Source of the DNA: Deltaproteobacteria bacterium
GTDB lineage: Bacteria; Desulfobacterota; Desulfarculia; Adiutricales; Adiutricaceae
Reading direction: 5' to 3'
Assembly: GCA_031273455.1 (NCBI GenBank)
Contig: JAISRZ010000065.1
Coordinates: forward strand, 46,907 to 110,906
Length of the DNA stretch: 64,000 nucleotides
The translations under genes and the position numbers were made by a program. Positions 1 through 64,000 of this stretch are shown piece after piece. How positions within the stretch are numbered: position 1 is the stretch's first letter; each line of letters begins with the position of its first letter. Below the pieces are notes generated by a model. That model saw only the letters and a list, made by a program, of their open reading frames with translations. It did not search any database and was not told the DNA's origin.

Positions 1-913
1 AAAACCAGTGTTGGCCTCCGGGCGTGATCTCCTTAAGAAGTGGGGCTGGAATTATGCCTTTTTTCACTAGGTCTTCGGCCCAAGCTATGATCTCTTGGTT
101 ATCAAAATCTAGTGCCCAAAGGTTTTTAGATGTCGCGCCTAAGACAAGCCCAAGGCCGGATAAATAAGGTAAAAGCTCAAAGGCTTTCCTCATTTCCCGG
201 GCGGTCATTGGGTCTTTATAGTGGCGCTCAAAGCCGGTAAAGGGCGGGTGCTTTCTCCAGCCAATAGGTAAAACGTTAAATCCAGCGGTTAAGAGGGCTA
301 GGGCCAATTCTAAAAGAAGCTCCCTAAAACGGTTATATTGCTTAGGGTCGGCTAAATACCCGGGCTCAGTGGGAAAATTAAAGACGGTTGGCGTGGCCGG
401 GCCAGTGGCCGGTCCTGTGATGGGCGCGGGTAAGTCTTCCTGGCTGTCGAGTTCGGGCCTTGGCGGGCCGGTTTCGGACGTTTTCGGGGCCAGTTTGGCG
501 GTGGTGTCGGGGGTCGAAAGGTTAGCCTCATAGGCGGTAATGGCTTCGTGGGCGAGTTTAACGAGTTCCCTAAGTCGCTTTTTACTTCCCTCGTCAATCT
601 CTTGAGTGATCCCTTTCCAATTAAGCTTAGGATCTTGGGTAAAGGTTGGCCTTGCCTCTTCCCAATCGGCCTCGTCTAGACCAAAATAAGTCCAAGGATC
701 ATTAGGATACTTGGCCTTTAGTTCCCTTTTTATGGTCAATCGCTCTAAATAGGCGTCGATTTTAAGGCTGGCCTTGTGGAGGGGGTTTTTATCAGTGTCC
801 CCAAAGGTTGTCTGGAACGGGATCTCATCTTCCGTAAAAGGAACGGAAATTAGGCCGTTGTACTCATAAAAGGTCGATAGGGTATATTCCCAAAGTGAAA
901 AGTTATATTTCAT
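1..913 (-). CDS. Primase-polymerase (Prim-Pol) domain protein, partial; the C-terminal part runs off the left window edge
   Basis: Open minus-strand frame from the ATG at 913-911 to the window edge: 304 codons with no stop, checked codon by codon. It is absent from the ORF track because there is no in-window stop. The visible distal part, LLTAGFNVLPIGWRKHPPF...LGLVLGATSKNLWALDFDN, fits the N-terminal motif pattern of bifunctional primase-polymerase domains. About 200 aa of unrecognised sequence and a Pro-rich linker precede it. Confidence 0.6.
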   Translation of the reverse strand, partial: MKYNFSLWEYTLSTFYEYNGLISVPFTEDEIPFQTTFGDTDKNPLHKASLKIDAYLERLTIKRELKAKYPNDPWTYFGLDEADWEEARPTFTQDPKLNWKGITQEIDEGSKKRLRELVKLAHEAITAYEANLSTPDTTAKLAPKTSETGPPRPELDSQEDLPAPITGPATGPATPTVFNFPTEPGYLADPKQYNRFRELLLELALALLTAGFNVLPIGWRKHPPFTGFERHYKDPMTAREMRKAFELLPYLSGLGLVLGATSKNLWALDFDNQEIIAWAEDLVKKGIIPAPLLKEITPGGQHWF

Positions 914-986
914 CGCTCTATCTTTCTAAAAGTTAGTAAGTAAACCAAGGCTTCGGGGTCGCCCTAAGCCTTGGTTCGGTTAATAA

Positions 987-1388
987 TCAGGATCTCGCGT
1001 CAAGGGATAAAAGCTCTCCCTCTAAGTTCATATCCTCTTTTTGGACTTCCTCAATCCCTTGTAGAAACTCTTGAAATTTTGGATAAGGGACGGCATAGGG
1101 GTTTGGATCGGTAATATTAGCCTCAAAAAACTTAAGGTAAAATAAAACGTTATAATCCCGGGAATTAAAGAGAAAAAAGCTAAGAGGGATCGTCTGGCCA
1201 GTTTGGGCCTTTACGACAAATGAACCCTTCTGGAAAGGTTCTTTCGCCTTCGGGTTAAATCTGATCTTTGGGGGTAAAAAGCCGTCTTGCCTCAAAGCCT
1301 CAAAGCCGCTCTGAGAAGCGATAAAACAGACTAAAAAGAAGATCGGGGCCGCGGCTGGGCTAGAATTATTAGTCATTAGTTTTTCCAA
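987..1388 (-). CDS. Hypothetical protein (island-borne)
   Basis: 133-aa ORF, co-oriented with the flanking AlpA-like and Prim-Pol genes. I recognise no motif. The start may be the internal Met at 1376. Confidence 0.4.
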   Translation of the reverse strand: MEKLMTNNSSPAAAPIFFLVCFIASQSGFEALRQDGFLPPKIRFNPKAKEPFQKGSFVVKAQTGQTIPLSFFLFNSRDYNVLFYLKFFEANITDPNPYAVPYPKFQEFLQGIEEVQKEDMNLEGELLSLDARS

Positions 1389-1424
1389 AGAAATAAAGGT
1401 AAAAGGATAAAAGCTTAGAGTTTA

Positions 1425-1448
1425 AATATATGAATATTTTCATATATT
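1425..1448. promoter_or_regulatory. Perfect 10-bp inverted repeat (aatatatgaa-tatt-ttcatatatt); candidate operator
   Basis: Read directly from the sequence. It lies in the AT-rich gap just upstream (minus sense) of the 987-1388 ORF. Confidence 0.3.
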
Positions 1449-1737
1449 ATACGAAAAGTTATCTTATTTGCTGGGAATTTGTGACTCTTCAGCGTTCATT
1501 TTTCGTATTTAAACCCCAAAGCTTTCCAACGGCTCCTTGTTACCTTTCATTGGAAAGACTTTGTCTAACTCGGGTTTCGCTAGCCTCTTGGGTTATCTGT
1601 GAAGATAATTTAGGGAGTCGGCTTGGCCTGTTCTTCCCTAATCGCTCTAATCAGTTGCGCTTGATTAGTCCCTGTTGAAGTGTTGTCAGTAAAGCCGGGC
1701 TAGTGAACCCGGGGTGAATCCTGTTGGCCAGTGTAGC

Positions 1738-1956
1738 TTATTCCTGGGCGTTGGCCACGAATTCCTGAAGCTCCTTCATAGTGAAGACGCGAGTCCGGGC
1801 GCCTAATAGCTTTCCCTTGGGGCCTTTCCCTTCTTTTCCCCACGCGAACAGGGTTGAAGTGCTGATCCCTAAGTACTGGGCCGCCTCATTGGGCCTAAGC
1901 ATACGATCTTTGCTGTCAACCTTTTCCAGGTTACTTTGTAGGTTTTTATAAGCCAT
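1738..1956 (-). CDS. AlpA/excisionase-family helix-turn-helix protein
   Basis: 72 aa. The core LRPNEAAQYLGISTSTLFAWGKEG is the typical AlpA/Xis-type HTH. It sits immediately downstream of the integrase, as in P4/CP4-57-like elements. Confidence 0.7.
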   Translation of the reverse strand: MAYKNLQSNLEKVDSKDRMLRPNEAAQYLGISTSTLFAWGKEGKGPKGKLLGARTRVFTMKELQEFVANAQE

Positions 1957-2062
1957 TGTTTCCTCTTTAGCGCTAAATAAGCGGTTAATAGTTAATAAAC
2001 GGTTAATGTTTTGTCAAGATGATTAGGTCGCTTGCTGACGTTTTTTTCAGGTCTATCCTGGT

Positions 2063-2091
2063 AATATAACGCTCTTGACAAAACCAGTCAA
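2063..2091 (-). promoter_or_regulatory. Sigma70-like promoter for the AlpA-like gene
   Basis: The minus strand reads TTGACT-17 nt-TATATT. The -35 element sits inside a TTGAC-N7-GTCAA palindrome. A tandem tttttatacg x2 lies just upstream at 2101-2120. Confidence 0.35.
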
Positions 2092-2162
2092 ATTTTTCCT
2101 TTTTTATACGTTTTTATACGTTAGCTCGCGTCCGTCCGGGGCTAGGTCACTATGGCCGGGGC

Positions 2163-3389
2163 TTAACCTCTGGTGGGGGATTTTCCCGCCTTAATGGTGT
2201 CTAAATAGTCCGCCCAATCCTGCATCATCTGACGCCTTTCGGGTAAGTATTGAGCGTGGTTATAAACGGCTCGAATTCCGCCTAAAACGTGGGCTAGCTG
2301 GGCCTCAATCCAGTCGGGGCTATAACCCTGCTCGTTTAAAATGGTGCTGGCCATAGCCCGGAAGCCGTGGGGGACTATCTCATCGGGGGTGAAGCCTATG
2401 ACACCCAAAGCAACCCTAAGCGTATTGTCGGATATACTTTGGGCCTTGTTGAAAGCTCCCGGAAAAACGAATCGGGACGCGAGCCCTAGGGCCTTAAGCT
2501 CCCTAAGTATCTCCAAAGCTTGGCGGCTTAAGGGGACAATGTGGGGCCGCTTCATCTTCATCTTGTCGGCTGGGATTCTCCACTCGGCCTTTTCTAGGTC
2601 GATCTCTGACCATTCCGCCTTTTGGAGTTCGCCCGGTCTGACAAAAACCAAGGGGAGTAATTGGAGCGCGTGTTTAACGACTTGATAACTCGGGTAATCG
2701 TCAACCGCCAATAGGAACCGCCTGATATCCTCGGGCCGGGTAAAGTGGGCCCGGCGCTTCGTGGCCTTAGTCCTTAAAGCTCCCTTCAGGTCCGGGGACG
2801 GGTCCCTTTTGGCCTTCCCTGTGGAGATCGCGTATCTGAAGACTTGGCCAGCGAAAATCATGGCCTTATGAGAGGTGGTTAAGAAGCCGTGGCTCTCAAT
2901 CCGCCTTAAGACGGCTAAAAGCTCTGGCGGCTCGATATCATCGACAGCGCGGGCGCCTAAGTAAGGGAATAGATGATTATTGATTAGTCCCCTTAACCCG
3001 CGAATATAACCCTCGGAACGGTCTTCCTTCAGGATCGTCAATAATTCTAAGGCAACCGCCTTAAAGCTCTTATCCTCATCGCTAGCGGCTCGGTTTAACC
3101 CAAGGGCGGTCTTGTACAGGGCCGGATTAAGCCCCTTAGCCAATAGTCGCTTGGCCGTGGCTAGTTTCTCCCTGGCCTCTTTAAGTTCGATCATCGGGTA
3201 ATGACCTAAGGTCAGGGTCTGGGCCTTGCCGTTATATTGATAAATGATTCTCCAGATCTTGGTTCCTGTCGTGGGGACGTAAATATAAAGCCCCTGGCCG
3301 TCCGCGATCTTATAGGGCTTATCTTTGGCCTTCAGGTTCTTTAGGGCAATATCAGACAATCGTTTTTTCCCGTTTTTAGTGTCGCTCAT
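2163..3389 (-). CDS. Tyrosine recombinase / P4-type integrase
   Basis: N-terminal DUF4102-like arm-binding region (LSDIALKNLKAKDKPYKIADGQGLYIYVPTTGTKIWRIIY). The catalytic set is present: R in VFVRPGELQ, HGFRAMAST, and AHVLGGIRAVYNHAQY. I trimmed the start to the Met at 3389 (MSDTKNG); the track ORF extends to 3500. Confidence 0.9.
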   Translation of the reverse strand: MSDTKNGKKRLSDIALKNLKAKDKPYKIADGQGLYIYVPTTGTKIWRIIYQYNGKAQTLTLGHYPMIELKEAREKLATAKRLLAKGLNPALYKTALGLNRAASDEDKSFKAVALELLTILKEDRSEGYIRGLRGLINNHLFPYLGARAVDDIEPPELLAVLRRIESHGFLTTSHKAMIFAGQVFRYAISTGKAKRDPSPDLKGALRTKATKRRAHFTRPEDIRRFLLAVDDYPSYQVVKHALQLLPLVFVRPGELQKAEWSEIDLEKAEWRIPADKMKMKRPHIVPLSRQALEILRELKALGLASRFVFPGAFNKAQSISDNTLRVALGVIGFTPDEIVPHGFRAMASTILNEQGYSPDWIEAQLAHVLGGIRAVYNHAQYLPERRQMMQDWADYLDTIKAGKSPTRG

Positions 3390-3700
3390 GGTCAATTTCT
3401 CCCGGTTGCTTAAGTATACCCAAAAAAGGAAAGTCGTTTTCGCGCTAAATTTATTGCTAAAGTGACTTAAAGTTATTGCTAGAAAAGGATAAAAGGTCAA
3501 TAGGGTATGGTCCGCTTTTTGGGCTGGATCATACCCGATATTATACCCAAAAATTATCGGTTGTCAATACTTTTTCCTAGTTTTCCTGGGGGTATTACTC
3601 TAAAATTTGGCTGGCAAAAATGGTCTGAAGCGCTTATGTGGTAAGGTTTATCGGGGTTCGCTGGTCTTTATCGGCTTATTGAGAATGGGTAAATTGGAAT

Positions 3701-3880
3701 TATATCCAATCACAGTACAATGAAGGCCGAGAGGAAGGCCGAGAGGAAGGCCGAGAGGAAGGCGAGAAAAATTCCTCATTAAAAATCGCCGCTAACCTTC
3801 TAAAAGATGGCTTTTTACCAGAAAAAGTCGCCCAGTTAACCAATCTAAGCTTGGATGTGGTCAATAGTATTCAGCGTTAG
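3701..3880 (+). pseudogene. C-terminal remnant of an Rpn / PD-(D/E)XK (TIGR01784-type) putative transposase
   Basis: Translates to YIQSQYNEGREEGREEGREEGEKNSSLKIAANLLKDGFLPEKVAQLTNLSLDVVNSIQR*. This is the characteristic EG-repeat plus IAxNLLK...LS..EV tail of that family. No N-terminal nuclease part is attached. Confidence 0.5.
3722..3766 (+). repeat. 12-bp tandem repeat (gaaggccgagag) x3 plus a partial unit
   Basis: Counted directly. It encodes the EGRE repeats of the remnant. Confidence 0.85.
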
Positions 3881-4752
3881 CCGTTGGCTCCTAGGCTTTT
3901 AGTTGGCGTTAGCTCGACTCACGTCTACAAGAGAGGCTAAAACCCAACTCCACTTGGCTTTGGCCTCTTTAGACGTGATCAATCCCTCTTCGCGCTTAAA
4001 TTTTTACTACTAAAAACGCATACCTTAAGCCAAAGATTTGACTCTGTGGGTTTGACACTACTCATCTCTTAACTAGCTTAGTTAAGATTTAACCGAGCGG
4101 ATAAAGAGTTTTCCCGTAAGGGCTTAGGGTAAACAACGCCATCCCTTTCTAGCCGTTTTTTTTAGGCTCATCTCGCTCTTGGCCCTCATGGCTTTGGTCC
4201 GCGGTTAACGCCAAAAAATCGGGGGTTTAACCCGGGATCTAGAGACTTTGGTTGATGAGCGGACGAAAAAGCTTTTAGCCACTGAGGAGAGTCTTGAGGA
4301 AGAGCGGCTACTCTTTAAGCGCCCACTTAGCGCTCTCTCCGTTAGCCGCGCCATTACCCTAAATGGCCGGTAAATCTTTATGACCCGGGTTAGCGGAAAA
4401 GCTCTTTGGCGTAAAACTCGGCGATCCTAAGAGAAATGCGCTACGCCGAGCTTGAGGAACTGGCCCAGCGCGATAATGGCACAGAAAACGGCCAGGTCAT
4501 TATCTGACGGTCAACGCTGGGTTATTAGGTCAGATGGGGAGAGCCGAAATGTTTTAGTTAACGTCTTCGCCAGTGGCTAGTATGGCGGCGATAGTCTAAT
4601 GACCTGGTTTTCAAAGACGCGGTCGAGCTACGGAATAACGCTAGAAAGCTTTCTTTAGGGCGGTATGGCTCGCCTCATGATTGCGACTGGGTTAAGTTGG
4701 GATTTTTAAGGAGGATTGGGATACGCTTTTTGAGGAACTGACCAATGTGGAT

Positions 4753-5002
4753 TACGTCCAATCACAGTACAAGGAAGGCGATGCGGAAGGCTATGCGGAA
4801 GGCTATGCGGAAAGCCTGGCGGAAGGCGTATTGAGAACCATAGCGTACGTCCGAGCGAAAGTCCGAGCGGAGGGCTTACGCGCTTAAGCCGAGAGGAAGA
4901 AGTCAGAATTAAACGCGCCGCTAACCTTCTAAAATAAGTCTTTTTACCACAAAAGTCGCTAAGTTAGCTAAACTAAGCTTGAATGAGGTCAACAAGATTT
5001 AA
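4753..5002 (+). pseudogene. Second, more degraded Rpn-family C-terminal remnant
   Basis: Begins YVQSQYKEGDAEGYAEGYAESLAEG. After internal stops and frameshifts it continues as ...KRAANLLK*...VFLPQK-VAKLAKLSLNEVNKI*. It is colinear with the copy at 3701-3880. Confidence 0.45.
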
Positions 5003-5302
5003 TAGAGGTTAAGCTGGATAAATTAAGGACGCGTTAGCCTAGGCGCGCTGGAAGTGACTGAAAAGTCCGTGTCAAAAAAAATGGAGTTTAGCGACAAGGC
5101 TTGGGAGTGGTCTCTTGTCTAAGGATTACCAGCGTCAGGGGTTTGTGTGTCTTTAGAGTAATATCCCGAGTCCCAATTGATAGACCCAGACTTACGCGGA
5201 TCTGACGATTTACCCAGTTGAGTTATTAGCCGCCTTAGACTAGCGAACTCGGATAAGGTGGCTCTAAAGGCGTGGGCCGCTGGTCTAGAGAAATAGAACG
5301 CC

Positions 5303-5698
5303 TTACTTTTTAGGCGGTTTACTTTTCCGGGGTCGGACCAGTTTTAGGGTAGGTCGGTTTTTGAGGCGAGCTTTAATTAAGGCCCTTTCTTTTTCTTTTT
5401 TTTCTTCTTGTTGAAATTCTAATAGACCTTGTTTAATTGTAAGAGCCCAATCAATTACATTTTGGTTACCATACAAAGCTGAGAACAAATTGCTTTGGAG
5501 AAATTGAGCGTCAATAAACGATGAGTTATGAAATTGAGCGTTATTAAAAATACAAGCGTCTAGATTAGTGCCTTCAAAAACACTTCCAAACAAAATTTTC
5601 CCTGAAAAATCAATTAGTTCGCCTTCTTTGCCATGAGTTTCTATAAATTTTTTATGAAGAGCCAACATTTCATCCATAAGTTCTTTCATTCTACTCAT
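5303..5698 (-). CDS. Small pentapeptide-repeat protein with a basic C-terminal tail
   Basis: 131 aa. The central region FSGKILFGSVFEGTNLDACIFNNAQFHNSSFIDAQFLQSNLFSA has A(D/N)LxF-type pentapeptide periodicity. The Lys/Arg-rich tail reads LVRPRKSKPPKK. The gene is visibly AT-rich relative to its neighbours. Confidence 0.7.
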   Translation of the reverse strand: MSRMKELMDEMLALHKKFIETHGKEGELIDFSGKILFGSVFEGTNLDACIFNNAQFHNSSFIDAQFLQSNLFSALYGNQNVIDWALTIKQGLLEFQQEEKKEKERALIKARLKNRPTLKLVRPRKSKPPKK

Positions 5699-5748
5699 GA
5701 TATAACCCTTTATAAAAACCTCCGGCGTGATTGTCGGGGGCTAATTAG

Positions 5749-6043
5749 TTAATGGTTACAATATAACTCATTTTTTTCATTCGTCAATAGACGAATGATT
5801 AGCTGTCTCATAACTAAGAAGGTGGCCAAGTCAGACATCGTCTTTCGCCGTTCGGGCCAGTGTTCCGCATAATTATAGACCAGTAAAGTTTGACCGTTAA
5901 TATGTTTTTGAAGCCGCCAAATTCTGGAGCCATTAGGTTTGACTTTTAAGGTAGAGCCCGTCCCCGTCAAAAATTTGGTGGGTTTTCTCTCTAGCCTTTA
6001 AACCGCGTAGCTTCGCCTCAGAAAAGGCGCAGGTTTTTGTCAT
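5749..6043 (-). pseudogene. Integrase remnant (frameshifted, large internal deletion) abutting tRNA-Gly
   Basis: From the ATG at 6043 it reads MTKTCAFSEAKLRGLKAREKTHQIFDGDGLYLK. A 1-nt frameshift in an A-run follows, then VKPNGSRIWRLQKHINGQT joined directly to LLVYNYAEHWPERRKTMSDLATFL. Compare the intact integrase at its ends: GQGLYIYV...IWRIIY and VYNHAQYLPERRQMMQDWADYL. Confidence 0.7.
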
Positions 6044-6184
6044 GCGCCGAATCGCCCGCTTTTTACTCGGCGATGGTATGGTTCTGGAGATTTTTTAAGG
6101 GCGGCTGAAAAAAAACTAACACATTGATTTTAAAGGGGAAATAGGAGAGGGGAGAGCTTTTCAAAACAGAGGAAAAAAAAGGTC

Positions 6185-6259
<75 letters not shown>

Positions 6260-6751
6260 TCAGCCATTAAATCCCTAATATTTTCTAGGGAAGTCAATAA
6301 TTAAGACTCACGGATATTAACCGAAAGTTAATTCCCTGTCAAGAGGGATTTTCAAGTTTTTTCGGGTCTTGGGCGAGGCCAGCCAACCTTAAGGCGCTGG
6401 GGGCCTTAAGCTAGGCCCTGGTTTAGGTTTTGGGGAAATTACCCCCTGACCGCTTGACCTCGGTTGGGGTCAGAATAGCCTTTTAGCCTGAAACTTTAGG
6501 CCACTTGATAGCTGGCCTCGCCCCTCGCCTTTCCGACCTTTGGGGTCGCTCTAAAGCCCTGGCCCCTTTTTTAGCTTAAAGAGCTAAACATCCAACGAAA
6601 TAAAAATGTATAGCTATACAAAGTTCTAAAATTCGCTCTTATAACGCTTTTTGATATTTGGGCTATTTCTTTTTCGCCCGACAAACCCTATAATTCGGTT
6701 TTTCCTAAAGTTAGACCCTTATTGGGCCACGACATTTTTGAGAGGTGAGCG

Positions 6752-7987
6752 TTGGAAGGCTTAACAGGGTGGGTCAAAGGGGCGCGTTTAGCTGGGCCAG
6801 TTTTTTTAGGCCTTATGGCCTTGACCGGGGTTTTCGCCCGGGGGCTAGTTAACGGGTGTTTCGTTCTTTTGGCTCTGTGGGGCGTTTTTTATCTGGTCAC
6901 CGCTAAGCGGGGTTGGTTTTTGGCCCCCAAGGCTCTGCCCGCCAAGCTCCTTTGGGGGGCGGCCATTTATTTCGCGGCCCTTATGTTAAGCGCTCTGGCG
7001 GGCTCGGAGTATGGCCGCTCTTTTAAGCACATCGTGACCGTGGCCTACCTTTTGGCCCCTTTGCCCTTAACCTGGCTAGCTTTGACCCAGTGGCCAAACT
7101 TAATCAAATATCTAGTCCCCCTATACGGTTTAGGGCTAATGGCGGCTGGGCTCATGACCTTTACAGAGGCTGGCTTTGGGCTAAGCTGCGTCCGGGCGAA
7201 AGCCTCTTTAGGGATCATCGAGTTAGGGGCGGTCTTGGCCCAACTGACCCCGATCATGGCCCTAGCCACGGCTTTAGCCATTCGCGCCCGGGACCGTCTT
7301 AAGACCGTCTTTTTCGCGGCGGCTTTGATTTTAGCTTACGTGGCCCACCTCAATAGTTGCTCGCGGATCGCCTTTTTAACCACCCCAGTCATTACCTTAA
7401 TCCTTCTGTGGGCGCACCGCCGGGTTTTCACCTTAACCATGAAGCTCGTCTTGGTGGCCCTAGCCCTGGTCTTGGCCATCGCCACCTTAACCAACAAAAG
7501 GATCGTTGAGCGCTTCGCGGAAATGGGCGTGGAAAAAGGCAATTACAATAATGAGGTCCGGATCAATCACTGGAAGCAAGGCTGGAAGGTCTTCCAAGAG
7601 AACCCCATCTTAGGCGTGGGCCCCAGGGCTATCCCCAACGCCCCCCCGCTCAATAACCCGGCTTACCCGAAAGAATTTACCCGAACCCGGGACAAGTATT
7701 ACCACGCCCACCAAGTCTTTATCACGGTGTTGGCGGAGAGCGGCGTAATCGGTTTAATCGGGTTTTTGGCCCTCCACTTGGCCCCCATCGCCCTTCTTTG
7801 GCCCTTTCGCCGGGACCCGGACCCGGAGCGAATGTTTTGGGTCTGGGCGGCCATCGCCGTGGCTTCGCAATTGTTTTTTAACGGGTTGACCGATAACGTT
7901 TTCACGTTAAAGCCCTTAATGTATATCTATTGGACCGTGACCGGGGCGGCTTTGTGGGTGACCCTCGGGAACAAACCCGCCCCCTAG
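6752..7987 (+). CDS. O-antigen ligase (Wzy_C) family membrane protein
   Basis: Polytopic membrane protein. It has a periplasmic loop and the YYHAHQVFITVLAESGVIGLIGF motif typical of WaaL/O-antigen polymerase-like proteins. The TTG start in the track is uncertain. Confidence 0.7.
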   Translation: MEGLTGWVKGARLAGPVFLGLMALTGVFARGLVNGCFVLLALWGVFYLVTAKRGWFLAPKALPAKLLWGAAIYFAALMLSALAGSEYGRSFKHIVTVAYLLAPLPLTWLALTQWPNLIKYLVPLYGLGLMAAGLMTFTEAGFGLSCVRAKASLGIIELGAVLAQLTPIMALATALAIRARDRLKTVFFAAALILAYVAHLNSCSRIAFLTTPVITLILLWAHRRVFTLTMKLVLVALALVLAIATLTNKRIVERFAEMGVEKGNYNNEVRINHWKQGWKVFQENPILGVGPRAIPNAPPLNNPAYPKEFTRTRDKYYHAHQVFITVLAESGVIGLIGFLALHLAPIALLWPFRRDPDPERMFWVWAAIAVASQLFFNGLTDNVFTLKPLMYIYWTVTGAALWVTLGNKPAP

Positions 7988-8010
7988 CTTAGAGGGCGAT
8001 AGGTTCGGGG

Positions 8011-8811
8011 TTAGTCGTTATCTTTAGGGTTAGCTTTAGGGTTAGTTTGGGGGGCGGTTATGGCCTTATCCGCCAAAAGCAAGTATTTGCTTAGAGTGTA
8101 GCCGCTATAGTACCAGCAAAGGGCCCAAGCGGTCGGACCGCCTAAGAACCCCAGTTTCCCGAAAAACATCTTGCAAAAAGCCGCCACCGCCCGGGACACG
8201 GCTTTCTGGACCGAGCTAGTTCGCCCTTTAAGCTTCGCGTCTTTAGCCCACAATTGGGCGTAGCGGCGCCATTTGTCCAGATACTCGGCCCAATCGGCGT
8301 AGGTGTGGTGCGCCAAGTGGCCGTCCAACCGGACTTCCGGTAGCTGGGCCACGGGTCGCTCATGGACGAGCCCAGCCCATTCCACTTGATCCTTTGGAAA
8401 AAGACGGGTGACCCAGTCGCCAGCTAATGGCCCAAACCTTTGCCGCCGCCCAAAGGCGAAAACCCGCCTTTTAACCGCGCCTTTAACCATTTGGCCTTGA
8501 GCGAGGATTTCCTTGATGGCCGCGGCCAACTCTGGGGAAACCCTTTCGTCCGCGTCCAAAAAGAAGACCCACGGGGCCTGACTTTGGCTTAAAGCGAAGT
8601 TTCTTTGACTGGCGAAGTCCGTAAGCTTACGCGTCATGACCCTGGCCCCCAATTTTTTGGCTATTTCGGGCGTATTATCATCGCTATGGTCATCAATAAC
8701 GATGATTTCCCCTAATATATCGCCTAATAAACGGGCGCTGGCCAGGCATTCTTCGATATTGGCCGCTTCGTTCCGGGTGAGGATCAGGGCGTCGAGTAAG
8801 GGGTTGGGCAT
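8011..8811 (-). CDS. Family 2 glycosyltransferase (LPS core type, WaaE/KdtX-like)
   Basis: The N-terminus ALILTRNEAANIEECL...IVIDDHSDDNTPEIA...FFLDADERV carries the GT-A DxD-type motifs. Confidence 0.8.
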   Translation of the reverse strand: MPNPLLDALILTRNEAANIEECLASARLLGDILGEIIVIDDHSDDNTPEIAKKLGARVMTRKLTDFASQRNFALSQSQAPWVFFLDADERVSPELAAAIKEILAQGQMVKGAVKRRVFAFGRRQRFGPLAGDWVTRLFPKDQVEWAGLVHERPVAQLPEVRLDGHLAHHTYADWAEYLDKWRRYAQLWAKDAKLKGRTSSVQKAVSRAVAAFCKMFFGKLGFLGGPTAWALCWYYSGYTLSKYLLLADKAITAPQTNPKANPKDND

Positions 8812-9394
8812 AAATCAGCCATTATTGAGGGGGTTAGCCTAAACCTGAAGGATTTAAAGGGCTTTCCAAGGAAAAGCCGCTTAGCTATAGACGCTTAATT
8901 AGAGCCGCTTGACTATACCTTGGTCGCTTTGGGGGGTCAAACTTTTCGCGAAGGTCGCCGCTGACCGTTGGTTAAACCCGCGTTTAAACGGGCGAGACGG
9001 GGTTGGGGGGCGTAAAGGTAATTGTTAGTCGCGTTCGGCCCGATAGGGCCGCCGCGGAGCTTTACGGCCCTATTTTGGGCTTATTGGTCAGCGCGTCTGG
9101 TTTGGCCGTTTTAATGTTAGCTTTACCGCCCAAATTGCGGTAAAATGAGGCGCGTCCAGACGCGGCCAACGTTTTAAACGTCATTAAGGGTACTTAAGCC
9201 TCTTAAATCGACGCTTTAAATCAAAATTCGTTTTTTTAAATTACATATATCGTTTTTATTATAAATTAGCTTTTAATCGCTTTATAAAAATACTATTGGT
9301 CTGGGGACCAAGCGAGTTTTAGCCAAAAAGGTCTGGCCCAACGGCTAGGAGGGGGCGACTAATCAAAGCCAATCTTTCATTTTTTCGGGGTTTC

Positions 9395-9402
9395 GCCGAT
9401 AT
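9395..9402 (+). promoter_or_regulatory. GCCGATAT, resembling the -10 element of sigma-28 (FliA) promoters
   Basis: Lies about 120 nt upstream of the cheZ-like start. No convincing TAAAG -35 element sits at the expected spacing. Confidence 0.2.
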
Positions 9403-9524
9403 AAAGACCGGGATTACTGTCGAGCCCAAGACCTAAAAGACGGCGCCTCGCCGTTTTTCGCGGGTTTTATCCGGCCGCCGGCTAATTTTTCGGCCGTCTG
9501 GCTTAGCCTAAGTAGGTGCCTTTT

Positions 9525-11210
9525 ATGACCACCAGCCCTCCTATCATTGGTTTTGAGCTAGGCGTGGGGGAGTTCCGGATTGTGACTCCCCAAGCCATTT
9601 ACAATATCAAAGTCGTGCCTGAGCTGATTAAGGCCAACACTGACTTGGGCGTTTTAAGCCCGGCGGGCCAGGCGCTTCCCTCCCCAGCCCCAACGGCCCC
9701 CTGCCCGCCAGCTGGGGGGAATGGCCAAGTCGATCAAAACTTTTTCCAGGACATTTCCCAAGAGCTCTTTGAAAGGGTCGGTCAGTTGGCCCGGCAGTTG
9801 TCCGTCTCGGTCACCGAGATCCCGGATAGCGCCCCCTCGCTGTCGCAAACTGGGGCCGATCTGGAGGACGCCAAGGGCCAACTGGAAGAGGTGGTGGAGA
9901 TCACCGAAAAAGCCTCCATGACCATCATGGACCTGGCGGACCAGATCCAAGCCGACATGGAGACCTTAAACTCCCAGATGGGCGTTTTGACCAACCTGGA
10001 GTCCCTCTTGGAAAAGGACGAGGCCATTCCTAGCCCGGCCCCGCCCGAGGATAACGGATCCTCGCCTTGGGACGAGTTTAAAGAGGCCTACGCGGGCTTA
10101 AAGGCGGCGGTGGCCAGCTTGGCTGGGGCCAGCCCCACCATCGCCGTCCCCGCGGTCGCGGCCCCCGAGCCAGCCCCGGAGCCGACCGCCGAGCCAACCT
10201 CGGCTCCCGAGCCAACGGCTCCCGCCGAACCCGCCCCCCCGACCCCAGTGACGACCACTAAAGTCGTTTTTGACTTGGATGGCCTTTTCCAGACGCTCTA
10301 CGAGTTTTGCGCCAATGAGTCGGTCAAAGACCACATTAAGGCCATGCGGGCCGGCAACGAGAAGGGGACCTTTAACGGCCCGGTCATCTTGGCCGCTTTA
10401 GCCGATTTAGCCGCCACCCTGGAGCCGGACGAGGGGTTCTACAATTTTCCCATCCCCGGGGTCTTAAAGATCTTGTACTCCAACGCCTCCTCGGAAGAGG
10501 ACAAGGTCACCTTAAAAAAGATGAACCAGACCGCGGGCAGCATCTTTCTGGACGCCAACCTCCCAGTGGAAGGGCGGGTGGAGGAAGTTACGGCCCCGGC
10601 CCCGGCGGAGCCGGAGCCCGAGCCCGTTTTAGAGGTCGCCCCCAGCCCCGAGCCGGAGCCGGTCGTTCCGGTCGCGGCGACCGGGGCCCCCGAGGCCCCG
10701 GCGGACGGGGAATTGGAGCTAGCCAACCTTAAAGAGCGGATCGAGAAAATGGACGCGGTCCTCCCGCTCTTAAACGGCCACGGGGACTCTTACGTGACCA
10801 TCCCCCGGGGCGATCGGGACGCCATCGTCAACGCCGTGGCCGCCTCGGACTCTTTAATCAAAAACACCACCGACCATTTAACCCGGATCATGGAAGCCTT
10901 GTCCTTCCAGGATCTCTCGGGGCAGCGCATTAAAAAGATCGTTAACCTCATTAGCGAGATCCAAGTCCAGCTATTGTCCCTTCTGGTCAGCGTGGACTCC
11001 AAGATTAAAGCCCACAAAGACTCCCCGGCCAAAGCCCGGCCCAAGGAGGAAACCGATAAGGTGGCCCAGGCCGAGGTTGACCGGATGCTGGAGAAACTGT
11101 CCGGCGGCGGCCCCCCCGTTGGCGAGACCTCGGAGCTGAAAGGCCCGGGGGCGGATAACCGTTTGAATCAGGGGGCGGTTAACGATTTACTGGCTGAGCT
11201 GGGTTTTTAG
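9525..11210 (+). CDS. cheZ: CheZ-like CheY-P phosphatase, greatly expanded (about 560 aa)
   Basis: Active-site helix ALSFQDLSGQRIKKIVNLISEIQVQLL (E. coli: DFQDLTGQVIKR). N-terminal helix RVGQLARQL. The C-terminal peptide AVNDLLAELGF* matches the CheZ DDLLDSLGF tail. Long Pro/Ala/Glu linkers and an inserted region of about 130 aa account for the extra length. A GTG at 9516 is an alternative start. Confidence 0.7.
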   Translation: MTTSPPIIGFELGVGEFRIVTPQAIYNIKVVPELIKANTDLGVLSPAGQALPSPAPTAPCPPAGGNGQVDQNFFQDISQELFERVGQLARQLSVSVTEIPDSAPSLSQTGADLEDAKGQLEEVVEITEKASMTIMDLADQIQADMETLNSQMGVLTNLESLLEKDEAIPSPAPPEDNGSSPWDEFKEAYAGLKAAVASLAGASPTIAVPAVAAPEPAPEPTAEPTSAPEPTAPAEPAPPTPVTTTKVVFDLDGLFQTLYEFCANESVKDHIKAMRAGNEKGTFNGPVILAALADLAATLEPDEGFYNFPIPGVLKILYSNASSEEDKVTLKKMNQTAGSIFLDANLPVEGRVEEVTAPAPAEPEPEPVLEVAPSPEPEPVVPVAATGAPEAPADGELELANLKERIEKMDAVLPLLNGHGDSYVTIPRGDRDAIVNAVAASDSLIKNTTDHLTRIMEALSFQDLSGQRIKKIVNLISEIQVQLLSLLVSVDSKIKAHKDSPAKARPKEETDKVAQAEVDRMLEKLSGGGPPVGETSELKGPGADNRLNQGAVNDLLAELGF

Positions 11211-11342
11211 CTGGCCCAATAACTGACAATCTTGGGCCAAACGGCCCGGCCTAATAGTCTATCAAGGGCCATTTATGGGCCTTATAGACGTTTTCTGGTT
11301 TATTTAAGGGGGCCAAGAAGGCCTTTTTCGAGGCGATGAGTT

Positions 11343-13295
11343 ATGTTCCCGCGAGTTTTGGTTTATCCCCTCCTATTTTTGGCCCTGGCCTTCGGGACGG
11401 CTTGCGTCTCGGTGGTCAGCCCGGCCCCGCCCGGCCCGGAGGCCTTACTGACTAGGGCTGACCAAGCTTATGGCCGGGGCGACTACGCCGGGGCCAGTTC
11501 GCTGTATAGCCAGTACTTAACCCAAGCCGGCCAAACCCCCCGGAGGGAGGCGGTTTTAGCCACGGCGGGCCTGGCCGCTGAGCGGGCTGGCGAAAACTTG
11601 GCGGCCATCCGCCACTACGAAACTTTAACCGCGAGCTACCCCAATTCCGTCTACGCCGCCCAAGTGGCCCCGCGCTTACCGGACCTTTACTTAGCCAACG
11701 ACCAACCGGCTAAAGCCCGGGAATTGGCCACCCGCCTTTACGCCACCTCTAAGGACCCCAAAACCAAGGCCAGCTTAAAGCTGACCGAGTCCAAGGCCTT
11801 CTGGGCCGAGGGCCAATACCCCGACGCTCTGGAGGGTTTTTTAGAGGCTAGGCGAATAGGGGCCACGACCGTTCGGGCCCAAGCCGAGGAAGGCGTTGGG
11901 GCTTCCCTTTACAACCTCACCCAAAACCAATTGGCCGAGGTGGTCCGCCAATACGGTCAGGGCTACCCGGGCCCGGAGGCGGCTTATCACTTAGCCTACC
12001 AGTCGGCGGCTTCCGGCGACGCGGCCACCTTTAAGGCCCAGGCCGAGTACTTTCGGCAGTACTTCCCGACCCACCCTTACCAAGCCCGCTTGACCCAGCT
12101 CGAGGCCAACTTCGCCGGGGCTAGGGATTACCCCCCGCCCGGGGCGGGCTACTCGGCCAAGGCGGGGTTGGGCTTAAACCTCCCCACGGGGTTTCAGGGG
12201 CCAAACGTCTCGCCTTTAACCGGCCGGGTGACGGTGGTGGCCTTATTGCCCTTAACCGAGGACCCGAGCTCCCGCTTCGCCCAAGACATCTTAATTGGCC
12301 TAAGGCTAGCTTTAGCCAAAAACCCCGGCCAAGTGGGCCTAATGGAGCTGGACACCAAGGGCGACGCCGGGCAAGCGGCCCGCTTAATCGCCGAGATGGC
12401 CGAAAAACCCGAGGCCTTGGCCGTGGTGGGGCCTTTGACCAGCCGCGAGGCCTTGGCCGCGGCCCAAATGGCCCAGCGGCTCTTTATCCCCCTTTTGGCC
12501 ATCTCCAACCGGGTCGGTTTAACCGATGGTCGGCCCTTTGTCTTTCGGATCTTTTTGACCCCCAGGCACCAGGCCGAGGCCGTGGCCCGCTACGCCTTAA
12601 AAGCGGGCCATACCAGTTTAGGGGCCTTGTACCCGGACGACCCCTATGGCCAAGCCATGCTGGGTTTTTTTAGCGCCGCGGCCCGGAAAGCCGGGGGAAC
12701 GTTAACCACGGTGGACAAGTACGACCCCAAGCTCAAAAACTGGGACGAGGCCATTAAACGGCTGACCGGGGGCCAAGCGGTCCGCAAAGCGTCCACGAGC
12801 TACCAGGCGAAAACCGATTTTACGGCTCTGTATCTTCCGGACTCGGCCACCCAAGTCAGTCAGATCTTAGCCCAACTGGCTTACCACGACGTCACTAAAA
12901 TGACTTACCTAGGCACGTCCATGTGGTTAACCCCGGATCTGCCCAAAGCCGCGGGCCGTTACTTGACCGGGGCGGTCATCCCGGCGGCTTACGCCTCTTT
13001 AAGCCAAAGGCCGGAGACGGTCCAGTTTCGGGAGGAGTTTTTAAAAACCACCGGTCGCGAGCCGGATCAGTTCGCGGCCTACGGTTACGACGCGGGGATA
13101 GCCATAATAACGGCCTTAAACGCTGGGGCCACCAATCGCGGGGCCTTAATCAAGATCTGGCCCACCTTGACCGTCCCCGGGGCCACCGGTCCCTTCACCT
13201 TTAACGCCGAGGGCGACTATCAGATTGAGCCAGCTCTTTTGACCATTGAAAAATCAACCTTCACCCTTTTAAAAGAGCCCGGGCCCGATCGCTAA
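11343..13295 (+). CDS. Lipoprotein with an N-terminal TPR region and a type-1 periplasmic-binding-fold domain (LpoA-like PBP activator / LivK-fold)
   Basis: Lipobox LALAFGTAC. TPR-like helices (YGRGDYAGASSLYSQYL, IRHYETLTASYPNS). The C-terminal VTVVALLPLTEDPSSRFAQDILIGLRLAL...VVGPLTSREA pattern is typical of Leu/Ile/Val-binding-fold proteins. Confidence 0.65.
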   Translation: MFPRVLVYPLLFLALAFGTACVSVVSPAPPGPEALLTRADQAYGRGDYAGASSLYSQYLTQAGQTPRREAVLATAGLAAERAGENLAAIRHYETLTASYPNSVYAAQVAPRLPDLYLANDQPAKARELATRLYATSKDPKTKASLKLTESKAFWAEGQYPDALEGFLEARRIGATTVRAQAEEGVGASLYNLTQNQLAEVVRQYGQGYPGPEAAYHLAYQSAASGDAATFKAQAEYFRQYFPTHPYQARLTQLEANFAGARDYPPPGAGYSAKAGLGLNLPTGFQGPNVSPLTGRVTVVALLPLTEDPSSRFAQDILIGLRLALAKNPGQVGLMELDTKGDAGQAARLIAEMAEKPEALAVVGPLTSREALAAAQMAQRLFIPLLAISNRVGLTDGRPFVFRIFLTPRHQAEAVARYALKAGHTSLGALYPDDPYGQAMLGFFSAAARKAGGTLTTVDKYDPKLKNWDEAIKRLTGGQAVRKASTSYQAKTDFTALYLPDSATQVSQILAQLAYHDVTKMTYLGTSMWLTPDLPKAAGRYLTGAVIPAAYASLSQRPETVQFREEFLKTTGREPDQFAAYGYDAGIAIITALNAGATNRGALIKIWPTLTVPGATGPFTFNAEGDYQIEPALLTIEKSTFTLLKEPGPDR

Positions 13296-14645
<1,350 letters not shown>

Positions 14646-14660
14646 GTCTTTTTTCGTTAG

Positions 14661-14691
14661 CCCCGAAGGTTAGGCCTTCGGGGTTTTTTTT
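14661..14691. terminator. Bidirectional intrinsic terminator between eno and the MotE-like gene
   Basis: ccccgaagg-ttagg-ccttcgggg followed by T8. On the other strand it is preceded by a T-rich stretch rather than the A-run a symmetric bidirectional terminator would have. It lies between convergent genes. Confidence 0.7.
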
Positions 14692-14696
14692 CACGG

Positions 14697-15818
14697 TCAG
14701 CTCCCTGGGGCCGCTGGGGTCTCCGGGGCGGCCGGGGCCTGGTTCTGGGCGCTTTGCTGACGCTCTAAAATGGCTTTGGGGTCAATCCTTTTTTCGGAAA
14801 TGGCCTTAATTAAGCGAGCCGCTTTTTCCGGCTGGACCATGGCCAAGATCTTCCCGGCGTTGGAGCCGGGCATGACTGAAAGGATGCCCACGGCCACTTG
14901 ATCGTCCATGGAGTTAATGACTTGGCCAGCTTGCTCGGGCTTCATGCCCTTTAAGACCAGAACCAAATGCTCCACCCGGGCCTCTTTGGCCGCGTCCTCG
15001 GCGGAGCGCTTTTGTTCTTGGGCCGCTTTTTGCTCCTCTAAGATAGCTTGGTTGCGGGTTAAAAGATCGGCTAGCTCGGCTTTGGATTTTTCGCTGGCCG
15101 CGATCCGGGCGTTTAAATCGGCCTCCAACTCTTTAATGGCCTCTTCCCGAGCGTTTAACTGGGTCTCCCGGCGACTGAGCTCAAAGGCCCGTTTGGCTTG
15201 CTCCTCGGCCTCGGCTGGGGTTAAGTTGGCCGGCGGCGGTAAGGGCGGGCCGTTGGGGTTTTTTTGGTTGGTCGGCGGGGTGGGGCTCTTTTGGGGTTTT
15301 CTAAGATCCTCGTCCCCGGGTGGCAAAGGGATGGCCGGGGGGGCGGCGGCGGCGCTTTGGGCCATGGCCGGAAAGGCCGCCACATTAGCGTTTAAAAACA
15401 TGGCCGCCCCGGTGGTTAAGGCGTTGGCCGGTAAAGAGGCCGGGGACATAGCCGCTTGGGCCACGGCCGCTTGGGCCGCCCTCGGTTGGGTTAAAGCTTT
15501 AGCCCCGCTCTGGGCCGAAGGGGCGCTCGGTTTCTGGCTGGGGCTCGGGGGGTCGGTGACCCCATCCAGCCAACCGGAGATTAAGAGTCGGGCTATTAAG
15601 ACCATAACCGCTAAAACCGCGAGCAACCTAAATTTGGCCAATAACCCGCCCGTGGGTTTGGGGGCTGGTTTGGGGCTGGCCAAGGGCCCGGGCGGGGTTA
15701 AGGGCGCGGGTTTCGAGGCCGGGGCCTTGGGGCTTGGGGCTTTCGGGCTCGGGCTCGGGGATTTCGGGGCTATGGTTTTTGGCTGGGGGCTAGGGCCTGG
15801 GTTTTTAGCTGGCTTCAT
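14697..15818 (-). CDS. MotE/FlbB-like flagellar protein with a MgtE_N-type C-terminal domain
   Basis: Pro-rich N-terminus, one TM segment, a coiled coil, and the C-terminal LVLKGMKPEQAGQVINSMDDQVAVGILSVMPGSNAGKILAMVQPEKAARL (MgtE intracellular N-domain pattern). It overlaps the 3' end of fliJ. Confidence 0.65.
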   Translation of the reverse strand: MKPAKNPGPSPQPKTIAPKSPSPSPKAPSPKAPASKPAPLTPPGPLASPKPAPKPTGGLLAKFRLLAVLAVMVLIARLLISGWLDGVTDPPSPSQKPSAPSAQSGAKALTQPRAAQAAVAQAAMSPASLPANALTTGAAMFLNANVAAFPAMAQSAAAAPPAIPLPPGDEDLRKPQKSPTPPTNQKNPNGPPLPPPANLTPAEAEEQAKRAFELSRRETQLNAREEAIKELEADLNARIAASEKSKAELADLLTRNQAILEEQKAAQEQKRSAEDAAKEARVEHLVLVLKGMKPEQAGQVINSMDDQVAVGILSVMPGSNAGKILAMVQPEKAARLIKAISEKRIDPKAILERQQSAQNQAPAAPETPAAPGS

Positions 15819-16281
15819 CGCTCTCCACCGTTTGTTTTAAACGCCTGGCTCTGGCTATTTGAGCCATTTCCTCTAAGTTATTTTGTTCCGTCCGGCGGTC
15901 TTCCAGGATAAAGTTTTCTTTTTGGCGATCCCGGGTTTTCTCAATAGCCTCGCGGGCGGTGATGGCTTGGATTAGGGCTTGGCGCTCTTTGGCCTCCTCG
16001 CGGCGGCTTAAGACTAGAAGCTCCTCGGCTTTTTTTAGGTCTTGGCGTAAGCGCCCTTGATACTCGCCGTACAGGCGGACCAAGGGCCCGGTTAAGCGCC
16101 CGATCTGGCCTAACGTTTTAACCTCAGTGGCCATCTCGTTAATCCGCGCCCAGAGGGACTGGATTTTTTCCTCCAGCTCGGCCAGACTGGCCAGGCGTCG
16201 CGACAGTTTTAAGGCCGCTTCCTCCTCGCGTTGTCGCCGGAGGGTCACCAGAAAATCTAGACGGAACTTAAAGGCGGGCAT
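15805..16281 (-). CDS. fliJ: Flagellar export chaperone FliJ
   Basis: 158-aa all-helical coiled-coil protein. It starts MPAFKFRLDFLVTLRRQREEEAALKL, which is the FliJ family N-terminal pattern, and is followed by a MotE-like gene. Confidence 0.6.
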   Translation of the reverse strand: MPAFKFRLDFLVTLRRQREEEAALKLSRRLASLAELEEKIQSLWARINEMATEVKTLGQIGRLTGPLVRLYGEYQGRLRQDLKKAEELLVLSRREEAKERQALIQAITAREAIEKTRDRQKENFILEDRRTEQNNLEEMAQIARARRLKQTVESDEAS

Positions 16282-16380
16282 GGGGCCACCAAACTATTAA
16301 TAAGCCAGAAAGGCTGATTTAAGGGGTTAAGGGGCGCGTTTAAGACGTTGACCGGCTAATCCCCTTTAAAATTACCTAAG

Positions 16381-16410
16381 ATTATAGCAAAAAATAGGCC
16401 AGTTTTTAAA
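16381..16410 (-). promoter_or_regulatory. Sigma70-like promoter upstream of fliJ
   Basis: The minus strand reads TTTAAA-18 nt-(TGc)TATAAT, an extended -10, about 100 nt upstream of the fliJ ATG. Confidence 0.35.
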
Positions 16411-16442
16411 TAAAAAGGGCTTTATCTGGATTGAGGCTTTTT

Positions 16443-17054
16443 ATGATCGAAGATGGTTACGAGAAAAACTACGCTCGTTTAGCTTTGGATCTCCCTAAGG
16501 CTGATTTTGGGGCTAGGGCTTTAGAACTGGGTTTTAGCCCGGCTCAAGATGGGGTTAAGATCGCTTTTTTAGGCCGGGAGTACCGCTTGGACCCGACCGG
16601 GGTCACGGCGGTGGATGGACTCCCCAGCTCGTCTAACCATCGGAGCTTATTGATCCACTATCTCTTTTCCCCGGGCCGAGGCGGCCCGGGGGAGACCTTT
16701 TTAACTTTATCGCAATTGCCGGGCCACATTCGGGGCCGCCAGGACCCAGCCGCGGATTTCACCCATGACCCCATTCTCCGCGCTTATGGCGATGATTACC
16801 CAGGTTTCCGGAAGGCGGCTATTAAGCTTGGTGGGGAAGAGCTCCCCGCGGCCCAGGACGGTTGGCGCGTCTGGGTCTTTTTGGTCTTGCCCCAAGTTAA
16901 GATTAAGCTCGGCTACTGTCCGGCGGACGAAGAGTTTCCCACCGAGGTTTGGACTAGATTCGATAATTTGGCTCTAAGCTACCTGGGCTTTGAGTGCCTG
17001 GCCTTTTTGCAAGGGGCTTTAAGTCGGGCTTTAGCCGACCTGAAAGAGGGTTAG
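16443..17054 (+). CDS. DUF3786-like protein
   Basis: About 200 aa. The overall pattern (IAFLGREYRLDP..., LLIHYLFS, ...LPQVKIKLGY.PADEEFP...FD) matches my recollection of DUF3786. The start was trimmed to the ATG at 16443. Confidence 0.55.
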   Translation: MIEDGYEKNYARLALDLPKADFGARALELGFSPAQDGVKIAFLGREYRLDPTGVTAVDGLPSSSNHRSLLIHYLFSPGRGGPGETFLTLSQLPGHIRGRQDPAADFTHDPILRAYGDDYPGFRKAAIKLGGEELPAAQDGWRVWVFLVLPQVKIKLGYCPADEEFPTEVWTRFDNLALSYLGFECLAFLQGALSRALADLKEG

Positions 17055-17158
17055 AGGCCGTAAATAGTTAATTTTAATGGCTGATTTTAGGTTTTTAGGG
17101 CCGGAAAGAGTGGGTAAAAGAAAACTTATTGACGCCTGACGCTTAAGGTGGGGTTTTT

Positions 17159-17451
17159 TTAGAAAACTAAAAAGATTGATTGGCTGGGAACTAATAGGCG
17201 ATCGGCTAAGGCCGCTAACCCACCAGAAATGTTAAATTTGAATGAATGTATTTCGCCTCCTAAACCACGATGTTTATCCTTAGGCAAATGAATTGTCCAA
17301 AAATCTGGATCTATACCTACATTTAGAAATTTAACTTTAAACTTAATCGGAAAAATATGATGTAGTTCATAGTTTGTTGGTATTTTTCCAGCATAACATA
17401 GAGAACAACTAAAATAAAAGAAAAAATAATAGAATTACTCTTTTTAAACAT
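17159..17451 (-). pseudogene. Decayed small LHH/AHH-type HNH/EndoVII toxin-like (lipo)protein
   Basis: The ATG at 17451 gives a signal-like MFKKSNSIIFSFILVVL, which ends after 45 codons. The +2 frame continues SCSLCYAGKIPTNYELHHIFPIKFKVKFLNVGIDPDFWTIHLPKDKHRGLGGEIHSF. This carries the (A/L)HHI.P...GID...LP...H pattern of AHH/LHH nucleases. A frameshift in a T-rich run is required to join the two parts. Confidence 0.4.
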
Positions 17452-17472
17452 TTAACAATTTGTTAGTACCAT

Positions 17473-17762
17473 TTAATAGCATTGAATCAGAGAAAAAGAG
17501 ACTAAACAATCGAAACAAAGAAATACATAAACCATTCCAACATCTCCAATTATGACATCATCATTTAATGAATCAATTTGAGCATAAAAAGTCATTTTTT
17601 TTGACAATGTGGACATAAAGGAATTTCTTCGGTTTGAATCCAATCAGGCTTACCACCTATTTTATTTCTATGCCCAAAAATAGAATTATCTTCATCGGTC
17701 ATGTATTTAAAATGAACTTTATCTTTATCTATACGAATCAATTTAACTTCTGGCAGTAACAT
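17473..17762 (-). pseudogene. YwqG/DUF1963-like Zn-ribbon protein interrupted at a poly-A(8) tract
   Basis: MLLPEVKLIRIDKDKVHFKYMTDEDNSIFGHRNKIGGKPDWIQTEEIPLCPHCQKK then TGA. Adding one A restores MTFYAQIDSLNDDVIIGDVGMVYVFLCFDC...*. The homopolymer is at 17595-17602. Confidence 0.45.
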
Positions 17763-17851
17763 ATTTATACCTATAACAAATTCAGTTAATTACTAGGCAA
17801 AAGCTTGGAATATAGCTAAACCTCTTATGTTCGGCCTACAAAAACCCATGG

Positions 17852-17894
17852 GTCGTATAAAATGGTGTCGTATAAAATGGTGTATAAAATGGTG
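17852..17894 (+). repeat. Tandem repeat: gtcgtataaaatggt x2 plus a 13-nt partial copy
   Basis: Counted directly in the AT-rich patch. Confidence 0.85.
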
Positions 17895-18049
17895 ACGACC
17901 GTATCGGTGCGGTAATGATTAATTATCAAATGTTTTAGAAATAAATTCTCAATAAACCAAACTTCAAGTCACAGCGATATGATCATTTCAATTTATTTTT
18001 TTTTCTTAAAATATTTAGATGAATATTATATTTACGATAAAAAACCATT

Positions 18050-18554
18050 AATCAAATTGTGCTAGCAGTTTTTAATCCTTTTCTGATATATGTTGTCTTA
18101 CTAATTAATTCAAAATTATCAAATAACTGAATATTATCAATAATAAGACTGTTGAGATCTTTTTTATAATCTGTATCTGCATTATTAATGATGTAATCTA
18201 TAGTTTCAATAAACAATAAAAATTATTAAAGTGTTTTATACTCAGTTTACTATTGATATGTTTCCAAAATCTCTCAATTAAGTTTAAATTTGGACTATAA
18301 AATGGCATAAATAGCAGATTAATACAAAGTTCTGAAGCAATTTCTATAACAAGTTTGCATTTTTAATGTCTTGCATCGTCAAATATTATGTACACTGGCT
18401 TCTTTACATATCGCACGGCAACTTTCTTGAGCGGTTCACAAACCTGGGTTGCCGTAATATAGGTACTATTTGACACTATAATAATTTTTTTGTTGTAAAC
18501 ATTGTCTTCAAACGTTGATCCCCAGTGGCGGGTTAGAGCGACTATTTTGTCCAA
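18050..18554 (-). mobile_element. IS630/Tc1-mariner-family transposase remnant (C-terminal DDE part only)
   Basis: ...VYIIFDDARH, an in-frame TAA, then KCKLVIEIASELCINLLFMPFYSPNLNLIERFWKHINSKL. Compare the family motifs DNA..H and LPPYSP.LNPIE..W. Further frameshifted C-terminal sequence runs to about 18050. There is no N-terminal HTH part and I saw no terminal inverted repeats. Confidence 0.65.
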
Positions 18555-18681
18555 TTTAGCTTACAGGAAGCTAATTACCGATAAAACCACGCTTTTTTTA
18601 AGTTAAATGGGCGATAAACAGCCCATTTAACCGGTTAAACGCGCTAATTTCGCCTTAAAGCCTTAGGGCCCAAAGGCTTTT

Positions 18682-19098
18682 TTATTGACCTCGCTCAGCC
18701 TCGACCTCAGCTTGGGTGTCTTTTAGCCGTTGGGCGTTGGCGTTGGCTTTGGCGGCCACGTCTTGGGCCTGGCCAATGGGCACGTGGGGGTTTAAAAGCG
18801 GGCTATCTTTTAAAGAGGGCGGTGGCCCCAAAGGGGCCCCGCCGCCAGCGGTTCCGGCCGGGGTCGGCGAGCTGGGGGACCGTAAAAAGAAAATGGCCAA
18901 TAAGATTAACAGGGCCAAAACAATGGCTCCGCCCAGGAAAAAGTGGAGTTTCGAGGAGGCGGCGGTCAGCTCTAAATCGTCCCGTTGGACCTTTTGGGGG
19001 TTCTGGCCAGAGCGAAAGTTATAGCCGCAAGGGCAAGCCTCGGCGGGCATGTTCACTGATTGGCCGCATTGGGGACAGCGGAGGGTGGGCTGGGACAT
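18682..19098 (-). CDS. Zinc-ribbon membrane protein
   Basis: N-terminal CPQCGQ...CPCG zinc ribbon, one TM helix, and a Pro/Gly-rich tail. Confidence 0.55.
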   Translation of the reverse strand: MSQPTLRCPQCGQSVNMPAEACPCGYNFRSGQNPQKVQRDDLELTAASSKLHFFLGGAIVLALLILLAIFFLRSPSSPTPAGTAGGGAPLGPPPSLKDSPLLNPHVPIGQAQDVAAKANANAQRLKDTQAEVEAERGQ

Positions 19099-19131
19099 GG
19101 GGCTCCTCTTAAAATGGTTAAAGGTCGAAAA

Positions 19132-20247
19132 TTAATTGGCCGGGCGCCAGCCGCCCTCGCGATCGCTAATGGCCAGGTAAAAACTGGCCAGGTTGCCAGC
19201 CTGGGGCGGAGCGAATATCAAGGTCCCCTCGGTCGGGGTTTGCGGTAGCGACTCCGGGGTTAAGGCTTTACTGTCTTTTAAGGCCCGGGCCAAGATCTGC
19301 CCTTGGGCGAAGCCCAAGTAGGTCTGGTAATCTAAAGATAGCCCTGGGGGCCCATATTTCCGGATCACCACGTCATAGTTCGGCGGAATGGTTTCTTTGG
19401 GGATTAAGACCGCCGGAAAGATGGTGTTCTCCCACAGCCCAGCGGTCATGGTGACCAGCTCATGGCCGGGGGAGTTTAAACTGTGGGTTAACCACAAGGT
19501 TTGGGGGTTTAAGGAGTCTTTTAAACTCCGAGCCACCGCCGCCGAGGGCCCTGGGGGGAGCCACAGGAAAATGGCCTCGGCCTCTTTTAAGGGCTCCAGT
19601 AAAGAGGGCCAGTTCCGAAACTCCGGGGCCACGGGCAGAAGGCGTAAGGTTAAACCGTTCTGGGCCGCCGTGGCTTCGGCTATAACAACGATCTCTTTGG
19701 ATCTTTCCGACTTAACATGGACAAAAACAGCCTCTTTTCGCCCAGTTTTAGCCATATAGCCCATTAAAGCGGCTAGCTCTTGGTCCTCAGTGGGCAAAAG
19801 GAGGGTGGGGTTATCGCCCTGATTGATCAACCTTTGGCTATTGGACCAGGGCCCATACCACAATAGGCCCCGCCGCTTTAAGAACTCGGAGGTGGCCCGG
19901 GGGAAGGCCGAGGCGGCCCCGCCCACCACGAGATCCGGTTTTTTCTGGTCTAATAAAAGCCCTAAGCGGGTCAGGAACTCTGGATGGCTGTCGTCCATGT
20001 CCAAGCTAAAGAGCTGGGCTTCCCGGTCGAGGCCGTGATTGGCGTTTAAAAAAGATAAAAGCGATCTAAGCCCACATAAGGATTCATAGGTTAACGCCTG
20101 GGAGCCGACCGGGGAGGCCCAACTGGCGATCTTAATGGGGGGGCTGTCAGCCCCTAAGGCTAGAGCGTTAGGGAAAAAGGGAAGAAATAAGACGCTAAAT
20201 ATTCCCACCAAAACCGAGATAGCGAATCGATTGATTTTAAAACTCAC
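19132..20247 (-). CDS. Periplasmic solute-binding-fold protein (type 1, LivK-like)
   Basis: Signal peptide. The size (371 aa) and the alternating beta-alpha pattern (DLVVGGAASAFP..., AVFVHVKSERSKE) fit the fold. Assignment is weak. Confidence 0.5.
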   Translation of the reverse strand: MSFKINRFAISVLVGIFSVLFLPFFPNALALGADSPPIKIASWASPVGSQALTYESLCGLRSLLSFLNANHGLDREAQLFSLDMDDSHPEFLTRLGLLLDQKKPDLVVGGAASAFPRATSEFLKRRGLLWYGPWSNSQRLINQGDNPTLLLPTEDQELAALMGYMAKTGRKEAVFVHVKSERSKEIVVIAEATAAQNGLTLRLLPVAPEFRNWPSLLEPLKEAEAIFLWLPPGPSAAVARSLKDSLNPQTLWLTHSLNSPGHELVTMTAGLWENTIFPAVLIPKETIPPNYDVVIRKYGPPGLSLDYQTYLGFAQGQILARALKDSKALTPESLPQTPTEGTLIFAPPQAGNLASFYLAISDREGGWRPAN

Positions 20248-20792
20248 GAGGCTCCTTTCCTGGCCGGGATAAAAGAAACCCTCCTTAAGTTAAATTATAG
20301 GCTTTTACGCTTTAAAATTAAAGACCGCTAAAAGGTTTTTCGAGCGGGTTTTTGATAGGTTTTTCCCTTTAAGCTTTGGAAAGCCCTAATCTTTTCCCCT
20401 CAAAAGAAATGAAATTCAATTATCGCTGTATCGCCGATATTAAACCATACCCGGACTATATTTAAAAAACTATGGAGCTTCCAAACTAAAAGCGCTAAAG
20501 TGATTACAAGGTCGGCCAGATCCCGATCTTGGGGATTTGGCGGGATTATTTGGGACCGGTTGACGAACTTTTCTATTGAGTGAGAATTAAGCCGCGACCG
20601 GTTTTCGCTAATTTTTAATAGGCGATTGGGAATTGGCCAGACAGAATAAAATTGTATATAATAGAGTCTTACGGAAGATAAGGTTGTCGCTCGCCAAAAG
20701 GGTGAAGGGCCTTTTAACGCCTCTAAATTAATGTCTCATATATAGAAAATATATTATTTTCTTTGATTAAATAAGGTAATTGGCCGTTTTAA

Positions 20793-21173
20793 ATGACTAT
20801 TGATGAGCTTTACGTTCATATCCAGACTAAATCGGAGTCGGTTAAATTCGACGACTCTCTTTCGGCGTCCATTCTACTTAACATAGCGGGCGATGAGTCG
20901 TCTTTGGAAAAGCGCTGGTTAGTGGAATTGGCCCATGGCCGAGCTAAGGTGACCGATAATCCGGGAGCTAATCCGGGATCTAATCCGGGATCTAATGATC
21001 CCTCAGCCGGGCCTAGTCCGCCGGACGTGTCTATTTCTTTAAAAGAAAAAACCTTATTGAGTCTGGCTTCCGGGGAAATGGCCCCAGTTAAGGCGTTTTT
21101 GCTCGGTCGAGTCAAAATTAAAGGCGATATGGCGTTACTTGGGCAATTAAAATATCTCTGGCCCGAATCTTGA
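20793..21173 (+). CDS. SCP2 sterol-carrier-like domain protein
   Basis: C-terminal MAPVKAFLLGRVKIKGDMALLGQLKYLW is the typical end of an SCP2 domain. An internal NPG(A/S) low-complexity insert is present. Confidence 0.65.
   Translation: MTIDELYVHIQTKSESVKFDDSLSASILLNIAGDESSLEKRWLVELAHGRAKVTDNPGANPGSNPGSNDPSAGPSPPDVSISLKEKTLLSLASGEMAPVKAFLLGRVKIKGDMALLGQLKYLWPES
20958..20993 (+). repeat. 12-bp tandem repeat (aatccggga[g/t]ct) x3 inside the SCP2 gene
   Basis: Counted directly. It encodes NPGANPGSNPGS. Confidence 0.85.
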
Positions 21174-21628
21174 CTGTTCGATTGAGGACCGATCAAAAAT
21201 GGGTTTTTGGACCATTTTTTTCGGAAAAAACTGAATGATTTCAAGGTGTTTAGTTGTCGCGTTTTAGCGGCGCTGGTTGAGGATTGGCCCGATTTGGTCA
21301 CATAAGGCTTTTTGGTCCCCATAGAGATCAAAATTTCCTTTCAAGATATTGTGGCTTATTGTGGTGTAAATGCAATATCAAGCGCTACTTATTAAAATTA
21401 ATACACAATTGGCATTTAATACTTGACTTCTGTTTTGTTAAAGTTTTAAATAGCCCCATGAAGCTTAAAGCGATCCAAACTGGTCAGGCCCAGGTTGGAT
21501 CGTGGATTCATCGGCCAGGCTACAGCCATGAATTGTATTAGTTAGGCCCGCTGGAATAGTTTTGGCGGGTTCGGGGCCATGGTCTTGACCAGCCATTAGT
21601 GGCCCCGCGACAACCAAGGAGAATCCTG

Positions 21629-21826
21629 ATGTCCAAAAACACCCTCAAAAACCTCCGTGAGCAGCTGCTTTTGAGCAAGGCGGAGCTGGCCCGTAAGGCT
21701 GGCGTCTCCCCGATGACCATCGACCGCATCGAAAACGGCGAGAAGTGTCGGATGGAGACCATGCGGAAGATTATCCTGGCCCTCGGCTACTCGCTGGAGG
21801 ACAAGGATAAGATCTTCGCCGACTGA
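21629..21826 (+). CDS. XRE-family helix-turn-helix regulator
   Basis: LREQLLLSKAELARKAGVSPMTIDRIENGEK is a classic HTH_3 pattern. The start was trimmed to the ATG at 21629, after a GGAG RBS. Confidence 0.75.
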   Translation: MSKNTLKNLREQLLLSKAELARKAGVSPMTIDRIENGEKCRMETMRKIILALGYSLEDKDKIFAD

Positions 21827-21951
21827 TGGCCGGGGCCGGACGCCCCCGACTGTTCCAGTTGGGGGCGCGCCTGGTCCATCTTATCTTTATCGGCCGCCTT
21901 TCGCGTCCCTCCCGCCTCCACCACTTAATGAATGAAAGCGAGCCATAGACT

Positions 21952-23010
21952 ATGCCAGTCATTGGATTTGACATTGGAACCTTCGCGGCTAAGGCGGTTC
22001 TTTTAAGCGTTAAAGGCAAAGGCCGCTCTTTGACCGTCTCCCTGGAGGGTTTGGGTATAGCCCAGATGCCCCAAGGGGTCATGAGCCAATGGGAGGAGCA
22101 GCCGGAGCCCGCGCGGAGGGCTATGAGCGTGGCCATGCGCTCTTTGTACAAACTAGCTAACCTAAAGCGGGGCCGTTTCGCCGCCATGTCCTTAAGCGGC
22201 GACACCATGATCATTAAAAAGATCAGCATGCCCGTGACCAGCCAAAAGGAGTTAAGGTCCACCTTGGCCTTAGAGGCCGAGCAGTATATCCCTTATCCCA
22301 TCAATGAAGTTAACATTGATGGCCATATCCTTAACACTGATGACCAACATGGCCAGATGTCGGTCTTATTGGTCGCGGCTAGGAAGGAAGTGGTGGCTAA
22401 TTACATCCAAGCCATCAACTTAACTAAGGTTTTAAAGCCCAATGTTATTGACGTGGACGCTTTGGCCCTGTATAACGCTTACGATTTTGTCTACCCAGAG
22501 ACCCGCGAAAACGCTATACTGATCGATCTGGGGGCGTCCTACATGCACGTCACCATCCTCAATGAAGGCATGCCCCACACCATTAAAGAGGAGCTCATCG
22601 GCTGCCAAAGAATCACCGATGACCTGGAGGACGCCTTTGGGGTCAGCCCGGAGGTGGCCGAGGCCATCAAGTTAGGGGCCGAGCCCGCCCCCAACCCGAC
22701 CGAGGTCGGGGAGATCATCGAGCGGGTGGCCAGCAACTGGGTGGCGGTTTTGGAGCGGAGCTTAGAGAACGTCCGGGTGGAACTGCCGGACTATCAACCC
22801 TCGAAGATTTTCTTAGCCGGGGGTGGGGCTTTTATTAAGGGTTTAGCGGAGCATTTCACCCGAGCCTTTAAGGTCAAGGTTGAAATTTTCAACCCTTTCC
22901 GGTATATCAAAGCTAACCCCAAGAAGTTTGACCAAGCTTACCTTGACTATATTGGCCCGCAAATGGCCGTCAGCTTTGGTTTAGCTATCCGTAAGGAGGA
23001 AGTCCGATGA
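21952..23010 (+). CDS. pilM: Type IV pilus assembly ATPase-fold protein PilM
   Basis: VIGFDIGTFAAKAV actin-like N-terminus, 352 aa. It is the first gene of a pilMNOPQ-ordered cluster and overlaps pilN by 4 bp. Confidence 0.9.
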   Translation: MPVIGFDIGTFAAKAVLLSVKGKGRSLTVSLEGLGIAQMPQGVMSQWEEQPEPARRAMSVAMRSLYKLANLKRGRFAAMSLSGDTMIIKKISMPVTSQKELRSTLALEAEQYIPYPINEVNIDGHILNTDDQHGQMSVLLVAARKEVVANYIQAINLTKVLKPNVIDVDALALYNAYDFVYPETRENAILIDLGASYMHVTILNEGMPHTIKEELIGCQRITDDLEDAFGVSPEVAEAIKLGAEPAPNPTEVGEIIERVASNWVAVLERSLENVRVELPDYQPSKIFLAGGGAFIKGLAEHFTRAFKVKVEIFNPFRYIKANPKKFDQAYLDYIGPQMAVSFGLAIRKEEVR

Positions 23011-23693
23011 TCCAAATCAACCTCCTACCCTTAGAGTCTTTCCGACAGAACACGAGCGGTCGTATCATGGTGTCCATCTTCGCGGTCACCATGATTTTAG
23101 TGACCATGGGGCTCTACGTCTACTATGACTTTTTCATGGGCTCGGAACTGGAAGAGTTAGAAAAAAAACAAACCACGATCACCCAGTCCTTAAACCAAGC
23201 CAAAGGGAAAACCGCCGCGGCTTTAAAAGAAGCGACCACCTTCGTCGATGACATGGTTAAGGTCACGGCCATCTCGGATTTGGAGGAAAGGCGAAGGGAT
23301 CAGACCCGGCTCTTTATGGGTTTGGCCAGTCAGGTCATGAACCAGACCTCTTGGTTAGTCAGTTGCTCCCATGATAAAGGGTTAGTCCGCATTAAGGGCA
23401 TGGCCATCGATCATGAGGAAGTGGCCAAGTTTTTGAGCCGTTTGCAAGCTTTGCCCATTTTACGGAACGTGGAGCTACTAAGGGCGGCCGAGGACACGGT
23501 CATTAACGGGGTCAGCTTAGTCACTTTCGAGCTTTCGGCCAACACCGTCTTCGCTGAGTCGTCCTTGGTGACCTCAGGCTTACCCTCGGAGTCGTTGCCC
23601 CCCAAAGAGACTTTGGTTAAATTAGTGACCATCGCGGCCCCCAATCTCGCGGAGGCCTTAAAACCTAAACTAGACGGCAAAAAGAAGCTTTAA
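23007..23693 (+). CDS. pilN: Type IV pilus assembly protein PilN
   Basis: MIQINLLP N-terminal signature, a single TM segment and a coiled coil. Confidence 0.85.
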   Translation: MIQINLLPLESFRQNTSGRIMVSIFAVTMILVTMGLYVYYDFFMGSELEELEKKQTTITQSLNQAKGKTAAALKEATTFVDDMVKVTAISDLEERRRDQTRLFMGLASQVMNQTSWLVSCSHDKGLVRIKGMAIDHEEVAKFLSRLQALPILRNVELLRAAEDTVINGVSLVTFELSANTVFAESSLVTSGLPSESLPPKETLVKLVTIAAPNLAEALKPKLDGKKKL

Positions 23694-23749
23694 GGCTATT
23701 ATAGGCCACCAAAAGGGGCCTTTAATGGCTTCTTCCCCAGAGGCGCGAT

Positions 23750-24400
23750 ATGGCTAAACCTCCAGCCCAGAAACCGAAGAGCAAAGAGGATTTTTTCGCC
23801 AAAGTGGCTAAGCTCAAAACCGGCCCCAAGGTGGGTATTTTGGTGGGCGGCTTGGCTTTGGTGATTGGCGTTTTTTACATGCAATTTTATTCGCCTTACG
23901 AGGCTAAGGTTTTGGGATTGCGTAACTCCATCGCTGATTTGGAAAAACAAAACAAAGCCGAAGCCGATAGCTTGGCTAAATATAAGCCACTTAACAACTA
24001 CGCGCAATCAGTGACCACCACGTATGACTATTTAAAGTCCTATTTGACCACTGATAACGAGATTCCTAAACTAATCCAGATCATCTCCGATCTTGGGACC
24101 CAAGCCGGGGCTAAGGTGTCGCTTTTCGCCCCCAAGCCGGCTAAACCCTTGGATAACTACGCTGAGATCGAGTTCCAGATGAACCTGGAAGGCACCTTTT
24201 TAAACGTTTTAAAGTTCTTTTATAGCTTGAGCCAAATGGATCGGATCATTAACATCCGCTCCGTGACCATGGACACCCCGGTTATGACCGATGGCATGGT
24301 CATGAACCTGTCGGTGAAATGCCAGGGCTCAACTTACCGGTTTTTAACCCCGGAAGAGATCGCCTTCTTACAAAGTAAACCCACTGGCAAGAAGAAATAG
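23750..24400 (+). CDS. pilO: Type IV pilus assembly protein PilO
   Basis: Its position, single TM segment, coiled coil and C-terminal alpha/beta domain fit PilO. 216 aa. Confidence 0.8.
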   Translation: MAKPPAQKPKSKEDFFAKVAKLKTGPKVGILVGGLALVIGVFYMQFYSPYEAKVLGLRNSIADLEKQNKAEADSLAKYKPLNNYAQSVTTTYDYLKSYLTTDNEIPKLIQIISDLGTQAGAKVSLFAPKPAKPLDNYAEIEFQMNLEGTFLNVLKFFYSLSQMDRIINIRSVTMDTPVMTDGMVMNLSVKCQGSTYRFLTPEEIAFLQSKPTGKKK

Positions 24401-24467
24401 TGACCGTGGCTCCGCGCGGCCCTTTTTGTTGACTCGTTGGCAAGGACAATAGATTGGAGCGCCAGGT

Positions 24468-25346
24468 ATGAATCGTTTTTTTCGCCGAATCCGCCCTTGT
24501 CTGACTCTCTGGCGAGTCGGGGTCGGGGTTTGGTTGATATTAATAATAGGCTGGGCCACCCCAAGCTTAGCTCAAGGGCCAAACGCTCCGGCTTCGCCCG
24601 GTTTGGCCCCGAACGCTAGCGGTCGGGCCTCGAACGGTCCCCCGCCACCACCGGCTCCGCCCCAAGCCCCCAACGCCGACGGCATGAGCTTTCGGGTGGA
24701 ATACTCCAGCCCGGGCGGCCAACCTGGGGCCACGCCCTCGGCCCCGCCCACGGCCCCGGGGATTGACCCGAAAGCGGTCAATAGCCCCGTGCCGCCGACC
24801 CCGCCCAAACTAGGGACGCCGACCGAGGCCGCTCCCCCGGCGGAGCCGGAAAAGCCTTTAACGCCCCAGGAAATCGAGGCCAACCAGCGGAAAGAGGAGC
24901 TTTTAAACGAGCTAAGATCCTGGCGCGAGTCGGTCAATCGCGACTACGCCTTCACCGGGGCGACCATATCCGATCCATTCATGCCCGTGGAGTCCGTGGC
25001 CCAACCCAAACCGCCCACCGTGGCTGGCGAGGAGGAATTGCGGGCTAAACCCATGATCCAGAAGCTGGCCTTAAACCAGTTCACCTTAGTGGCTATCGTG
25101 GTGGGGAAGAACGGCGAGAACAACCTGGCCATGGTCGATAGCGGGGGCAAGGGCTACATCGTGAAAAAAGGGGATCTCATTGGCAACAATAAAGGGTATG
25201 TCAAGGAAATCACCCAGAATAAGCTAATTGTGGAAGAGCCGGAGATCATCAGTCGGGCCTCTAAGTCGCCTCGGATCACCGAGTTTAGGTTAAACGCCCT
25301 AGGCGATAACGATGGCGAAATCACTTTATCCTCTTACGGGGAGTGA
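24468..25346 (+). CDS. pilP: Type IV pilus assembly protein PilP (with a long Pro-rich linker)
   Basis: N-terminal hydrophobic segment. The C-terminal beta domain reads FTLVAIVVGKNGENNLAMVDSGGKGYIVKKGDLIG. It sits between pilO and pilQ. Confidence 0.75.
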   Translation: MNRFFRRIRPCLTLWRVGVGVWLILIIGWATPSLAQGPNAPASPGLAPNASGRASNGPPPPPAPPQAPNADGMSFRVEYSSPGGQPGATPSAPPTAPGIDPKAVNSPVPPTPPKLGTPTEAAPPAEPEKPLTPQEIEANQRKEELLNELRSWRESVNRDYAFTGATISDPFMPVESVAQPKPPTVAGEEELRAKPMIQKLALNQFTLVAIVVGKNGENNLAMVDSGGKGYIVKKGDLIGNNKGYVKEITQNKLIVEEPEIISRASKSPRITEFRLNALGDNDGEITLSSYGE

Positions 25347-25413
25347 GGTTTTGACTTCAAGCTAACCACAAAATATAGCGTTCTATTTTGCCCGCCACTA
25401 TATGCGGGAATCC

Positions 25414-25449
25414 CTGGCCCAACCGATTCGGTTGGGCCAGTGTCGTTTT
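25414..25449 (+). terminator. Strong hairpin after pilP (possible terminator or processing site)
   Basis: ctggcccaacc-gattc-ggttgggccag is a perfect 11-bp stem, followed by tgtcgtttt. Confidence 0.4.
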
Positions 25450-25809
25450 AAAGGCCAAGCTTAAGTAATTGGTCATAATTAATTCTCCAATTGTCTTAGA
25501 GCGCTCTTCTTTTTTCTCAAAGGTTTAGAGCGAGTGGGAATTTTTTAAAAATTTTTTTTAACCGTCCAAGGCGTTGTATTTATTATGGGTTCTGTCTTAT
25601 AGCGGGTTTTTCATTCTACAAAAGCCTCTCTTCGGATTAATGAACCTCTTGATAAATGCCGATTAAATCAATGACAGAAGAATGGTTATAAGCCATTCTT
25701 TTTCGGGCGATAAGGCCCAATATTATTCTGACCGGATTCGTTCGACGGGGTTTAAAGTCCCCCGGTCTGGCCCCTAAGCGCCCAGACTTTTTTTAAGGAG
25801 ACACCCAAA

Positions 25810-27282
25810 ATGACAATAAGAGCTTTTTTAAAAAGGCGGCTAGGGCTTCTAACGCTAGCGGTGACGATGACGTTAATTTTCGCTTCCCTGGCCCAAGCCC
25901 AGACGTTCGCTCCGCCGCCTTCCCCGGCCCCCACCGTCACGCCGGTCGCGGCCCAAAATAGCCCTAACCCCTTAGGGAATCTACCGGAAGTCATTGTTGA
26001 CCCCATGGTGTCCCTGTCCAATAAGACTTACTCCGGGGAAAGAATCACCTTGGATTTCCAGAACGCGGACATCCATAACATCCTCCGTTTAATTGGCGAA
26101 GTCTCCGGCATGAACGTGGTGGTCTCGGATCAGGTCTCCGGCAAAGTGACCTTAAAACTGAAGAACGTCCCTTGGGATCAGGCCTTGGACATTGTTTTGG
26201 CCTCCAAGAACTTGGGCGCCATTTCCAATGGCAACGTTTTGCGGGTGGACTCCTTGGACAGCATCCGCCGGGCCAACCCGGATCCCTCGGACCCCTCGGC
26301 CAAAGTCACCTTGGTGAAAGACGTCTTCACCCCCAAGTACTCCTCGGTCTCCTCAGTGGCCGCGGAGATGGACAAATACAAGAGCATGCGCGGCCGGGTG
26401 CGGGTCATTGGCAATGACATCTACGTGGAGGATGACGTGGAGACCTTTAAGACTCTCCGCCAGATCTTCCAGCGGAACGACAAGGTCACCAAGCAGATCT
26501 TGATCGAGGCCCGGATCGTGGAGGCCACCACCGACTTCACCCAGACCTTAGGCGTCCGTTGGGGCGGTTACGGTAGCAATATGCAGGGCCCAGGCATGTC
26601 CACGCGGCACCCTGACGGCGGCCTCACCGGCGTCAGCTCCGACTACGCCGCGGACGTGGCCGCCGGGGGCACCGCGGCCGGTTATATGCCGGGCGAGCAT
26701 TTTGGGGTCTTAGACGTGGGCGGCGGTAACGCCATGCGCTTAGGGTACGGCTTTTTAAACAAGGCTGGGACCATGCTCTTAAACGCTGAGCTGAACGTCA
26801 ACGAGACCTTAGGCGAAACCAAGGTCATCTCGGCCCCGCGCATCATGGCCTCCAATGACAACGAGGTTTACATTAAGCAGGGCACCCAGGTCCCTTACCA
26901 GTCCTCCTCGGCCAACTCGGGCACCAACACCGAGTTTAAAGACGCCTTAATGGAGCTTCGGGTGACCCCGCACATCGAGGAAAATGGCCAGATTATCTCC
27001 CTGGACATCACCCTGACCAAAGACAACGTGGTCCGGGTGGAAGGCGATAACGAGCCCTCCATTGACAAAAAGGAAGCCAAAACCAAACTGATGGTCCGGG
27101 ACGGCGAGACCGTGGTCATTGGCGGTATCATTGAGGACACCCAGTCCAATAACTCTAAAAGGGTCCCGGGCCTTCACGCCATCCCGCTATTGGGCTGGCT
27201 CTTTAAGAACCGGGCCGTGGAGTCCAATAAGCGCGAGCTCCTGGTCTTTATCACGGCTAACATCATCCCCATTAACATCTAA
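25810..27282 (+). CDS. pilQ: Type IV pilus secretin PilQ
   Basis: Signal peptide. N-domains (ITLDFQNADIHNILRLIGEVSGMNVV, VTLKLKNVPWDQALDIVL). C-terminal secretin motif VPGLHAIPLLGWLFKN...RELLVFITANII. Confidence 0.92.
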   Translation: MTIRAFLKRRLGLLTLAVTMTLIFASLAQAQTFAPPPSPAPTVTPVAAQNSPNPLGNLPEVIVDPMVSLSNKTYSGERITLDFQNADIHNILRLIGEVSGMNVVVSDQVSGKVTLKLKNVPWDQALDIVLASKNLGAISNGNVLRVDSLDSIRRANPDPSDPSAKVTLVKDVFTPKYSSVSSVAAEMDKYKSMRGRVRVIGNDIYVEDDVETFKTLRQIFQRNDKVTKQILIEARIVEATTDFTQTLGVRWGGYGSNMQGPGMSTRHPDGGLTGVSSDYAADVAAGGTAAGYMPGEHFGVLDVGGGNAMRLGYGFLNKAGTMLLNAELNVNETLGETKVISAPRIMASNDNEVYIKQGTQVPYQSSSANSGTNTEFKDALMELRVTPHIEENGQIISLDITLTKDNVVRVEGDNEPSIDKKEAKTKLMVRDGETVVIGGIIEDTQSNNSKRVPGLHAIPLLGWLFKNRAVESNKRELLVFITANIIPINI

Positions 27283-27396
27283 AAACTAAGCCGTTATTAA
27301 TCCGGCTGGCCAAAAGCCAGCCGGATCTTGACAAATAAAGATAATCAAGTATAATCCGGGACTGGTAAAGGACAGCGCGATTATCGCGGTTTTCTT

Positions 27397-27471
27397 AGGC
27401 GTGTAGCTCAGGGGGAGAGCACTACCTTGACACGGTAGTGGTCAAGAGTTCAAATCTCTTCACGCCTACCA
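27397..27471 (+). tRNA. tRNA-Val (anticodon GAC), CCA encoded
   Basis: Hand-folded: acceptor AGGCGTG/CACGCCT, D arm GCTC/GAGC, anticodon stem CTACC/GGTAG with loop TTGACAC, T loop TTCAAAT. Confidence 0.95.
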
Positions 27472-27503
27472 TTAAATTTACATTATTATTTTTAAAGAAA
27501 AAG

Positions 27504-27545
27504 TCCGAAAACCTCTGGTTTAACCGCGGTTTTCGGATTTTTTTT
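27504..27545 (+). terminator. Intrinsic terminator after tRNA-Val
   Basis: tccgaaaacc...ggttttcgga forms a 10-bp stem followed by T8. Confidence 0.7.
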
Positions 27546-27846
27546 GTTTTAAGGGTGATATTAGGGCGTTTTAGTGGCTAATTAAGTTAGATTAAGTCAT
27601 CTCTAACCAGACGGGGCTTTGCGGGCCTTAGGGGAGGCTTTTGGGCGGCTCAAATTTCTTAAAGCCGGGGGCTTAAAGGGGTTTTTAGGGGATTTGTCTA
27701 TTTCATATTATTCTTAAGATGTTTAGGCGAAAATTAAAGACAATGGGGCAAAAGGCTCGGGTTAAAGAGCGCTATAAAAGAACCGTCTCAATTACGCTTA
27801 AGCCACTTAGGCTAACCTTACGCGGTTAGCGGTGGGGGAGGTCTTC

Positions 27847-28422
27847 ATGAAAACGGTCTTAATTGGGTCTTTAATGGTTTTTCTGGTCGGGTTCCTTACG
27901 GCTCGCTCGGCTAAGGCGGAAGGATCGGGGGAAGCCACCATCGGGCGGGCGTTAGTGGCCTATTTCTCCTTAAGCGGGAACTCCAAGACCATCGCCCTAG
28001 AAACTTATCGCTTAATCGGGGGGGATCTATTCGAGATCCAGACGGTTAAACCTTACCCGGAAAGGTATAACGACCAAACTGACCAGGCGAAAATCGAGCA
28101 AAGAGAACAAGCGAGGCCCGCTCTAAAAACCCACGTGGCCGATATGGGCCAGTATGACCTAATCGTCTTGGTTTACCCTAATTGGTGGTCCTCCATCCCC
28201 ATGCCTGTCGCCACCTTTTTGGAGGAGTACGACCTCACCGGTAAGACCATCCTCCCCATTTGTAGCCACGGCGGCGGGGGCCTTCAAGGGGTCAGGGCTA
28301 TTACTAAATCCGCCCCTAAAGCTAAGGTCTTAACCGGTCTGGGGATCGCCGCGGCGGGGGGCCGTAATCTAACCGGCGATTTAACGGCTTATCTGACTAA
28401 ACTCGGGCTAACGGCGCAATAA
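27847..28422 (+). CDS. Flavodoxin-like (Flavodoxin_4-type) protein with an N-terminal signal peptide
   Basis: MKTVLIGSLMVFLVGFLTARSAKA signal-like N-terminus. Then ALVAYFSLSGNSK and LVYPNWWSSIPMPVATFLE flavodoxin-like motifs. A GGGGGAG RBS lies 6 nt upstream of the ATG at 27847. Confidence 0.7.
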   Translation: MKTVLIGSLMVFLVGFLTARSAKAEGSGEATIGRALVAYFSLSGNSKTIALETYRLIGGDLFEIQTVKPYPERYNDQTDQAKIEQREQARPALKTHVADMGQYDLIVLVYPNWWSSIPMPVATFLEEYDLTGKTILPICSHGGGGLQGVRAITKSAPKAKVLTGLGIAAAGGRNLTGDLTAYLTKLGLTAQ

Positions 28423-28455
28423 ACTAAAACTAGGGCCGGGCTTAGGGGCCACGTC

Positions 28456-29439
28456 CTAAAGGGGGGCTTTTTTGGCGGATTTCCGGTTGGCTCCGGGCTC
28501 AGCGGCCAGATCGCCGCGCAAACCCTTTAAGTCCCGATAAGGCGGGGCCCCAAAGAAGCGGGTGTACTCGCGGCTAAACTGGTTGGGGCTAACGTACCCA
28601 ACCCGGTAAGCGGCCCCGCAAACGTTTAAGTTTTCCTCCAGCATGACCCGACGAGCCTCGATTAACCTTAACCTTTTTTGGTACTGGACCGGGCTTAGGG
28701 CGGTGACGTCGTGAAAATGGTGGTGGAAACTCGAGAGGCTCATGCCCACTGATTTGGCCAGGCTACTCACCTGAAAAGGTTTTTCGAAGTTGCGCTTCAG
28801 CCACTCAATGGCTTGGGCCACCCCGGAGCGGTGAACCCCCTCGGAGACCAGTTGCCTTAAACGGGGGCCTTGCTCGCTTTTTAAAAGTCGATAGGAGATT
28901 TCCTTAATGATTAAAGGGGCCAAGATGGAAAGATCCGCTGGCGAGGCCAGGCAGTCCAAAAGCCGGATAAAGGCCCCGGCGAGGCCGGGGGTGATTTTAC
29001 TGACCGCGGCCCCGCGCCGCGTTTCCGGGGTGTCCCGAGGAAAGGATCCGCTTTCCAAAAGGAGCTCGGTGATGAGTCGGCGGTCCAAGGTTAGGCCTAA
29101 AGCCAGATAGGGCTCTTGAGGCGAGGCTTTAATAACTTGGGTGATTAAGGGCAAATCAACCGAGGTCACCAGATACCGCTCAGCGTCGTAGATGAGGCGC
29201 TCGCCGCCCATGATGGCGCATTTGGCCCCTTGCCCAATCAGGCAGACGCTGGGGGCCACGTTGGCGAAGCCCGGGGTGGTGGGGGCGAAATGGCAATACA
29301 GCGTCAGACCGGGTAAGGCCGTGACCAACCGGGGCTGGCCTTGGATGAGCGAGGCGATCTTCCGAGCCAGAGGGTTAGTCCCCAGACTGGGGCTAAAAGG
29401 GCTTATCTGGATCTCCTTACACGTCATCCCTTCCTCCAT
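28456..29439 (-). CDS. AraC-family transcriptional regulator
   Basis: C-terminal dual HTH: SLAKSVGMSLSSFHHHFHDVTALSPVQYQKRLRLIEARR...VGYVSPNQFSREYTRFFGAPP. The start was trimmed to the Met at 29439. Confidence 0.8.
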   Translation of the reverse strand: MEEGMTCKEIQISPFSPSLGTNPLARKIASLIQGQPRLVTALPGLTLYCHFAPTTPGFANVAPSVCLIGQGAKCAIMGGERLIYDAERYLVTSVDLPLITQVIKASPQEPYLALGLTLDRRLITELLLESGSFPRDTPETRRGAAVSKITPGLAGAFIRLLDCLASPADLSILAPLIIKEISYRLLKSEQGPRLRQLVSEGVHRSGVAQAIEWLKRNFEKPFQVSSLAKSVGMSLSSFHHHFHDVTALSPVQYQKRLRLIEARRVMLEENLNVCGAAYRVGYVSPNQFSREYTRFFGAPPYRDLKGLRGDLAAEPGANRKSAKKAPL

Positions 29440-29893
29440 CCGGGCTAAAGGTCTTAAGGCGAACAAGTCTTTTTTTTTAGATCTTTTACACGGTCCGGGG
29501 CTGAAAATCATCCTGTTTGGATAATTAGGCAATTATTACGGATAAACTGGGGTTTTTAGCCGCTGACTTCCGTGGTTAGCTGTTATTTTTAAGCCCTTAA
29601 CTTAACTTTTTCGAGGGGAGCGCTTAATATAATAACGCTTTTTTTCGTCACCTCCCAAATGTTTTAAGCTTTAGCCAAAAGCTAGCTAGCGGCTCTGACG
29701 GGACGGCCAAAAAGGGGCTAAAAATGGCCGCTAGGCGGCGATCTTCCGCGAGCCCTAATAAAAGCCCCCTTAAGGGCCAAAGGGCCTTTAGGGGCGATTT
29801 TCGGGCCTTAAAGTTTAGGGCGTTCAGTCGCGATCGACACAGGGTTAGTTTAACCGTCTAGGGCCGCGAGTTTGGCCTTAAGGAGTTAAGATT

Positions 29894-31072
29894 ATGATAA
29901 ATAAGCGTTCTTTAGGTCAAAGCGGCGAAGCGGGCTCTATTTTGGGCTTTGGCTGCATGCGGCTCCCTTTGGCGGGCCCCAAATCTGACGAGATTGACCT
30001 GGATTTGGCCACCCACATGCTACGGACGGCCATTGACCGGGGCGTCAACTACGTGGACACGGCCTATCCGTACCACTCATCGGGCGATCACGCCACCCCC
30101 GGGGCCAGCGAGCCCTTTGTGGGTCAAGCTTTACGGAACGGTTATCGGGACAAGGTTCTTTTGGCCACCAAACTCCCCACCTGGATGGTGGAAAGCCGGG
30201 CCCATATGCATAAGCTTTTGGACGCCCAGTTAAAAAGGCTGGAGGTCTATCAGATCGACTTTTACCTGGCCCATAACTTAAACCTTTCGGTGTGGGACAA
30301 GATGATCGCCTTGGGCTTAAGGGAGTTTATGGACGAGGCCGTCAAAGACGGGCGGATCCGGTTTCCCTCCTTTTCCTTCCACGATAGCTACGGTCTTTTT
30401 GAGAAGGTGGTTAGTGGCTATGACTGGGTCATGACCCAACTTCAGTACAACTACCTGGACCAGGACTACCAAGCTGGCCGAAAAGGCGTGGAATTAGCCG
30501 CTCAAAAGGGTCTGGCCGTGGTCGTGATGGAGCCATTAAGGGGCGGCTTTTTAGTCAACCAAGTCCCCGAGGAGTCGGTTAGGGTTTTAAAGGCGGCCCG
30601 GCCCGAGTGGTCGCTCGCGGCTTGGGGTTTAAACTGGATCTGGTCGCGCCCGGAAAGCTCGGTGGTCTTAAGCGGTATGAGCTCAATGGACCAAGTGACC
30701 GAGAACCTAACTTTGGCCGAAAGCTTTACGGAGGGCCTTTTTACGGAGAAAGATGAGGCGGCCGTCAATAAAGTCCGGGAGGATTTCCAAAAGCGCCTCC
30801 AGGTCAATTGCACCGCCTGCGGTTATTGCCAACCTTGCCCCTCCGGGGTGGAGATCGCCAAAAACTTAGGGTTCTTAAACCAGTATTATCTGTTTGACAG
30901 CGAGACTTTACGGAACACTTGCCGCTTCTTTTACGCGGCCCAAATCGCCGCCGGGAAAGAGGCGGCCAATTGCGTGGCTTGCGGCGAGTGCCAGAAAAAG
31001 TGCCCCCAAGGGATCGACATCCCCAAGTTTTTGGCCCGGACCGCCGAGATTTACCAGCCCCCTAAGGCTTAA
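29894..31072 (+). CDS. Aldo/keto reductase with a C-terminal 2x[4Fe-4S] ferredoxin-like domain
   Basis: GFGCMRLP and VNYVDTAYPYH AKR motifs. C-terminal CTACGYCQPCP and CVACGECQKKCP cluster motifs. Confidence 0.85.
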   Translation: MINKRSLGQSGEAGSILGFGCMRLPLAGPKSDEIDLDLATHMLRTAIDRGVNYVDTAYPYHSSGDHATPGASEPFVGQALRNGYRDKVLLATKLPTWMVESRAHMHKLLDAQLKRLEVYQIDFYLAHNLNLSVWDKMIALGLREFMDEAVKDGRIRFPSFSFHDSYGLFEKVVSGYDWVMTQLQYNYLDQDYQAGRKGVELAAQKGLAVVVMEPLRGGFLVNQVPEESVRVLKAARPEWSLAAWGLNWIWSRPESSVVLSGMSSMDQVTENLTLAESFTEGLFTEKDEAAVNKVREDFQKRLQVNCTACGYCQPCPSGVEIAKNLGFLNQYYLFDSETLRNTCRFFYAAQIAAGKEAANCVACGECQKKCPQGIDIPKFLARTAEIYQPPKA

Positions 31073-31203
31073 AGCTAAATGGTTTTCTGGGCGTTAGGTC
31101 GTTAAAGGCTCGCTTTAAAAAGAAATCCGCTATAATACGTCAAATTCTATCATAAAGCCGTAATTTATCTTTTAAGTTACGGCTTTACGCCTTTTTACCG
31201 ATT

Positions 31204-31911
31204 ATGACCTTAAGGGCCAAAGGGGACAACAAGATGCGATTAAGATTTTCCGGGCGGCTGGCTCTGGATTTGGCCTTCATGACCGTCTGGCTTTTAGCTT
31301 TAGGCGGGCGACCGTGGGGGGATCTTTCCCACGAGTTATTGGGGGTAACCGCCTTAGCCCTCCTAGCCCTCCATCTGGCTATCAACCTACCTCGGTTGAC
31401 TAAAGGGCTGCGCTCCCAAAAGCGCCTGGCCCGGCTCTTCGTTAATTCGCTCCTCATCCTCGCCGCCATACCCGTCTTGGCCACTGGTCTCGCCCAGTCT
31501 AAGTATATTTTAAGCTTTTTGGATCTAAGCGGGGGCTCGGCTCTCCGCCAGACCCACGCTGTTTTGGCCTATTGGAGTTTGGTCCTTATCGGCGTTCATG
31601 TGGGGCTTAACTGGTCGGTTGTTTGGGCTTTTATCCGCAAAAAATTAAATATAAACGAGAAAAGGCCGCTTATAAAGCGTTTTGATTTGTTAATTCTATT
31701 GTTAATAGTTATTTATGGCGTTAAATCATTTATTGATAGAAATATGCTAAATAAATTATTTAAAGGATATTCATATGATTTTTGGGATCCTGAAAGATAT
31801 AAAATATTTCTATTCTTTGAGTATGCGTCTATTTTAATCTTTTTAGTTGTATTAACTAATGTTTTAGTTAGATTAACGTCTAATCGAAAGACAATATTCT
31901 CCAATAAATAA
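31204..31911 (+). CDS. DUF4405-like polytopic membrane protein (the 3' third is encoded by AT-rich DNA)
   Basis: N-terminal LDLAFMTVWLLALGG...HELLGVTALALLALHLAINL pattern with several TM helices. An alternative start lies at 31234. Confidence 0.5.
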   Translation: MTLRAKGDNKMRLRFSGRLALDLAFMTVWLLALGGRPWGDLSHELLGVTALALLALHLAINLPRLTKGLRSQKRLARLFVNSLLILAAIPVLATGLAQSKYILSFLDLSGGSALRQTHAVLAYWSLVLIGVHVGLNWSVVWAFIRKKLNINEKRPLIKRFDLLILLLIVIYGVKSFIDRNMLNKLFKGYSYDFWDPERYKIFLFFEYASILIFLVVLTNVLVRLTSNRKTIFSNK

Positions 31912-32202
31912 TTTTGATTCTAAAGGCTCCTAGGACAGACCCGGAGCCTTTAGACCCGGCGCGACAGGTCCCGCGCCCGCGCCCTTGGTCTCGCTAAAAT
32001 CTTTTTGGTCGCGGGGCGGGGTCAAAAGGCCCTAAAAAACGTGATCAAAAAAAAGACTTGACCGGTTTTAAGGGATTAAGGCCTACGCTGAAAGGGTTTT
32101 ACAATCTTCATAATTATAGCGTAAGTTAGAGTGGCGGGTAAAGGGCTTAAATCGTTAGGGGTTTTTGGTTAGACGTATTGGGGGCTCTGGTTAAGCGGCC
32201 CT

Positions 32203-32238
32203 AAAAAAGCCTGGGCTCTAGCGGTCAGCCCAGGCTTT
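32203..32238 (-). terminator. Intrinsic terminator of the two-gene beta-barrel/FecR operon
   Basis: aaagcctgggct...agcccaggcttt forms a 12-bp stem. On the minus strand it is followed by TTTTTT. It lies 37 nt past the stop at 32275. Confidence 0.6.
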
Positions 32239-32274
32239 AACCATGGCGATGACCGGGTTTAAACCCGGATTATG

Positions 32275-34173
32275 TCACTGTGGCCAATCTTTGATCCGCC
32301 CATCATGGACGCTTAAACTGGGCGGGACTAAGGCGGGTGGAACCGGCGGATTGGGGATAGGGGACGTTGGGGTTATGATCACCTGCCCGGAGGTGGCCTG
32401 GTTTCCAGGCTCCTGGTTGGGGTTAGCCATATTGACCGTCAAAACGCCCGTGGCCGGGAACATTCCTCCGCTGGAGCCGCCAACCTTAAAGTCTAAATTA
32501 CCGTTGGGTAGGTTGATCGTAAAGGTTGAGCCAGAAAAACTACCAGAGCCCCCGTGCAAATAAATATCCACTTCGTCCTCAAACCCTGATGGAAGGCCGT
32601 TATTGTAAATGACGTCAACCGAGCCATCAAAAATCCTACTGTTATAACGATCAATATTAAAGTTAAAAGAATTTTGGGTGGCGACCATGCCGGTTGGAAT
32701 ATTAAAAGTCCCTTCCATATACAACAAAGGTTTATCCGCGACCCCGCCATTGAAACCGAAAGACGTGGGCAGGGTTAATGGCCCTCCAGAGGTGACCACG
32801 TAATCCAAGTTAAGGCTACCCATCGTTGAGTCACCGTAGTCAACCGTCCCCGAGGAAGATAAAAAACCAGTCATGACAGTGGCTGGCCCGAAATAACCAC
32901 TAACCGTACCGCCGCCAAAGGTTTCTTCCTGAAATTCATTGTAATACGTCATGGCGGTTGAGGGAAAGCCGGAGATAGTGTAGTTGAACGTGTTGGGATC
33001 AATAGAGCCAGTTCCCCTAAAAGCGCTTAAGGACGATTCTTTCGTGTTAACTCCGACCGTGTACCTAATGTCGATGTCAAAAAAAGCGTTAAATATTCGT
33101 AAGGTCTCTAAATCAATGGTGAACCCCATAGAGTTAGAGACAACTTGTTGGCTCGGAAAAAGAGTGGTGGGAAAGGTAAACCACCCAATGACGTGGGCTT
33201 TGGGGCCGTTCAGCCCCGGGGGCATAGCTGGTTGAGTGACGTCATTGACCGCTAGATCGACTATAGAGTTATCGGGAACGTAGACCGCTGTTTCAGCTTG
33301 GACCGCCGCTTGGCCGGTTTGGGCCAGGTGGGCCGTTTGTAAAGGGCTTGGCCCAGCTTCGCTAGTTTCGGTGGTTTCCATGATAATGGCGTTAACCCCA
33401 GCGGAGGGGCTAAGATTAGGGTTAGCTAAGACCGCCGCTAAGAACCCACCGCCCTCGGCGCTAAAAACCTCGCCTAAAGTCTCGCGGTCCACTCTTTCTT
33501 GGGTGGTGGCCGGGACGTTTTTCCACGAGCCGCCCGCGGGGATATTAACGCCACTCGCGGCTAGGTAGGCGGTGTATTCCCTGGACGTCAAAATGGCCGA
33601 TTGGCCCGGGCCGGTCAGCTTTAACTCCCCGTTCCGACCGTAAGTTTCCACTTGGCCTTGTCGCGTGTTAATCCGGGAGGTTCCGTCCAGCTCAACCGCC
33701 ACGGAAAAGTCCGTGCCCCGGACCGCGGCTAGAATCAAAGGAGCGACTAGCCTTAGATTTTGCCCAGGTTGGACCGAGACCTCCACTTGGCCAACCGGGA
33801 TGGACAACTGGGGCGTTTCCCCGGGGCCATCGGCGGCGGTTTTTAACTGGCCAAGGGGCGACCAGGGGAGAGCGTTACGGCTGACCGCGCCATCGTATTT
33901 AACCTTGGAGCCGCCCAACACTTTAACGTTGATCTGGCCATCGGACACGGACAATTGGACTTCCCCGCCGCCGATTAACTCAATGGTGTCCCCTGGGGCT
34001 AGCTTTTGCCCCTCTTTAGCTGGCGTCCGCCGACCGCGGCTTAAGATTTGGGCTTTACCGGCGATACTGGTTATCTGGGGGGCCTCGTTTTGGGCTCGGG
34101 CCGGGCTGGTTAGAGCTAGGCTGGCCAATAACGCGATTAACAAAAGCGAAAAATATCTATTAAAGGATCTCAT
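32275..34173 (-). CDS. Secreted FecR-domain protein with two C-terminal beta-rich modules (candidate type 11 secretion cargo)
   Basis: Sec-type signal LLIALLASLALTSPARAQ with no lipobox. FecR pattern: APGDTIELIGGGEVQLSVSDG...LILAAVRGTDFSVAVELDGTSRINTRQGQVE. Two related C-terminal modules follow: GFTIDLETLRIFNAFFDIDI...GGGTVSGYFGPATVMTGFL and SFNFNIDRYNSRIFDGSVDV...GGSSGGMFPATGVLTV. Confidence 0.65.
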   Translation of the reverse strand: MRSFNRYFSLLLIALLASLALTSPARAQNEAPQITSIAGKAQILSRGRRTPAKEGQKLAPGDTIELIGGGEVQLSVSDGQINVKVLGGSKVKYDGAVSRNALPWSPLGQLKTAADGPGETPQLSIPVGQVEVSVQPGQNLRLVAPLILAAVRGTDFSVAVELDGTSRINTRQGQVETYGRNGELKLTGPGQSAILTSREYTAYLAASGVNIPAGGSWKNVPATTQERVDRETLGEVFSAEGGGFLAAVLANPNLSPSAGVNAIIMETTETSEAGPSPLQTAHLAQTGQAAVQAETAVYVPDNSIVDLAVNDVTQPAMPPGLNGPKAHVIGWFTFPTTLFPSQQVVSNSMGFTIDLETLRIFNAFFDIDIRYTVGVNTKESSLSAFRGTGSIDPNTFNYTISGFPSTAMTYYNEFQEETFGGGTVSGYFGPATVMTGFLSSSGTVDYGDSTMGSLNLDYVVTSGGPLTLPTSFGFNGGVADKPLLYMEGTFNIPTGMVATQNSFNFNIDRYNSRIFDGSVDVIYNNGLPSGFEDEVDIYLHGGSGSFSGSTFTINLPNGNLDFKVGGSSGGMFPATGVLTVNMANPNQEPGNQATSGQVIITPTSPIPNPPVPPALVPPSLSVHDGRIKDWPQ

Positions 34174-34244
34174 TTAGGTCTCTCCGTAGGCTAAGAGCGT
34201 CAAGTTTGATTTTTGGACTTAGGAACCCTTAAAAAAACCCCAAC

Positions 34245-35531
34245 TTAAAAACCCCAGGCCACGCCTAGACCAAAGGTGTGCTGGGCGTAGTCATAAAGCG
34301 GGCTGTTGGAGTCGTCCCGGTTATAAGCGTAATTAAGCTCGAGGCTCAAGCTTTCGTTGATCTGGTAAGTCACGTCCACCCCGGAGCGGAAACGTTGGTC
34401 TTTCCGGTCGCCAATACCCAGTAAATCGTCCAAAATGGTCGCGGGGCCGCGATATTTTTCCACCGTGACGCTGGCGTGGGGGGAGATTTCCCAGTCCTCA
34501 TGGGGCCTTAAGGTTAAACGAACCGGGGCCGACCAACCCGTGTAGCCAAAGTTGTCCGCGTGGGGCCGACCCCAGAGGAAAACCGCGCCCACGGTTAAAG
34601 AGTGCGGGCTGTCCCCGAAAAAGAAGCGCCCGTGCTGGCCTAAAGCCCCGTAAGCCCCGTTTCTAGCTGGGGAGCGTTGATAGTCGCGCCAATCTAAGTT
34701 GAACTGGCTAATCAAATGGAACTTATTGGAGACGGCTCGTAAGTAAGTTAGCTCTGGGCCTAGGGCCGAGACGTGGTTGGTTAGGTCGTAATCAAAGATC
34801 TCGCCTTTAACTTTAAACTCAAATAGATTTCGCCCTTTAGCGTAGCGGAGACCCGCCCCTAGCCTAAACCATTGCCATTCCCGGGAATGGAGGTCGTTAA
34901 GCTTGGAGTCCTCATTTCCCCGAATGTAGAGACCAGCGTCCCCGACCAAGCTCCAAGGGCTCTGGTCGGCGAAGCGGTGGCTAAGGTTAAAGTTAGCCCC
35001 AAAATAGGCCCCGGCGGACTCGATCTTTTCCGTGCCTGGGAGATTCCAGTTAAAAGGCCCTATGGAGTACGTCAAGTCATCGGGGGCCCCTTGGTTGGTG
35101 TTGGTGTCGTAAATGAACCCGGCCCGCAACTTTAGGTGGTAATCCGTGGCCGGACCCAAAGCTGAGCCGGATTTAATGGCCACGATTTGCTGACTTTCGT
35201 TTAAGAGGATGGGATCGGACGGGAACCGGCGCAATAACTCTTGGTAGATCGCGTCGGCTTCGTCATACCGTCCGGTGAGAGCCGCGCTCCGAGCTTGGCC
35301 CAGTAAAAGAGAGCTGTGGCCGGGGAATCTTTGGAGCAAATTGACAAAGATTCCATGAGCTTTTTCCGCTTGGCCCGAAGCCATTAAAATCTCGGCCTCG
35401 CGCCATTGGTTGACGGAAGCCACGTCCGGTTTGGCCGCTAAGGCTGGGGACACTGAGACGAAAAAGAAAATCGCGACTAAAACGTGTCTTATCCACATGT
35501 GTCTTATCCAGGCGTGTCTTTTCCAGGCCAT
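34245..35531 (-). CDS. Outer-membrane TPR plus beta-barrel protein, Slam/DUF560-like (candidate T11SS translocon)
   Basis: Signal peptide. A TPR region of about 100 aa (ASGQAEKAHGIFVNLLQRFPGH, GRYDEADAIYQELLRRFPSDP). Then about 300 aa of amphipathic strand-like sequence ending ...YAYNRDDSNSPLYDYAQHTFGLGVAWGF, an aromatic OMP beta-signal. The start may be the internal Met at 35498. Confidence 0.5.
   Translation of the reverse strand: MAWKRHAWIRHMWIRHVLVAIFFFVSVSPALAAKPDVASVNQWREAEILMASGQAEKAHGIFVNLLQRFPGHSSLLLGQARSAALTGRYDEADAIYQELLRRFPSDPILLNESQQIVAIKSGSALGPATDYHLKLRAGFIYDTNTNQGAPDDLTYSIGPFNWNLPGTEKIESAGAYFGANFNLSHRFADQSPWSLVGDAGLYIRGNEDSKLNDLHSREWQWFRLGAGLRYAKGRNLFEFKVKGEIFDYDLTNHVSALGPELTYLRAVSNKFHLISQFNLDWRDYQRSPARNGAYGALGQHGRFFFGDSPHSLTVGAVFLWGRPHADNFGYTGWSAPVRLTLRPHEDWEISPHASVTVEKYRGPATILDDLLGIGDRKDQRFRSGVDVTYQINESLSLELNYAYNRDDSNSPLYDYAQHTFGLGVAWGF
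35482..35526 (-). repeat. 15-bp tandem triplication at the 5' coding end of the beta-barrel gene
   Basis: acgtgtcttatccac / atgtgtcttatccag / gcgtgtcttttccag on the plus strand. It encodes the repeats W(K/I)RH(A/M/V) in MAWKRHAWIRHMWIRHV. Confidence 0.8.
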
Positions 35532-36043
35532 CTTTAAAACCTCATTCTAAAATCAATTCCTTTACGCCGAGCGTAAAAGCGTAATATGTTTTATTTTAAG
35601 TTAATTTTTGTAAAATAATGTAAAATAAGTTATATAAAAAATTCGCAAAAATTAATATACGCTATGTATAATGATTTTACTTAAAAACGTGATTTTAAAA
35701 ACAAATCGCGATCAATAAATGGTTGGTTAAAAAAGCTGGCTGTTTTTTAACCACGCCAAACCTTAGAATAAAATGAGTATTTTATCAATAGGAAGTTTAA
35801 TCTTCGATACTAATTTTGTTGTAGGGGCGTAAGGGGGCATAACCTAAAGTTAAAACAAGCGTAACTTAACGGTTGGCGAAATTCCTAGCCCTAAAATTTC
35901 GCCGCTAGGGGCTTTCGGGCAAATAAGCGCGTTGTTTAAGGCTAAAAAACGCGGCGAGGATAATAACTTAGCTGAAAATGGTTTAGAAAGTTGTGAGGCG
36001 CGAAATCAGTTAGGCGATAAACAGCCTAAGGTTAATCTTTAAC

Positions 36044-36070
36044 CAAAAAAATCCGGCCTTAAGGCCGGAT
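36044..36070 (-). terminator. Intrinsic terminator downstream of topA
   Basis: atccggcc-ttaa-ggccggat hairpin, followed on the minus strand by T7. Confidence 0.6.
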
Positions 36071-36146
36071 CTATAAAAAGGTTAGCCCCCCGAAAAGCGC
36101 GGGCTAGGGGGTTAAGTTTCGGGGGGCGTCAAGCCTTAAGCTTTAG

Positions 36147-39100
36147 TCATAGCTCTTGGGTGGTTTGGGCGGCCCCGCCTAAAACGGGCTCGTCATTGCG
36201 GGTCCGGTAGGTGGTCTGACAAGACCGGTTGGAGCAGCTATAAAAGTCATAGTCCTCGCCAGTTTTCCGACTGGTGCCCTTCCGGCGGATTAAGGGGCTG
36301 TGGCAAGCCGGGCACTTAAAATCGGATAAGACCGGTTTATCGCGGGGCGGGTTTTTCGGCCCAGGGGCGCCGTTATCGTCCTGGTAGGTGGTCCCGCAGT
36401 TCCGGTCCGAGCAAGCCCAGAAGTTGTAGCCAGTGGGGCCATCTTTAGTTAACCGCTTTAGCCGTTGGCCGCAAACCTCGCAGACGTGGCTCGTTAGCTC
36501 GCTTTTGCCGGATTTCTCCCCGGGTTCCCCATTATTGTCCTGGAATTTGGCCCCACAGTTCCGGTCCGAGCAAGCCCAGAAGTTGTAACCATTAGGCCCT
36601 TCCTTAACGATGTGGTTCAGAGCCAAACCGCAATCCGGGCACTTAAACTCGGAAAGGGTGGATTTACCGGATTTCTCCCCGGGCTGGCCATTATTGTCTT
36701 GGAACTTGGCCCCGCAGTTGGCTCGATCCGAGCATGCCCAGAAGTTGTAACCATTGGGCCCGTCTTTAATCACATGGTCTAAAGACGATTGACCGCAGGC
36801 TGGGCATTGGACACTCGTGTTTCGCCGACTGCCTTGCTTTTCCCCAGGTTTACCGTTATCGTCCTTAAACGTGGAGCCGCAATTGGCCCGATCCGAGCAA
36901 GCCCAAAAGTTGTAACCATTGGCCCCTTCTTTAACGATGTGGCTAAGGGGCTGGCCGCAAGACTGGCACTTTTCGTCCGTTAAGGAGGAGGCTTGGTTTT
37001 TATCACCGGGTTTACCGTTATCGTCCTTAAACGTGGAGCCGCAATTGGCCCGATCCGAGCAAGCCCAAAAGTTGTAACCATTGGCCCCTTCTTTAACGAT
37101 ATGGTTCAGGGGCTGGCCGCAAGACTGGCATTTTTCGTCCGTTAATGAGGCGGAGGCTTGGCTCCTTTCCCCGGGTTTACCGTTATTGTCCTTGAACTTG
37201 GCCCCACAGTTGTCCCGATCCGAGCAAGCCCAGAAGTTGTAACCATTAGGCCCGTCTTTGACTAGGTGGTTAAGCGGTTGGCCGCAAGAAAGGCAGAGCT
37301 CATCGGAAACTTCCCTTCGGCCTTGCTTTTCCCCAGGCGAACCGTTATTGTCCTTGTACTTGGCCCCGCAGGTTTGCGTGTTGGAGCAAGCCCAAAAGTT
37401 ATAGCCGTTAGGCCCATCTTTCACGAGGTGGCTAAGCGGCTGGCCGCAAGACTGGCATATTTGGTCCGATAAAGCGGCCCGTTGGCTTTTTTCCCCGGGC
37501 GATCCGTTATTGTCCTTGAACTTGGCCCCGCAGTTGTCCCGATCCGAGCAAGCCCAGAAGTTGTAACCATTAGGCCCGTCTTTAACCAAGTGGATTAAAG
37601 GTTGGCCGCACTCCTGGCAATTCTTGTCGGAAACTTCCCTTCGACCTTGCTTTTCCCCAGGTTGACCGTTATTGTCCTTGAACTTGGCCCCGCAACTATC
37701 CAAGTTGGAGCAAGCCCAAAAGTTATAGCCAGTTGGCCCGTCTTTGACGATGTGGTTTAAAGGCTGGCCACAATCCGAGCATAATTGATCTGTCAATTCG
37801 TTTCTCCCGCTTAACTCCCCAGGCGCGCCCTGGTTATCGCTGAAGATGGCCCCGCATTGGGTTTTGTTGGCACAAGCCCAAAAAGCGTAGCCATTAGGTC
37901 CAATTTTAACTATATGATATAAATTTTGACCGCATTTAGGACATAGTTCGTTGGTTAGCTCACTTTTATGGTTTTGGGCCCCGGGTCTATTGTTCTGGTC
38001 TTTAAAAGTGGCCCCGCAACGCTCTCGGTCCAGGCAAGCCCAGAACCGGTAACCGCCTGGGCCCTCTTTGACAAAGCGCTTTAAGGGCCCGCCGCAAACC
38101 GGGCAATTGGCCCCATGGCCCACGCTAAATTTTTTCAGCTCGCTTTCTAAAACGTCATTGGCTTTACTGACCACGCTTAAGTAGTCCAGTTGGCCTTGGG
38201 CGATCTGATCGAGCTTTTCCTCCAAGAGCTTCGTGTACTCGTAGTCCACAAATCCAAAGGTGGATTTGAGGTAAGAGATGAGCTCATCGCCCAACTGGGT
38301 GGACTCTAACATCCGTTTTTTGTTTTCGACAATATACCCGCGGGTCATGATATTGTCTAAAATGGCGGCGTAGGTGGAGGGCCGGCCAATGCCTCTTTTC
38401 TCTAGCTCCCGGATGAGGGCCGCCTGGGTGAACCTGGGCGGTGGGTTGGTTTTACTGGTTTTAACCTTACTCCCAATAGGCGAATAGTTGGCCTTTAGGG
38501 TTAGCTTCGGAACCGGGTTATTGAGCTCAGCCGCGTCTTGCCGATCTTTAGACTCATCGGCCTGGTCCTCGGTTAAAACGGTTTTCCAGCCAGGCTCGAT
38601 TAATCGTCGGCCTTTAGCCTCAAAGACCGCTTTCCGGCCATTTAAGCTAGCCCCTAAGGTGGCCTTGGCCGTGGCGTAGGTGGCGTTGGCCAGTTGGCTC
38701 GCCATGGTCCGTTTCCAGATGAGATTGTACAAAGCTTGGGCCAAAGGGTCATCGCCGGCTTTATCCACTTTCATATCGGTAGGGCGAATGGCCTCATGGG
38801 CTTCCTGGGCCCCTTTGGGGGCCTTAAAGACCCGGGGCTCTTTGGGTAAGGGCCAATTTTTATCCCCAGCCACCTTGCGGATGTCTTTAATGGCTTCGTC
38901 CGAAAGGGCCTGGCTATCGGTTCGCATATAGGTGATGAGACCGGCCTCGTACAGCCTCTGGGCGATCTCCATGGTCTTTTTGGGGTTCAGCTTTAAATGG
39001 TTGCTAGCCGCTTGCTGAAGCGTGGAGGTGGTGAAAGGCGGGGGCGGGTTCTTTTGGGCCCGGCCCTCCTCATAGTCCTCCGCGGTGAGCGTTTTTAGGG

Positions 39101-39863
39101 CGGCTATTTCGGCGGCGATCTTCTTATCGACAAAACGCTCTTGCCCCGGCTCTAACCAGTTTTTAGGGTTCCAGACCGCCGTCCAGTTAGCGGTCGCCTC
39201 CAGACCTTCGCTCAAAACCGCGTCCTGGCCCTGGCTGGCCAAGGGGTCTGGGGCGGAACTCGAAAAAACGTTAGCCGGTTGAGGCCCAAAGTTTAGCTCC
39301 ACCCCGTAATAGGTCGTGGACTTAAAGCTCTGGATGGCCTGTTCCCGTTCCACGATGATCCGTAAAGCCGGGGTCTGGACTCGACCGGCGGACAAAGTTT
39401 TGCCCGCCACCCCCGAGACCGCTGGGGAGACCCCGTAACCCACCAGACGATCCAAAGTCCGCCGCCCGAGCTGGGCTTGGACCAGATTGTCGTCAATGGG
39501 CCTGGGGTTAGCCAAGGCCTTTTTAATGGCCGGGCTGGTTATTTCCGTGTAAGTGACCCGGGGCGGGTCCACTAAGTTTAAGGCTTCCTTTAAGTGCCAA
39601 GCGATGGCCTCGCCCTCCCGGTCTGGGTCAGTGGCTAAGAAGACCTCCTCGGCTTGGTCGGTTAAAAGCTTTAGATCTTTAATGACTTTTTGCCCCCGAA
39701 GCGTGGCTTCGTATTGGGGGACAAAGTCCGGCGGGTAAACGCCCGGGTGGTTGGGCGGCAGATCCCGGACGTGACCGATACTGGCGGCCACGCGCCATCC
39801 GGCCCCTAAAAAGGACTGGATTTTTTTTATTTTACCCGGTGACTCAACGATTAAAAGCTTCAT
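36147..39863 (-). CDS. topA: DNA topoisomerase I (type IA) with 12 C-terminal C4 zinc-ribbon modules
   Basis: Toprim N-terminus MKLLIVESPGKIKKIQSFLG...VASIGHVRDLP. Active-site Tyr context GLITYMRTDS. Then 12 repeats of C-x2-C-G-x-x-L-x-H-x-V-K-x-G-P-N-G-Y-N-F-W-A-C-x4-5-C-G (zf-C4_Topoisom pattern). The start was trimmed to the Met at 39863. Confidence 0.92.
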   Translation of the reverse strand: MKLLIVESPGKIKKIQSFLGAGWRVAASIGHVRDLPPNHPGVYPPDFVPQYEATLRGQKVIKDLKLLTDQAEEVFLATDPDREGEAIAWHLKEALNLVDPPRVTYTEITSPAIKKALANPRPIDDNLVQAQLGRRTLDRLVGYGVSPAVSGVAGKTLSAGRVQTPALRIIVEREQAIQSFKSTTYYGVELNFGPQPANVFSSSAPDPLASQGQDAVLSEGLEATANWTAVWNPKNWLEPGQERFVDKKIAAEIAALKTLTAEDYEEGRAQKNPPPPFTTSTLQQAASNHLKLNPKKTMEIAQRLYEAGLITYMRTDSQALSDEAIKDIRKVAGDKNWPLPKEPRVFKAPKGAQEAHEAIRPTDMKVDKAGDDPLAQALYNLIWKRTMASQLANATYATAKATLGASLNGRKAVFEAKGRRLIEPGWKTVLTEDQADESKDRQDAAELNNPVPKLTLKANYSPIGSKVKTSKTNPPPRFTQAALIRELEKRGIGRPSTYAAILDNIMTRGYIVENKKRMLESTQLGDELISYLKSTFGFVDYEYTKLLEEKLDQIAQGQLDYLSVVSKANDVLESELKKFSVGHGANCPVCGGPLKRFVKEGPGGYRFWACLDRERCGATFKDQNNRPGAQNHKSELTNELCPKCGQNLYHIVKIGPNGYAFWACANKTQCGAIFSDNQGAPGELSGRNELTDQLCSDCGQPLNHIVKDGPTGYNFWACSNLDSCGAKFKDNNGQPGEKQGRREVSDKNCQECGQPLIHLVKDGPNGYNFWACSDRDNCGAKFKDNNGSPGEKSQRAALSDQICQSCGQPLSHLVKDGPNGYNFWACSNTQTCGAKYKDNNGSPGEKQGRREVSDELCLSCGQPLNHLVKDGPNGYNFWACSDRDNCGAKFKDNNGKPGERSQASASLTDEKCQSCGQPLNHIVKEGANGYNFWACSDRANCGSTFKDDNGKPGDKNQASSLTDEKCQSCGQPLSHIVKEGANGYNFWACSDRANCGSTFKDDNGKPGEKQGSRRNTSVQCPACGQSSLDHVIKDGPNGYNFWACSDRANCGAKFQDNNGQPGEKSGKSTLSEFKCPDCGLALNHIVKEGPNGYNFWACSDRNCGAKFQDNNGEPGEKSGKSELTSHVCEVCGQRLKRLTKDGPTGYNFWACSDRNCGTTYQDDNGAPGPKNPPRDKPVLSDFKCPACHSPLIRRKGTSRKTGEDYDFYSCSNRSCQTTYRTRNDEPVLGGAAQTTQEL
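36220..38105 (-). repeat. Coding tandem array: 12 zinc-ribbon modules of about 47-54 aa
   Basis: The array runs from CPVCGGPLKRFVKEGPGGYRFWACLDRERCG to CPACHSPLIRRKG...FYSCSNRSCQ. I counted the units from the translation. Units 7 and 8 are almost identical at DNA level. Confidence 0.9.
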
Positions 39864-40555
39864 GAAATCCTTTGTAAAATATCTATAGCGGCCTAAAATG
39901 GCCAAACTAGACGGTCAAACTAGGGACCAAAAAAGAGCCCTTAAGGTCATCGCTTGGGGGCGAAAGCGAGTTTAGACCTTAGCCTGGGGCTCTCTGGATT
40001 TTGGGCCAGTTTAAAGAGATCATACACCATATTGGTCTTTTTGTCATCTCCTGACCGCTAACACCGAAAAGATATTTAATGATATATTCGGCTTTTGTTT
40101 AAGTCTAATCATCGTTTAATTAATATTTTATACACAATTACGATAGTGAATAGCTAAATAAGTAATTATATTCTATGTATTTATAAAAACAAGTTTATTT
40201 AATGACGTATAATTATTTTTTAAGTTTTAGGTTGGGTGAATTTAGAGGGAAATTAAAGTTTAACCGGTCAGCTTTCGTCTGGCTCAAAGATACCCTTAAA
40301 CCAGGCTCTTTTAGAGCCCAATTTAGCTTAAGTGGCTTATTTAATTAGATTTTTGGCTTTAAATTGGCCAGAGAAAAATATTTTAGGCTTTGGGGCGAGG
40401 TTTTAAAAGGGCCTTAAAAGGGTTAGCGAACGGTTAAAGTTAGGTGGATTTTTTTCGAAAAAACACTATACTGACCCCCAAGAAAAAGAACCTAAAAACG
40501 CTTTTTAAAGGCCTTTTAAGGGCCTTCGCTCAATCCACCCTAAGGGGGGAAGGTT

Positions 40556-40975
40556 ATGGGCCGCGCTCCCGAAGTGGTCCACCGGATCATGGCCAAAATA
40601 AGGTCCAAGGACACGGGCCCGGAGATTAAATTGCGGAAAGCCTTATGGAGCTTAGGCTTTCGTTACCGGGTCAACGTTAAGGATCTGCCGGGCCGACCGG
40701 ATCTGGTCTTTCGGAAGGCCAAGGTGGCCGTTTTTTGCGATGGCGACTATTGGCACGGCCACAACTGGGCTTTACGGGGTTTAAGCTCTTTAGCCGAGGA
40801 ACTTGAGGGTTACGCCCCCTATTGGCGAGCCAAGATCCAAAGGAACGTTACGCGCGATCTGGTGGTCACCGATAGTTTAAAGGCTTTAGGTTTTACGGTC
40901 TTGCGTTTTTGGGCCAGCGACATTGAGCGCGATCTGGCCAAGTGCCTTTTAGCTATCCAAAAGGCTTTGCCTTAA
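40556..40975 (+). CDS. vsr: Very-short-patch repair endonuclease
   Basis: RSKDTGPEIKLRKALWSLGFRYRVN..LPGRPDLVFRKAKVAVFCDGDYWHGHNW matches Vsr family motifs. 139 aa. Confidence 0.85.
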   Translation: MGRAPEVVHRIMAKIRSKDTGPEIKLRKALWSLGFRYRVNVKDLPGRPDLVFRKAKVAVFCDGDYWHGHNWALRGLSSLAEELEGYAPYWRAKIQRNVTRDLVVTDSLKALGFTVLRFWASDIERDLAKCLLAIQKALP

Positions 40976-41014
40976 AGCTGATAGCGGCTAATAACTTAAC
41001 TATGAAGGAGTCCC

Positions 41015-41791
41015 ATGGCGCCCCCTAAATTCGAGAAGGAAACCAGGCCTAACCGATTGGAGTTTTGGAACCGGAAGGCTAAAACCTTTCCCCGCTACAG
41101 CCCAGGGGAAAACACCTATGAGGCTGGGGTTTTACAGCTGGCTAAGGATAATGGGGCGGTCTTCGCCGGGGCCCGGGTTTTAGACGTGGGGGCCGGAACC
41201 GGGCTGTACACGGTCAGGATCGCCCAAGAGGCCCAAGAAGTGGTGGCCGTGGATTTTTCTTCGGAGATGCTGGCCATTTTAGAGGAAGACGCCGCGAAAC
41301 TTAACCTCACCAACATTAAAACCCATAATATCGGTTGGCTGGAGTTTCCTTTAAACGGGGAGTTTAACGTCGTTTATTGCTCCATGTGCCCGGCCATGGG
41401 CCAGCCTGGGGGGCTGGAAAAGGTCTTAACTATCCCCAAAGCCCAAGTCGTCTATTTGGGCTGGAACGGTTTATTGCGCTCCAATGTCTTAACCGGCTTA
41501 TACGAGACTTATAAGGTCACGCCCAAAACCTTTGACTCGGCTGGCCCGACTCGGGCCTTTTTAGACGAGAATAAGGTTAAATACACGACCGCGCCGGTGG
41601 AGGGGACCTGGCGGGTCCGCTTTTCCTTGGAGCTTTTAACCGATAGCGTCGTTCAGAACTTAAGCGACTATGGGGTGGAGCCGGATCTAGACCAGATAAC
41701 CTCTTACCTCAAAACCTTTCAAGAGCCGGACGGTCAGTGCGTGGAAGTGACTGATTACAAAATTCAGATGATCCTCTGGCGCAACTCCTGA
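41015..41791 (+). CDS. Class I SAM-dependent methyltransferase (small-molecule type; no DNA-MTase motifs seen)
   Basis: Motif I VLDVGAGTGLYT and an acidic post-I residue (VVAVDFS). I found no PCQ/ENV (C5) or DPPY (N6/N4) motifs. Confidence 0.75.
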   Translation: MAPPKFEKETRPNRLEFWNRKAKTFPRYSPGENTYEAGVLQLAKDNGAVFAGARVLDVGAGTGLYTVRIAQEAQEVVAVDFSSEMLAILEEDAAKLNLTNIKTHNIGWLEFPLNGEFNVVYCSMCPAMGQPGGLEKVLTIPKAQVVYLGWNGLLRSNVLTGLYETYKVTPKTFDSAGPTRAFLDENKVKYTTAPVEGTWRVRFSLELLTDSVVQNLSDYGVEPDLDQITSYLKTFQEPDGQCVEVTDYKIQMILWRNS

Positions 41792-42134
41792 TGTTAGGTG
41801 ATTTTTGACTAGCGTTTAGCGAAAATTTTCTTAATAACGTGATAATAGCTTGTAAAGTAATTTCCTTACAATATTTTAGCTATAAATACGTTTAGCGCTG
41901 TTATTTTAAAGGATAATTAATCATTACTGGGCCGGGGAATTTTGTCAGATAAAACTGTAAACTCCCCCCTCACGTAGCCAGGGCCAAGCCAGGGAAAATG
42001 AGGGTCGATAAGCGAATCTCGCGCCAGTTTGACCAGGTCCAATGTTTTTTTTATTTTTTTGACGTTTTTTGGCCGGGCGCGTCTCTTAAACATTTTCCCT
42101 AACTATGCTATACTAAATTCTATAGGAGAGATTA

Positions 42135-43146
42135 ATGGACGATTTTAAGACCTCAACCTCTAAGAACAGACCTTCGAAATCGAAAGCCTCTAAGCCCAAG
42201 ACCTCAAAGCCTAAGGAGTTCCCATCGCCGCTGGCCGACCCGGTGTTTGGAGCGATTTTTGAGTCGGCCAACCTAAGCGGTCTGGCTCTTAAAAGTCTGG
42301 TCAACGCGATCTTGGCTGACTCCAAAGACCCAGAGATTGGCGATGTTCTGACAGTAACTCCCCAGAGAGTCCACTCGGGCGTGGGTAAACGCGGTGTTCG
42401 CCTAGACGTTGAAGCGACCACGACCACTAACGATTTTGTCAATGTCGAAGTCCAATTGCTCTCTTTTAAATTCATAAGCGATCTTCTTTTTTTGTACTCC
42501 CAGATGGCTTTAGAGTCCAACCTTAAAAGAGGAAGTAAACTCAAAGATGATTTTAAAATAAGGCCACGTTCGATCTCTGTCGGTATCCTGGACTATATCC
42601 TAAGGCCCAATGGGAAAAATTTTCATCAGGTTGCGGAACTATATTTCCGCGAAGAACCTCGGGAACTCCTGGTCAACAATTGGGAACTACACTTCCTTCA
42701 GTCGCCGATATTTTAAGAGACAAACCCTGAGGTGACCAATCCGTTTCAGCTTTGGATTATGGCTATAACCAAGGCCCCTGGCCTTAAAATATCCACGCCT
42801 AAAGGTAGTTGAAATGGATGAAAATTTGAAAAAATTTTATGAGACCGATGAGGGTTTCGCCCAGTACGTTGACCGCCATGATTTGGTAGGGTCGCGTCCG
42901 AGCGTTAAGAGAGCCTATCGTAAGTTTGCGATAGAGCAATATCTGATAGCGAGTGAAATGGCCCTTAGGTCCGCCGAGGATAAAGCCGAGGCCATCATGA
43001 ATTTATCGTTGACCGCCTTCAGGACGGGATCGTCTGAATCTGACGATCGTGGCGTCGCGGAAACATTGGAAAAAATCGGTGTCCCAAAAGACATTATCAT
43101 TAAAGCTCGGGCCATGGTCCAAGCCGAACGCAAGAAAAAAGGTTGA
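42135..43146 (+). pseudogene. Rpn-family PD-(D/E)XK nuclease / putative transposase (TIGR01784-type), split by at least two frameshifts
   Basis: The N-terminal ORF has ADPVFGAIFES...GVRLDVEATTTTNDFVNVEVQ (D...ExQ nuclease core) and ends ...ELHFLQSPIF*. A second frame reads ETNPEVTNPFQLWIMAITKA. A third frame (42814-43146) carries the family C-terminal region. Confidence 0.6.
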
Positions 43147-43820
43147 AATATCAGAAAAGTTACTTTATCAGCGCTAATAATCCTAATTTTGGTATAAAGT
43201 TAATTAGAGATAAAACAGCCTAGATTAATTAGCCTGATATATGCCTTTAAAGGCCTTAGGAGAATATTAATTAGTAAGCGCTGAATTAAGATATTCATTC
43301 ACGGTTTTTTAGGCCATTAATTCCAATTCTTAATTAATAAAAATATATTAGAAATTACTTTTGAGCTTATACACCATAAAAATTTTGTTTATTTTCTGTA
43401 TATATAAAAAATTTAGCAAAAACTTCATGAACATTGTTACTGATTTCTTATTTTGATCTTAAGCGACTAATGAATATAAATTTAATTTATGATAATTTAA
43501 AAGTAAAATGATCGACATTGTTTTTAATGAAATTTTTCTAAAAAACTGATAGAGAAGACAGTATAATCAAACTTTGAAACTATCTCTAAACCAGATACCT
43601 AAGCCTCAGGCTCTGAGGTGGGTGGGCGTCTGGTTGAACGCTGACGGAATTTTACTCTAAAAATGGTGAATTGTTTTTATCTTGACAATTAGTCGCTTTT
43701 CGTTTAATTTATTTGGGGTTTTTAATTTTAGCTTCAGGATTCAAAGGTCAGTTGAGACAGAAATTAGTTTGGCTAAAGCCCGGCCATAGGGCGCTTAAAT
43801 ATCAAAATTCTTGGCCCACA

Positions 43821-43887
43821 GGCGCGGCGGTGGTCGCGCCCAGATCCGCCCTTAACCCCTATTTGGGTTTGGCGGATTTATTTTTTT
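43821..43887 (+). promoter_or_regulatory. Structured thrS leader: a GC hairpin followed by a terminator-like hairpin plus U-tract
   Basis: ggcgcg-gcggtggt-cgcgcc (43821-43840). Then atccgcc...aaccc-ctattt-gggtt...ggcggat followed by ttattttttt (43844-43887). The structure ends about 25 nt before the thrS ATG. Confidence 0.35.
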
Positions 43888-43912
43888 CCCGACATAAGGA
43901 CAACGTTTAACG

Positions 43913-45850
43913 ATGACATCTTATAAGGTTCGCCAGGCTAACGATAAGGTTCTGGAGGTGGAATGGCCCCAGAGCCACCGGCCCAGTGGGGCCGAGCTCT
44001 TCGCCTTAGCCGGTCTACCCAAAAAGGGGCCAGGCCAGCCTTTAGCTTATCGGGACGAGCGGGGGCTCTGGGATTTAACCGCCCCGGTGACCGCCGACGC
44101 GGTCAGCCCAGTGACGGCCAAAGACCCGGAAGGGTTGGATTTGCTCCGGCATAGCGTGGCCCATATCTTAGCTGAGGCGGTCATTAAGGTCTTTCCCGAG
44201 GTCAAGGTGGCCATTGGCCCCAGTATTGAGGACGGGTTTTACTATGACTTCGATAAGCCCGAGCCTTTCACCCCGGAGGATCTTGATAAGATCGCCGCGG
44301 TCATGAGCGACATCGTTAAAGAGGGTCAACCTTTCGCCCGTCAAGATATCACCGTGGACGAGGCCATTAAGCGGTTTACCGGTTTAGGCGAAGTTTATAA
44401 AGTCGAGCTCATCGAGGACTTGGCGGCTAAAGGGGAAAGCCAAGTTAGTTTATATCAGTGCGGTAATTTTATCGATCTGTGCCGGGGCCCCCATATCCCC
44501 AACACCTCCCTGGGCGGGGCTTTTAAGCTTTTGTCCGTGGCCGGGGCTTACTGGCGGGGCGACTCCAACCGGACCATGCTCCAGCGGATCTATGGGACGG
44601 CCTTTTTTAGCCCCAAAGAGTTAAGGGTCCACTTGGACCTTTTGGAGGAGGCCAAAAAACGGGATCACCGCCGTTTAGGCCGGGAATTGGACCTTTTTTC
44701 CCTCCACGAGGATATTGGGGGCGGTTTGGTCGTCTGGCACCCCAAGGGCGCCCTTTTACGGACGATTTTGGAGGGGTTTGAGCGGGGGGAGCATCTAAAA
44801 AGAGGCTACCAGGTGGTCATGGGCCCGCAGATCTTAAAGGCCGAGCTCTGGAAGAAAAGCGGCCACTTGGATTACTACCGGGAAAACATGTATTTCACCG
44901 AGGTGGATGAGCAGCCCTACGCCATTAAACCCATGAACTGCCTTTCTCACATGTTTATTTACAAAAGCAAGATCCGCTCCTTTCGGGACTTGCCTTTGCG
45001 CTTTTTTGAGCTGGGCACGGTCCAGCGGCAAGAGAAAAGCGGGGTCCTCCACGGTCTAACCCGGGTGCGGCAGTTCACCCAGGACGACGCGCACATCTTC
45101 TGCGCCCCGGCCCAAGTGCCTGGGGAGATCCAGAAGGTCTTGGAGCTGGTCCGGGACATGATGGCCGCCTTTGGCTTTGACTACGAGATGGAACTGTCCA
45201 CCCGCCCGGAAAAGAGCATTGGCTCGGACGCCGATTGGGAACTGGCCACCGGGGCTTTGATTTCCGCCCTAAAGACCATGGATCGGCCCTACGAGTTAAA
45301 CGAGGGCGATGGGGCTTTTTATGGCCCCAAGATCGACATTAAGCTTAAGGACGCCTTAGGCCGCCGCTGGCAGTGCGCCACCATCCAGTGCGACTTCACC
45401 TTGCCTGACCGCTTTGATCTGAGTTACACCGATAGCGACAACCAGCGGAAAAGGCCGGTCATGCTCCATCGGACGGTTTTTGGCAGCTTGGAGCGGTTTA
45501 TTGGCGTTTTAATTGAGCACTTCGCCGGGGATTTTCCCGTATGGCTGGCCCCGGTCCAAGGGATCGCCTTAACCGTGACCCAAAGGGCCGATGAGGCGGC
45601 CGCGGCTTTCCAGAAGCGGTTAATAAAGCTAGGCTATCGGGTGGAATTGGACTTGAGAAACGAGAAGCTTGGCTTTAAAATACGAGAGGCTCAACTAGCC
45701 AAAATTCCTTTTATTCTAGTTTTTGGGGACAAAGAAGTGGCCGAAGGGGTGGCTTCGGTCCGGCGGCGCGGTCAGGAGCTGGGCTCCATGACTTTAGAGG
45801 CTTTGGTGGATTTATTGGGTCCCGAGGCCCAGATACCCAATTGGGATTAA
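43913..45850 (+). CDS. thrS: Threonine--tRNA ligase
   Basis: 645 aa with TGS, editing and class II core domains ([29 protein letters not shown]) and an anticodon-binding C-terminus. Confidence 0.97.
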
Positions 45851-45883
45851 TCCCAGCTTTTCAGTCACAAGAGAGGTGTGAAC

Positions 45884-46417
45884 ATTAACGGTAAGCGCAA
45901 AGAATCGGACAATAAGCGGATCAACGTTAACGGCATGATAAGGGCCCCCAAGGTGCGGGTCATCACCGATGAGGGGGAACAGCTGGGCATCCTGCCCCTT
46001 AGCCAAGCCATAGGCGCGGCCCAGGAAGCGGGCTTGGATCTGGTGGAAGTGGCCCCGGAGGCGGATCCGCCGGTTTGCCGGATCATGGATTTCGGTCGCT
46101 ATAAATACCAACAGTCCAAGAAAAGCTCTGAGTCCAAAAAGAAATCCACCGTCATTGAGACTAAGGAAATCAAGTTTCGGCCCAACTCCGGCGAGCATGA
46201 CTACCAGTTTAAGCTCCGGAACATCCAGAAGTTTTTGGCCGAGAAAAACAAAATCAAGGTTTCCTTGATGTTTCGCGGTCGGGAGATCGCCCACGCCAAC
46301 TTAGGCCGCGACCTTTTGGAGCGGGTCATTCGGGACGTGGCCGAGACGGGTCAGCCCGACGCCCCGCCCAAACTGGAGGGTCGGTCCATGATCATGATCC
46401 TCTCGCCCAAATCTTAA
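45884..46417 (+). CDS. infC: Translation initiation factor IF-3 (probable AUU start)
   Basis: KRINVNGMIRAPKVRVITDEGEQLGILPL...FRPNSGEHDYQFK. The AGAGG RBS lies 7 nt before the ATT at 45884. The GTG at 45878 used by the ORF track sits only 1 nt after the RBS. Confidence 0.88.
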   Translation: MNGKRKESDNKRINVNGMIRAPKVRVITDEGEQLGILPLSQAIGAAQEAGLDLVEVAPEADPPVCRIMDFGRYKYQQSKKSSESKKKSTVIETKEIKFRPNSGEHDYQFKLRNIQKFLAEKNKIKVSLMFRGREIAHANLGRDLLERVIRDVAETGQPDAPPKLEGRSMIMILSPKS

Positions 46418-46433
46418 GGCGGTTTAAGCCATA

Positions 46434-46466
46434 AAAAACCCCGGGGGGAGCCCCCCGGGGTTTTTT
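46434..46466. terminator. Bidirectional intrinsic terminator between infC and the FmdB-like gene
   Basis: A6-ccccgggggg-ag-ccccccgggg-T6. Confidence 0.8.
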
Positions 46467-46485
46467 AAACACTTAGGTTAGCCCT

Positions 46486-46788
46486 TTAGGCTTTGGCCTC
46501 GCAAGAGGGGCAAGAGGTCGAGGTCGAGCCCGGGCAGGACCCTTTGGCCTCGGTCGATCCGGACTCAGGTTTGGCGGCCCCGGTCGGGCTAGCGGCGCAA
46601 GGGGCCGGCTTTTTGGCGTAGTCAGTGGCGTACCAACCGCCGCCTTTCAGTTGGAAGCTATTAACGCTCATAAGTTTGGACAATTGACCGCCGCAGCGGG
46701 GGCAGACCGTCAAAGGCGCGTCCGAGAACTTCTGCAGGGTTTCGGTAACCTCGTGGCAGCTATGGCACTGATACTCATAGAGAGGCAT
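46486..46788 (-). CDS. FmdB-family zinc-ribbon protein
   Basis: MPLYEYQCHSCHEVTE...CPRCGG, plus a Cys-rich tail. The start was trimmed to the Met at 46788. Confidence 0.8.
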   Translation of the reverse strand: MPLYEYQCHSCHEVTETLQKFSDAPLTVCPRCGGQLSKLMSVNSFQLKGGGWYATDYAKKPAPCAASPTGAAKPESGSTEAKGSCPGSTSTSCPSCEAKA

Positions 46789-46989
46789 TTTAGACTCCAA
46801 AAAGCAATAAGATTAATTAATTAAATCATTTAAGGGCCATTTAGGCGCCAATCAACCCCAACCTTTCGGCCCCGAAAAAAACGAACTTAGGGTCAAACAA
46901 CTGGCGTCTATAAATTTAGGCGCCTTCTGTTGATTTGTCAAGGGCTAGGGGCGAATTTTTTTTCCCCTAAGGCTATATTAAAGCGTTTT

Positions 46990-48084
46990 ATGATTGTTTT
47001 TCAAAAATCTCCCCTAAAAGCCACCGAGCCTTACCCAAATAATATACTTATTATCAAAATGAGCTCCTTAGGCGACGTTATTCACGCTTTACCGTCTTTA
47101 GCCGCTTTACGGGCTTTATACCCTAAAGCCCAGATCCACTGGGTGGTGGAGGCGGATTTAGCCCCGCTTTTGCCTGGGCCGCCCTTTTTAGACAAAATAA
47201 TCGTCTTTCCCCGGGCGGAATTAAAAATTAGTTCCCCAATAAGGTTCTTTCGAGCCTTAAATGGCTTAAGGCGCCAGTTAAAAGAGGTTAGGTACGATCT
47301 TTCGATCGATTTTCAGGCTTTAGCCAAAAGCTCTTTAGTGGCCTTTTTAGCGGGGGCTCAAAAAAAGCTGGCTTACTGGGAGACCCGGGAAGGGAGCTTT
47401 TTAGTCTCTAAAGGGGTGAAAGGGCCTAACGCTAACGACCACGTGATCCAAAGGTATTTGGACGTTATCCGCTACTTAGGCCCCGTGGCCCCCAAACTGA
47501 CCTTTCCTTTACCCGATTTCACCCGGGAAAAGACGTCTTTAAATAAGACCTTAAAAATTATGGGAAGTAATTCCCCCCGGGTCATCTTTTGCCCCGGGGC
47601 CAGTTGGCCCACCAAACTCTGGCCCCCGGAAAACTACGCGGCCTTAGCCGGTTTGTTGGCCAAAGAAGGGTATTCTTTGGTTTTGGCCGGGGGGCCCTTG
47701 GAAAGCGCTTTGGCTTTACGGATTAAGGCTTTGGCCCCGCGCGCGCCCATCGTCGATCTCACCGGCCAAACGGATCTAAGAGGCCTAATGGCCTTAGCCA
47801 CTTTGGGTCAGCTGATCATTGGCTCGGACTCGGGCCCCACCCACGTGGCCGCGGCCACCGGTCGGCCCACCATTAGCTTATATGGGCCCAATAACCCCCA
47901 AAGGACTGGGGTTTGGGGGCCTTTGGCCCACAATATTTTAAGCCCCGCCCCGTGCGCCCCTTGCTTTAAAAAGGACTGCCCCAAGGACTTTATTTGCATG
48001 GAAAGGTTAACCGTGGAGACGGTTTTCGCCGCGGCGAAAAAAGCCTTAAACTTAACCGAAAATCACTCCTCTAAAAAAGCTTGA
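46990..48084 (+). CDS. GT9 ADP-heptose:LPS heptosyltransferase
   Basis: ILIIKMSSLGDVIHALPSLAALRALYP and GSDSGPTHVAAATGRPTISLYGP are GT9 motifs. The start was trimmed to the ATG at 46990. Confidence 0.8.
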   Translation: MIVFQKSPLKATEPYPNNILIIKMSSLGDVIHALPSLAALRALYPKAQIHWVVEADLAPLLPGPPFLDKIIVFPRAELKISSPIRFFRALNGLRRQLKEVRYDLSIDFQALAKSSLVAFLAGAQKKLAYWETREGSFLVSKGVKGPNANDHVIQRYLDVIRYLGPVAPKLTFPLPDFTREKTSLNKTLKIMGSNSPRVIFCPGASWPTKLWPPENYAALAGLLAKEGYSLVLAGGPLESALALRIKALAPRAPIVDLTGQTDLRGLMALATLGQLIIGSDSGPTHVAAATGRPTISLYGPNNPQRTGVWGPLAHNILSPAPCAPCFKKDCPKDFICMERLTVETVFAAAKKALNLTENHSSKKA

Positions 48085-49286
48085 CGCAATTGACGGCGCA
48101 TGGCCGCGAGGCGCTCTTGGGCCTCCGGGACCCCTTGGCGGGCGGCTTTTTCGTACCACTCGGCGGCTAGGGCGTAATCCCGGGGGATACCCCCTAAACC
48201 CCCGGCCTCATGGTAAGCCCCCATAAAAAACTGAGCTTTCCCGAACCCCCCTTCAGCGGCTTTTTTTAGCCACAGGGCGGCTTCCTCGTAGTTTTGGGGA
48301 GAGCCTAAGCCATTGGCCTTAAAAATCCCCAAGTTAAACTGCCCCTCCAAGTTCCCGGCTAAAGCTGACCGTAAAAACCACTGGCTGGCTAAGGCCAGAT
48401 CTTTGGGTAGCCCACCTAACCCTTCGGAGTAAAAAACGCCTAAGTTGTTTTGGGCCCCGGGTTCCCCGGCCGCGGCGGCTTTTTGAAACCAGCTAGCCGC
48501 GGTTTTTAGATCCCTCGAGGTCCCCAAGCCGTCGTTATAATAAACCCCCAAAGCCTCTTGGGCTTTGGGTAACCCGGCCGCGGCGGCTTTAGTCATCCAA
48601 TGGAAAGCTAAAATGGGGTTAGAGGCGACAATCCGGCCTTTTTCGTACAGTAAGGCCAGTTCCCTTTGGGCTTCGGGCTCGCCGAGGTCAGCGGCTTTTT
48701 GGCAATATCCTAGGGTGACAAAGGGATCCTCAATAAACTCCCCGGGGTTTAAACCTAAGGCGCAGAGTTTGGCTACAGAGCTGGGCTCATTGTGGGCCGC
48801 GGCTTTTTGGCGCCAGAATAGGGCTTTAACCGGATCTTGAGCTAAGCCTAAACCCTCCTCGTAGATGATGGCCAGATTCTTTTGAGCCAGGTAATGGTCT
48901 TGGGCCGCGGCCAGCTCATAGTAATGGGCCGCTCGGCTAAGCGATTTTTTGATTCCTTCCCCTTGGGCGTACATCTTGGCCAACTGAGCTTGGCTTAAAG
49001 CGTGGCCTTTAACCGCGGCCCGGTAAAGCCAGGGGTAAGCTTGGCCGTAGTTAGGGTTCTTGGGGGAGCTTAAAGCTTTGGCCCATAAGCGCCACATGGC
49101 CCAAGAATGGCCAAGGTTCGCGGCTTTTTCGTATAAGCCCCAAGCCCGATGGTCGTTTTGGGCCTCCAAGCTTAAGGCTTTAGCGTAGATAACGTTAGGG
49201 TCCGGGTCTTTTCGGGTGGTCACATAAAAACTCCCCCCAAAAAGAACGAAGCTAACGATCAAGATAATCCGGCTAATTTTATCCAC
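48063..49286 (-). CDS. Sel1-repeat (TPR-like) protein with an N-terminal membrane anchor
   Basis: About 9 Sel1 units, e.g. AAHYYELAAAQDHYLAQKNLAIIYEEGLG and ASWFQKAAAAGEPGAQNNLGVFY. It is embedded in the LPS-core gene cluster. Confidence 0.8.
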   Translation of the reverse strand: MDKISRIILIVSFVLFGGSFYVTTRKDPDPNVIYAKALSLEAQNDHRAWGLYEKAANLGHSWAMWRLWAKALSSPKNPNYGQAYPWLYRAAVKGHALSQAQLAKMYAQGEGIKKSLSRAAHYYELAAAQDHYLAQKNLAIIYEEGLGLAQDPVKALFWRQKAAAHNEPSSVAKLCALGLNPGEFIEDPFVTLGYCQKAADLGEPEAQRELALLYEKGRIVASNPILAFHWMTKAAAAGLPKAQEALGVYYNDGLGTSRDLKTAASWFQKAAAAGEPGAQNNLGVFYSEGLGGLPKDLALASQWFLRSALAGNLEGQFNLGIFKANGLGSPQNYEEAALWLKKAAEGGFGKAQFFMGAYHEAGGLGGIPRDYALAAEWYEKAARQGVPEAQERLAAMRRQLRQAFLEE

Positions 49287-49381
49287 GGATTTTCCACCAA
49301 AGAAGGTTTATTAGTCATTATATAAGTCTTAGGGGCGAATTCCAAGGGGTCAGCGGAAAAAAAGGGGGTAAATTGGGGGAC

Positions 49382-50725
49382 TTAGGGCCGACTTAAATCG
49401 CTTAGCTTCCGGTTAGTTAGCCATTCTAAACCCCGAGTGACGTTGGGGACGGCGATATCGGGGAGAGCTAGGGTGGGGGAGTTAAAAAGGGCGGCCTTAA
49501 AGGTGGCTGGGGAAGCTGGGTTGGCCACTAAGATAGTTCGGGCCCCCAAGCTTTGGCCCAGGGCTAAAAAGCCTAGATCTTGGCCCATAAAAAATGATTC
49601 ACTTAAATTAAGCCCTAACGCTTTAGCTTTTTGACCAAAATCGCTTAAATTTTCCTGAGGTTTTTTAACGATGGGGTTATATTCCGGGCCAACCTGGTCT
49701 TGGTTACCCGCTAGAAATAGGCCGGATAAACCCCGGGCTTTAGCGGGCTCTAAAAACTTTAAGACCCGAGCGGCCACCGCTTCGGGGGTTAGGCCCAGAA
49801 AGCAAATCTTTTGGGGTCTAGGGCAGCTCCGGTTCCGGCAGGGGGCGCAGGGGACGCTTTGGCGCAAGACTAAGCTTTGGCGGCCTAAAGGCCCCGTGGC
49901 TAAAGGGTTAGTGGGGCCAAAGAGGACCGCCAGGGGGGTGTCCACGGCCCCGGCCAAATGGGCTAACCCCGAGTCATTGGCGATCAGGAGGCCGCATTTA
50001 GCTAAAACGGCTAGGGCTTCAATTAAGCTTGTTTGGCCAGCTAAGTTAAGGGCCGGGATGTCCGGGCCTAAGGCTTCCAGCGTCTCCTTAGCCGCTGGGA
50101 TCTCGCTCGGCCCGCCCAAGATGACGATGGCTAGATCCAGCTCTTTAGCTAAAAGCTGAGCGATTTTGGCGAACTTGGCCGCTGGGTACCGTTTGGCCTC
50201 GCCATAAGCCGCCCCCGGGGCTAGGGCCACTAAAAACTTTGGCGGTAAATCGATTTTAAGATCCGTGGGGGCCAATAGCCGCGGCGAAACGTAGGGGGCC
50301 TTAATCCCTAAGGCCTCCAGGAGATCCAAGTAATAAAAAACCTCATGGGCCAAGCGGTTTTCCGGTTTAAGGGGGATGGCTTTTCGCAATAAAAAACTTC
50401 GCCCGTTCCGGGCGTAACCTTGGCGGTTGGGTAGGCCAGCCAGAAAAGCCAGTATGGGCCCACTAATCGCGTTGGGCAAAAAAATAGTTTTTTCGGGCTT
50501 CAGGGCCTGAAGATCTTTAATAAGTTTTAAGCGGGTCGCTAACTTTTTGTCGTCCACGAAAACTTCTTTAACCCCCGGGGCTAAGCGGTAAATCCCGCTA
50601 GTCGCGGGCGCGGAGACGACATAGATATCTTCATCGGGCGCGTCTTTATGAATGGCCCTTATGGCCGGTAAGCTTAGGACCGCGTCCCCCAGCCAGTTTA
50701 AGCCGCGAACGAGGATCGGGCTCAT
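49382..50725 (-). CDS. GT9 heptosyltransferase (WaaF-like) with a degenerate GmhB/HAD-like C-terminal extension
   Basis: ILVRGLNWLGDAVLSLPAIRAI and ANDSGLAHLAGAVDTPLAVLFGPTNP are GT9 motifs. About 110 extra C-terminal aa follow: GLFLAGNQDQ...VKKPQENL...SFFMGQDLGFLALGQSLGARTILV. It overlaps lpxK by 4 bp. Confidence 0.8.
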   Translation of the reverse strand: MSPILVRGLNWLGDAVLSLPAIRAIHKDAPDEDIYVVSAPATSGIYRLAPGVKEVFVDDKKLATRLKLIKDLQALKPEKTIFLPNAISGPILAFLAGLPNRQGYARNGRSFLLRKAIPLKPENRLAHEVFYYLDLLEALGIKAPYVSPRLLAPTDLKIDLPPKFLVALAPGAAYGEAKRYPAAKFAKIAQLLAKELDLAIVILGGPSEIPAAKETLEALGPDIPALNLAGQTSLIEALAVLAKCGLLIANDSGLAHLAGAVDTPLAVLFGPTNPLATGPLGRQSLVLRQSVPCAPCRNRSCPRPQKICFLGLTPEAVAARVLKFLEPAKARGLSGLFLAGNQDQVGPEYNPIVKKPQENLSDFGQKAKALGLNLSESFFMGQDLGFLALGQSLGARTILVANPASPATFKAALFNSPTLALPDIAVPNVTRGLEWLTNRKLSDLSRP

Positions 50726-51747
50726 AAGGCCCCCTTTGGCGGTAAAAGGCTCAATAGGGTCTCCATAAACCTTTGGGGCTCCGTAAGGCGTAAAGAGGTT
50801 TCGGCCACGATTATCGGGAGATCCGAGCCCATTAGCTTCACCGCGTCTTTGTAAGTGGTCACTAAAAACTCGGCCCCTAAGTCTAAAAGATCTTGGCGGA
50901 GCGTTTGGAGGGTTTCCGGGCCAAAGGAGACGTGGTCAGGAAAGGCCCGAAAACGCCCCGGAAATAGTCCTAGCGAGGCTAATGACTGGCCAAAGCTTTT
51001 AGGGTTAGCTAGACCGCAAAAAGCCGTAAATTTCCGGTTTTGGGCCTCTTTAAGGGGCAGGGTCTTAGACGAGTTTAGATAAAAAAGATGGGTGATCATA
51101 AGCTCAGCGGCGAAACTTGGCAGATTCCAGGGGTTGGGCGGGGTCTCGGGGCTAGTGACCGCTAGGTGGGCTTTGGCCCCAGCGGCCAGGCTTTCCCGTA
51201 AAGGCCCCGCCGGGATAACCCGCCCGTTCCCAAAGGGCTGGGCCCCAGTTAAAGAAAGGATATCCACCTCGCGTTTTAAACCTAAGTGCTGAAACCCATC
51301 GTCCAAGATTAAAACGTCGGCCCCTAAGGACTCGGCTAAGCGAGCGGCTTTAACTCTTCGCTTGGCCACCACGACCGCGGCTTTAGTGGTTAAGGCTAAA
51401 AGGTAAGGCTCATCCCCAGCGTAGGTCGGGGAAACTAGGGGCCCCGCGCCTTCGGAGACTAAAACCGGATCGCCTAAGGGAAAGGCTCGTCGGCCATACC
51501 CCCGGGACAAGATGGCCGGCCGATAGCCCAAAGACAGTAAGGAGTTCGCGATATAAGCGGTTAAAGGGGTTTTGCGGTTGCCGCCCACGGTTAAGTTACC
51601 CACGGAGATCACTGGGACCCTAACTTTATGGCTGGTCAAAAAGCCGATTTCGTATAAGCGGCGGCGATAAGCGGCGAGACTAGCGTATAAGGCCCCTAAA
51701 GGCCGGAAGATAGCTGGCGGGTTAGCTAAAGAGTAAGGCAAGGTCAC
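50722..51747 (-). CDS. lpxK: Tetraacyldisaccharide 4'-kinase
   Basis: VPVISVGNLTVGGNRKTPL P-loop region and LDDGFQH motif. It overlaps waaA by 4 bp. Confidence 0.85.
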   Translation of the reverse strand: MTLPYSLANPPAIFRPLGALYASLAAYRRRLYEIGFLTSHKVRVPVISVGNLTVGGNRKTPLTAYIANSLLSLGYRPAILSRGYGRRAFPLGDPVLVSEGAGPLVSPTYAGDEPYLLALTTKAAVVVAKRRVKAARLAESLGADVLILDDGFQHLGLKREVDILSLTGAQPFGNGRVIPAGPLRESLAAGAKAHLAVTSPETPPNPWNLPSFAAELMITHLFYLNSSKTLPLKEAQNRKFTAFCGLANPKSFGQSLASLGLFPGRFRAFPDHVSFGPETLQTLRQDLLDLGAEFLVTTYKDAVKLMGSDLPIIVAETSLRLTEPQRFMETLLSLLPPKGAL

Positions 51748-53024
51748 TGACCGAGGCTTACGCCTAAAATCTCAATGGTGGAGCGGGCCGCCCCCCGGTG
51801 CTTGGCCACAAAGTCTTGGCCCGCGGCCCCCATGCGGTTTAAGCGCTCGGGAGCGCTTAAAAGCTCGGTTAAGCGGTCCAAAAGATCTTTTTTCTCCACG
51901 ATTAAGGCCCCGCCGGTTTCGGTTAGAGCCTCGTAAATCCATTTAAAGTTGTGCGATAAGGGCCCAGCGACCACGGGCCGACCCCGAACCGCCGCCTCCA
52001 AAGGGTTATGGCCCCCGCCCTCATGGTGGCCGGGCCAACTTTTGCCCACCAAGGCTAGGTCGGCTAAGGAGTAAAAGCGCTCTAGCTCCCCTAAGGTGTC
52101 TAAAATAAAGACAATGGCTTCTTGGTCCGTGGGGTTGGGGTGGGAACGGCGGGCGGTTTTTAAGGGAAAAAATTCTTGGCTCAGCCGATACGTTTGGGTG
52201 AATTTATGCCGATCCCGAGGGGCCAAAAGGAGCTTTAACCCAGGAAACTTCGTAAGTAAACTCTGGAAGATCTCCAGGATCATGAGATCCTCGCCCGCGT
52301 GAAAACTGCCGGCCACTAAGTAGCGGCCCTCGGGCCAACCAGTCTCCCTAATCAAACTTTCTCTGGCGTTAGGCCCCTCGGTCGGGGCGGCTAAATCAAA
52401 CTTTAAGTTCCCGCCCACGGACAAGGTCCCGGGATCCGCCCCTAAGACGGTGAATTTTTCCCGGTCCTCCGGGGTTTGGGTGACGATGCGGTCCACGTAC
52501 TTTAAAACCCGGGACCAGAAAAAGCCGACCCGTTGGTAGTTTTTAAAAGACCGAGGGCTTAAGCGAGCCGAAACTAGAGCGTTTTTGATGGACCGCTTAC
52601 GACAGGCCATGAAGATCCCGGGCCAGATGTCGGTTTCCACCAAGACCAGCCAGTCGGGCTGGGTGTGCTCTAAAAAACGCCGGGTGGACAGGGAAAAATC
52701 TAAAGGCGAGGGTAAAACGATGTTATTGGGCCAGCGGTTTTTGGCCATGGCCAGCCCGGCTAAAGTGGTGGCCGAGATGATGACCTCATGCCCATCTTTT
52801 TCCAGTTCGCTAACGAGTTCGCGGGCGGCTAAAACCTCGCCCAAACTCATGGCCCAAACCCAGATCCGGCGTTTATCGCCGATCCGCGGCAAGATTTTGC
52901 CGGGCCCAATGAACCTTTGCTTTAAGGTCTTTAAGTAGAGGGGGTTCAAAATACCCCGGGTCAACCAATAGGGCGTGGCTAAAATAAAGCCTAAAGTGTA
53001 TATGATGGCGTAAAGGGTTCGCAT
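51744..53024 (-). CDS. waaA: 3-deoxy-D-manno-octulosonic acid (Kdo) transferase
   Basis: N-terminal anchor, IWVWAMSLGEVLAAREL motif, C-terminal GGSF../GGHNPLEA motif. Confidence 0.9.
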   Translation of the reverse strand: MRTLYAIIYTLGFILATPYWLTRGILNPLYLKTLKQRFIGPGKILPRIGDKRRIWVWAMSLGEVLAARELVSELEKDGHEVIISATTLAGLAMAKNRWPNNIVLPSPLDFSLSTRRFLEHTQPDWLVLVETDIWPGIFMACRKRSIKNALVSARLSPRSFKNYQRVGFFWSRVLKYVDRIVTQTPEDREKFTVLGADPGTLSVGGNLKFDLAAPTEGPNARESLIRETGWPEGRYLVAGSFHAGEDLMILEIFQSLLTKFPGLKLLLAPRDRHKFTQTYRLSQEFFPLKTARRSHPNPTDQEAIVFILDTLGELERFYSLADLALVGKSWPGHHEGGGHNPLEAAVRGRPVVAGPLSHNFKWIYEALTETGGALIVEKKDLLDRLTELLSAPERLNRMGAAGQDFVAKHRGAARSTIEILGVSLGQ

Positions 53025-53303
53025 CTTAGGTTATTTTCCCGGTTATTTCGCGCCCAAAAAGTTAATTAAGGGCGAACATAATCTTTATCCCAACGACCGG
53101 AGATCGCGAAAGCAGTATATACCTTTCCGAGCGCTCGGGGCAATATGGCGAAAGGTCGGGTCGGCCTAATTATAGCTAAGTTAAGGGCTTAAGGTTTTAG
53201 GATTCCTAGTTTAGATATATATAGACTGAATAAAGCGTCTATAATTTTTAAATTGAGACAATGTTATTTAAATTAGTAGGTAAATTGGCGTAAAATATGG
53301 CTT

Positions 53304-54062
53304 TTAACTGGGTTTAGGGCGACCCACGGCTAAGGCCAACCCAGTGACCCCAACGAAAAAGACCACGTCATTAAAATCAATCAGCCCCAAAGCGAAGTGC
53401 GATAAACGCGGGGCCAAAGCTAAGCCTTGGGCCAAATAGGCGGCCCACGGGGGCAGGTAAGGCGCGGCCCAGCCCAAGGACCAAAGGACCGCTAAAACGC
53501 CTAAAGTGATTAAGGCCGCGGCTAAAGGGGACGGGTAGAGCGAGCCTAAGGCTAAGCCTAAGGCCACGAAGGTCGCGGCCAATAAAAAGAGCCCGAAAGC
53601 CGCGGTTAAAAGGACCGTTAAAGACCCGACCCCCATAAACCAGATGGCCACAAAGGGGAGTAAACTTAAGGCCGCAAGGAGCCACAAGGATAAAACCGCG
53701 GCCAAACCTTGGCCCCCAATGATCTCCAGGGGGCTTAAAGGCCAAGCGAGGAGCAGATCTAAGTGGCCCCCTTGGGCGTAGTTGGCCATGGCCCGCATGG
53801 TGGTTAAAGGGGACACCAAAAGAAGGACCAAGCCGAGGTTGGTTAAACCCTGGCTAAAGATGGTGAGATCGGCGCTTAACAAACGGCCCTTGGCCAACAA
53901 ACCTAAGTTTAAAGCCGCGTAATCAGCCACGGAATTGTAGAAAAGCAACCCCGACAAACCCAAAAAAACCACAATGGCTAAACCGCCGGCCGGGTTGGAC
54001 CAAAAGGCCCGAAACTCGGCTTTAGCTAGTTTAATAACGCATTTCCGCCTAAACTTTGGCAT
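53304..54062 (-). CDS. ABC-2 type transporter permease
   Basis: Six hydrophobic segments. It overlaps the upstream ATPase gene by 14 bp. Confidence 0.65.
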   Translation of the reverse strand: MPKFRRKCVIKLAKAEFRAFWSNPAGGLAIVVFLGLSGLLFYNSVADYAALNLGLLAKGRLLSADLTIFSQGLTNLGLVLLLVSPLTTMRAMANYAQGGHLDLLLAWPLSPLEIIGGQGLAAVLSLWLLAALSLLPFVAIWFMGVGSLTVLLTAAFGLFLLAATFVALGLALGSLYPSPLAAALITLGVLAVLWSLGWAAPYLPPWAAYLAQGLALAPRLSHFALGLIDFNDVVFFVGVTGLALAVGRPKPS

Positions 54063-54765
54063 GTTCGCCCACTAAAGAAAGGTAACCCGCCTCCAAGTCC
54101 GGGCCCAATTCGGCCCAAAAGGGGGTGGCCACCAGTTGGCCGCCCTTTAAAATAAGAGCCCGACTAGTGACCTTAGCCGCCTCGCCAATGGCGTGGCTGG
54201 AGATCAGAACCACCCGGTCTTTGGGGAGGTGGTTTAAAAAGCGCCTTAACCTAACGACCTCGTCTGGATCCAAACTGGCCGCGGGCTCATCTAAAAGCAA
54301 AAACTTGGGCGGCCCCATTAAAGCGATGGCCAAAGCGGCTTGCCGCCTTGAGCCCAAAGAAAGTTGGCCGCTTAACCGGTTAAGTTTTAAGCTTAAGTTT
54401 AAGGCCTCGGTTAAAAGATCGATCTGCTGGGCGGCGTCAATTGGGTTAAGGCCCAAAAAAGAGGCGGTTAGCTTTAAGTGCTCTAAGACCGTTAAATCAG
54501 CCACTAAGGGGGCCCTTTCCGGAAGCCAGCCTATTAGCCCCGGGGTTTGGCGAGCGTCTTTAGGGCTTAAGCCATTAATGGCCACAGTCCCGGCGTCCGG
54601 GGCCAAAGACCCGCCAAGGAGGCGCAAAAGGGTGGTTTTGCCCGCCCCGTTAGGCCCTAATAAAGCGACCCTTTCGCCCACCGCCAAGGTTAGATCTAGG
54701 TCGCGTAAAGCTAAGGTGGAGCCAAAGTCCCGGGAAAGGCCTTTAGCCATAAGAAAAGAAGTCAT
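54049..54765 (-). CDS. ABC transporter ATP-binding protein
   Basis: Walker A GPNGAGKTT, signature LSLGSRRQ, Walker B LLLDEP. Confidence 0.9.
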   Translation of the reverse strand: MTSFLMAKGLSRDFGSTLALRDLDLTLAVGERVALLGPNGAGKTTLLRLLGGSLAPDAGTVAINGLSPKDARQTPGLIGWLPERAPLVADLTVLEHLKLTASFLGLNPIDAAQQIDLLTEALNLSLKLNRLSGQLSLGSRRQAALAIALMGPPKFLLLDEPAASLDPDEVVRLRRFLNHLPKDRVVLISSHAIGEAAKVTSRALILKGGQLVATPFWAELGPDLEAGYLSLVGEHAKV

Positions 54766-54867
54766 AAGGGGTCAATAAATTTTGGCCAAAGGCCCAACAA
54801 TCGGTTATTTTCCTTTTGGCGAATTTAAAAGGGATTAGGGCTTTACGCCCTAATCCCTTTTAGAGGG

Positions 54868-55647
54868 TTATTGGTTGGGGTTGTATTGTTCTGGGCTCAC
54901 CCCGGGGCTGTATTTTTCCTGTAAAGTCCACCAATAGGGATCTTGGGTCAATAATTCCAAACCTAAGTTTAAGGCCTCCAGGAGCTCTTGGTTCTCCGGG
55001 TTGACCCCGTAAGCGTACTCCTCCGAGGGGATACCCGCCGAGCCGGCCACTTTAACGGCCAAATGCTTAATGACCTCGCCCGCGGAGACGGTGTTTAAAA
55101 CCGTGGCCGCGATCCGCCCGTTAACCACGTCGCTGGCGGCTAGGGCCGCGGAGGCGTAAGTGGATAAGGTGTAGTTCCGGCCATTTTGGTTTTTGGCTTT
55201 TTCCATGGCCTGGGCTTCCGAGGTCCCAGCCATGACCCCGATTTTGGAGCCGCCGGTTAAGATGTCCGCCGCGCTTAAGGTGGAGTCCGACCGGACTAAG
55301 ACCAGTTGATAAACTTGCCAATAAGGCCGGGTGAACTTAATGACGTTGGCCCGTTCCGGGGTGACGGACAGACCCGAGGCGATGAGGTCGATTTTTTTCT
55401 CGCGTAAACGATCGATGATTTTCGTCCACTCCACGGCCTCGTGCCGGACCTTAAAGCCCATTTTATTGGCGATCCAGTTTAAAGCCTCAATGTCAAAGCC
55501 CGTGGCCACGCCATGGTGGTCATGATAGGCGAAGGGCGGCAAATACGGGCCATAACCATTGACAAAAGTTTTACCGGCCACATCGGCCAGAAGGGGGGAG
55601 GCGGCTAATAACAGAAAAAATAATAAAGACACCAAAATTTTACGCAT
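54868..55647 (-). CDS. Amino-acid ABC transporter substrate-binding protein (SBP family 3)
   Basis: Signal peptide. GFDIEALNWIANKMGFKV...KIDLIASGLSVTPERANVIKFTRPYW. Confidence 0.8.
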   Translation of the reverse strand: MRKILVSLLFFLLLAASPLLADVAGKTFVNGYGPYLPPFAYHDHHGVATGFDIEALNWIANKMGFKVRHEAVEWTKIIDRLREKKIDLIASGLSVTPERANVIKFTRPYWQVYQLVLVRSDSTLSAADILTGGSKIGVMAGTSEAQAMEKAKNQNGRNYTLSTYASAALAASDVVNGRIAATVLNTVSAGEVIKHLAVKVAGSAGIPSEEYAYGVNPENQELLEALNLGLELLTQDPYWWTLQEKYSPGVSPEQYNPNQ

Positions 55648-56453
55648 GGAGATCCTCCAGACCCCAATAAAAAACTACTTAGCTAAAAAGCTAAATTAGC
55701 TCCCATTCTTAATTGATTGGGGCTAAAAGGCGAAAAATTAGACTCGGGTTAAAACCACCAAAAAGGGCGCCGTCATCCTGGGGGCTTTTTCTTTGGTTAA
55801 AGGATTATATTAAAGGCTCGGCTTGAAAGCAAACATTATTTTAGTCTGGAAAATGGTTAAACCAGGTAAAAAGAGAAAAAAATTAGCGATTAAGACTAAG
55901 TTTGTCTAAAAACTGGGGAATCTCTCCAGAGCGAAAACGAGGGGGCTTTTTAGCCTTTGGGGCGCGGATCGGGGCCCCTTTAAGCCCTTAGCCGACTTTT
56001 TATTGGTTAAGGGGCCAAAAAGAAGTATAATGGCCCCCAACTGGTCAGGGACCGTTTTTTATTGGCCTAAGATCAAAAAAGACTTGTCTATTTTCCGGCT
56101 TAATCGTTAAGCCGCCTGGTTCTTTTAACCTCTTGCGAAATACAGCCAAGACCACTGATTTTCGCGGGTTACGCGTCAGCTTAGTAGAGCGCTTAAACCT
56201 AAAACAATCAGAAGTGGGCTTTTGGCGAGCGATAACTGGTTAAACCAGTTATTTAACCTCTATTTTCCCCTTCATCTAAAAAAAGCTTTTTAAGGCCGGT
56301 TAGCCCGGGCGATGGGTTTTTACGGCGTTTTTCGGGGAATTTATGGGTCGAAAAGCCTTTTGGGGCGAGCCGGGTAAAGTCGTTAATTTAGCTAATAACA
56401 CACTATTTAACTAGCGTTTAATATACGGGTTTAAACAAATTAAGGAGACACAT

Positions 56454-57359
56454 ATGGAAAATTTAGCCGTGACCGAGGAACGCAAAGCCAGCTGGCTCAC
56501 CAAAATAGGTTTAGCGGAGATGCTAAAAGGCGGGGTCATCATGGATGTGGTCAACGCCGAGCAAGCTCGGATCGCCGAGGAGGCCGGGGCTTCGGCGGTC
56601 ATGGCCTTGGAGCGGGTCCCCGCGGACATTAGAGCCCAAGGCGGGGTGGCTCGGATGTCCGATCCCTTACTCATTAAGGAGATTCAGGACGCGGTCAGTA
56701 TCCCGGTTATGGCTAAATGTCGGATTGGCCACTTGGCCGAGGCCCAGATCTTGGAGGCTTTGGCCGTGGATTTCATTGACGAAAGCGAGGTCTTAACCCC
56801 GGCTGACGACCAGTACCACGTCTATAAACATGACTTTAAGGTCCCCTTTGTTTGCGGCTGTCGCAACTTGGGCGAGGCTTTACGGCGGATTGGCGAAGGC
56901 GCGGCCATGATTCGGACTAAGGGGGAAGCCGGCACTGGCGACATCGTGGAGGCCGTCCGGCACTTACGGTCGGTGACCGGGGAAATCCGGCGGTTACGCG
57001 AGACCCCTTATGAGGAGTTAATGACCGTGGCCAAAGACTTAGGGGCCCCGTTTGATCTGGTTTTGGAAGTCGCTAAAACCGGTAAGCTCCCGGTCCCCAA
57101 CTTTTCGGCGGGCGGGGTGGCCACGCCGGCCGACGCGGCCCTTATGAGGCTCTTGGGGGCTGAGGCCGTGTTTGTGGGGTCGGGGATTTTTAAGTCCAAT
57201 AACCCCGCTAAAAGGGCTAAAGCCATTGTGGAGGCCGTGACCTACTATCAGGACCCCCATAAGTTGGCCGAGATTTCTATGGGTTTAGGCGAGGCCATGA
57301 GCGGGATTAGCTCAGTGACTTTAACGGAAGGGCAGCGGTTAGCTGGCCGAGGTTGGTAG
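56454..57359 (+). CDS. pdxS: Pyridoxal 5'-phosphate synthase lyase subunit
   Basis: [35 protein letters not shown]...[11 protein letters not shown]. Confidence 0.95.
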
Positions 57360-57362
57360 TTT

Positions 57363-57932
57363 ATGGGGAAAACCATTGGCGTTCTAGCTTTGCAAGGCGA
57401 TTATTTTAAACACGCGGTCGCGGCCCAGAAAGTCGGGGCCCAAACGGTGGAGGTCCGCGAAAAGGCTGACTTGGGTAAGGTGGATGGCCTCATTATCCCC
57501 GGCGGGGAAAGCGGGGTCATGAGTAAGCTTTTGGTCCGCGATGGGTTACTGGAGCCCCTTAAAAAGTTCGCGGCCACGGGAAAACCCATTTTTGGCACCT
57601 GCGCCGGGGCCATCCTTTTATCCGCCGATATCGAGCGGTACGAGCAAACCTCCTTGGGGCTTTTAGACATCCAGGTTAAAAGAAACGGTTATGGCCGCCA
57701 GATCGAAAGCTTTGAGACCACCCTAACCGTCCCCGTTTTAGGGGATAATCCCGTGTGGGCCGTGTTTATCCGGGCCCCTGTGATCACTCGGGTGGGGGAA
57801 GGGGTGGAAGTCATGGCCACCCATAAGGGCGTTCCGGTCTTGGTGCGCCAGGGGTCGGTCATGGCCGCGACCTTCCACCCGGAGCTAACCGAGGATAGCC
57901 GGGTTCACGAGTATTTTTTAGCCCAAGTTTAA
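57363..57932 (+). CDS. pdxT: Pyridoxal 5'-phosphate synthase glutaminase subunit
   Basis: IGVLALQGD, GLIIPGGES, FGTCAGAILL (catalytic Cys), FHPELT. Confidence 0.95.
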   Translation: MGKTIGVLALQGDYFKHAVAAQKVGAQTVEVREKADLGKVDGLIIPGGESGVMSKLLVRDGLLEPLKKFAATGKPIFGTCAGAILLSADIERYEQTSLGLLDIQVKRNGYGRQIESFETTLTVPVLGDNPVWAVFIRAPVITRVGEGVEVMATHKGVPVLVRQGSVMAATFHPELTEDSRVHEYFLAQV

Positions 57933-58026
57933 GCGGCTAGGTCGAGCTCCAGAAAGGCGTTACGCTTAAGGTGAGTTGAATATCGCCTATATTTTTTTTA
58001 ATTTTGATAACCCGCGTAAATCTTAT

Positions 58027-58067
58027 AGCCATTCGCTCGTCTTCTTAAGACGCGAATGGCTTTTTTT
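58027..58067 (+). terminator. Intrinsic terminator after pdxT
   Basis: agccattcgc(t)cgtctt-ct-taagacgcgaatggct followed by T7. Confidence 0.6.
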
Positions 58068-58733
58068 AGCGGGCCAAAGCTTAAGCGATCTAAAATAACT
58101 TGGCCAGAAATAAAAAAAGCCATTGGCGTTTTTACGGTTAAGGGCCTTGGTTTTTAGGTCCAGGGCGAGATAAGATCTTACCGGTGAAGCGCTTATTTTT
58201 AGTCAATATTGGTCTCTATAAGTTGTTTTATAGATATTAAAATTAATTTAAACGAATTTTTCCATGTTGTATTACTTTAGTAAATTAAAGTTAGCGTCTT
58301 TTAAACTGATCGGGCCAGCGTAGTTGGCCTTTTTACGCCGCTAAAATAGTAATAATTTTACCATAAAAGCTATATGAATTTATATTTCATGTTTAAAGAG
58401 AATAAAAGATAAGTAAAGATTTTTTGAGCGCTTTTTCCCGAAAAAAATGGGCCCACCTTGGCCCCTAGCCCCGAAAAACCCGGTCAAGTCCTTTAAATTA
58501 ACCACCTTTAAGCTTCCTCCAAGGCCCGAAAAGCCAAAAATAATCAATAAGATTTAACTTGACAAGGCCCTATTTTTAATAGATAGTATCGTATCCACAA
58601 AATTTTTTTGGTTTTGGGCCAGGGGAGACCTAAGGCGGATTTCGCGCGCCGCTAGGATTATTTTGGCCATGCCCTATTTTTCTATCCAGGCCTGGCCTTT
58701 TTCCCCTAAAAGCCCTGGAGTGAGAGGAGTATT

Positions 58734-59285
58734 ATGGAACAGAAATACGCCAATCCCACCCCATTGGGACTAATTAGTTTTGGCTTAACCACCGCTTTAC
58801 TTAGTTTTAGTAACGCCGGATTCTTCCCGAGCGAAGCGGCCATCTTGGCCATGGCTTTCTTCCTAGGCGGCATAGCTCAGACCTTCGCCGGCATTATGGA
58901 GTTCTTTAGAGGCAACACCTTTGGTTGCGCGGCCTTTACGGCCTTTGGGGCTTTCTGGTTGTCCTTGTTCGGCATTACGCTCTTCCCGGTTTTGGGGTGG
59001 GCCAAGACCGAGAACATGAACTTACTGGGCGCCTGGATCGGCCTTTGGGGCTTGTACGCCTTCTTACTGACCCTGGCCATCTTCAAAGGCGGGCGGGTTC
59101 TGTCCTTCGTGTTTGTCACCTTGGTTATCGTCTTCTGGGCCCTTTCGGCTTTCTACTTCACCGGCTCCACGGCCATCTTAACCTTCGCCGGTTATTTAGG
59201 CGTCGTTTGTGGTTTATCCGCTTTCTATCTCGGCGTGGCCATTGTTTTGGACGAAACCGCGGGCAAGAAAATTCTACCGTATTAA
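58734..59285 (+). CDS. satP: GPR1/FUN34/YaaH-family acetate/succinate channel
   Basis: NPTPLGLISFGLTTALLS signature and six TM segments. Confidence 0.85.
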   Translation: MEQKYANPTPLGLISFGLTTALLSFSNAGFFPSEAAILAMAFFLGGIAQTFAGIMEFFRGNTFGCAAFTAFGAFWLSLFGITLFPVLGWAKTENMNLLGAWIGLWGLYAFLLTLAIFKGGRVLSFVFVTLVIVFWALSAFYFTGSTAILTFAGYLGVVCGLSAFYLGVAIVLDETAGKKILPY

Positions 59286-59333
59286 GCTTAACGCGGTCAT
59301 TGCGACTAAGGTCTAAGACCAAAAATCAGGCGA

Positions 59334-59383
59334 CCGACTGGAACCCCCAAAAATAAGGGGTTCCAGTCGGTTGTTTATTTTTT
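59334..59383. terminator. Bidirectional terminator between satP and kdsB
   Basis: 14-bp stem ccgactggaacccc / ggggttccagtcgg, then ttgtttatttttt. Confidence 0.75.
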
Positions 59384-59394
59384 AGGGCTAGTTT

Positions 59395-60132
59395 TTAGGC
59401 GAGGGATTCTAAAATGACTTTTTCCGCGATGGCTAGATCCTCCGGGGTGTCCACTTCCGGCGAGACCCCCTGGCCCACGACCACCTGGATGGCTAAACCG
59501 CGCTCTAAGATCCTGAGTTGCTCCAGGTTTTCGGCCAGCTCCAAAGGGCTGGGCGGCCACTTAACGTACTCGGTCAGAAAGCTAACCCGATAAGCGTAAA
59601 GACCAATATGCTTGTGGTGGATCCCGAGGGTATCCCGGTAAAAAGGAATGGGGGAGCGGGAAAAATAGAGGGCTCGGCCCTTTAGATCAAAAACGACTTT
59701 AACGTGATTGGGGTTAGCCACTTCCATAGGGTCGGTTAAGGGTACGGCTAAGGTGGCCACTGGGGCTAAGTTGTCTTCTAACGCTTGGGCCAATAACCCG
59801 GGGCTAAGGGGGTCTAAGCAGGGTTGATCGCCTTGGACGTTAATGACAATGTCTTTCGGGTCCAGCTTTAGAAGAGTCGCGGCCTCGGCTAAGCGGTCGC
59901 TACCGCTCCGTAAGTTATTGGAGGTTAAAAGAGCCTCGCCCCCAAAGGCGGTCACGGTTTTAAGGATCCGGTTATCGTCCGTGGCCACGTAGACCCCCGA
60001 AACTCGCGGAATTTTCCGGGCTTGGCCCCAAACCCACTCAATCATGGGTTTACCCGCTAGTTTCGCTAGAGGTTTTCCGGGAAAGCGGCTCGACTCCCAC
60101 CTGGCCGGGATAATGGCCACGGTTTTGGACAT
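59395..60132 (-). CDS. kdsB: 3-deoxy-manno-octulosonate cytidylyltransferase (CMP-Kdo synthetase)
   Basis: AIIPARWESSRFPGKPLAKLAGKPMIEWV...NVQGDQP. Confidence 0.92.
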   Translation of the reverse strand: MSKTVAIIPARWESSRFPGKPLAKLAGKPMIEWVWGQARKIPRVSGVYVATDDNRILKTVTAFGGEALLTSNNLRSGSDRLAEAATLLKLDPKDIVINVQGDQPCLDPLSPGLLAQALEDNLAPVATLAVPLTDPMEVANPNHVKVVFDLKGRALYFSRSPIPFYRDTLGIHHKHIGLYAYRVSFLTEYVKWPPSPLELAENLEQLRILERGLAIQVVVGQGVSPEVDTPEDLAIAEKVILESLA

Positions 60133-60167
60133 AGGGCTCCTAACTTATTTTCTAAAAGGTCTAAGGA

Positions 60168-60851
60168 TTAGTCCTTGTACCGCCAAATGGGGGACCAACC
60201 GGCTAAAACGCCTTGGCCTAAGCTAACCATGATCTCAGCTTCCGGGGGCAAGTACAGATCGACTCGAGAGCCAAAACGGATCATCCCAAAGCGCTGGCTT
60301 CTGGCTAACCACTGCCCAGGTTTAACCCAAGAGACAATCCTTCTAGCGATGAGCCCAGCGATCTGAACCATCACCACCTGGCGGTTTTTGTCATCGACTA
60401 AAACCAAGATGTTGCGTTCATTTAACTCGGAGGCCTTGTCAAAGCTGGCGTTAAAAAACCGACCGGTGTAGTATTTCTGGTCATCGATTTTAGCGTCAAT
60501 GGGGGCTCGGTTAACATGGACGTTAAAGACGCTCATGAAGATGCTCACCTTGGTGGCCTTGGCTTGGGTTAAGGGGCTAATGGCCCCCTCCTCAATACGG
60601 ATGATTTCGCCATCGGCCGGGGAGACGCCATAGCCTGGAGGCGGCGGGTCGCGCTGGGGATCCCGGAAAAAATAGACGGTGAAGACAAAGAGAATAAGAA
60701 AGATGACTTCTAGGCAGTTCCAATCAGCCAACCAGGAAATCAAAAAGGCCAGAAAGAAGCCCAAGATAAAGGGCAACCCTGGCCGGGCCACAAAAAGAGT
60801 GTTGTTGATGTTGTAGCCCGGTATTTTGTCCTTAAAAAACTTGTTGAACAT
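60168..60851 (-). CDS. psd: Phosphatidylserine decarboxylase family protein (short type)
   Basis: N-terminal TM segments. SPADGEI, SIFMSVFNVHVNRAP, and RFGSRVDLYLP with the G-S self-cleavage site. Confidence 0.85.
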   Translation of the reverse strand: MFNKFFKDKIPGYNINNTLFVARPGLPFILGFFLAFLISWLADWNCLEVIFLILFVFTVYFFRDPQRDPPPPGYGVSPADGEIIRIEEGAISPLTQAKATKVSIFMSVFNVHVNRAPIDAKIDDQKYYTGRFFNASFDKASELNERNILVLVDDKNRQVVMVQIAGLIARRIVSWVKPGQWLARSQRFGMIRFGSRVDLYLPPEAEIMVSLGQGVLAGWSPIWRYKD

Positions 60852-62013
60852 ATTTTCCCCACCTTGAATGATAAAAGGCGCGTTTTTAAATGAAGGTAAG
60901 CGTTAAGAAATCTAAACTAAGCTTAACCACACAGGATTAAAGCCTTTAAGCCAGAAATGGGTTAGCCCGCGCCCGAGAACCATAATGGGGCTAGGTCCTT
61001 AAACCCGAAAAATGTCGCGCGTAATAATGTGAAAGACCTTAAAAGCGTTGATTAGTGGGTAGTTAAGAGCTTAATACTATTTAAAAATCTTATTAATAAT
61101 TAATATAATCTATTGACTTAAATTTAAAAACTATCAATTGCAAAACATATGTTTTAGGCGACTTATGCAGTTTTAAAATAGCGTGATTTACAAATTTACG
61201 ATGGTTAATAAAGTTTTGTAAAGTTAATATTTGACAAAACCCTATGGTCCGCTAGAGATATTTTTAACCCAAGATCCGGTCGGAGGTCAAGAAAAAAATA
61301 TTTAACCCCCTGATTTTACTGAAAAAATTTTTTAAAGCTAAAATTATATAGGTAAATTAAATTCTATGGATTTTGGAGCTTCCTCGGTTACTATTTTCGT
61401 CAACTTTACCTAATTTTAACGGGACCGGGAAGGTAAGTCAAATTTCATCGCCCCTAATTTTTCCCAATAGTTTTTTCCCAAAGTTTTGGCCCCTAATTTT
61501 TTAAAAAGGCTGGCGAAGGGTTAGGGTCTTAAGGCCTCTGGCCCCGGCCTAATAAACCCTAAAAGGGCTCTGTTAGAGGCACGAAAGATTCAATAGATAT
61601 CAAAATTTTATTTGATAAGTCTATAAAAAGCTTTAATATTCTCTAAGTCAGGAAAAATTAAGCTCATCCAGCCCAGCGGCCAGGGTCGCGAGGGGCGCCG
61701 CTTGGGGCCTTGTCTTAACCAGCCTCAAGTTTTGGGTAAATATCGCCTTAACCCTTCCAGATTCTTAGGTTTTGTCCACTTTAGGGCCAATAGGGCTAAG
61801 AGGCGTTTGGCCCGTTCGGGAACGGTTCCTCTGGCCCATTTTAGGAATAATTAAAGCCATTTATTGGTTGACGTTCCTGAAAACTTTTGGTATTTTTGAT
61901 CGTCAAGTCGATACATATATCCTTTTTTATTTTTCATTATATTTTGTAAAAAATAGACAGATGGAATTGAGTCTTGTTTTAAAGTCCAATAATTATTTTA
62001 TAATTAAATTAAC

Positions 62014-63708
62014 ATGAGCCGGTTTTTTCTCCTTTTAATAATTTCCTTGGCCCTTTCGTTGGCCGGGCCGCTTAGTTTGGCCCGGGCGACCTCGTTCGCC
62101 CTGGTTCCCGATGTGGACTCCCTGGCTGGGCCAGGCGCGGCCAAGGCTGGCTCCGGTCAAGATCTAAGGGCCTTCCAGTTTAACGATGTCTGGGGTTATA
62201 TCGATCTTAAGGCCAACATCGTTATCCCCCCGACCTTCGCCAAGGCCGCCAACTTTATAAACGCTGGGGTGGCTTTGGTGGCCAACCCCGAGGGGAAAAC
62301 TGGCCTCATTGACGCCGCTGGGGCCTTTGTGGTCCAACCGGGCTTGGAATGGGGGTCGCCTGAGGAGACCTTGGATAAAACTTGCGTGGTTATCGGGCGA
62401 GTGGGGGCTTACACCGGCTCTTTGGATTGCGCGGGCCACTGGCTCTTAAAGCCCCGGCTCATTAGCGCCCAATCCTATAGCCTGGATCTCTATTCGGGTA
62501 AATACCAGGATAAATTCGGTCTTTTGTCGCTTAATGACGGGTGGCTGTTAAAGCCCGAGTACGATTTCATCACCCAAGTTGGTTTTTACGATGACCCCAG
62601 TCAAGCTCTTCTAGCCTTTAGTCAAGGCTCCAAGATGGGTCTAGTGGATTTAAAGGGCGAAGTTCTCTTCCAACCCCGTTTTGAGAGTATCGCCCAACTG
62701 GGGAAAAACCAAGATTTTTATAAGGTCAAAGTCGGGGAGAACCAAGGGGTCATTGATCTTGAGGGCCAATGGGTGGTCCCTTTAACCTCGGACGAGATCA
62801 CCTTCAAAGAAAGCTTAAAAGAGATCTGGGTCAAAGGCCCCGAGGCTGAGAAGACCTTCGCTTACTCTTTGCCAAAAGGGGAAAAACGCGTCTTAACTTT
62901 GAAAGAGCTTTGGGCCAGCGTGGGGGAAAGCCAGTTTAAGCTAGCCCCGTGCGTTGTCTTAAAAACCGTGGCTAACCCGAACAATTGCGATCCCTGCGGT
63001 CGGGTTTTACCGCCCAAGTTTAAAAAAGGCGATAAAGGGTATTGCGATCACACTGGGGCCATTAAGTTCGCGGGTTATGAGGAGACCGGCGCCTACGCCG
63101 GGGTCACGGGTCGAGCTAAAGTTAAAAAAGGCGGTAAATTTGGTTTTGTGGACCCCAAAGGCCAGTTGGTTATCCCTTACCAGTATGAGATGGCCAATGA
63201 TTTTACGGCTTTAGGTTTGGCCTTAGTTAAAATTAAAGGGTTTTGGGGCGTTATTAACGAAAAAGGGCGTTATGTTATCCAGCCCACCTACGATGGCGTC
63301 TCCATCAACAATAACGCTAAGTTAATAGTCGTCTGGAAAAAGGACAACTACGGCGTGTTCCGCTTAAATGGCGGTAAAGCCTTTGATCTCATCTTTGAGG
63401 ATTATCGCTACGCGGACCCGCGACCGGGCCTCTGGATCAAATATAAGGGTTTATGGGGTTGGCTAGACCAACGCGCCCAATGGGTCCTTAAACCAAAGTA
63501 TAATAATATTGACTATTTTGATGATAGTGGGATAATGTCCGTTTTGTATAAAAATAAATTCGCCTTAATAAACGATAAATTTGAGTTTATAGCGTATAAT
63601 GATGTGGTGGACGGCCAAAATGTGGTCAAAGACCAGGCGGAGCGGGTCATCTGGACCGCTAGCCCAGCTAGCCCAGAGAAAAGCCCTCCGCCAGCCCCGG
63701 TCAGTTAG
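62014..63708 (+). CDS. Secreted WG-repeat (KWG-type) protein
   Basis: Signal peptide. At least 8 repeats of the (W/F)G(Y/F/L)(I/V)D..G..V(I/L)(P/Q)P.(Y/F) type, e.g. WGYIDLKANIVIPPTF, FGFVDPKGQLVIPYQY, WGVINEKGRYVIQPTY. Confidence 0.8.
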   Translation: MSRFFLLLIISLALSLAGPLSLARATSFALVPDVDSLAGPGAAKAGSGQDLRAFQFNDVWGYIDLKANIVIPPTFAKAANFINAGVALVANPEGKTGLIDAAGAFVVQPGLEWGSPEETLDKTCVVIGRVGAYTGSLDCAGHWLLKPRLISAQSYSLDLYSGKYQDKFGLLSLNDGWLLKPEYDFITQVGFYDDPSQALLAFSQGSKMGLVDLKGEVLFQPRFESIAQLGKNQDFYKVKVGENQGVIDLEGQWVVPLTSDEITFKESLKEIWVKGPEAEKTFAYSLPKGEKRVLTLKELWASVGESQFKLAPCVVLKTVANPNNCDPCGRVLPPKFKKGDKGYCDHTGAIKFAGYEETGAYAGVTGRAKVKKGGKFGFVDPKGQLVIPYQYEMANDFTALGLALVKIKGFWGVINEKGRYVIQPTYDGVSINNNAKLIVVWKKDNYGVFRLNGGKAFDLIFEDYRYADPRPGLWIKYKGLWGWLDQRAQWVLKPKYNNIDYFDDSGIMSVLYKNKFALINDKFEFIAYNDVVDGQNVVKDQAERVIWTASPASPEKSPPPAPVS

Positions 63709-63723
63709 GAGCCCCTTGGTTTA

Positions 63724-64000
63724 ATGTCCCATCAGTTAATCCATAGCGCTAGTTTAAGTCAGAGCCAGCTTCTGGAGGTTAATGGTTTAGAGTTAATCGC
63801 TAATTACGGGCTAATTAATTCTTTAATTGAAAAAGATAACCCAACTCCAGTCCGCTTAGCCGAGCCGGTTAAAAACCAGGCCGATGACCGGGTCAACTGG
63901 TTTTCCAATCTTGAGGGCCCGGTCACTCCTTTGGACAGCTTAACGCCCGAGGCCCAAAGGAATATAGACCATTTTAATTTTTTTATACAAAACGCATCGA
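63724..64000 (+). CDS. Hypothetical protein, partial (continues past the right edge)
   Basis: Open frame of 92 codons from the ATG at 63724 to the window end. LAEPVKNQADDRVNWFSNLEGPVTPLDSLTPEAQ loosely recalls the N-terminus of SrfA-type virulence-associated proteins. That resemblance is from memory only. Confidence 0.35.
   Translation, partial: MSHQLIHSASLSQSQLLEVNGLELIANYGLINSLIEKDNPTPVRLAEPVKNQADDRVNWFSNLEGPVTPLDSLTPEAQRNIDHFNFFIQNAS

Follow-up and report, generated by a model that had tools for sequence, protein, structure and literature searches.

The locus described here raises the question of whether two adjacent genes, found in a 64,000-nucleotide stretch of DNA from a Deltaproteobacteria bacterium (referred to below as the window), encode a translocon of the type 11 secretion system (T11SS) and the protein that it exports. 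Our first-pass annotation had proposed that gene 1 codes for a Slam/DUF560-like translocon and gene 2 for a FecR-domain cargo with two TbpB-like modules. The best explanation, to which we assign a probability of about 0.5, is that the two genes form a stand-alone operon encoding a type-11-secretion-like pair.

The operon and its predicted outer membrane protein

ORF calling in the window revealed two co-oriented genes on the minus strand, separated by 71 bp: gene 1 (positions 34245-35531; 428 aa) and gene 2 (32275-34173; 632 aa), the latter coding for a predicted exported, non-lipidated protein with a FecR-type domain and two C-terminal beta modules. Shine-Dalgarno-like sequences are present at both starts (GAGG for gene 1, GGAGAG for gene 2), and the ribosome-binding site of gene 2 could be read within the intergenic spacer (34174-34244, minus strand). 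The operon is preceded by an AT-rich putative promoter region (35532-35830, minus strand; 26% GC versus 54-55% in both genes), which comes after the terminator of the upstream topoisomerase gene (36049-36072); its minus strand showed no convincing match to the sigma-70 consensus. An intrinsic terminator (32203-32238, minus strand), composed of a 12-bp GC-rich stem followed by T6 (free energy -24.8 kcal/mol), closes the operon. The gap, the AT-rich upstream region and the terminator described in the first-pass annotation are thus all borne out by coordinates, G+C content and folding. A weak hairpin followed by a T-run was also observed at 34253-34269, over the final codons of gene 1 and just upstream of the spacer.

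The gene 1 product begins with a Sec-like signal peptide (MAWKRH...VSVSPALA/AKPD). This is followed by a predicted periplasmic TPR domain (residues 37-121; 35169-35423, minus strand), with TPR_16, TPR_19 and TPR_14 matches spanning about residues 45-110, and by a predicted 14-strand beta-barrel (residues 129-428; 34248-35147, minus strand), which also has a small hairpin at residues 153-164. In the AlphaFold2 model (mean pLDDT 90), six helices occupy residues 37-121 and DSSP assigns 14 long strands to residues 129-427, in agreement with the signal peptide, TPR and barrel read in the first pass and with the strand number then expected. The best Foldseek match in the PDB is the 14-strand barrel OmpG (TM about 0.7, normalised to the target); no solved Slam structure was among the structural matches. 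The protein terminates with ...HTFGLGVAWGF, i.e. with an aromatic residue, which is typical of outer membrane barrels.

A search of gene 1 with PF04575 (DUF560/SlipAM), suggested at the outset, gave 22.9 bits, narrowly above the gathering score of 22 bits, with the match extending over profile positions 3-288 of 288. The same profile is matched by 25 of the 26 gene 1 homologues (best E-value 6.8e-13), several of which are named 'surface lipoprotein assembly modifier' by NCBI. TPR_Slam (PF24575) matches six homologues, and gene 1 itself only faintly (E 0.16). Family-level sequence similarity, predicted architecture and the strand count of the model support the placement of the gene 1 product in the DUF560/Slam family.

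The FecR-domain protein and its C-terminal modules

The N-terminus of the gene 2 product (MRSFNRYFSLLLIALLASLALTSPARA/QN) contains an A-x-A cleavage site and no cysteine; the protein is therefore predicted to be exported by Sec and not to be a lipoprotein. The cleavable signal peptide is its sole hydrophobic segment, and is directly followed by a beta domain. The FecR-type region (residues 28-255; 33409-34092, minus strand), the most conserved part of the protein, matches PF04773 over residues 111-176 with 25.6 bits (cut-off 24), and in relatives of gene 2 this match is stronger (E 1e-10 to 6e-15, up to 55.8 bits). The Sec signal without a lipobox and the FecR domain claimed in the first pass are thereby upheld. 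This domain is shared with the FecR anti-sigma regulators of FecI/FecR/FecA systems. Other features of that type are absent: the protein has a cleavable signal peptide instead of a cytoplasmic anti-sigma N-terminus and a single transmembrane helix. No genes for ECF sigma factors or TonB-dependent receptors were found among the gene neighbours. The FecR region is joined to the C-terminal part by an acidic linker (residues 256-324; 33202-33408, minus strand; pI 4.05), which is rich in Ala, Pro, Val and Thr and has low identity to homologues (18-35%).

The C-terminal part is composed of beta module 1 (residues 325-480; 32734-33201, minus strand) and beta module 2 (residues 481-632; 32278-32733, minus strand), its diverged duplicate. 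Direct BLASTP comparison of the two is weak (E 0.24). A profile built from module-1-type sequences only detects module 2 with an E-value of 1.5e-11 and 42 bits (7.9 bits for the best of 300 shuffled control sequences), and hhalign relates them with 97% probability, so that their proposed mutual relationship holds. We identified 38 module instances across related loci, in 1, 2 or 9 tandem copies per protein (9 in locus L013), with the family-wide motif F-x-F-x-[VL]-D-L-x-x-G-x-I-x-N-A ... G-G-S-G ... F-x-I-x-G-F. The modules are acidic, cysteine-free and rich in Gly, Ser, Thr and Asn (GRAVY about 0), and they evolve faster than the rest of the protein: their identity is 34-38%, versus a mean pairwise identity of 58% for the FecR region among two-module homologues. 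Proteins that carry them end with ...DWPQ, ...GTRTQ or ...GTLTK, i.e. have no C-terminal aromatic beta-signal. In the AlphaFold model (pLDDT 93) both are predicted to be all-beta meanders, with about 10 strands each by DSSP.

The proposed TbpB-like character of the modules was not confirmed. Of the two Pfam domains sought in gene 2, PF04773 was recovered and TbpB_B_D (PF01298) was not: neither TbpB_B_D nor lipoprotein C matched gene 2, nine relatives or 32 C-terminal homologues, and at E up to 10 neither matched any of 32 isolated modules. The hhalign probability against the fHbp (lipoprotein C type) barrel was 0.1, and the module profile found nothing among PDB sequences at E up to 10. No PDB neighbour of the module model reached an E-value of 1e-3 in the structural search (best 1.2e-3); fHbp scored E 0.09 and probability 0.41, with a TM of 0.21-0.27. 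Closed barrels make up nearly all of the weak neighbours, among them OmpW, Pla/OmpT, porins and a small autotransporter barrel. Where two 8-strand barrels had been expected, the model has two all-beta modules of about 10 strands each, with weak barrel neighbours. The G-x-F-G-P-A-T stretch, previously likened to the last strand of TbpB/fHbp, lies where the module alignment is least conserved. The module of about 140-150 aa matched no model of Pfam or NCBIfam in the searches made, and when 1.84 billion representative proteins were searched exhaustively with a profile of the double-module C-terminus, only 33 matched.

Conservation of the pair and comparison with known systems

A survey of the neighbours of DUF560 homologues, recommended in the first pass, showed that in 26 of 31 loci no more than 400 bp separate the Slam homologue from a FecR-plus-module gene; the loci originate from isolates and MAGs assigned to Desulfovibrionaceae, other Deltaproteobacteria, Deferribacteraceae, Synergistaceae and Burkholderiaceae. 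The pairing occurs in two different gene orders, includes cultured isolates (Desulfovibrio cuneatus, Desulfovibrio sp. OH1186 and strain Smac51), and in all partners combines FecR with the same C-terminal module; one assembly (MAG Im510_bin51) contains four paralogous pairs. The pairing is not a matter of chance, and these data support gene 2 as a conserved partner of gene 1. No TonB or TonB-dependent receptor gene is located near the pair. In the literature searched, no paper connects a FecR-domain cargo with DUF560 or T11SS, in line with the earlier impression that this cargo class had not been described; FecR is mentioned there only for hemophilin loci, as the product of a neighbouring regulator gene.

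Of the 31 related loci, 13 have CHASE2 sensor genes at a distance of up to 6 kb, often directly following the Slam homologue; the neighbours include (i) CHASE2 cyclases, (ii) CHASE2 HD-GYP proteins and (iii) GAF-HD proteins. No CHASE2 (PF05226) gene is present in the 64-kb window or near the six closest relatives of its pair. More distant FecR proteins also adjoin CHASE2 kinases or cyclases, in operons without a Slam-family match, and in locus L039 a TPR/YDSN-motif protein follows a CHASE2 cyclase. FecR-CHASE2 operons have been described in Burkholderia, and the factors recognised by CHASE2 domains were stated to be unknown (PMC5192318). In S. meliloti, CHASE2 cyclases depend on the upstream action of NsrA, an outer membrane barrel (PMC7529298, PMC13001267). 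The CHASE2 link in related loci had been missed in the first pass; it gives rise to a serious rival explanation that involves no secretion at all.

The gene 1 product resembles the Slam/T11SS translocons (PF04575), such as Neisseria Slam1 and Slam2, Xenorhabdus NilB and HrpB, and Acinetobacter HsmA, in its signal peptide, in a predicted periplasmic TPR domain at the N-terminus and a predicted 14-strand barrel at the C-terminus, in its Pfam match, and its adjacency to a Sec-dependent partner with an all-beta C-terminus, non-lipidated partners being known (hemophilins). It differs from them in its hosts (Desulfovibrionaceae, other Deltaproteobacteria, and MAGs assigned to Deferribacterales and Synergistaceae), in the lack of a TonB/TonB-dependent receptor context, and in a partner without a TbpB_B_D or lipoprotein C barrel. 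Few Slam homologues have been reported in Deltaproteobacteria (10.1101/2023.03.29.534853). Like T11SS cargo (TbpB, LbpB, HpuA, fHbp, hemophilin/HphA, NilC), the gene 2 product is a two-part protein with C-terminal beta domains and a Sec signal, encoded beside a translocon-type gene, and its beta unit is tandemly duplicated as in TbpB. In contrast to such cargo, it shows no sequence similarity to PF01298 or to the fHbp lipoprotein C barrel, and its modules have about 10 strands and only the marginal fHbp likeness given above. Moreover, known cargo joins a variable effector to a conserved targeting barrel, whereas here the FecR N-terminus is constant and the modules vary.

With the FecR/CHASE2 operons (Burkholderia BiofilmReg LysM-FecR with a CHASE2 histidine kinase; P. 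aeruginosa PA4035-4036) the locus shares a secreted FecR protein lacking the anti-sigma part, and relatives of the window pair adjoin CHASE2 cyclases or HD-GYP proteins; the window operon, however, contains no CHASE2 gene, and the described operons have neither a DUF560 barrel nor C-terminal beta modules, but LysM instead. By analogy only, the folded N-terminus, long low-complexity linker and C-terminal repeats of gene 2 recall retained or threaded surface proteins (LapA in LapE, inverse autotransporters, RcsF through OmpA/C/F). Residues 34-80 also show weak NCBIfam similarity to the LapA retention module, as seen in 5 of 15 family members, with scores far under the family cut-offs (18 bits versus 50). 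The channel would here be a 14-strand Slam-type barrel, neither TolC-like nor fused.

Proposed role of the pair and alternative explanations

The reading that we prefer, at odds of roughly one in two, is that a type-11-like system carries the modules, or the whole gene 2 protein, to the cell surface. After Sec export, the gene 1 product would form a 14-strand DUF560/Slam barrel in the outer membrane, with its TPR domain facing the periplasm. The gene 2 product, exported by Sec and cut by signal peptidase I, would be recognised by it, probably via the C-terminal beta modules and the TPR domain, and moved whole or in part across the outer membrane, so that the Gly/Ser/Thr/Asn-rich, acidic, fast-evolving modules would end on the cell surface. 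We infer this translocation from the features described above, and any view of which part crosses, and of what the modules bind, is of the same kind. Since the same pair stands beside CHASE2 cyclases, HD-GYP and GAF-HD proteins in relatives, its ancestral role probably lay in envelope sensing or adhesion with a coupling to cyclic-nucleotide signalling; metal piracy, as in classical Slam systems, is improbable.

In favour of surface delivery, the module is placed at the C-terminus of gene 2, as is the targeting domain of known T11SS cargo (10.1101/2023.03.15.532718), and non-lipidated, Sec-dependent cargo exists, e.g. hemophilins (10.1101/2023.03.29.534853). Being C-terminal, tandem, fast-evolving, acidic, cysteine-free, G/S/T/N-rich and, in the model, all-beta, the modules look like surface domains. 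The four paralogous pairs of MAG Im510_bin51 also speak for this view. Against surface delivery, all known T11SS cargo is, to our knowledge, defined by TbpB_B_D or lipoprotein C barrels, and the modules are not detectably homologous to either. The FecR N-terminus is invariant in kind and better conserved than the C-terminus, a TonB context is absent, the modules have about 10 strands and not 8, and the Pfam score of gene 1 is borderline. FecR also pairs with CHASE2 in operons without a Slam-family match, both in distant relatives and in the published cases (PMC5192318), which is consistent with a FecR domain that works in the periplasm.

The main rival is an envelope signalling complex from which nothing is secreted, an explanation that we regard as possible but rather unlikely. 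The gene 2 protein would remain periplasmic, its FecR domain, modules or both docking on the periplasmic TPR domain of a barrel that serves as an outer membrane receptor or channel, and the signal would pass to an inner membrane sensor (CHASE2 in relatives, here encoded elsewhere in the genome). The logic may be likened to that of FecA-FecR, or of NsrA and the CHASE2 cyclases of Sinorhizobium meliloti (PMC7529298, PMC13001267). The CHASE2 genes of the 13 loci, the distant FecR proteins beside CHASE2 kinases or cyclases, the TPR/YDSN-motif protein of L039, the Burkholderia operons (PMC5192318) and the conservation of the FecR region all speak for it. It leaves unexplained, however, the constant terminal beta module on the partner of a DUF560 barrel, the growth to nine copies and fast divergence of the modules, and the four paralogous pairs in one genome; CHASE2 is missing near the window pair and its six closest relatives, and all characterised DUF560 proteins are translocons (10.1101/2020.01.20.912956). 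A further reading, which we think unlikely, is a split trans-outer-membrane sensor or adhesin: only the modules would be exported, the Ala/Pro-rich linker would be threaded in the 14-strand pore, and FecR would be retained as a periplasmic plug and signal transmitter. In relatives, FecR would contact cyclases or HD-GYP proteins through their periplasmic CHASE2 domain.

The weak Foldseek neighbours (OmpW, Pla/OmpT, porins, the small autotransporter barrel) could also mean that the modules are membrane-embedded barrels and gene 1 their dedicated assembly or insertion factor. This is very improbable given the lack of an aromatic beta-signal at the C-termini, the acidic and polar composition of the modules, and the implausibility of nine tandem membrane barrels in the L013 protein. 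Least probable of all, and already disfavoured, is that gene 1 encodes an exopolysaccharide-export TPR-porin (PgaA, BcsC or PelB) with gene 2 as a functionally unrelated neighbour. Although BcsC (E 4e-10) and PelBC (E 2e-8) are among the structural matches of gene 1, and an NCBIfam PgaA model faintly matches its TPR part, the TM for BcsC is low (0.31-0.39, versus about 0.7, target-normalised, for OmpG) and the 14 long strands fit OmpG better than BcsC or PelBC. Nearby polysaccharide synthase genes are absent, and the adjacency with gene 2 is kept across distant lineages.

The recurrence of this pairing in many anaerobic bacteria, often beside CHASE2 signalling genes, points to a role of the type 11 secretion family that has not been described. 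A single class of cargo domain, the TbpB_B_D or lipoprotein C barrels, has so far served to define T11SS; the conserved DUF560 partner found here has no such domain but a FecR-type one, and occurs in strictly anaerobic gut lineages (Desulfovibrionaceae, Candidatus Adiutrix relatives, and MAGs assigned to Deferribacterales and Synergistaceae). With this pair, the substrate rule of T11SS would become broader, and so would its taxonomic range. The recurrent triad of a FecR-module protein, a Slam-like barrel and a CHASE2 sensor provides a concrete, genetically testable hypothesis for CHASE2 input. If the modules alone are exported and FecR is retained, events at the cell surface, sensed by the fast-evolving modules, would feed into cyclic-nucleotide signalling, which would supply the long-missing input for CHASE2 domains and give T11SS a role beyond nutrient piracy and the classical Proteobacteria.

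Organization of the gene pair and its surroundings

The two genes of the pair are located on the minus strand of the window: gene 1 (34245-35531), encoding a Slam/DUF560-family outer-membrane protein of 428 aa, and gene 2 (32275-34173), encoding a FecR-domain partner of 632 aa. Each ORF has a Shine-Dalgarno-like sequence, and the spacer between them is 71 bp. The G+C content of the 300 bp upstream of gene 1 is 26%, versus 54-55% within both genes, and this AT-rich stretch is preceded by the terminator of an unrelated gene for a topoisomerase. A GC-rich 12-bp hairpin followed by T6 (-24.8 kcal/mol) is located 36 bases past the stop codon of gene 2, and the next gene downstream is convergent. 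Based on the short spacing, the AT-rich upstream region, the flanking terminators and the convergent downstream gene, genes 1 and 2 form a self-contained bicistronic unit. The first-pass annotation had described two co-oriented genes with their own AT-rich upstream region and terminator, an observation that is confirmed here. Another terminator-like hairpin with a T-run (34253-34269, minus strand) overlaps the final codons of gene 1, just before the spacer, and may attenuate read-through into gene 2.

The neighboring genes in the window encode the type IV pilus proteins PilP and PilQ, a flavodoxin, an AraC regulator, an aldo/keto reductase, a DUF4405 protein, topoisomerase I and ThrRS; no TonB, TonB-dependent receptor, ECF sigma or CHASE2 gene was found among them. 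The pilus assembly cluster (21952-27282, plus strand) is located approximately 5 kb away; its last two genes, which the domain scan covered, encode PilP (24468-25346) and the PilQ secretin (25810-27282). The topoisomerase I-type protein (36147-39905, minus strand; 1252 aa, Toprim and Topoisom_bac domains) carries in its C-terminal half a long array of approximately 13 near-identical zinc-ribbon repeats (C-x2-C-G...FWAC...CG); typical bacterial TopA proteins have far fewer. Three low-GC patches (0.32-0.37, against a window mean of 0.51), located at 17001-18000, 43001-44000 and 61001-62000, together with a PD-(D/E)XK family transposase gene (42135-42716, plus strand), may represent mobile or foreign DNA.

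Features of the two proteins

Gene 1 contains TPR families at residues 45-110 (Pfam), followed by a match to PF04575 (SlipAM/DUF560) that extends over residues 133-428 and profile positions 3-288 of 288. With 22.9 bits against a cut-off of 22, this match taken alone is borderline. Judged from the sequences of the whole family, the DUF560 assignment is solid: of the 26 aligned members, 25 match PF04575 (best 6.8e-13) and six the TPR_Slam model, and several of the 31 further homologues found are named "surface lipoprotein assembly modifier" by NCBI. The AlphaFold2 model (pLDDT 90, pTM 0.71) comprises a signal-peptide helix, six TPR-type helices (37-121), 14 long strands (129-427) and a short extra hairpin (153-164), and the C-terminus (...GVAWGF) is a normal outer-membrane barrel terminus. 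Both the DUF560 membership and the 14-strand barrel anticipated in the first-pass annotation were thus recovered, the former narrowly for gene 1 itself. The best PDB matches (Foldseek) were 14-strand OmpG structures (TM approximately 0.7, normalized to the target), with weaker similarity to BcsC- and PelB-type TPR-porins (TM 0.3-0.4). Since there was no solved Slam structure among these matches, the designation "Slam fold" rests on Pfam and the strand count. A PgaA/BcsC-type exporter was rejected on account of the 14-strand barrel and the lack of nearby synthase genes, and a role of the pair in polysaccharide export is considered unlikely. Gene 1 therefore encodes a kind of protein that is already annotated.

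The gene 2 protein starts with a Sec signal peptide whose cleavage site reads A-R-A/Q; as a cysteine is absent, the protein is non-lipidated. As expected from the earlier reading, it matches FecR (PF04773; 25.6 bits, residues 111-176), its sole Pfam match, and more distant relatives reach 55.8 bits (E 6e-15). The FecR region (residues 28-255) is followed by a 69-residue acidic linker in which Ala, Pro, Val and Thr are abundant. The reading of gene 2 as a classical FecR anti-sigma factor was rejected, as neither an anti-sigma domain, a transmembrane helix nor an ECF sigma gene is present.

The remainder of gene 2 consists of two beta-rich modules (approximately residues 325-480 and 481-632), which sequence profiles show to be genuine duplicates. 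With all module-2 sequences left out of the profile, module 2 was detected at E 1.5e-11; the highest score among 300 shuffled controls was 7.9 bits, and hhalign aligned the modules with a probability of 97%; direct BLASTP gave E 0.24. The AlphaFold2 model of residues 321-632 (pLDDT 92.8, pTM 0.86), for which an alignment of exhaustive-search hits was used, is wholly beta, with approximately 10 hairpin-connected strands per module, compared with the 8 expected in the first-pass annotation.

In all known and predicted cargo of type 11 secretion (T11SS), the N-terminal domain is variable and the C-terminus is an 8-strand barrel of the TbpB_B_D or lipoprotein C family (10.1101/2023.03.15.532718). 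In contrast, the modules have no match to these barrels detectable by sequence. Neither TbpB_B_D (PF01298) nor lipoprotein C was matched by gene 2, nine relatives and 32 C-terminal homologues, nor by 32 isolated modules searched with Pfam at E up to 10, where scattered chance matches alone (e.g. Pax7, FimH) appeared. PDB sequences gave no match to the module profile at E up to 10, and the hhalign probability against the fHbp barrel was 0.1, with the fHbp sequence confirmed against PDB entries. The TbpB-like identity proposed earlier is thus not supported by sequence, and the segment read as a TbpB-type last-strand motif (G-x-F-Y-G-P-x-A) shows the lowest conservation within the aligned modules, for which reason that reading was rejected. 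The two-module model had no Foldseek match at E 1e-3 or better in the PDB and a viral library, and its similarity to fHbp, compared with the model unsplit, was weak (E 0.09, probability 0.41, TM 0.21-0.27). Its weak PDB neighbors are almost all closed meander barrels; they include a GFP fusion, BOA lectin, Fsa2-type pericyclases, avidin, porins and OmpW. The modules are acidic, cysteine-free and rich in G, S, T and N, and their insertion in the membrane is considered unlikely. Conservation within gene 2 is inverted relative to T11SS cargo, whose N-terminus is the variable part: among two-module homologues, mean identity is 58% in the FecR region and 34-38% in the modules (63% for the Slam partners).

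Conservation of the pair and linkage to CHASE2 genes

A scan with the gene 1 family (one genome per species) yielded 34 loci; 31 loci, counting two metagenome contigs and the window, contain a recognizable Slam homologue. In 26 of the 31, the Slam homologue is accompanied by an ORF that combines FecR with the C-terminal module of gene 2 and is either no more than 400 bp away on the same strand or its immediate neighbor; three of the other loci are truncated at the end of a contig. Chance adjacency is thereby rejected, and FecR neighbors, for which the first-pass annotation had proposed a survey, occur in most of these loci. In the window and six close relatives the Slam gene precedes a two-module partner, while in most other paired loci a one-module partner precedes the Slam gene. 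The partner in L013 (566-5221, plus strand), a protein of 1551 aa with one FecR domain and nine tandem module copies, looks like a repeat adhesin.

Cultured hosts include Desulfovibrio cuneatus, Desulfovibrio sp. OH1186 and strain Smac51. Other hosts are termite-gut MAGs, which have been assigned to Deltaproteobacteria, Candidatus Adiutrix, Deferribacteraceae, Synergistaceae and Burkholderiaceae; the last three assignments depend on binning and call for caution. One termite-gut deltaproteobacterial MAG, Im510_bin51, carries four paralogous pairs (L003, L004, L005 and L006); L005 also contains part of an additional FecR-type gene (5413-5781, minus strand; 122 aa), possibly a pseudogene.

The relatives of gene 2 were taken from ORFs in loci retrieved via gene 1. 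A word-indexed search with gene 2 itself returned two relatives, and with a 15-sequence alignment FecR-only proteins were added; low-complexity words probably swamped the candidate list. Exhaustive HMMER searching with the double-module C-terminal profile gave 33 matches among 1.84 billion representative proteins. FecR was present in 11 of 32 aligned sequences (the C-terminal fragment from the window and 31 homologues), and no other Pfam domain recurred.

An association missed in the first-pass annotation is that with CHASE2 sensor genes, located within 6 kb in 13 of the 31 loci, often directly 3′ of the Slam gene; the window pair and its closest relatives have no nearby CHASE2 gene. The CHASE2 proteins have HD-GYP-type output in L002 and L009 and are adenylate/guanylate cyclases in L020 and L025. 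In five loci (L012, L014, L019, L022 and L026) a metallo-beta-lactamase-GAF-HD protein is inserted before the CHASE2 protein; the gene (approximately 680 aa, plus strand) directly follows the Slam homologue in L012 (9378-11414), L014 (9556-11592) and L026 (6924-8972). This arrangement points to a module for cyclic-nucleotide turnover that is linked with the pair. More distantly related FecR proteins likewise adjoin CHASE2 kinases or cyclases. L039 (338-10942) encodes a Crp-family regulator and a FecR protein, together with a CHASE2 guanylate/adenylate cyclase that is followed by a TPR protein of 443 aa. This TPR protein has the TPR region and YDSN barrel-start motif in common with gene 1 (hhalign probability 89%), and genes for type 1 secretion are located beside it. 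FecR-domain/CHASE2 operons are known in Burkholderia (PMC5192318), and in Sinorhizobium meliloti the outer-membrane barrel NsrA is needed upstream of CHASE2 cyclases (PMC7529298, PMC13001267).

Possible role of the pair

Of the T11SS interpretation in the first-pass annotation, the Slam-family gene 1 and the conserved FecR partner stand, while the TbpB-like identity of the modules by sequence does not. We favor, with a probability of about one half, a type-11-like system in which the DUF560 barrel would act on the conserved neighbor gene 2 and deliver either its C-terminal modules or the entire protein to the cell surface. As the main rival, gene 2 might stay in the periplasm and, partnered with the TPR domain, form part of an envelope signaling relay to CHASE2-type sensors. 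Such a relay accounts for the conservation of the FecR domain and for the link to CHASE2, but it leaves the behavior of the modules without explanation, and we regard it as rather unlikely. The facts behind secretion and relay are reconciled if the modules are outside, with the linker running through the pore and the FecR domain kept periplasmic to contact CHASE2, an arrangement that we hold to be slightly less probable still. A faint echo of this arrangement is that, in 5 of 15 gene 2 family members, residues 34-80 resemble the LapA retention module, with scores below threshold.

Delta- and epsilon-proteobacteria are stated to have few known Slam homologues (10.1101/2023.03.29.534853), and in the library searched we found no paper combining a FecR-plus-module partner, a missing canonical cargo barrel, CHASE2 linkage and this host range. 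Type-11-like export accounts for most of the facts among the readings weighed: the C-terminal position of the modules, their copy-number variation, fast divergence and acidic, G/S/T/N-rich, cysteine-free composition, and the expansion of paralogues in one genome.

What the first reader, a model, noticed from the sequence alone, without database searches (positions are those of the whole stretch)
36147..39863. Topoisomerase I with an expanded array of 12 tandem C4 zinc ribbons
Seen in the sequence: after a normal Toprim and type IA core (catalytic Tyr in GLITYMRTDS), the protein continues for about 630 aa. That region consists of 12 consecutive modules, each C-x2-C...FWAC-x4-5-C-G followed by (K/Q)DNNG-x-PGEK linkers.

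Established knowledge: E. coli TopA has three tetracysteine motifs plus two Zn-ribbon-like domains. Many bacteria have 0-4.

Inference: the array could give an unusually long ssDNA or RNA-polymerase tether. It may also vary in copy number between strains.
Basis: partly seen in the sequence, partly recalled or inferred. Interest (0 to 1): 0.7.

Follow-up and report, generated by a model that had tools for sequence, protein, structure and literature searches.

The report
Topoisomerase I with 12 zinc ribbons
This is a genuine, intact bacterial DNA topoisomerase I whose DNA-binding tail has grown by repeated internal duplication to 12 zinc-ribbon modules (published surveys I read list at most 5), and it belongs to a small uncultured lineage in which such tails reach 9 to 28 modules.

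Summary
Window 36147-39863 (minus strand) encodes a 1238-aa TopA. It has a normal Toprim and type IA core (catalytic Tyr312), followed by 12 four-cysteine modules with all 48 Cys present.

Eleven modules share one 53-56 aa type (C-x2-C...GYNFWAC-x4/5-C-G...DNNGxPGEK). The twelfth is a distinct terminal ribbon.

It is not an assembly artefact:
- Unit DNA identity is mostly 55-80%.
- Synonymous sites are near saturation for most unit pairs.
- dN/dS is 0.13-0.41.
- The longest exact repeat is 92 nt.

It is not unique either. Seventeen relatives from uncultured "Deltaproteobacteria" MAGs carry 9-24 modules, and one representative has 28. By ThrRS the lineage lies near Candidatus Adiutricales. The nearest outgroups have 3 modules.

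Modules 1, 11 and 12 are positional orthologues of the ancestral three. Modules 2-10 arose by amplification within the lineage.

The AlphaFold model (pLDDT 87) is an all-beta zinc ribbon. Its best PDB matches are the E. coli TopoI chains, but only weakly (E about 0.09). The Trp at the known ssDNA-stacking position is conserved in 97% of 244 modules.

The most likely function is an extended ssDNA-binding tail that raises affinity or processivity; this is inferred, not shown. I rate it a new variant of a known kind, of moderate interest.

The parts
36147..39863 (-). topA ORF, 1238 aa plus stop codon (36147-36149)
   Evidence: the ATG start is supported by homologue N-termini
39868..39872 (-). 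Shine-Dalgarno-like AAGGA, 5-9 nt upstream of the ATG
   Evidence: read directly from the sequence
39543..39857 (-). Toprim domain (aa 3-107), with IVESPGK at aa 5 and DPDREGE at aa 79
38169..39497 (-). Type IA core, Topoisom_bac (aa 123-565)
   Evidence: E 6.5e-108
38928..38930 (-). Codon of catalytic Tyr312 (GLITYMRTDS)
37962..38123 (-). Module u1 (aa 581-634), positional orthologue of the first module in relatives
   Evidence: best match is P0001 u1
36501..37961 (-). Modules u2-u10 (aa 635-1121), the amplified block; each is closest to another module of the same protein
36825..37148 (-). u7 and u8, the youngest duplicate pair (92% DNA identity, dS 0.35, 92-nt exact repeat)
36333..36500 (-). 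Module u11 (aa 1122-1177), the conserved penultimate type (CSDRNC, PGPKNPPR...SDFK)
   Evidence: best match is the penultimate module of P0010
36150..36332 (-). Module u12 (aa 1178-1238), the terminal ribbon; the only stretch that passes PF01396 on its own

Best explanation
This is a functional chromosomal topoisomerase I. Its C-terminal ssDNA-binding region was enlarged by tandem duplication of an internal zinc-ribbon module.

The ancestral tail, seen in the nearest 3-module relatives, has a first ribbon, a penultimate ribbon and a distinct terminal ribbon. In this lineage the internal type was amplified to give 12 modules.

Each module is a small all-beta, four-Cys zinc ribbon. It keeps the aromatic residue (Trp at Cys3-2) that in E. 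coli TopA stacks on ssDNA bases. At the published 2-3 nt per ribbon, 12 ribbons could hold roughly 24-36 nt of unwound DNA.

The likely consequence (inferred) is much stronger or longer-range capture of the single-stranded T-strand, or of ss/ds junctions, in negatively supercoiled DNA and behind RNA polymerase. That would give higher affinity or processivity. It would work like the lysine repeats of Streptomyces TopA, but through a different structural solution.

Shown: the gene, the module anatomy, purifying selection, the mode of expansion, the distribution across the lineage, and the predicted fold.

Inferred: zinc binding, ssDNA binding, and the effect on activity.
For: Enzyme identity: Toprim, Topoisom_bac and TIGR01051 above its cutoff. 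The catalytic Glu, DxD and Tyr motifs are intact.

The array is real and under selection:
- All 48 Cys are conserved.
- dN/dS is 0.13-0.41 and dS is mostly above 0.8.
- Thirteen independent contigs from other MAGs carry 9-24 modules.
- In P0013, P0015 and P0017, which share roughly 45% identity with the query, nearly all of the 11 modules match a module in another protein better than one in the same protein.

Mode of origin: u1, u11 and u12 best match the first, penultimate and terminal modules of other proteins, whereas u2-u10 best match one another. The 3-module proteins are the nearest outgroups in the core tree.

Fold: AF2 with an MSA gives pLDDT 87.1 and five beta strands per module. The top two Foldseek PDB matches are E. 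coli TopoI chains 9gdh_F and 9gda_F, with probability 0.93 and 0.91.

DNA-binding residues: across 244 modules, Trp at Cys3-2 is 97% conserved (100% aromatic), and three further positions are 91-97% aromatic. The literature places the primary ssDNA-stacking site two residues before Cys3 on beta3, and gives 2-3 nt per ribbon (PMC9369019, PMC4678816, PMC10969213).

Context: the neighbourhood is chromosomal (ThrRS, heptosyltransferase, AraC) and partly syntenic with relatives.
Against: - The amplified modules are nearly charge-neutral (net -2 to +2; tail pI about 6-8). The 3-module relatives have basic tails of pI 8.7-9.1. Electrostatic attraction to nucleic acid is therefore weak, and binding would have to rely on stacking.
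- The second aromatic site described for canonical ribbons (Cys3+2) is Asp here.
- The modules fall below Pfam's PF01396 threshold individually. A profile of them finds no TopA chain in the PDB by sequence. The Foldseek E-values are only about 0.09.
- No biochemical data exist for any member.
- Whether this is the organism's only TopA is unknown.
Confidence: 0.6

Rival explanations
1. The array serves mainly as a protein-interaction scaffold. It might be a long tether to RNA polymerase or another partner, or a multivalent platform, rather than an ssDNA binder.
For: E. coli TopA zinc ribbons were reported to contact the RNAP beta' subunit (cited in 10.1101/2024.10.07.617030 and PMC4678816). The amplified modules are near neutral rather than basic. 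TopA-like paralogues with degenerate catalytic motifs keep 7-8 of the same modules, so the array may have value independent of catalysis.
Against: The cryo-EM study found that DNA, not protein contacts, drives the stability of the RNAP-TopoI complex (10.1101/2024.10.07.617030). The most conserved surface features are aromatic residues at the known base-stacking position. Nothing explains why one partner would need 9-28 identical docking sites.
Confidence: 0.13
2. The array binds RNA. It would target the enzyme to R-loops or transcripts, or confer RNA topoisomerase activity, rather than bind ssDNA in supercoiled DNA.
For: Type IA enzymes can act on RNA, and C-terminal zinc-finger or RGG elements are implicated in RNA binding in TOP3B (PMC10969213). 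Base stacking by aromatic residues does not discriminate well between ssDNA and ssRNA.
Against: There is no direct evidence. The closest structural matches are the DNA-bound E. coli TopoI ribbons. The core is a bona fide TopA equivalog.
Confidence: 0.1
3. The expansion is functionally neutral repeat growth: a slippage- or recombination-prone region tolerated at the end of an essential protein, with no adaptive role.
For: Internal modules cluster by protein. Near-identical neighbouring units occur in P0001, P0003 and P0008 (96-98% identity). Copy number ranges widely, from 9 to 28.
Against: Every module keeps all four Cys and the aromatic set. dN/dS is well below 1 even between old duplicates. 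An 11-module array has been kept with positional orthology across three diverged proteins. No module shows decay or frameshift.
Confidence: 0.08
4. The 12-unit array is an assembly artefact: units were mis-joined or duplicated in silico.
For: It is a tandem repeat with a 162-nt period. u7 and u8 share a 92-nt exact stretch, so the copy number of that particular pair could in principle be mis-estimated.
Against: Units are 55-82% identical in DNA apart from u7/u8 at 92%. Only five exact repeats of 30 nt or more exist. The frame is unbroken. Independent assemblies of related genomes show the same architecture.
Confidence: 0.03

Closest known systems
E. coli topoisomerase I (TopA) C-terminal domains D5-D9 (PDB 4RUL; RNAP-TopoI complexes 9gda and 9gdh)
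   Same: Same enzyme family and same overall plan: a type IA core followed by tandem four-Cys zinc ribbons that carry an aromatic residue on beta3. These are the best structural matches for the modelled modules.
   Different: E. coli has 3 zinc ribbons plus 2 cysteine-less ribbon-like domains; this protein has 12 true C4 ribbons. The modules here have an extra fifth strand (the DNNG-xPGEK hairpin), are near neutral in charge, and are too divergent to reach the PF01396 threshold individually.
Three-module TopA of related uncultured Deltaproteobacteria and Desulfovibrio (P0019-P0021, P0047, P0052; about 715-720 aa)
   Same: The core is 46-56% identical. In P0019-P0021 the first, penultimate and terminal modules are of the same types.
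   Different: There is no internal amplification, and the tails are basic at pI 8.7-9.1.
Streptomyces and actinobacterial TopA with C-terminal lysine repeats
   Same: [quoted passage not shown] This is the functional analogy proposed here.
   Different: Those repeats are unstructured, basic and lack cysteines. The modules here are folded, near-neutral zinc ribbons.
zf-GRF zinc fingers (PF06839) of eukaryotic TOP3A, APE2 and NEIL3
   Same: They are small C4 all-beta ssDNA-binding fingers with a G-x-x-aromatic-aromatic-x-C signature. Module u9 scores 22.2 bits against PF06839.
   Different: That score is below the family cutoff of 25.9, and only one module matches. GRF fingers are described as three-stranded (PMC9369019).

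Membership tests
Bacterial DNA topoisomerase I (TopA, type IA) | Toprim domain with the catalytic Glu and the acidic DxD motif | tested here: met
   PF01751 at aa 3-107, E 6.9e-17. IVESPGK at aa 5 and DPDREGE at aa 79.
Bacterial DNA topoisomerase I (TopA, type IA) | Type IA core with the active-site Tyr | tested here: met
   PF01131 at aa 123-565, E 6.5e-108. Tyr312 lies in GLITYMRTDS.
Bacterial DNA topoisomerase I (TopA, type IA) | Score above the curated equivalog cutoff (TIGR01051 topA_bact) | tested here: met
   516.1 bits against a cutoff of 456.4. The TopB, reverse gyrase and archaeal models all fall below their cutoffs.
Bacterial DNA topoisomerase I (TopA, type IA) | Relaxes negative supercoils; is the sole or housekeeping TopA of the cell | not testable with these tools
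   There is only one type IA core in the 64-kb window. The rest of the genome was not available.
Topo_C_ZnRpt / Zn_ribbon_Top1 (PF01396) | Four Zn-ligand cysteines arranged as CxxC ... C-xn-C | tested here: met
   12 of 12 modules, 48 Cys in total.
Topo_C_ZnRpt / Zn_ribbon_Top1 (PF01396) | Match to the family HMM at the curated threshold | tested here: inconclusive
   The whole protein scores 64.5 bits against a cutoff of 32, but only the terminal module passes as a stretch. Scanned singly, 8 of 12 modules hit at E<0.01. The hits among u2-u11 score 16.9-20.8 bits. u3, u6 and u11 have no hit at E<=0.1, and u1 has none at E<=0.01.
Topo_C_ZnRpt / Zn_ribbon_Top1 (PF01396) | Antiparallel beta-sheet zinc-ribbon fold with two knuckles | tested here: inconclusive
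   The AF2 model has pLDDT 87.1 and is all-beta, with CxxC after beta1 and Cys3/Cys4 flanking the beta3-beta4 loop. The best Foldseek PDB matches are E. coli TopoI chains at probability 0.91-0.93, but E is about 0.09 and TM-scores are low for the two-module query.
Topo_C_ZnRpt / Zn_ribbon_Top1 (PF01396) | Aromatic residue on beta3, two residues before Cys3 (the primary ssDNA-stacking site) | tested here: met
   Trp in modules 1-11 and Tyr in module 12. Trp is 97% conserved and the position is 100% aromatic across 244 modules of 19 proteins. The criterion comes from PMC9369019.
Topo_C_ZnRpt / Zn_ribbon_Top1 (PF01396) | Binds Zn(II) and ssDNA | not testable with these tools
   This needs metal analysis and binding assays.
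zf-GRF (PF06839) | Match to the family HMM at the curated threshold | tested here: not met
   Only module u9 hits, at 22.2 bits against a cutoff of 25.9.

The most novel reading that the evidence does not exclude
The amplified, near-neutral, Trp-bearing ribbons may form a new kind of long, semi-rigid ssDNA or R-loop 'ruler' or coating module whose function is partly independent of strand passage. In this reading TopA doubles as a nucleoid or ssDNA-organising protein in this lineage. The hint is the existence of sister TopA-like proteins (P0126-P0128). These have lost the catalytic Glu and DxD motifs, and in one case the Tyr, yet they retain 7-8 of the same modules.
Probability: 0.2. Interest if true: 0.75.

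Novelty: new variant of a known kind. Interest (0 to 1): 0.55.

Why it matters
How the number and kind of C-terminal repeats tune type IA topoisomerase activity is an open question. Published surveys tabulate 0-5 zinc ribbons per bacterial TopA.

This clade offers a natural series of orthologous enzymes with 3, 9-16, 21, 24 and 28 ribbons. That makes the dose-response of ribbon number on ssDNA capture, processivity and coupling to transcription directly testable.

It also shows that Pfam-threshold domain counts miss such arrays, so similar expansions may be hidden elsewhere. And it documents an essential housekeeping enzyme evolving by ongoing tandem module amplification.

Tried and rejected
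- The genome-contig scan with the full protein was saturated by the generic TopA peptide EGEAIAWH.
- An exact look-up of the window's own protein found no record.
- Single-sequence AlphaFold of four modules failed (pLDDT 41.7). An MSA of 46 two-module segments was needed.
- A profile of the modules against PDB sequences gave only chance zinc-knuckle hits (MsrB, PKC C1) and no TopA.
- I fetched the ThrRS flanks of isolate Smac51 (CP026657) and of AP022828 to see their topA. The genes are not linked there, so the tail architecture in named relatives remains unknown.
- Literature searches for the JGI and SRA sample identifiers found nothing, so the habitat of the related MAGs is not documented here. 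A termite-gut origin is only my recollection of where Adiutrix relatives occur.
- A mobile-element origin was considered. Conjugative-plasmid topA genes are 42-43% identical. That is no closer than chromosomal Desulfovibrio TopA (46-48%), and the local gene context is chromosomal. I rejected this reading.
- The high G+C stretch at 10-16 kb was checked as a possible island. It holds enolase, a CheZ-like protein and a periplasmic binding protein, so it does not look like one.
Full report
OBSERVATION

The stated interval holds a single long ORF on the minus strand (36147-39905). The ATG at 39863 is the likely start. An AAGGA Shine-Dalgarno sits 5-9 nt upstream, and every homologue starts MKLLIVESPGK. 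The product is 1238 aa.

Pfam finds Toprim (aa 3-107) and the type IA core (aa 123-565, E 6.5e-108). NCBIfam's topA_bact equivalog scores 516 bits against a cutoff of 456, while the TopB, reverse-gyrase and archaeal models fall below theirs. The catalytic motifs are intact: IVESPGK, DPDREGE, and Tyr312 in GLITYMRTDS.

From aa 581 to the C-terminus there are exactly 12 C-x2-C...C-xn-C modules, 48 cysteines in all. Tandem Repeats Finder sees the same region as arrays with 162- and 324-nt periods.
- The gene is on the minus strand.
- The tail is 658 aa.
- Only 11 modules have the GYNFWAC...DNNGxPGEK pattern. Module 12 is a different, terminal ribbon.

IS IT AN ARTEFACT?

No.
- Pairwise DNA identity between units is mostly 55-82%. 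Only u7/u8 reach 92%.
- Synonymous divergence is near saturation for most pairs (dS above 0.8), with dN/dS of 0.13-0.41. The youngest pair, u7/u8, has dS 0.35.
- The longest exact repeat in the array is 92 nt, and only five exact repeats of 30 nt or more exist.
- The reading frame is unbroken, and no module has lost a cysteine.
- Independent assemblies of related genomes show the same architecture.

HOW UNUSUAL IS IT?

A search of 5.8 billion proteins returned 17 relatives with 9-24 modules: P0001 (1851 aa) has 24, P0007 has 21, and the partial P0011 has at least 18. All are annotated only as MAG "Deltaproteobacteria bacterium". The next-best hits, at 50-56% core identity, are proteins of about 720 aa with three modules.

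A profile of the 11 repeated modules was run against 1.84 billion cluster representatives. It matched only 253 proteins at E<=0.001. About a dozen of these have 7 or more matched stretches. The largest is P0121, N-terminally truncated at 1870 aa, with 28.

The published survey of TopA C-terminal repeats lists at most 5 zinc ribbons in its main table, and 3-4 for the Deltaproteobacteria in its supplement (PMC9369019). A 2024 review adds nothing larger (PMC10969213). I found no paper describing such arrays.

So 12 ribbons is far outside the described range, but it is a trait of a small lineage in which 12 is mid-range.

WHICH ORGANISM?

The adjacent ThrRS has its nearest named relatives in "Deltaproteobacteria bacterium Smac51" (68%), Candidatus Adiutrix sp. 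(66-67%) and Ca. Adiutrix intracellularis (62%). Unnamed MAGs are closer, at 70-79%. Adiutrix is classified in Candidatus Adiutricales, Thermodesulfobacteriota.

ThrRS lies on the same contigs as the long TopA genes P0003 and P0004, judging by matching contig lengths. The P0001 contig shares the aldo-keto reductase, AraC, topA and outer-membrane-protein order with the window. The context is chromosomal, not a mobile element.

ANATOMY AND ORIGIN OF THE ARRAY

Three-module relatives (P0019, P0020) have three kinds of module:
- a first ribbon (GYNFWAC-x5-C);
- a penultimate ribbon (CSDRNC with x4 spacing, followed by PG.K..P...S[DE]FK);
- a distinct terminal ribbon (..RKG.S.KTG.DYDFF.CSN..C).

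In the window protein, u1, u11 and u12 best match the first, penultimate and terminal modules of other proteins. Each of u2-u10 best matches another module of the same protein. The same holds for P0001, P0003, P0006 and P0008, where neighbouring units can be 96-98% identical.

This points to repeated amplification of internal modules within each lineage, or to concerted evolution, between conserved end modules. By contrast, P0015 and P0017 (11 modules each) have no module, and P0013 only one, whose best match lies in its own protein. That array looks old and stably maintained.

In a neighbour-joining tree of the core, the long-array proteins form essentially one clade with 3-module proteins as outgroups. 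One 2-module group nests inside it. The tree has no support values, so loss versus independent gain is unresolved.

WHAT ARE THE MODULES?

By sequence they are weak members of PF01396. The whole protein passes (64.5 bits against a cutoff of 32), but only the terminal module passes as a stretch. Among the repeated modules, 7 score 16.9-20.8 bits and 4 do not hit. Counting Pfam hits at standard thresholds would therefore report one ribbon, not twelve, which probably explains why architecture-based surveys have not flagged these proteins. A module profile finds no TopA chain in the PDB by sequence.

By structure, AlphaFold with a 46-sequence MSA of two-module segments gives pLDDT 87.1. Each module has:
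- beta1 before CxxC;
- beta2;
- beta3 (YNFWAC), ending at Cys3;
- beta4 after Cys4 (KFKDN);
- a fifth strand (xPGEK) that forms a hairpin through the DNNG turn.

The supposed linker is thus mostly structured, and only 4-5 residues remain flexible between modules. The relative orientation of the modules is uncertain (pTM 0.50).

Foldseek's two best PDB matches are the E. coli TopoI chains of the RNAP-TopoI complexes (probability 0.93 and 0.91, E about 0.09). Other zinc ribbons follow: Rpb9/C11, the Bxb1 recombinase ribbon and Trm112. The fold assignment is therefore reasonable but not statistically strong.

MECHANISM

In E. coli TopA each ribbon binds 2-3 nt of ssDNA, mainly by pi-stacking on a beta3 aromatic residue. 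Mutating that residue lowers processive relaxation (PMC4678816). The residue lies two positions before Cys3 (PMC9369019).

Across 244 non-terminal modules from 19 proteins of this clade, that position is Trp in 97% of modules and aromatic in 100%. Three further positions are 91-97% aromatic.

In cryo-EM complexes the TopoI tail binds the ss/ds junction behind RNA polymerase and acts as a supercoiling sensor, and DNA contacts dominate the stability of the complex (10.1101/2024.10.07.617030).

I therefore infer that the 12-ribbon tail captures a much longer stretch of unwound DNA (roughly 24-36 nt) than ordinary TopA does, raising affinity or processivity on underwound DNA or R-loops. This would work like the lysine repeats of Streptomyces TopA.

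One caution applies. The amplified modules are nearly neutral (net -2 to +2), and long tails have pI about 6-8, against 8.7-9.1 for 3-module tails. Binding would then depend on stacking rather than charge, and a protein-scaffold or RNA-binding role cannot be excluded.

VERDICT

This is a real, selected, lineage-specific hyper-expansion of a known domain type in a known enzyme: a new variant of a known kind. It is not a singular oddity of this genome and not a new system. However, the clade's range of 3 to 28 ribbons is well beyond anything I could find described, and it offers a natural experiment on tail length in type IA topoisomerases. Interest is moderate, at 0.55.

Noticed in passing
not in the window; proteins P0126, P0127, P0128: These are TopA-like paralogues of the same clade (they keep the WNP[KR]NWL motif) that carry 7-8 of the same zinc modules. 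Their catalytic motifs are degenerate: DPDREGE has become PPDADGE, PPDGEGE or GYDRIGE; the IVES Glu is lost in P0127; and ITYMRTD reads ITHPITD in P0126. They may be catalytically dead 'pseudo-topoisomerases' that retain only the binding array.
   Followed up: partly
not in the window; P0121, P0007, P0011-P0018: A second subclade has arrays built from two alternating module types..SYNYWKC..G..DD..GAPDP.. and ..GGYDFW.CS.R.C R..F.D..G.PDF. These are followed by one or two canonical GCSGFP.C ribbons before the terminal module. P0121 reaches 28 modules.
   Followed up: partly
window 39185-39280 approx. (aa 196-226 of TopA): There is a low-complexity insertion (PANVFSSSAPDPLASQGQDAVLSEGLEATAN) in the core just before the WNPKNW motif, relative to P0001. 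P0006, P0008 and P0017 carry much longer Gly/Ala/Glu-rich insertions at the same site (P0018's long insertion lies elsewhere).
   Followed up: no
window 40556-40975 (+) and 41015-41791 (+): A Vsr very-short-patch repair endonuclease gene (PF03852, E 1.6e-28) lies directly upstream of topA on the other strand. It is followed by a generic SAM methyltransferase that does not match a DNA cytosine methyltransferase family, so Vsr has no adjacent Dcm-type partner. The methyltransferase is also found near topA in P0004's contig.
   Followed up: partly
window 42135-42716 (+): A PD-(D/E)XK nuclease-family transposase-like ORF (PF12784, E 2.5e-13) sits between the methyltransferase and ThrRS, in a low-GC stretch (0.41-0.46).
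   Followed up: no
window 2163-3500 (-) and tRNA at 6188-6259 (-): A tyrosine integrase (Arm-DNA-bind_3, Phage_int_M and Phage_integrase domains) lies about 2.7 kb from a tRNA gene in lower-GC DNA. An integrated element may lie at the left end of the window.
   Followed up: no
window 14697-15818 (-) and 14908-15840 (+): Two long ORFs overlap on opposite strands in a high-GC stretch (0.58-0.62). The minus-strand ORF has no Pfam match, so which one is the real gene is unclear.
   Followed up: no
plasmid collection: Conjugative plasmids of about 35-60 kb from many Gammaproteobacteria carry a topA that is 42-43% identical to this core and has a short zinc-ribbon tail. This is about as similar as chromosomal Desulfovibrio TopA.
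   Followed up: no
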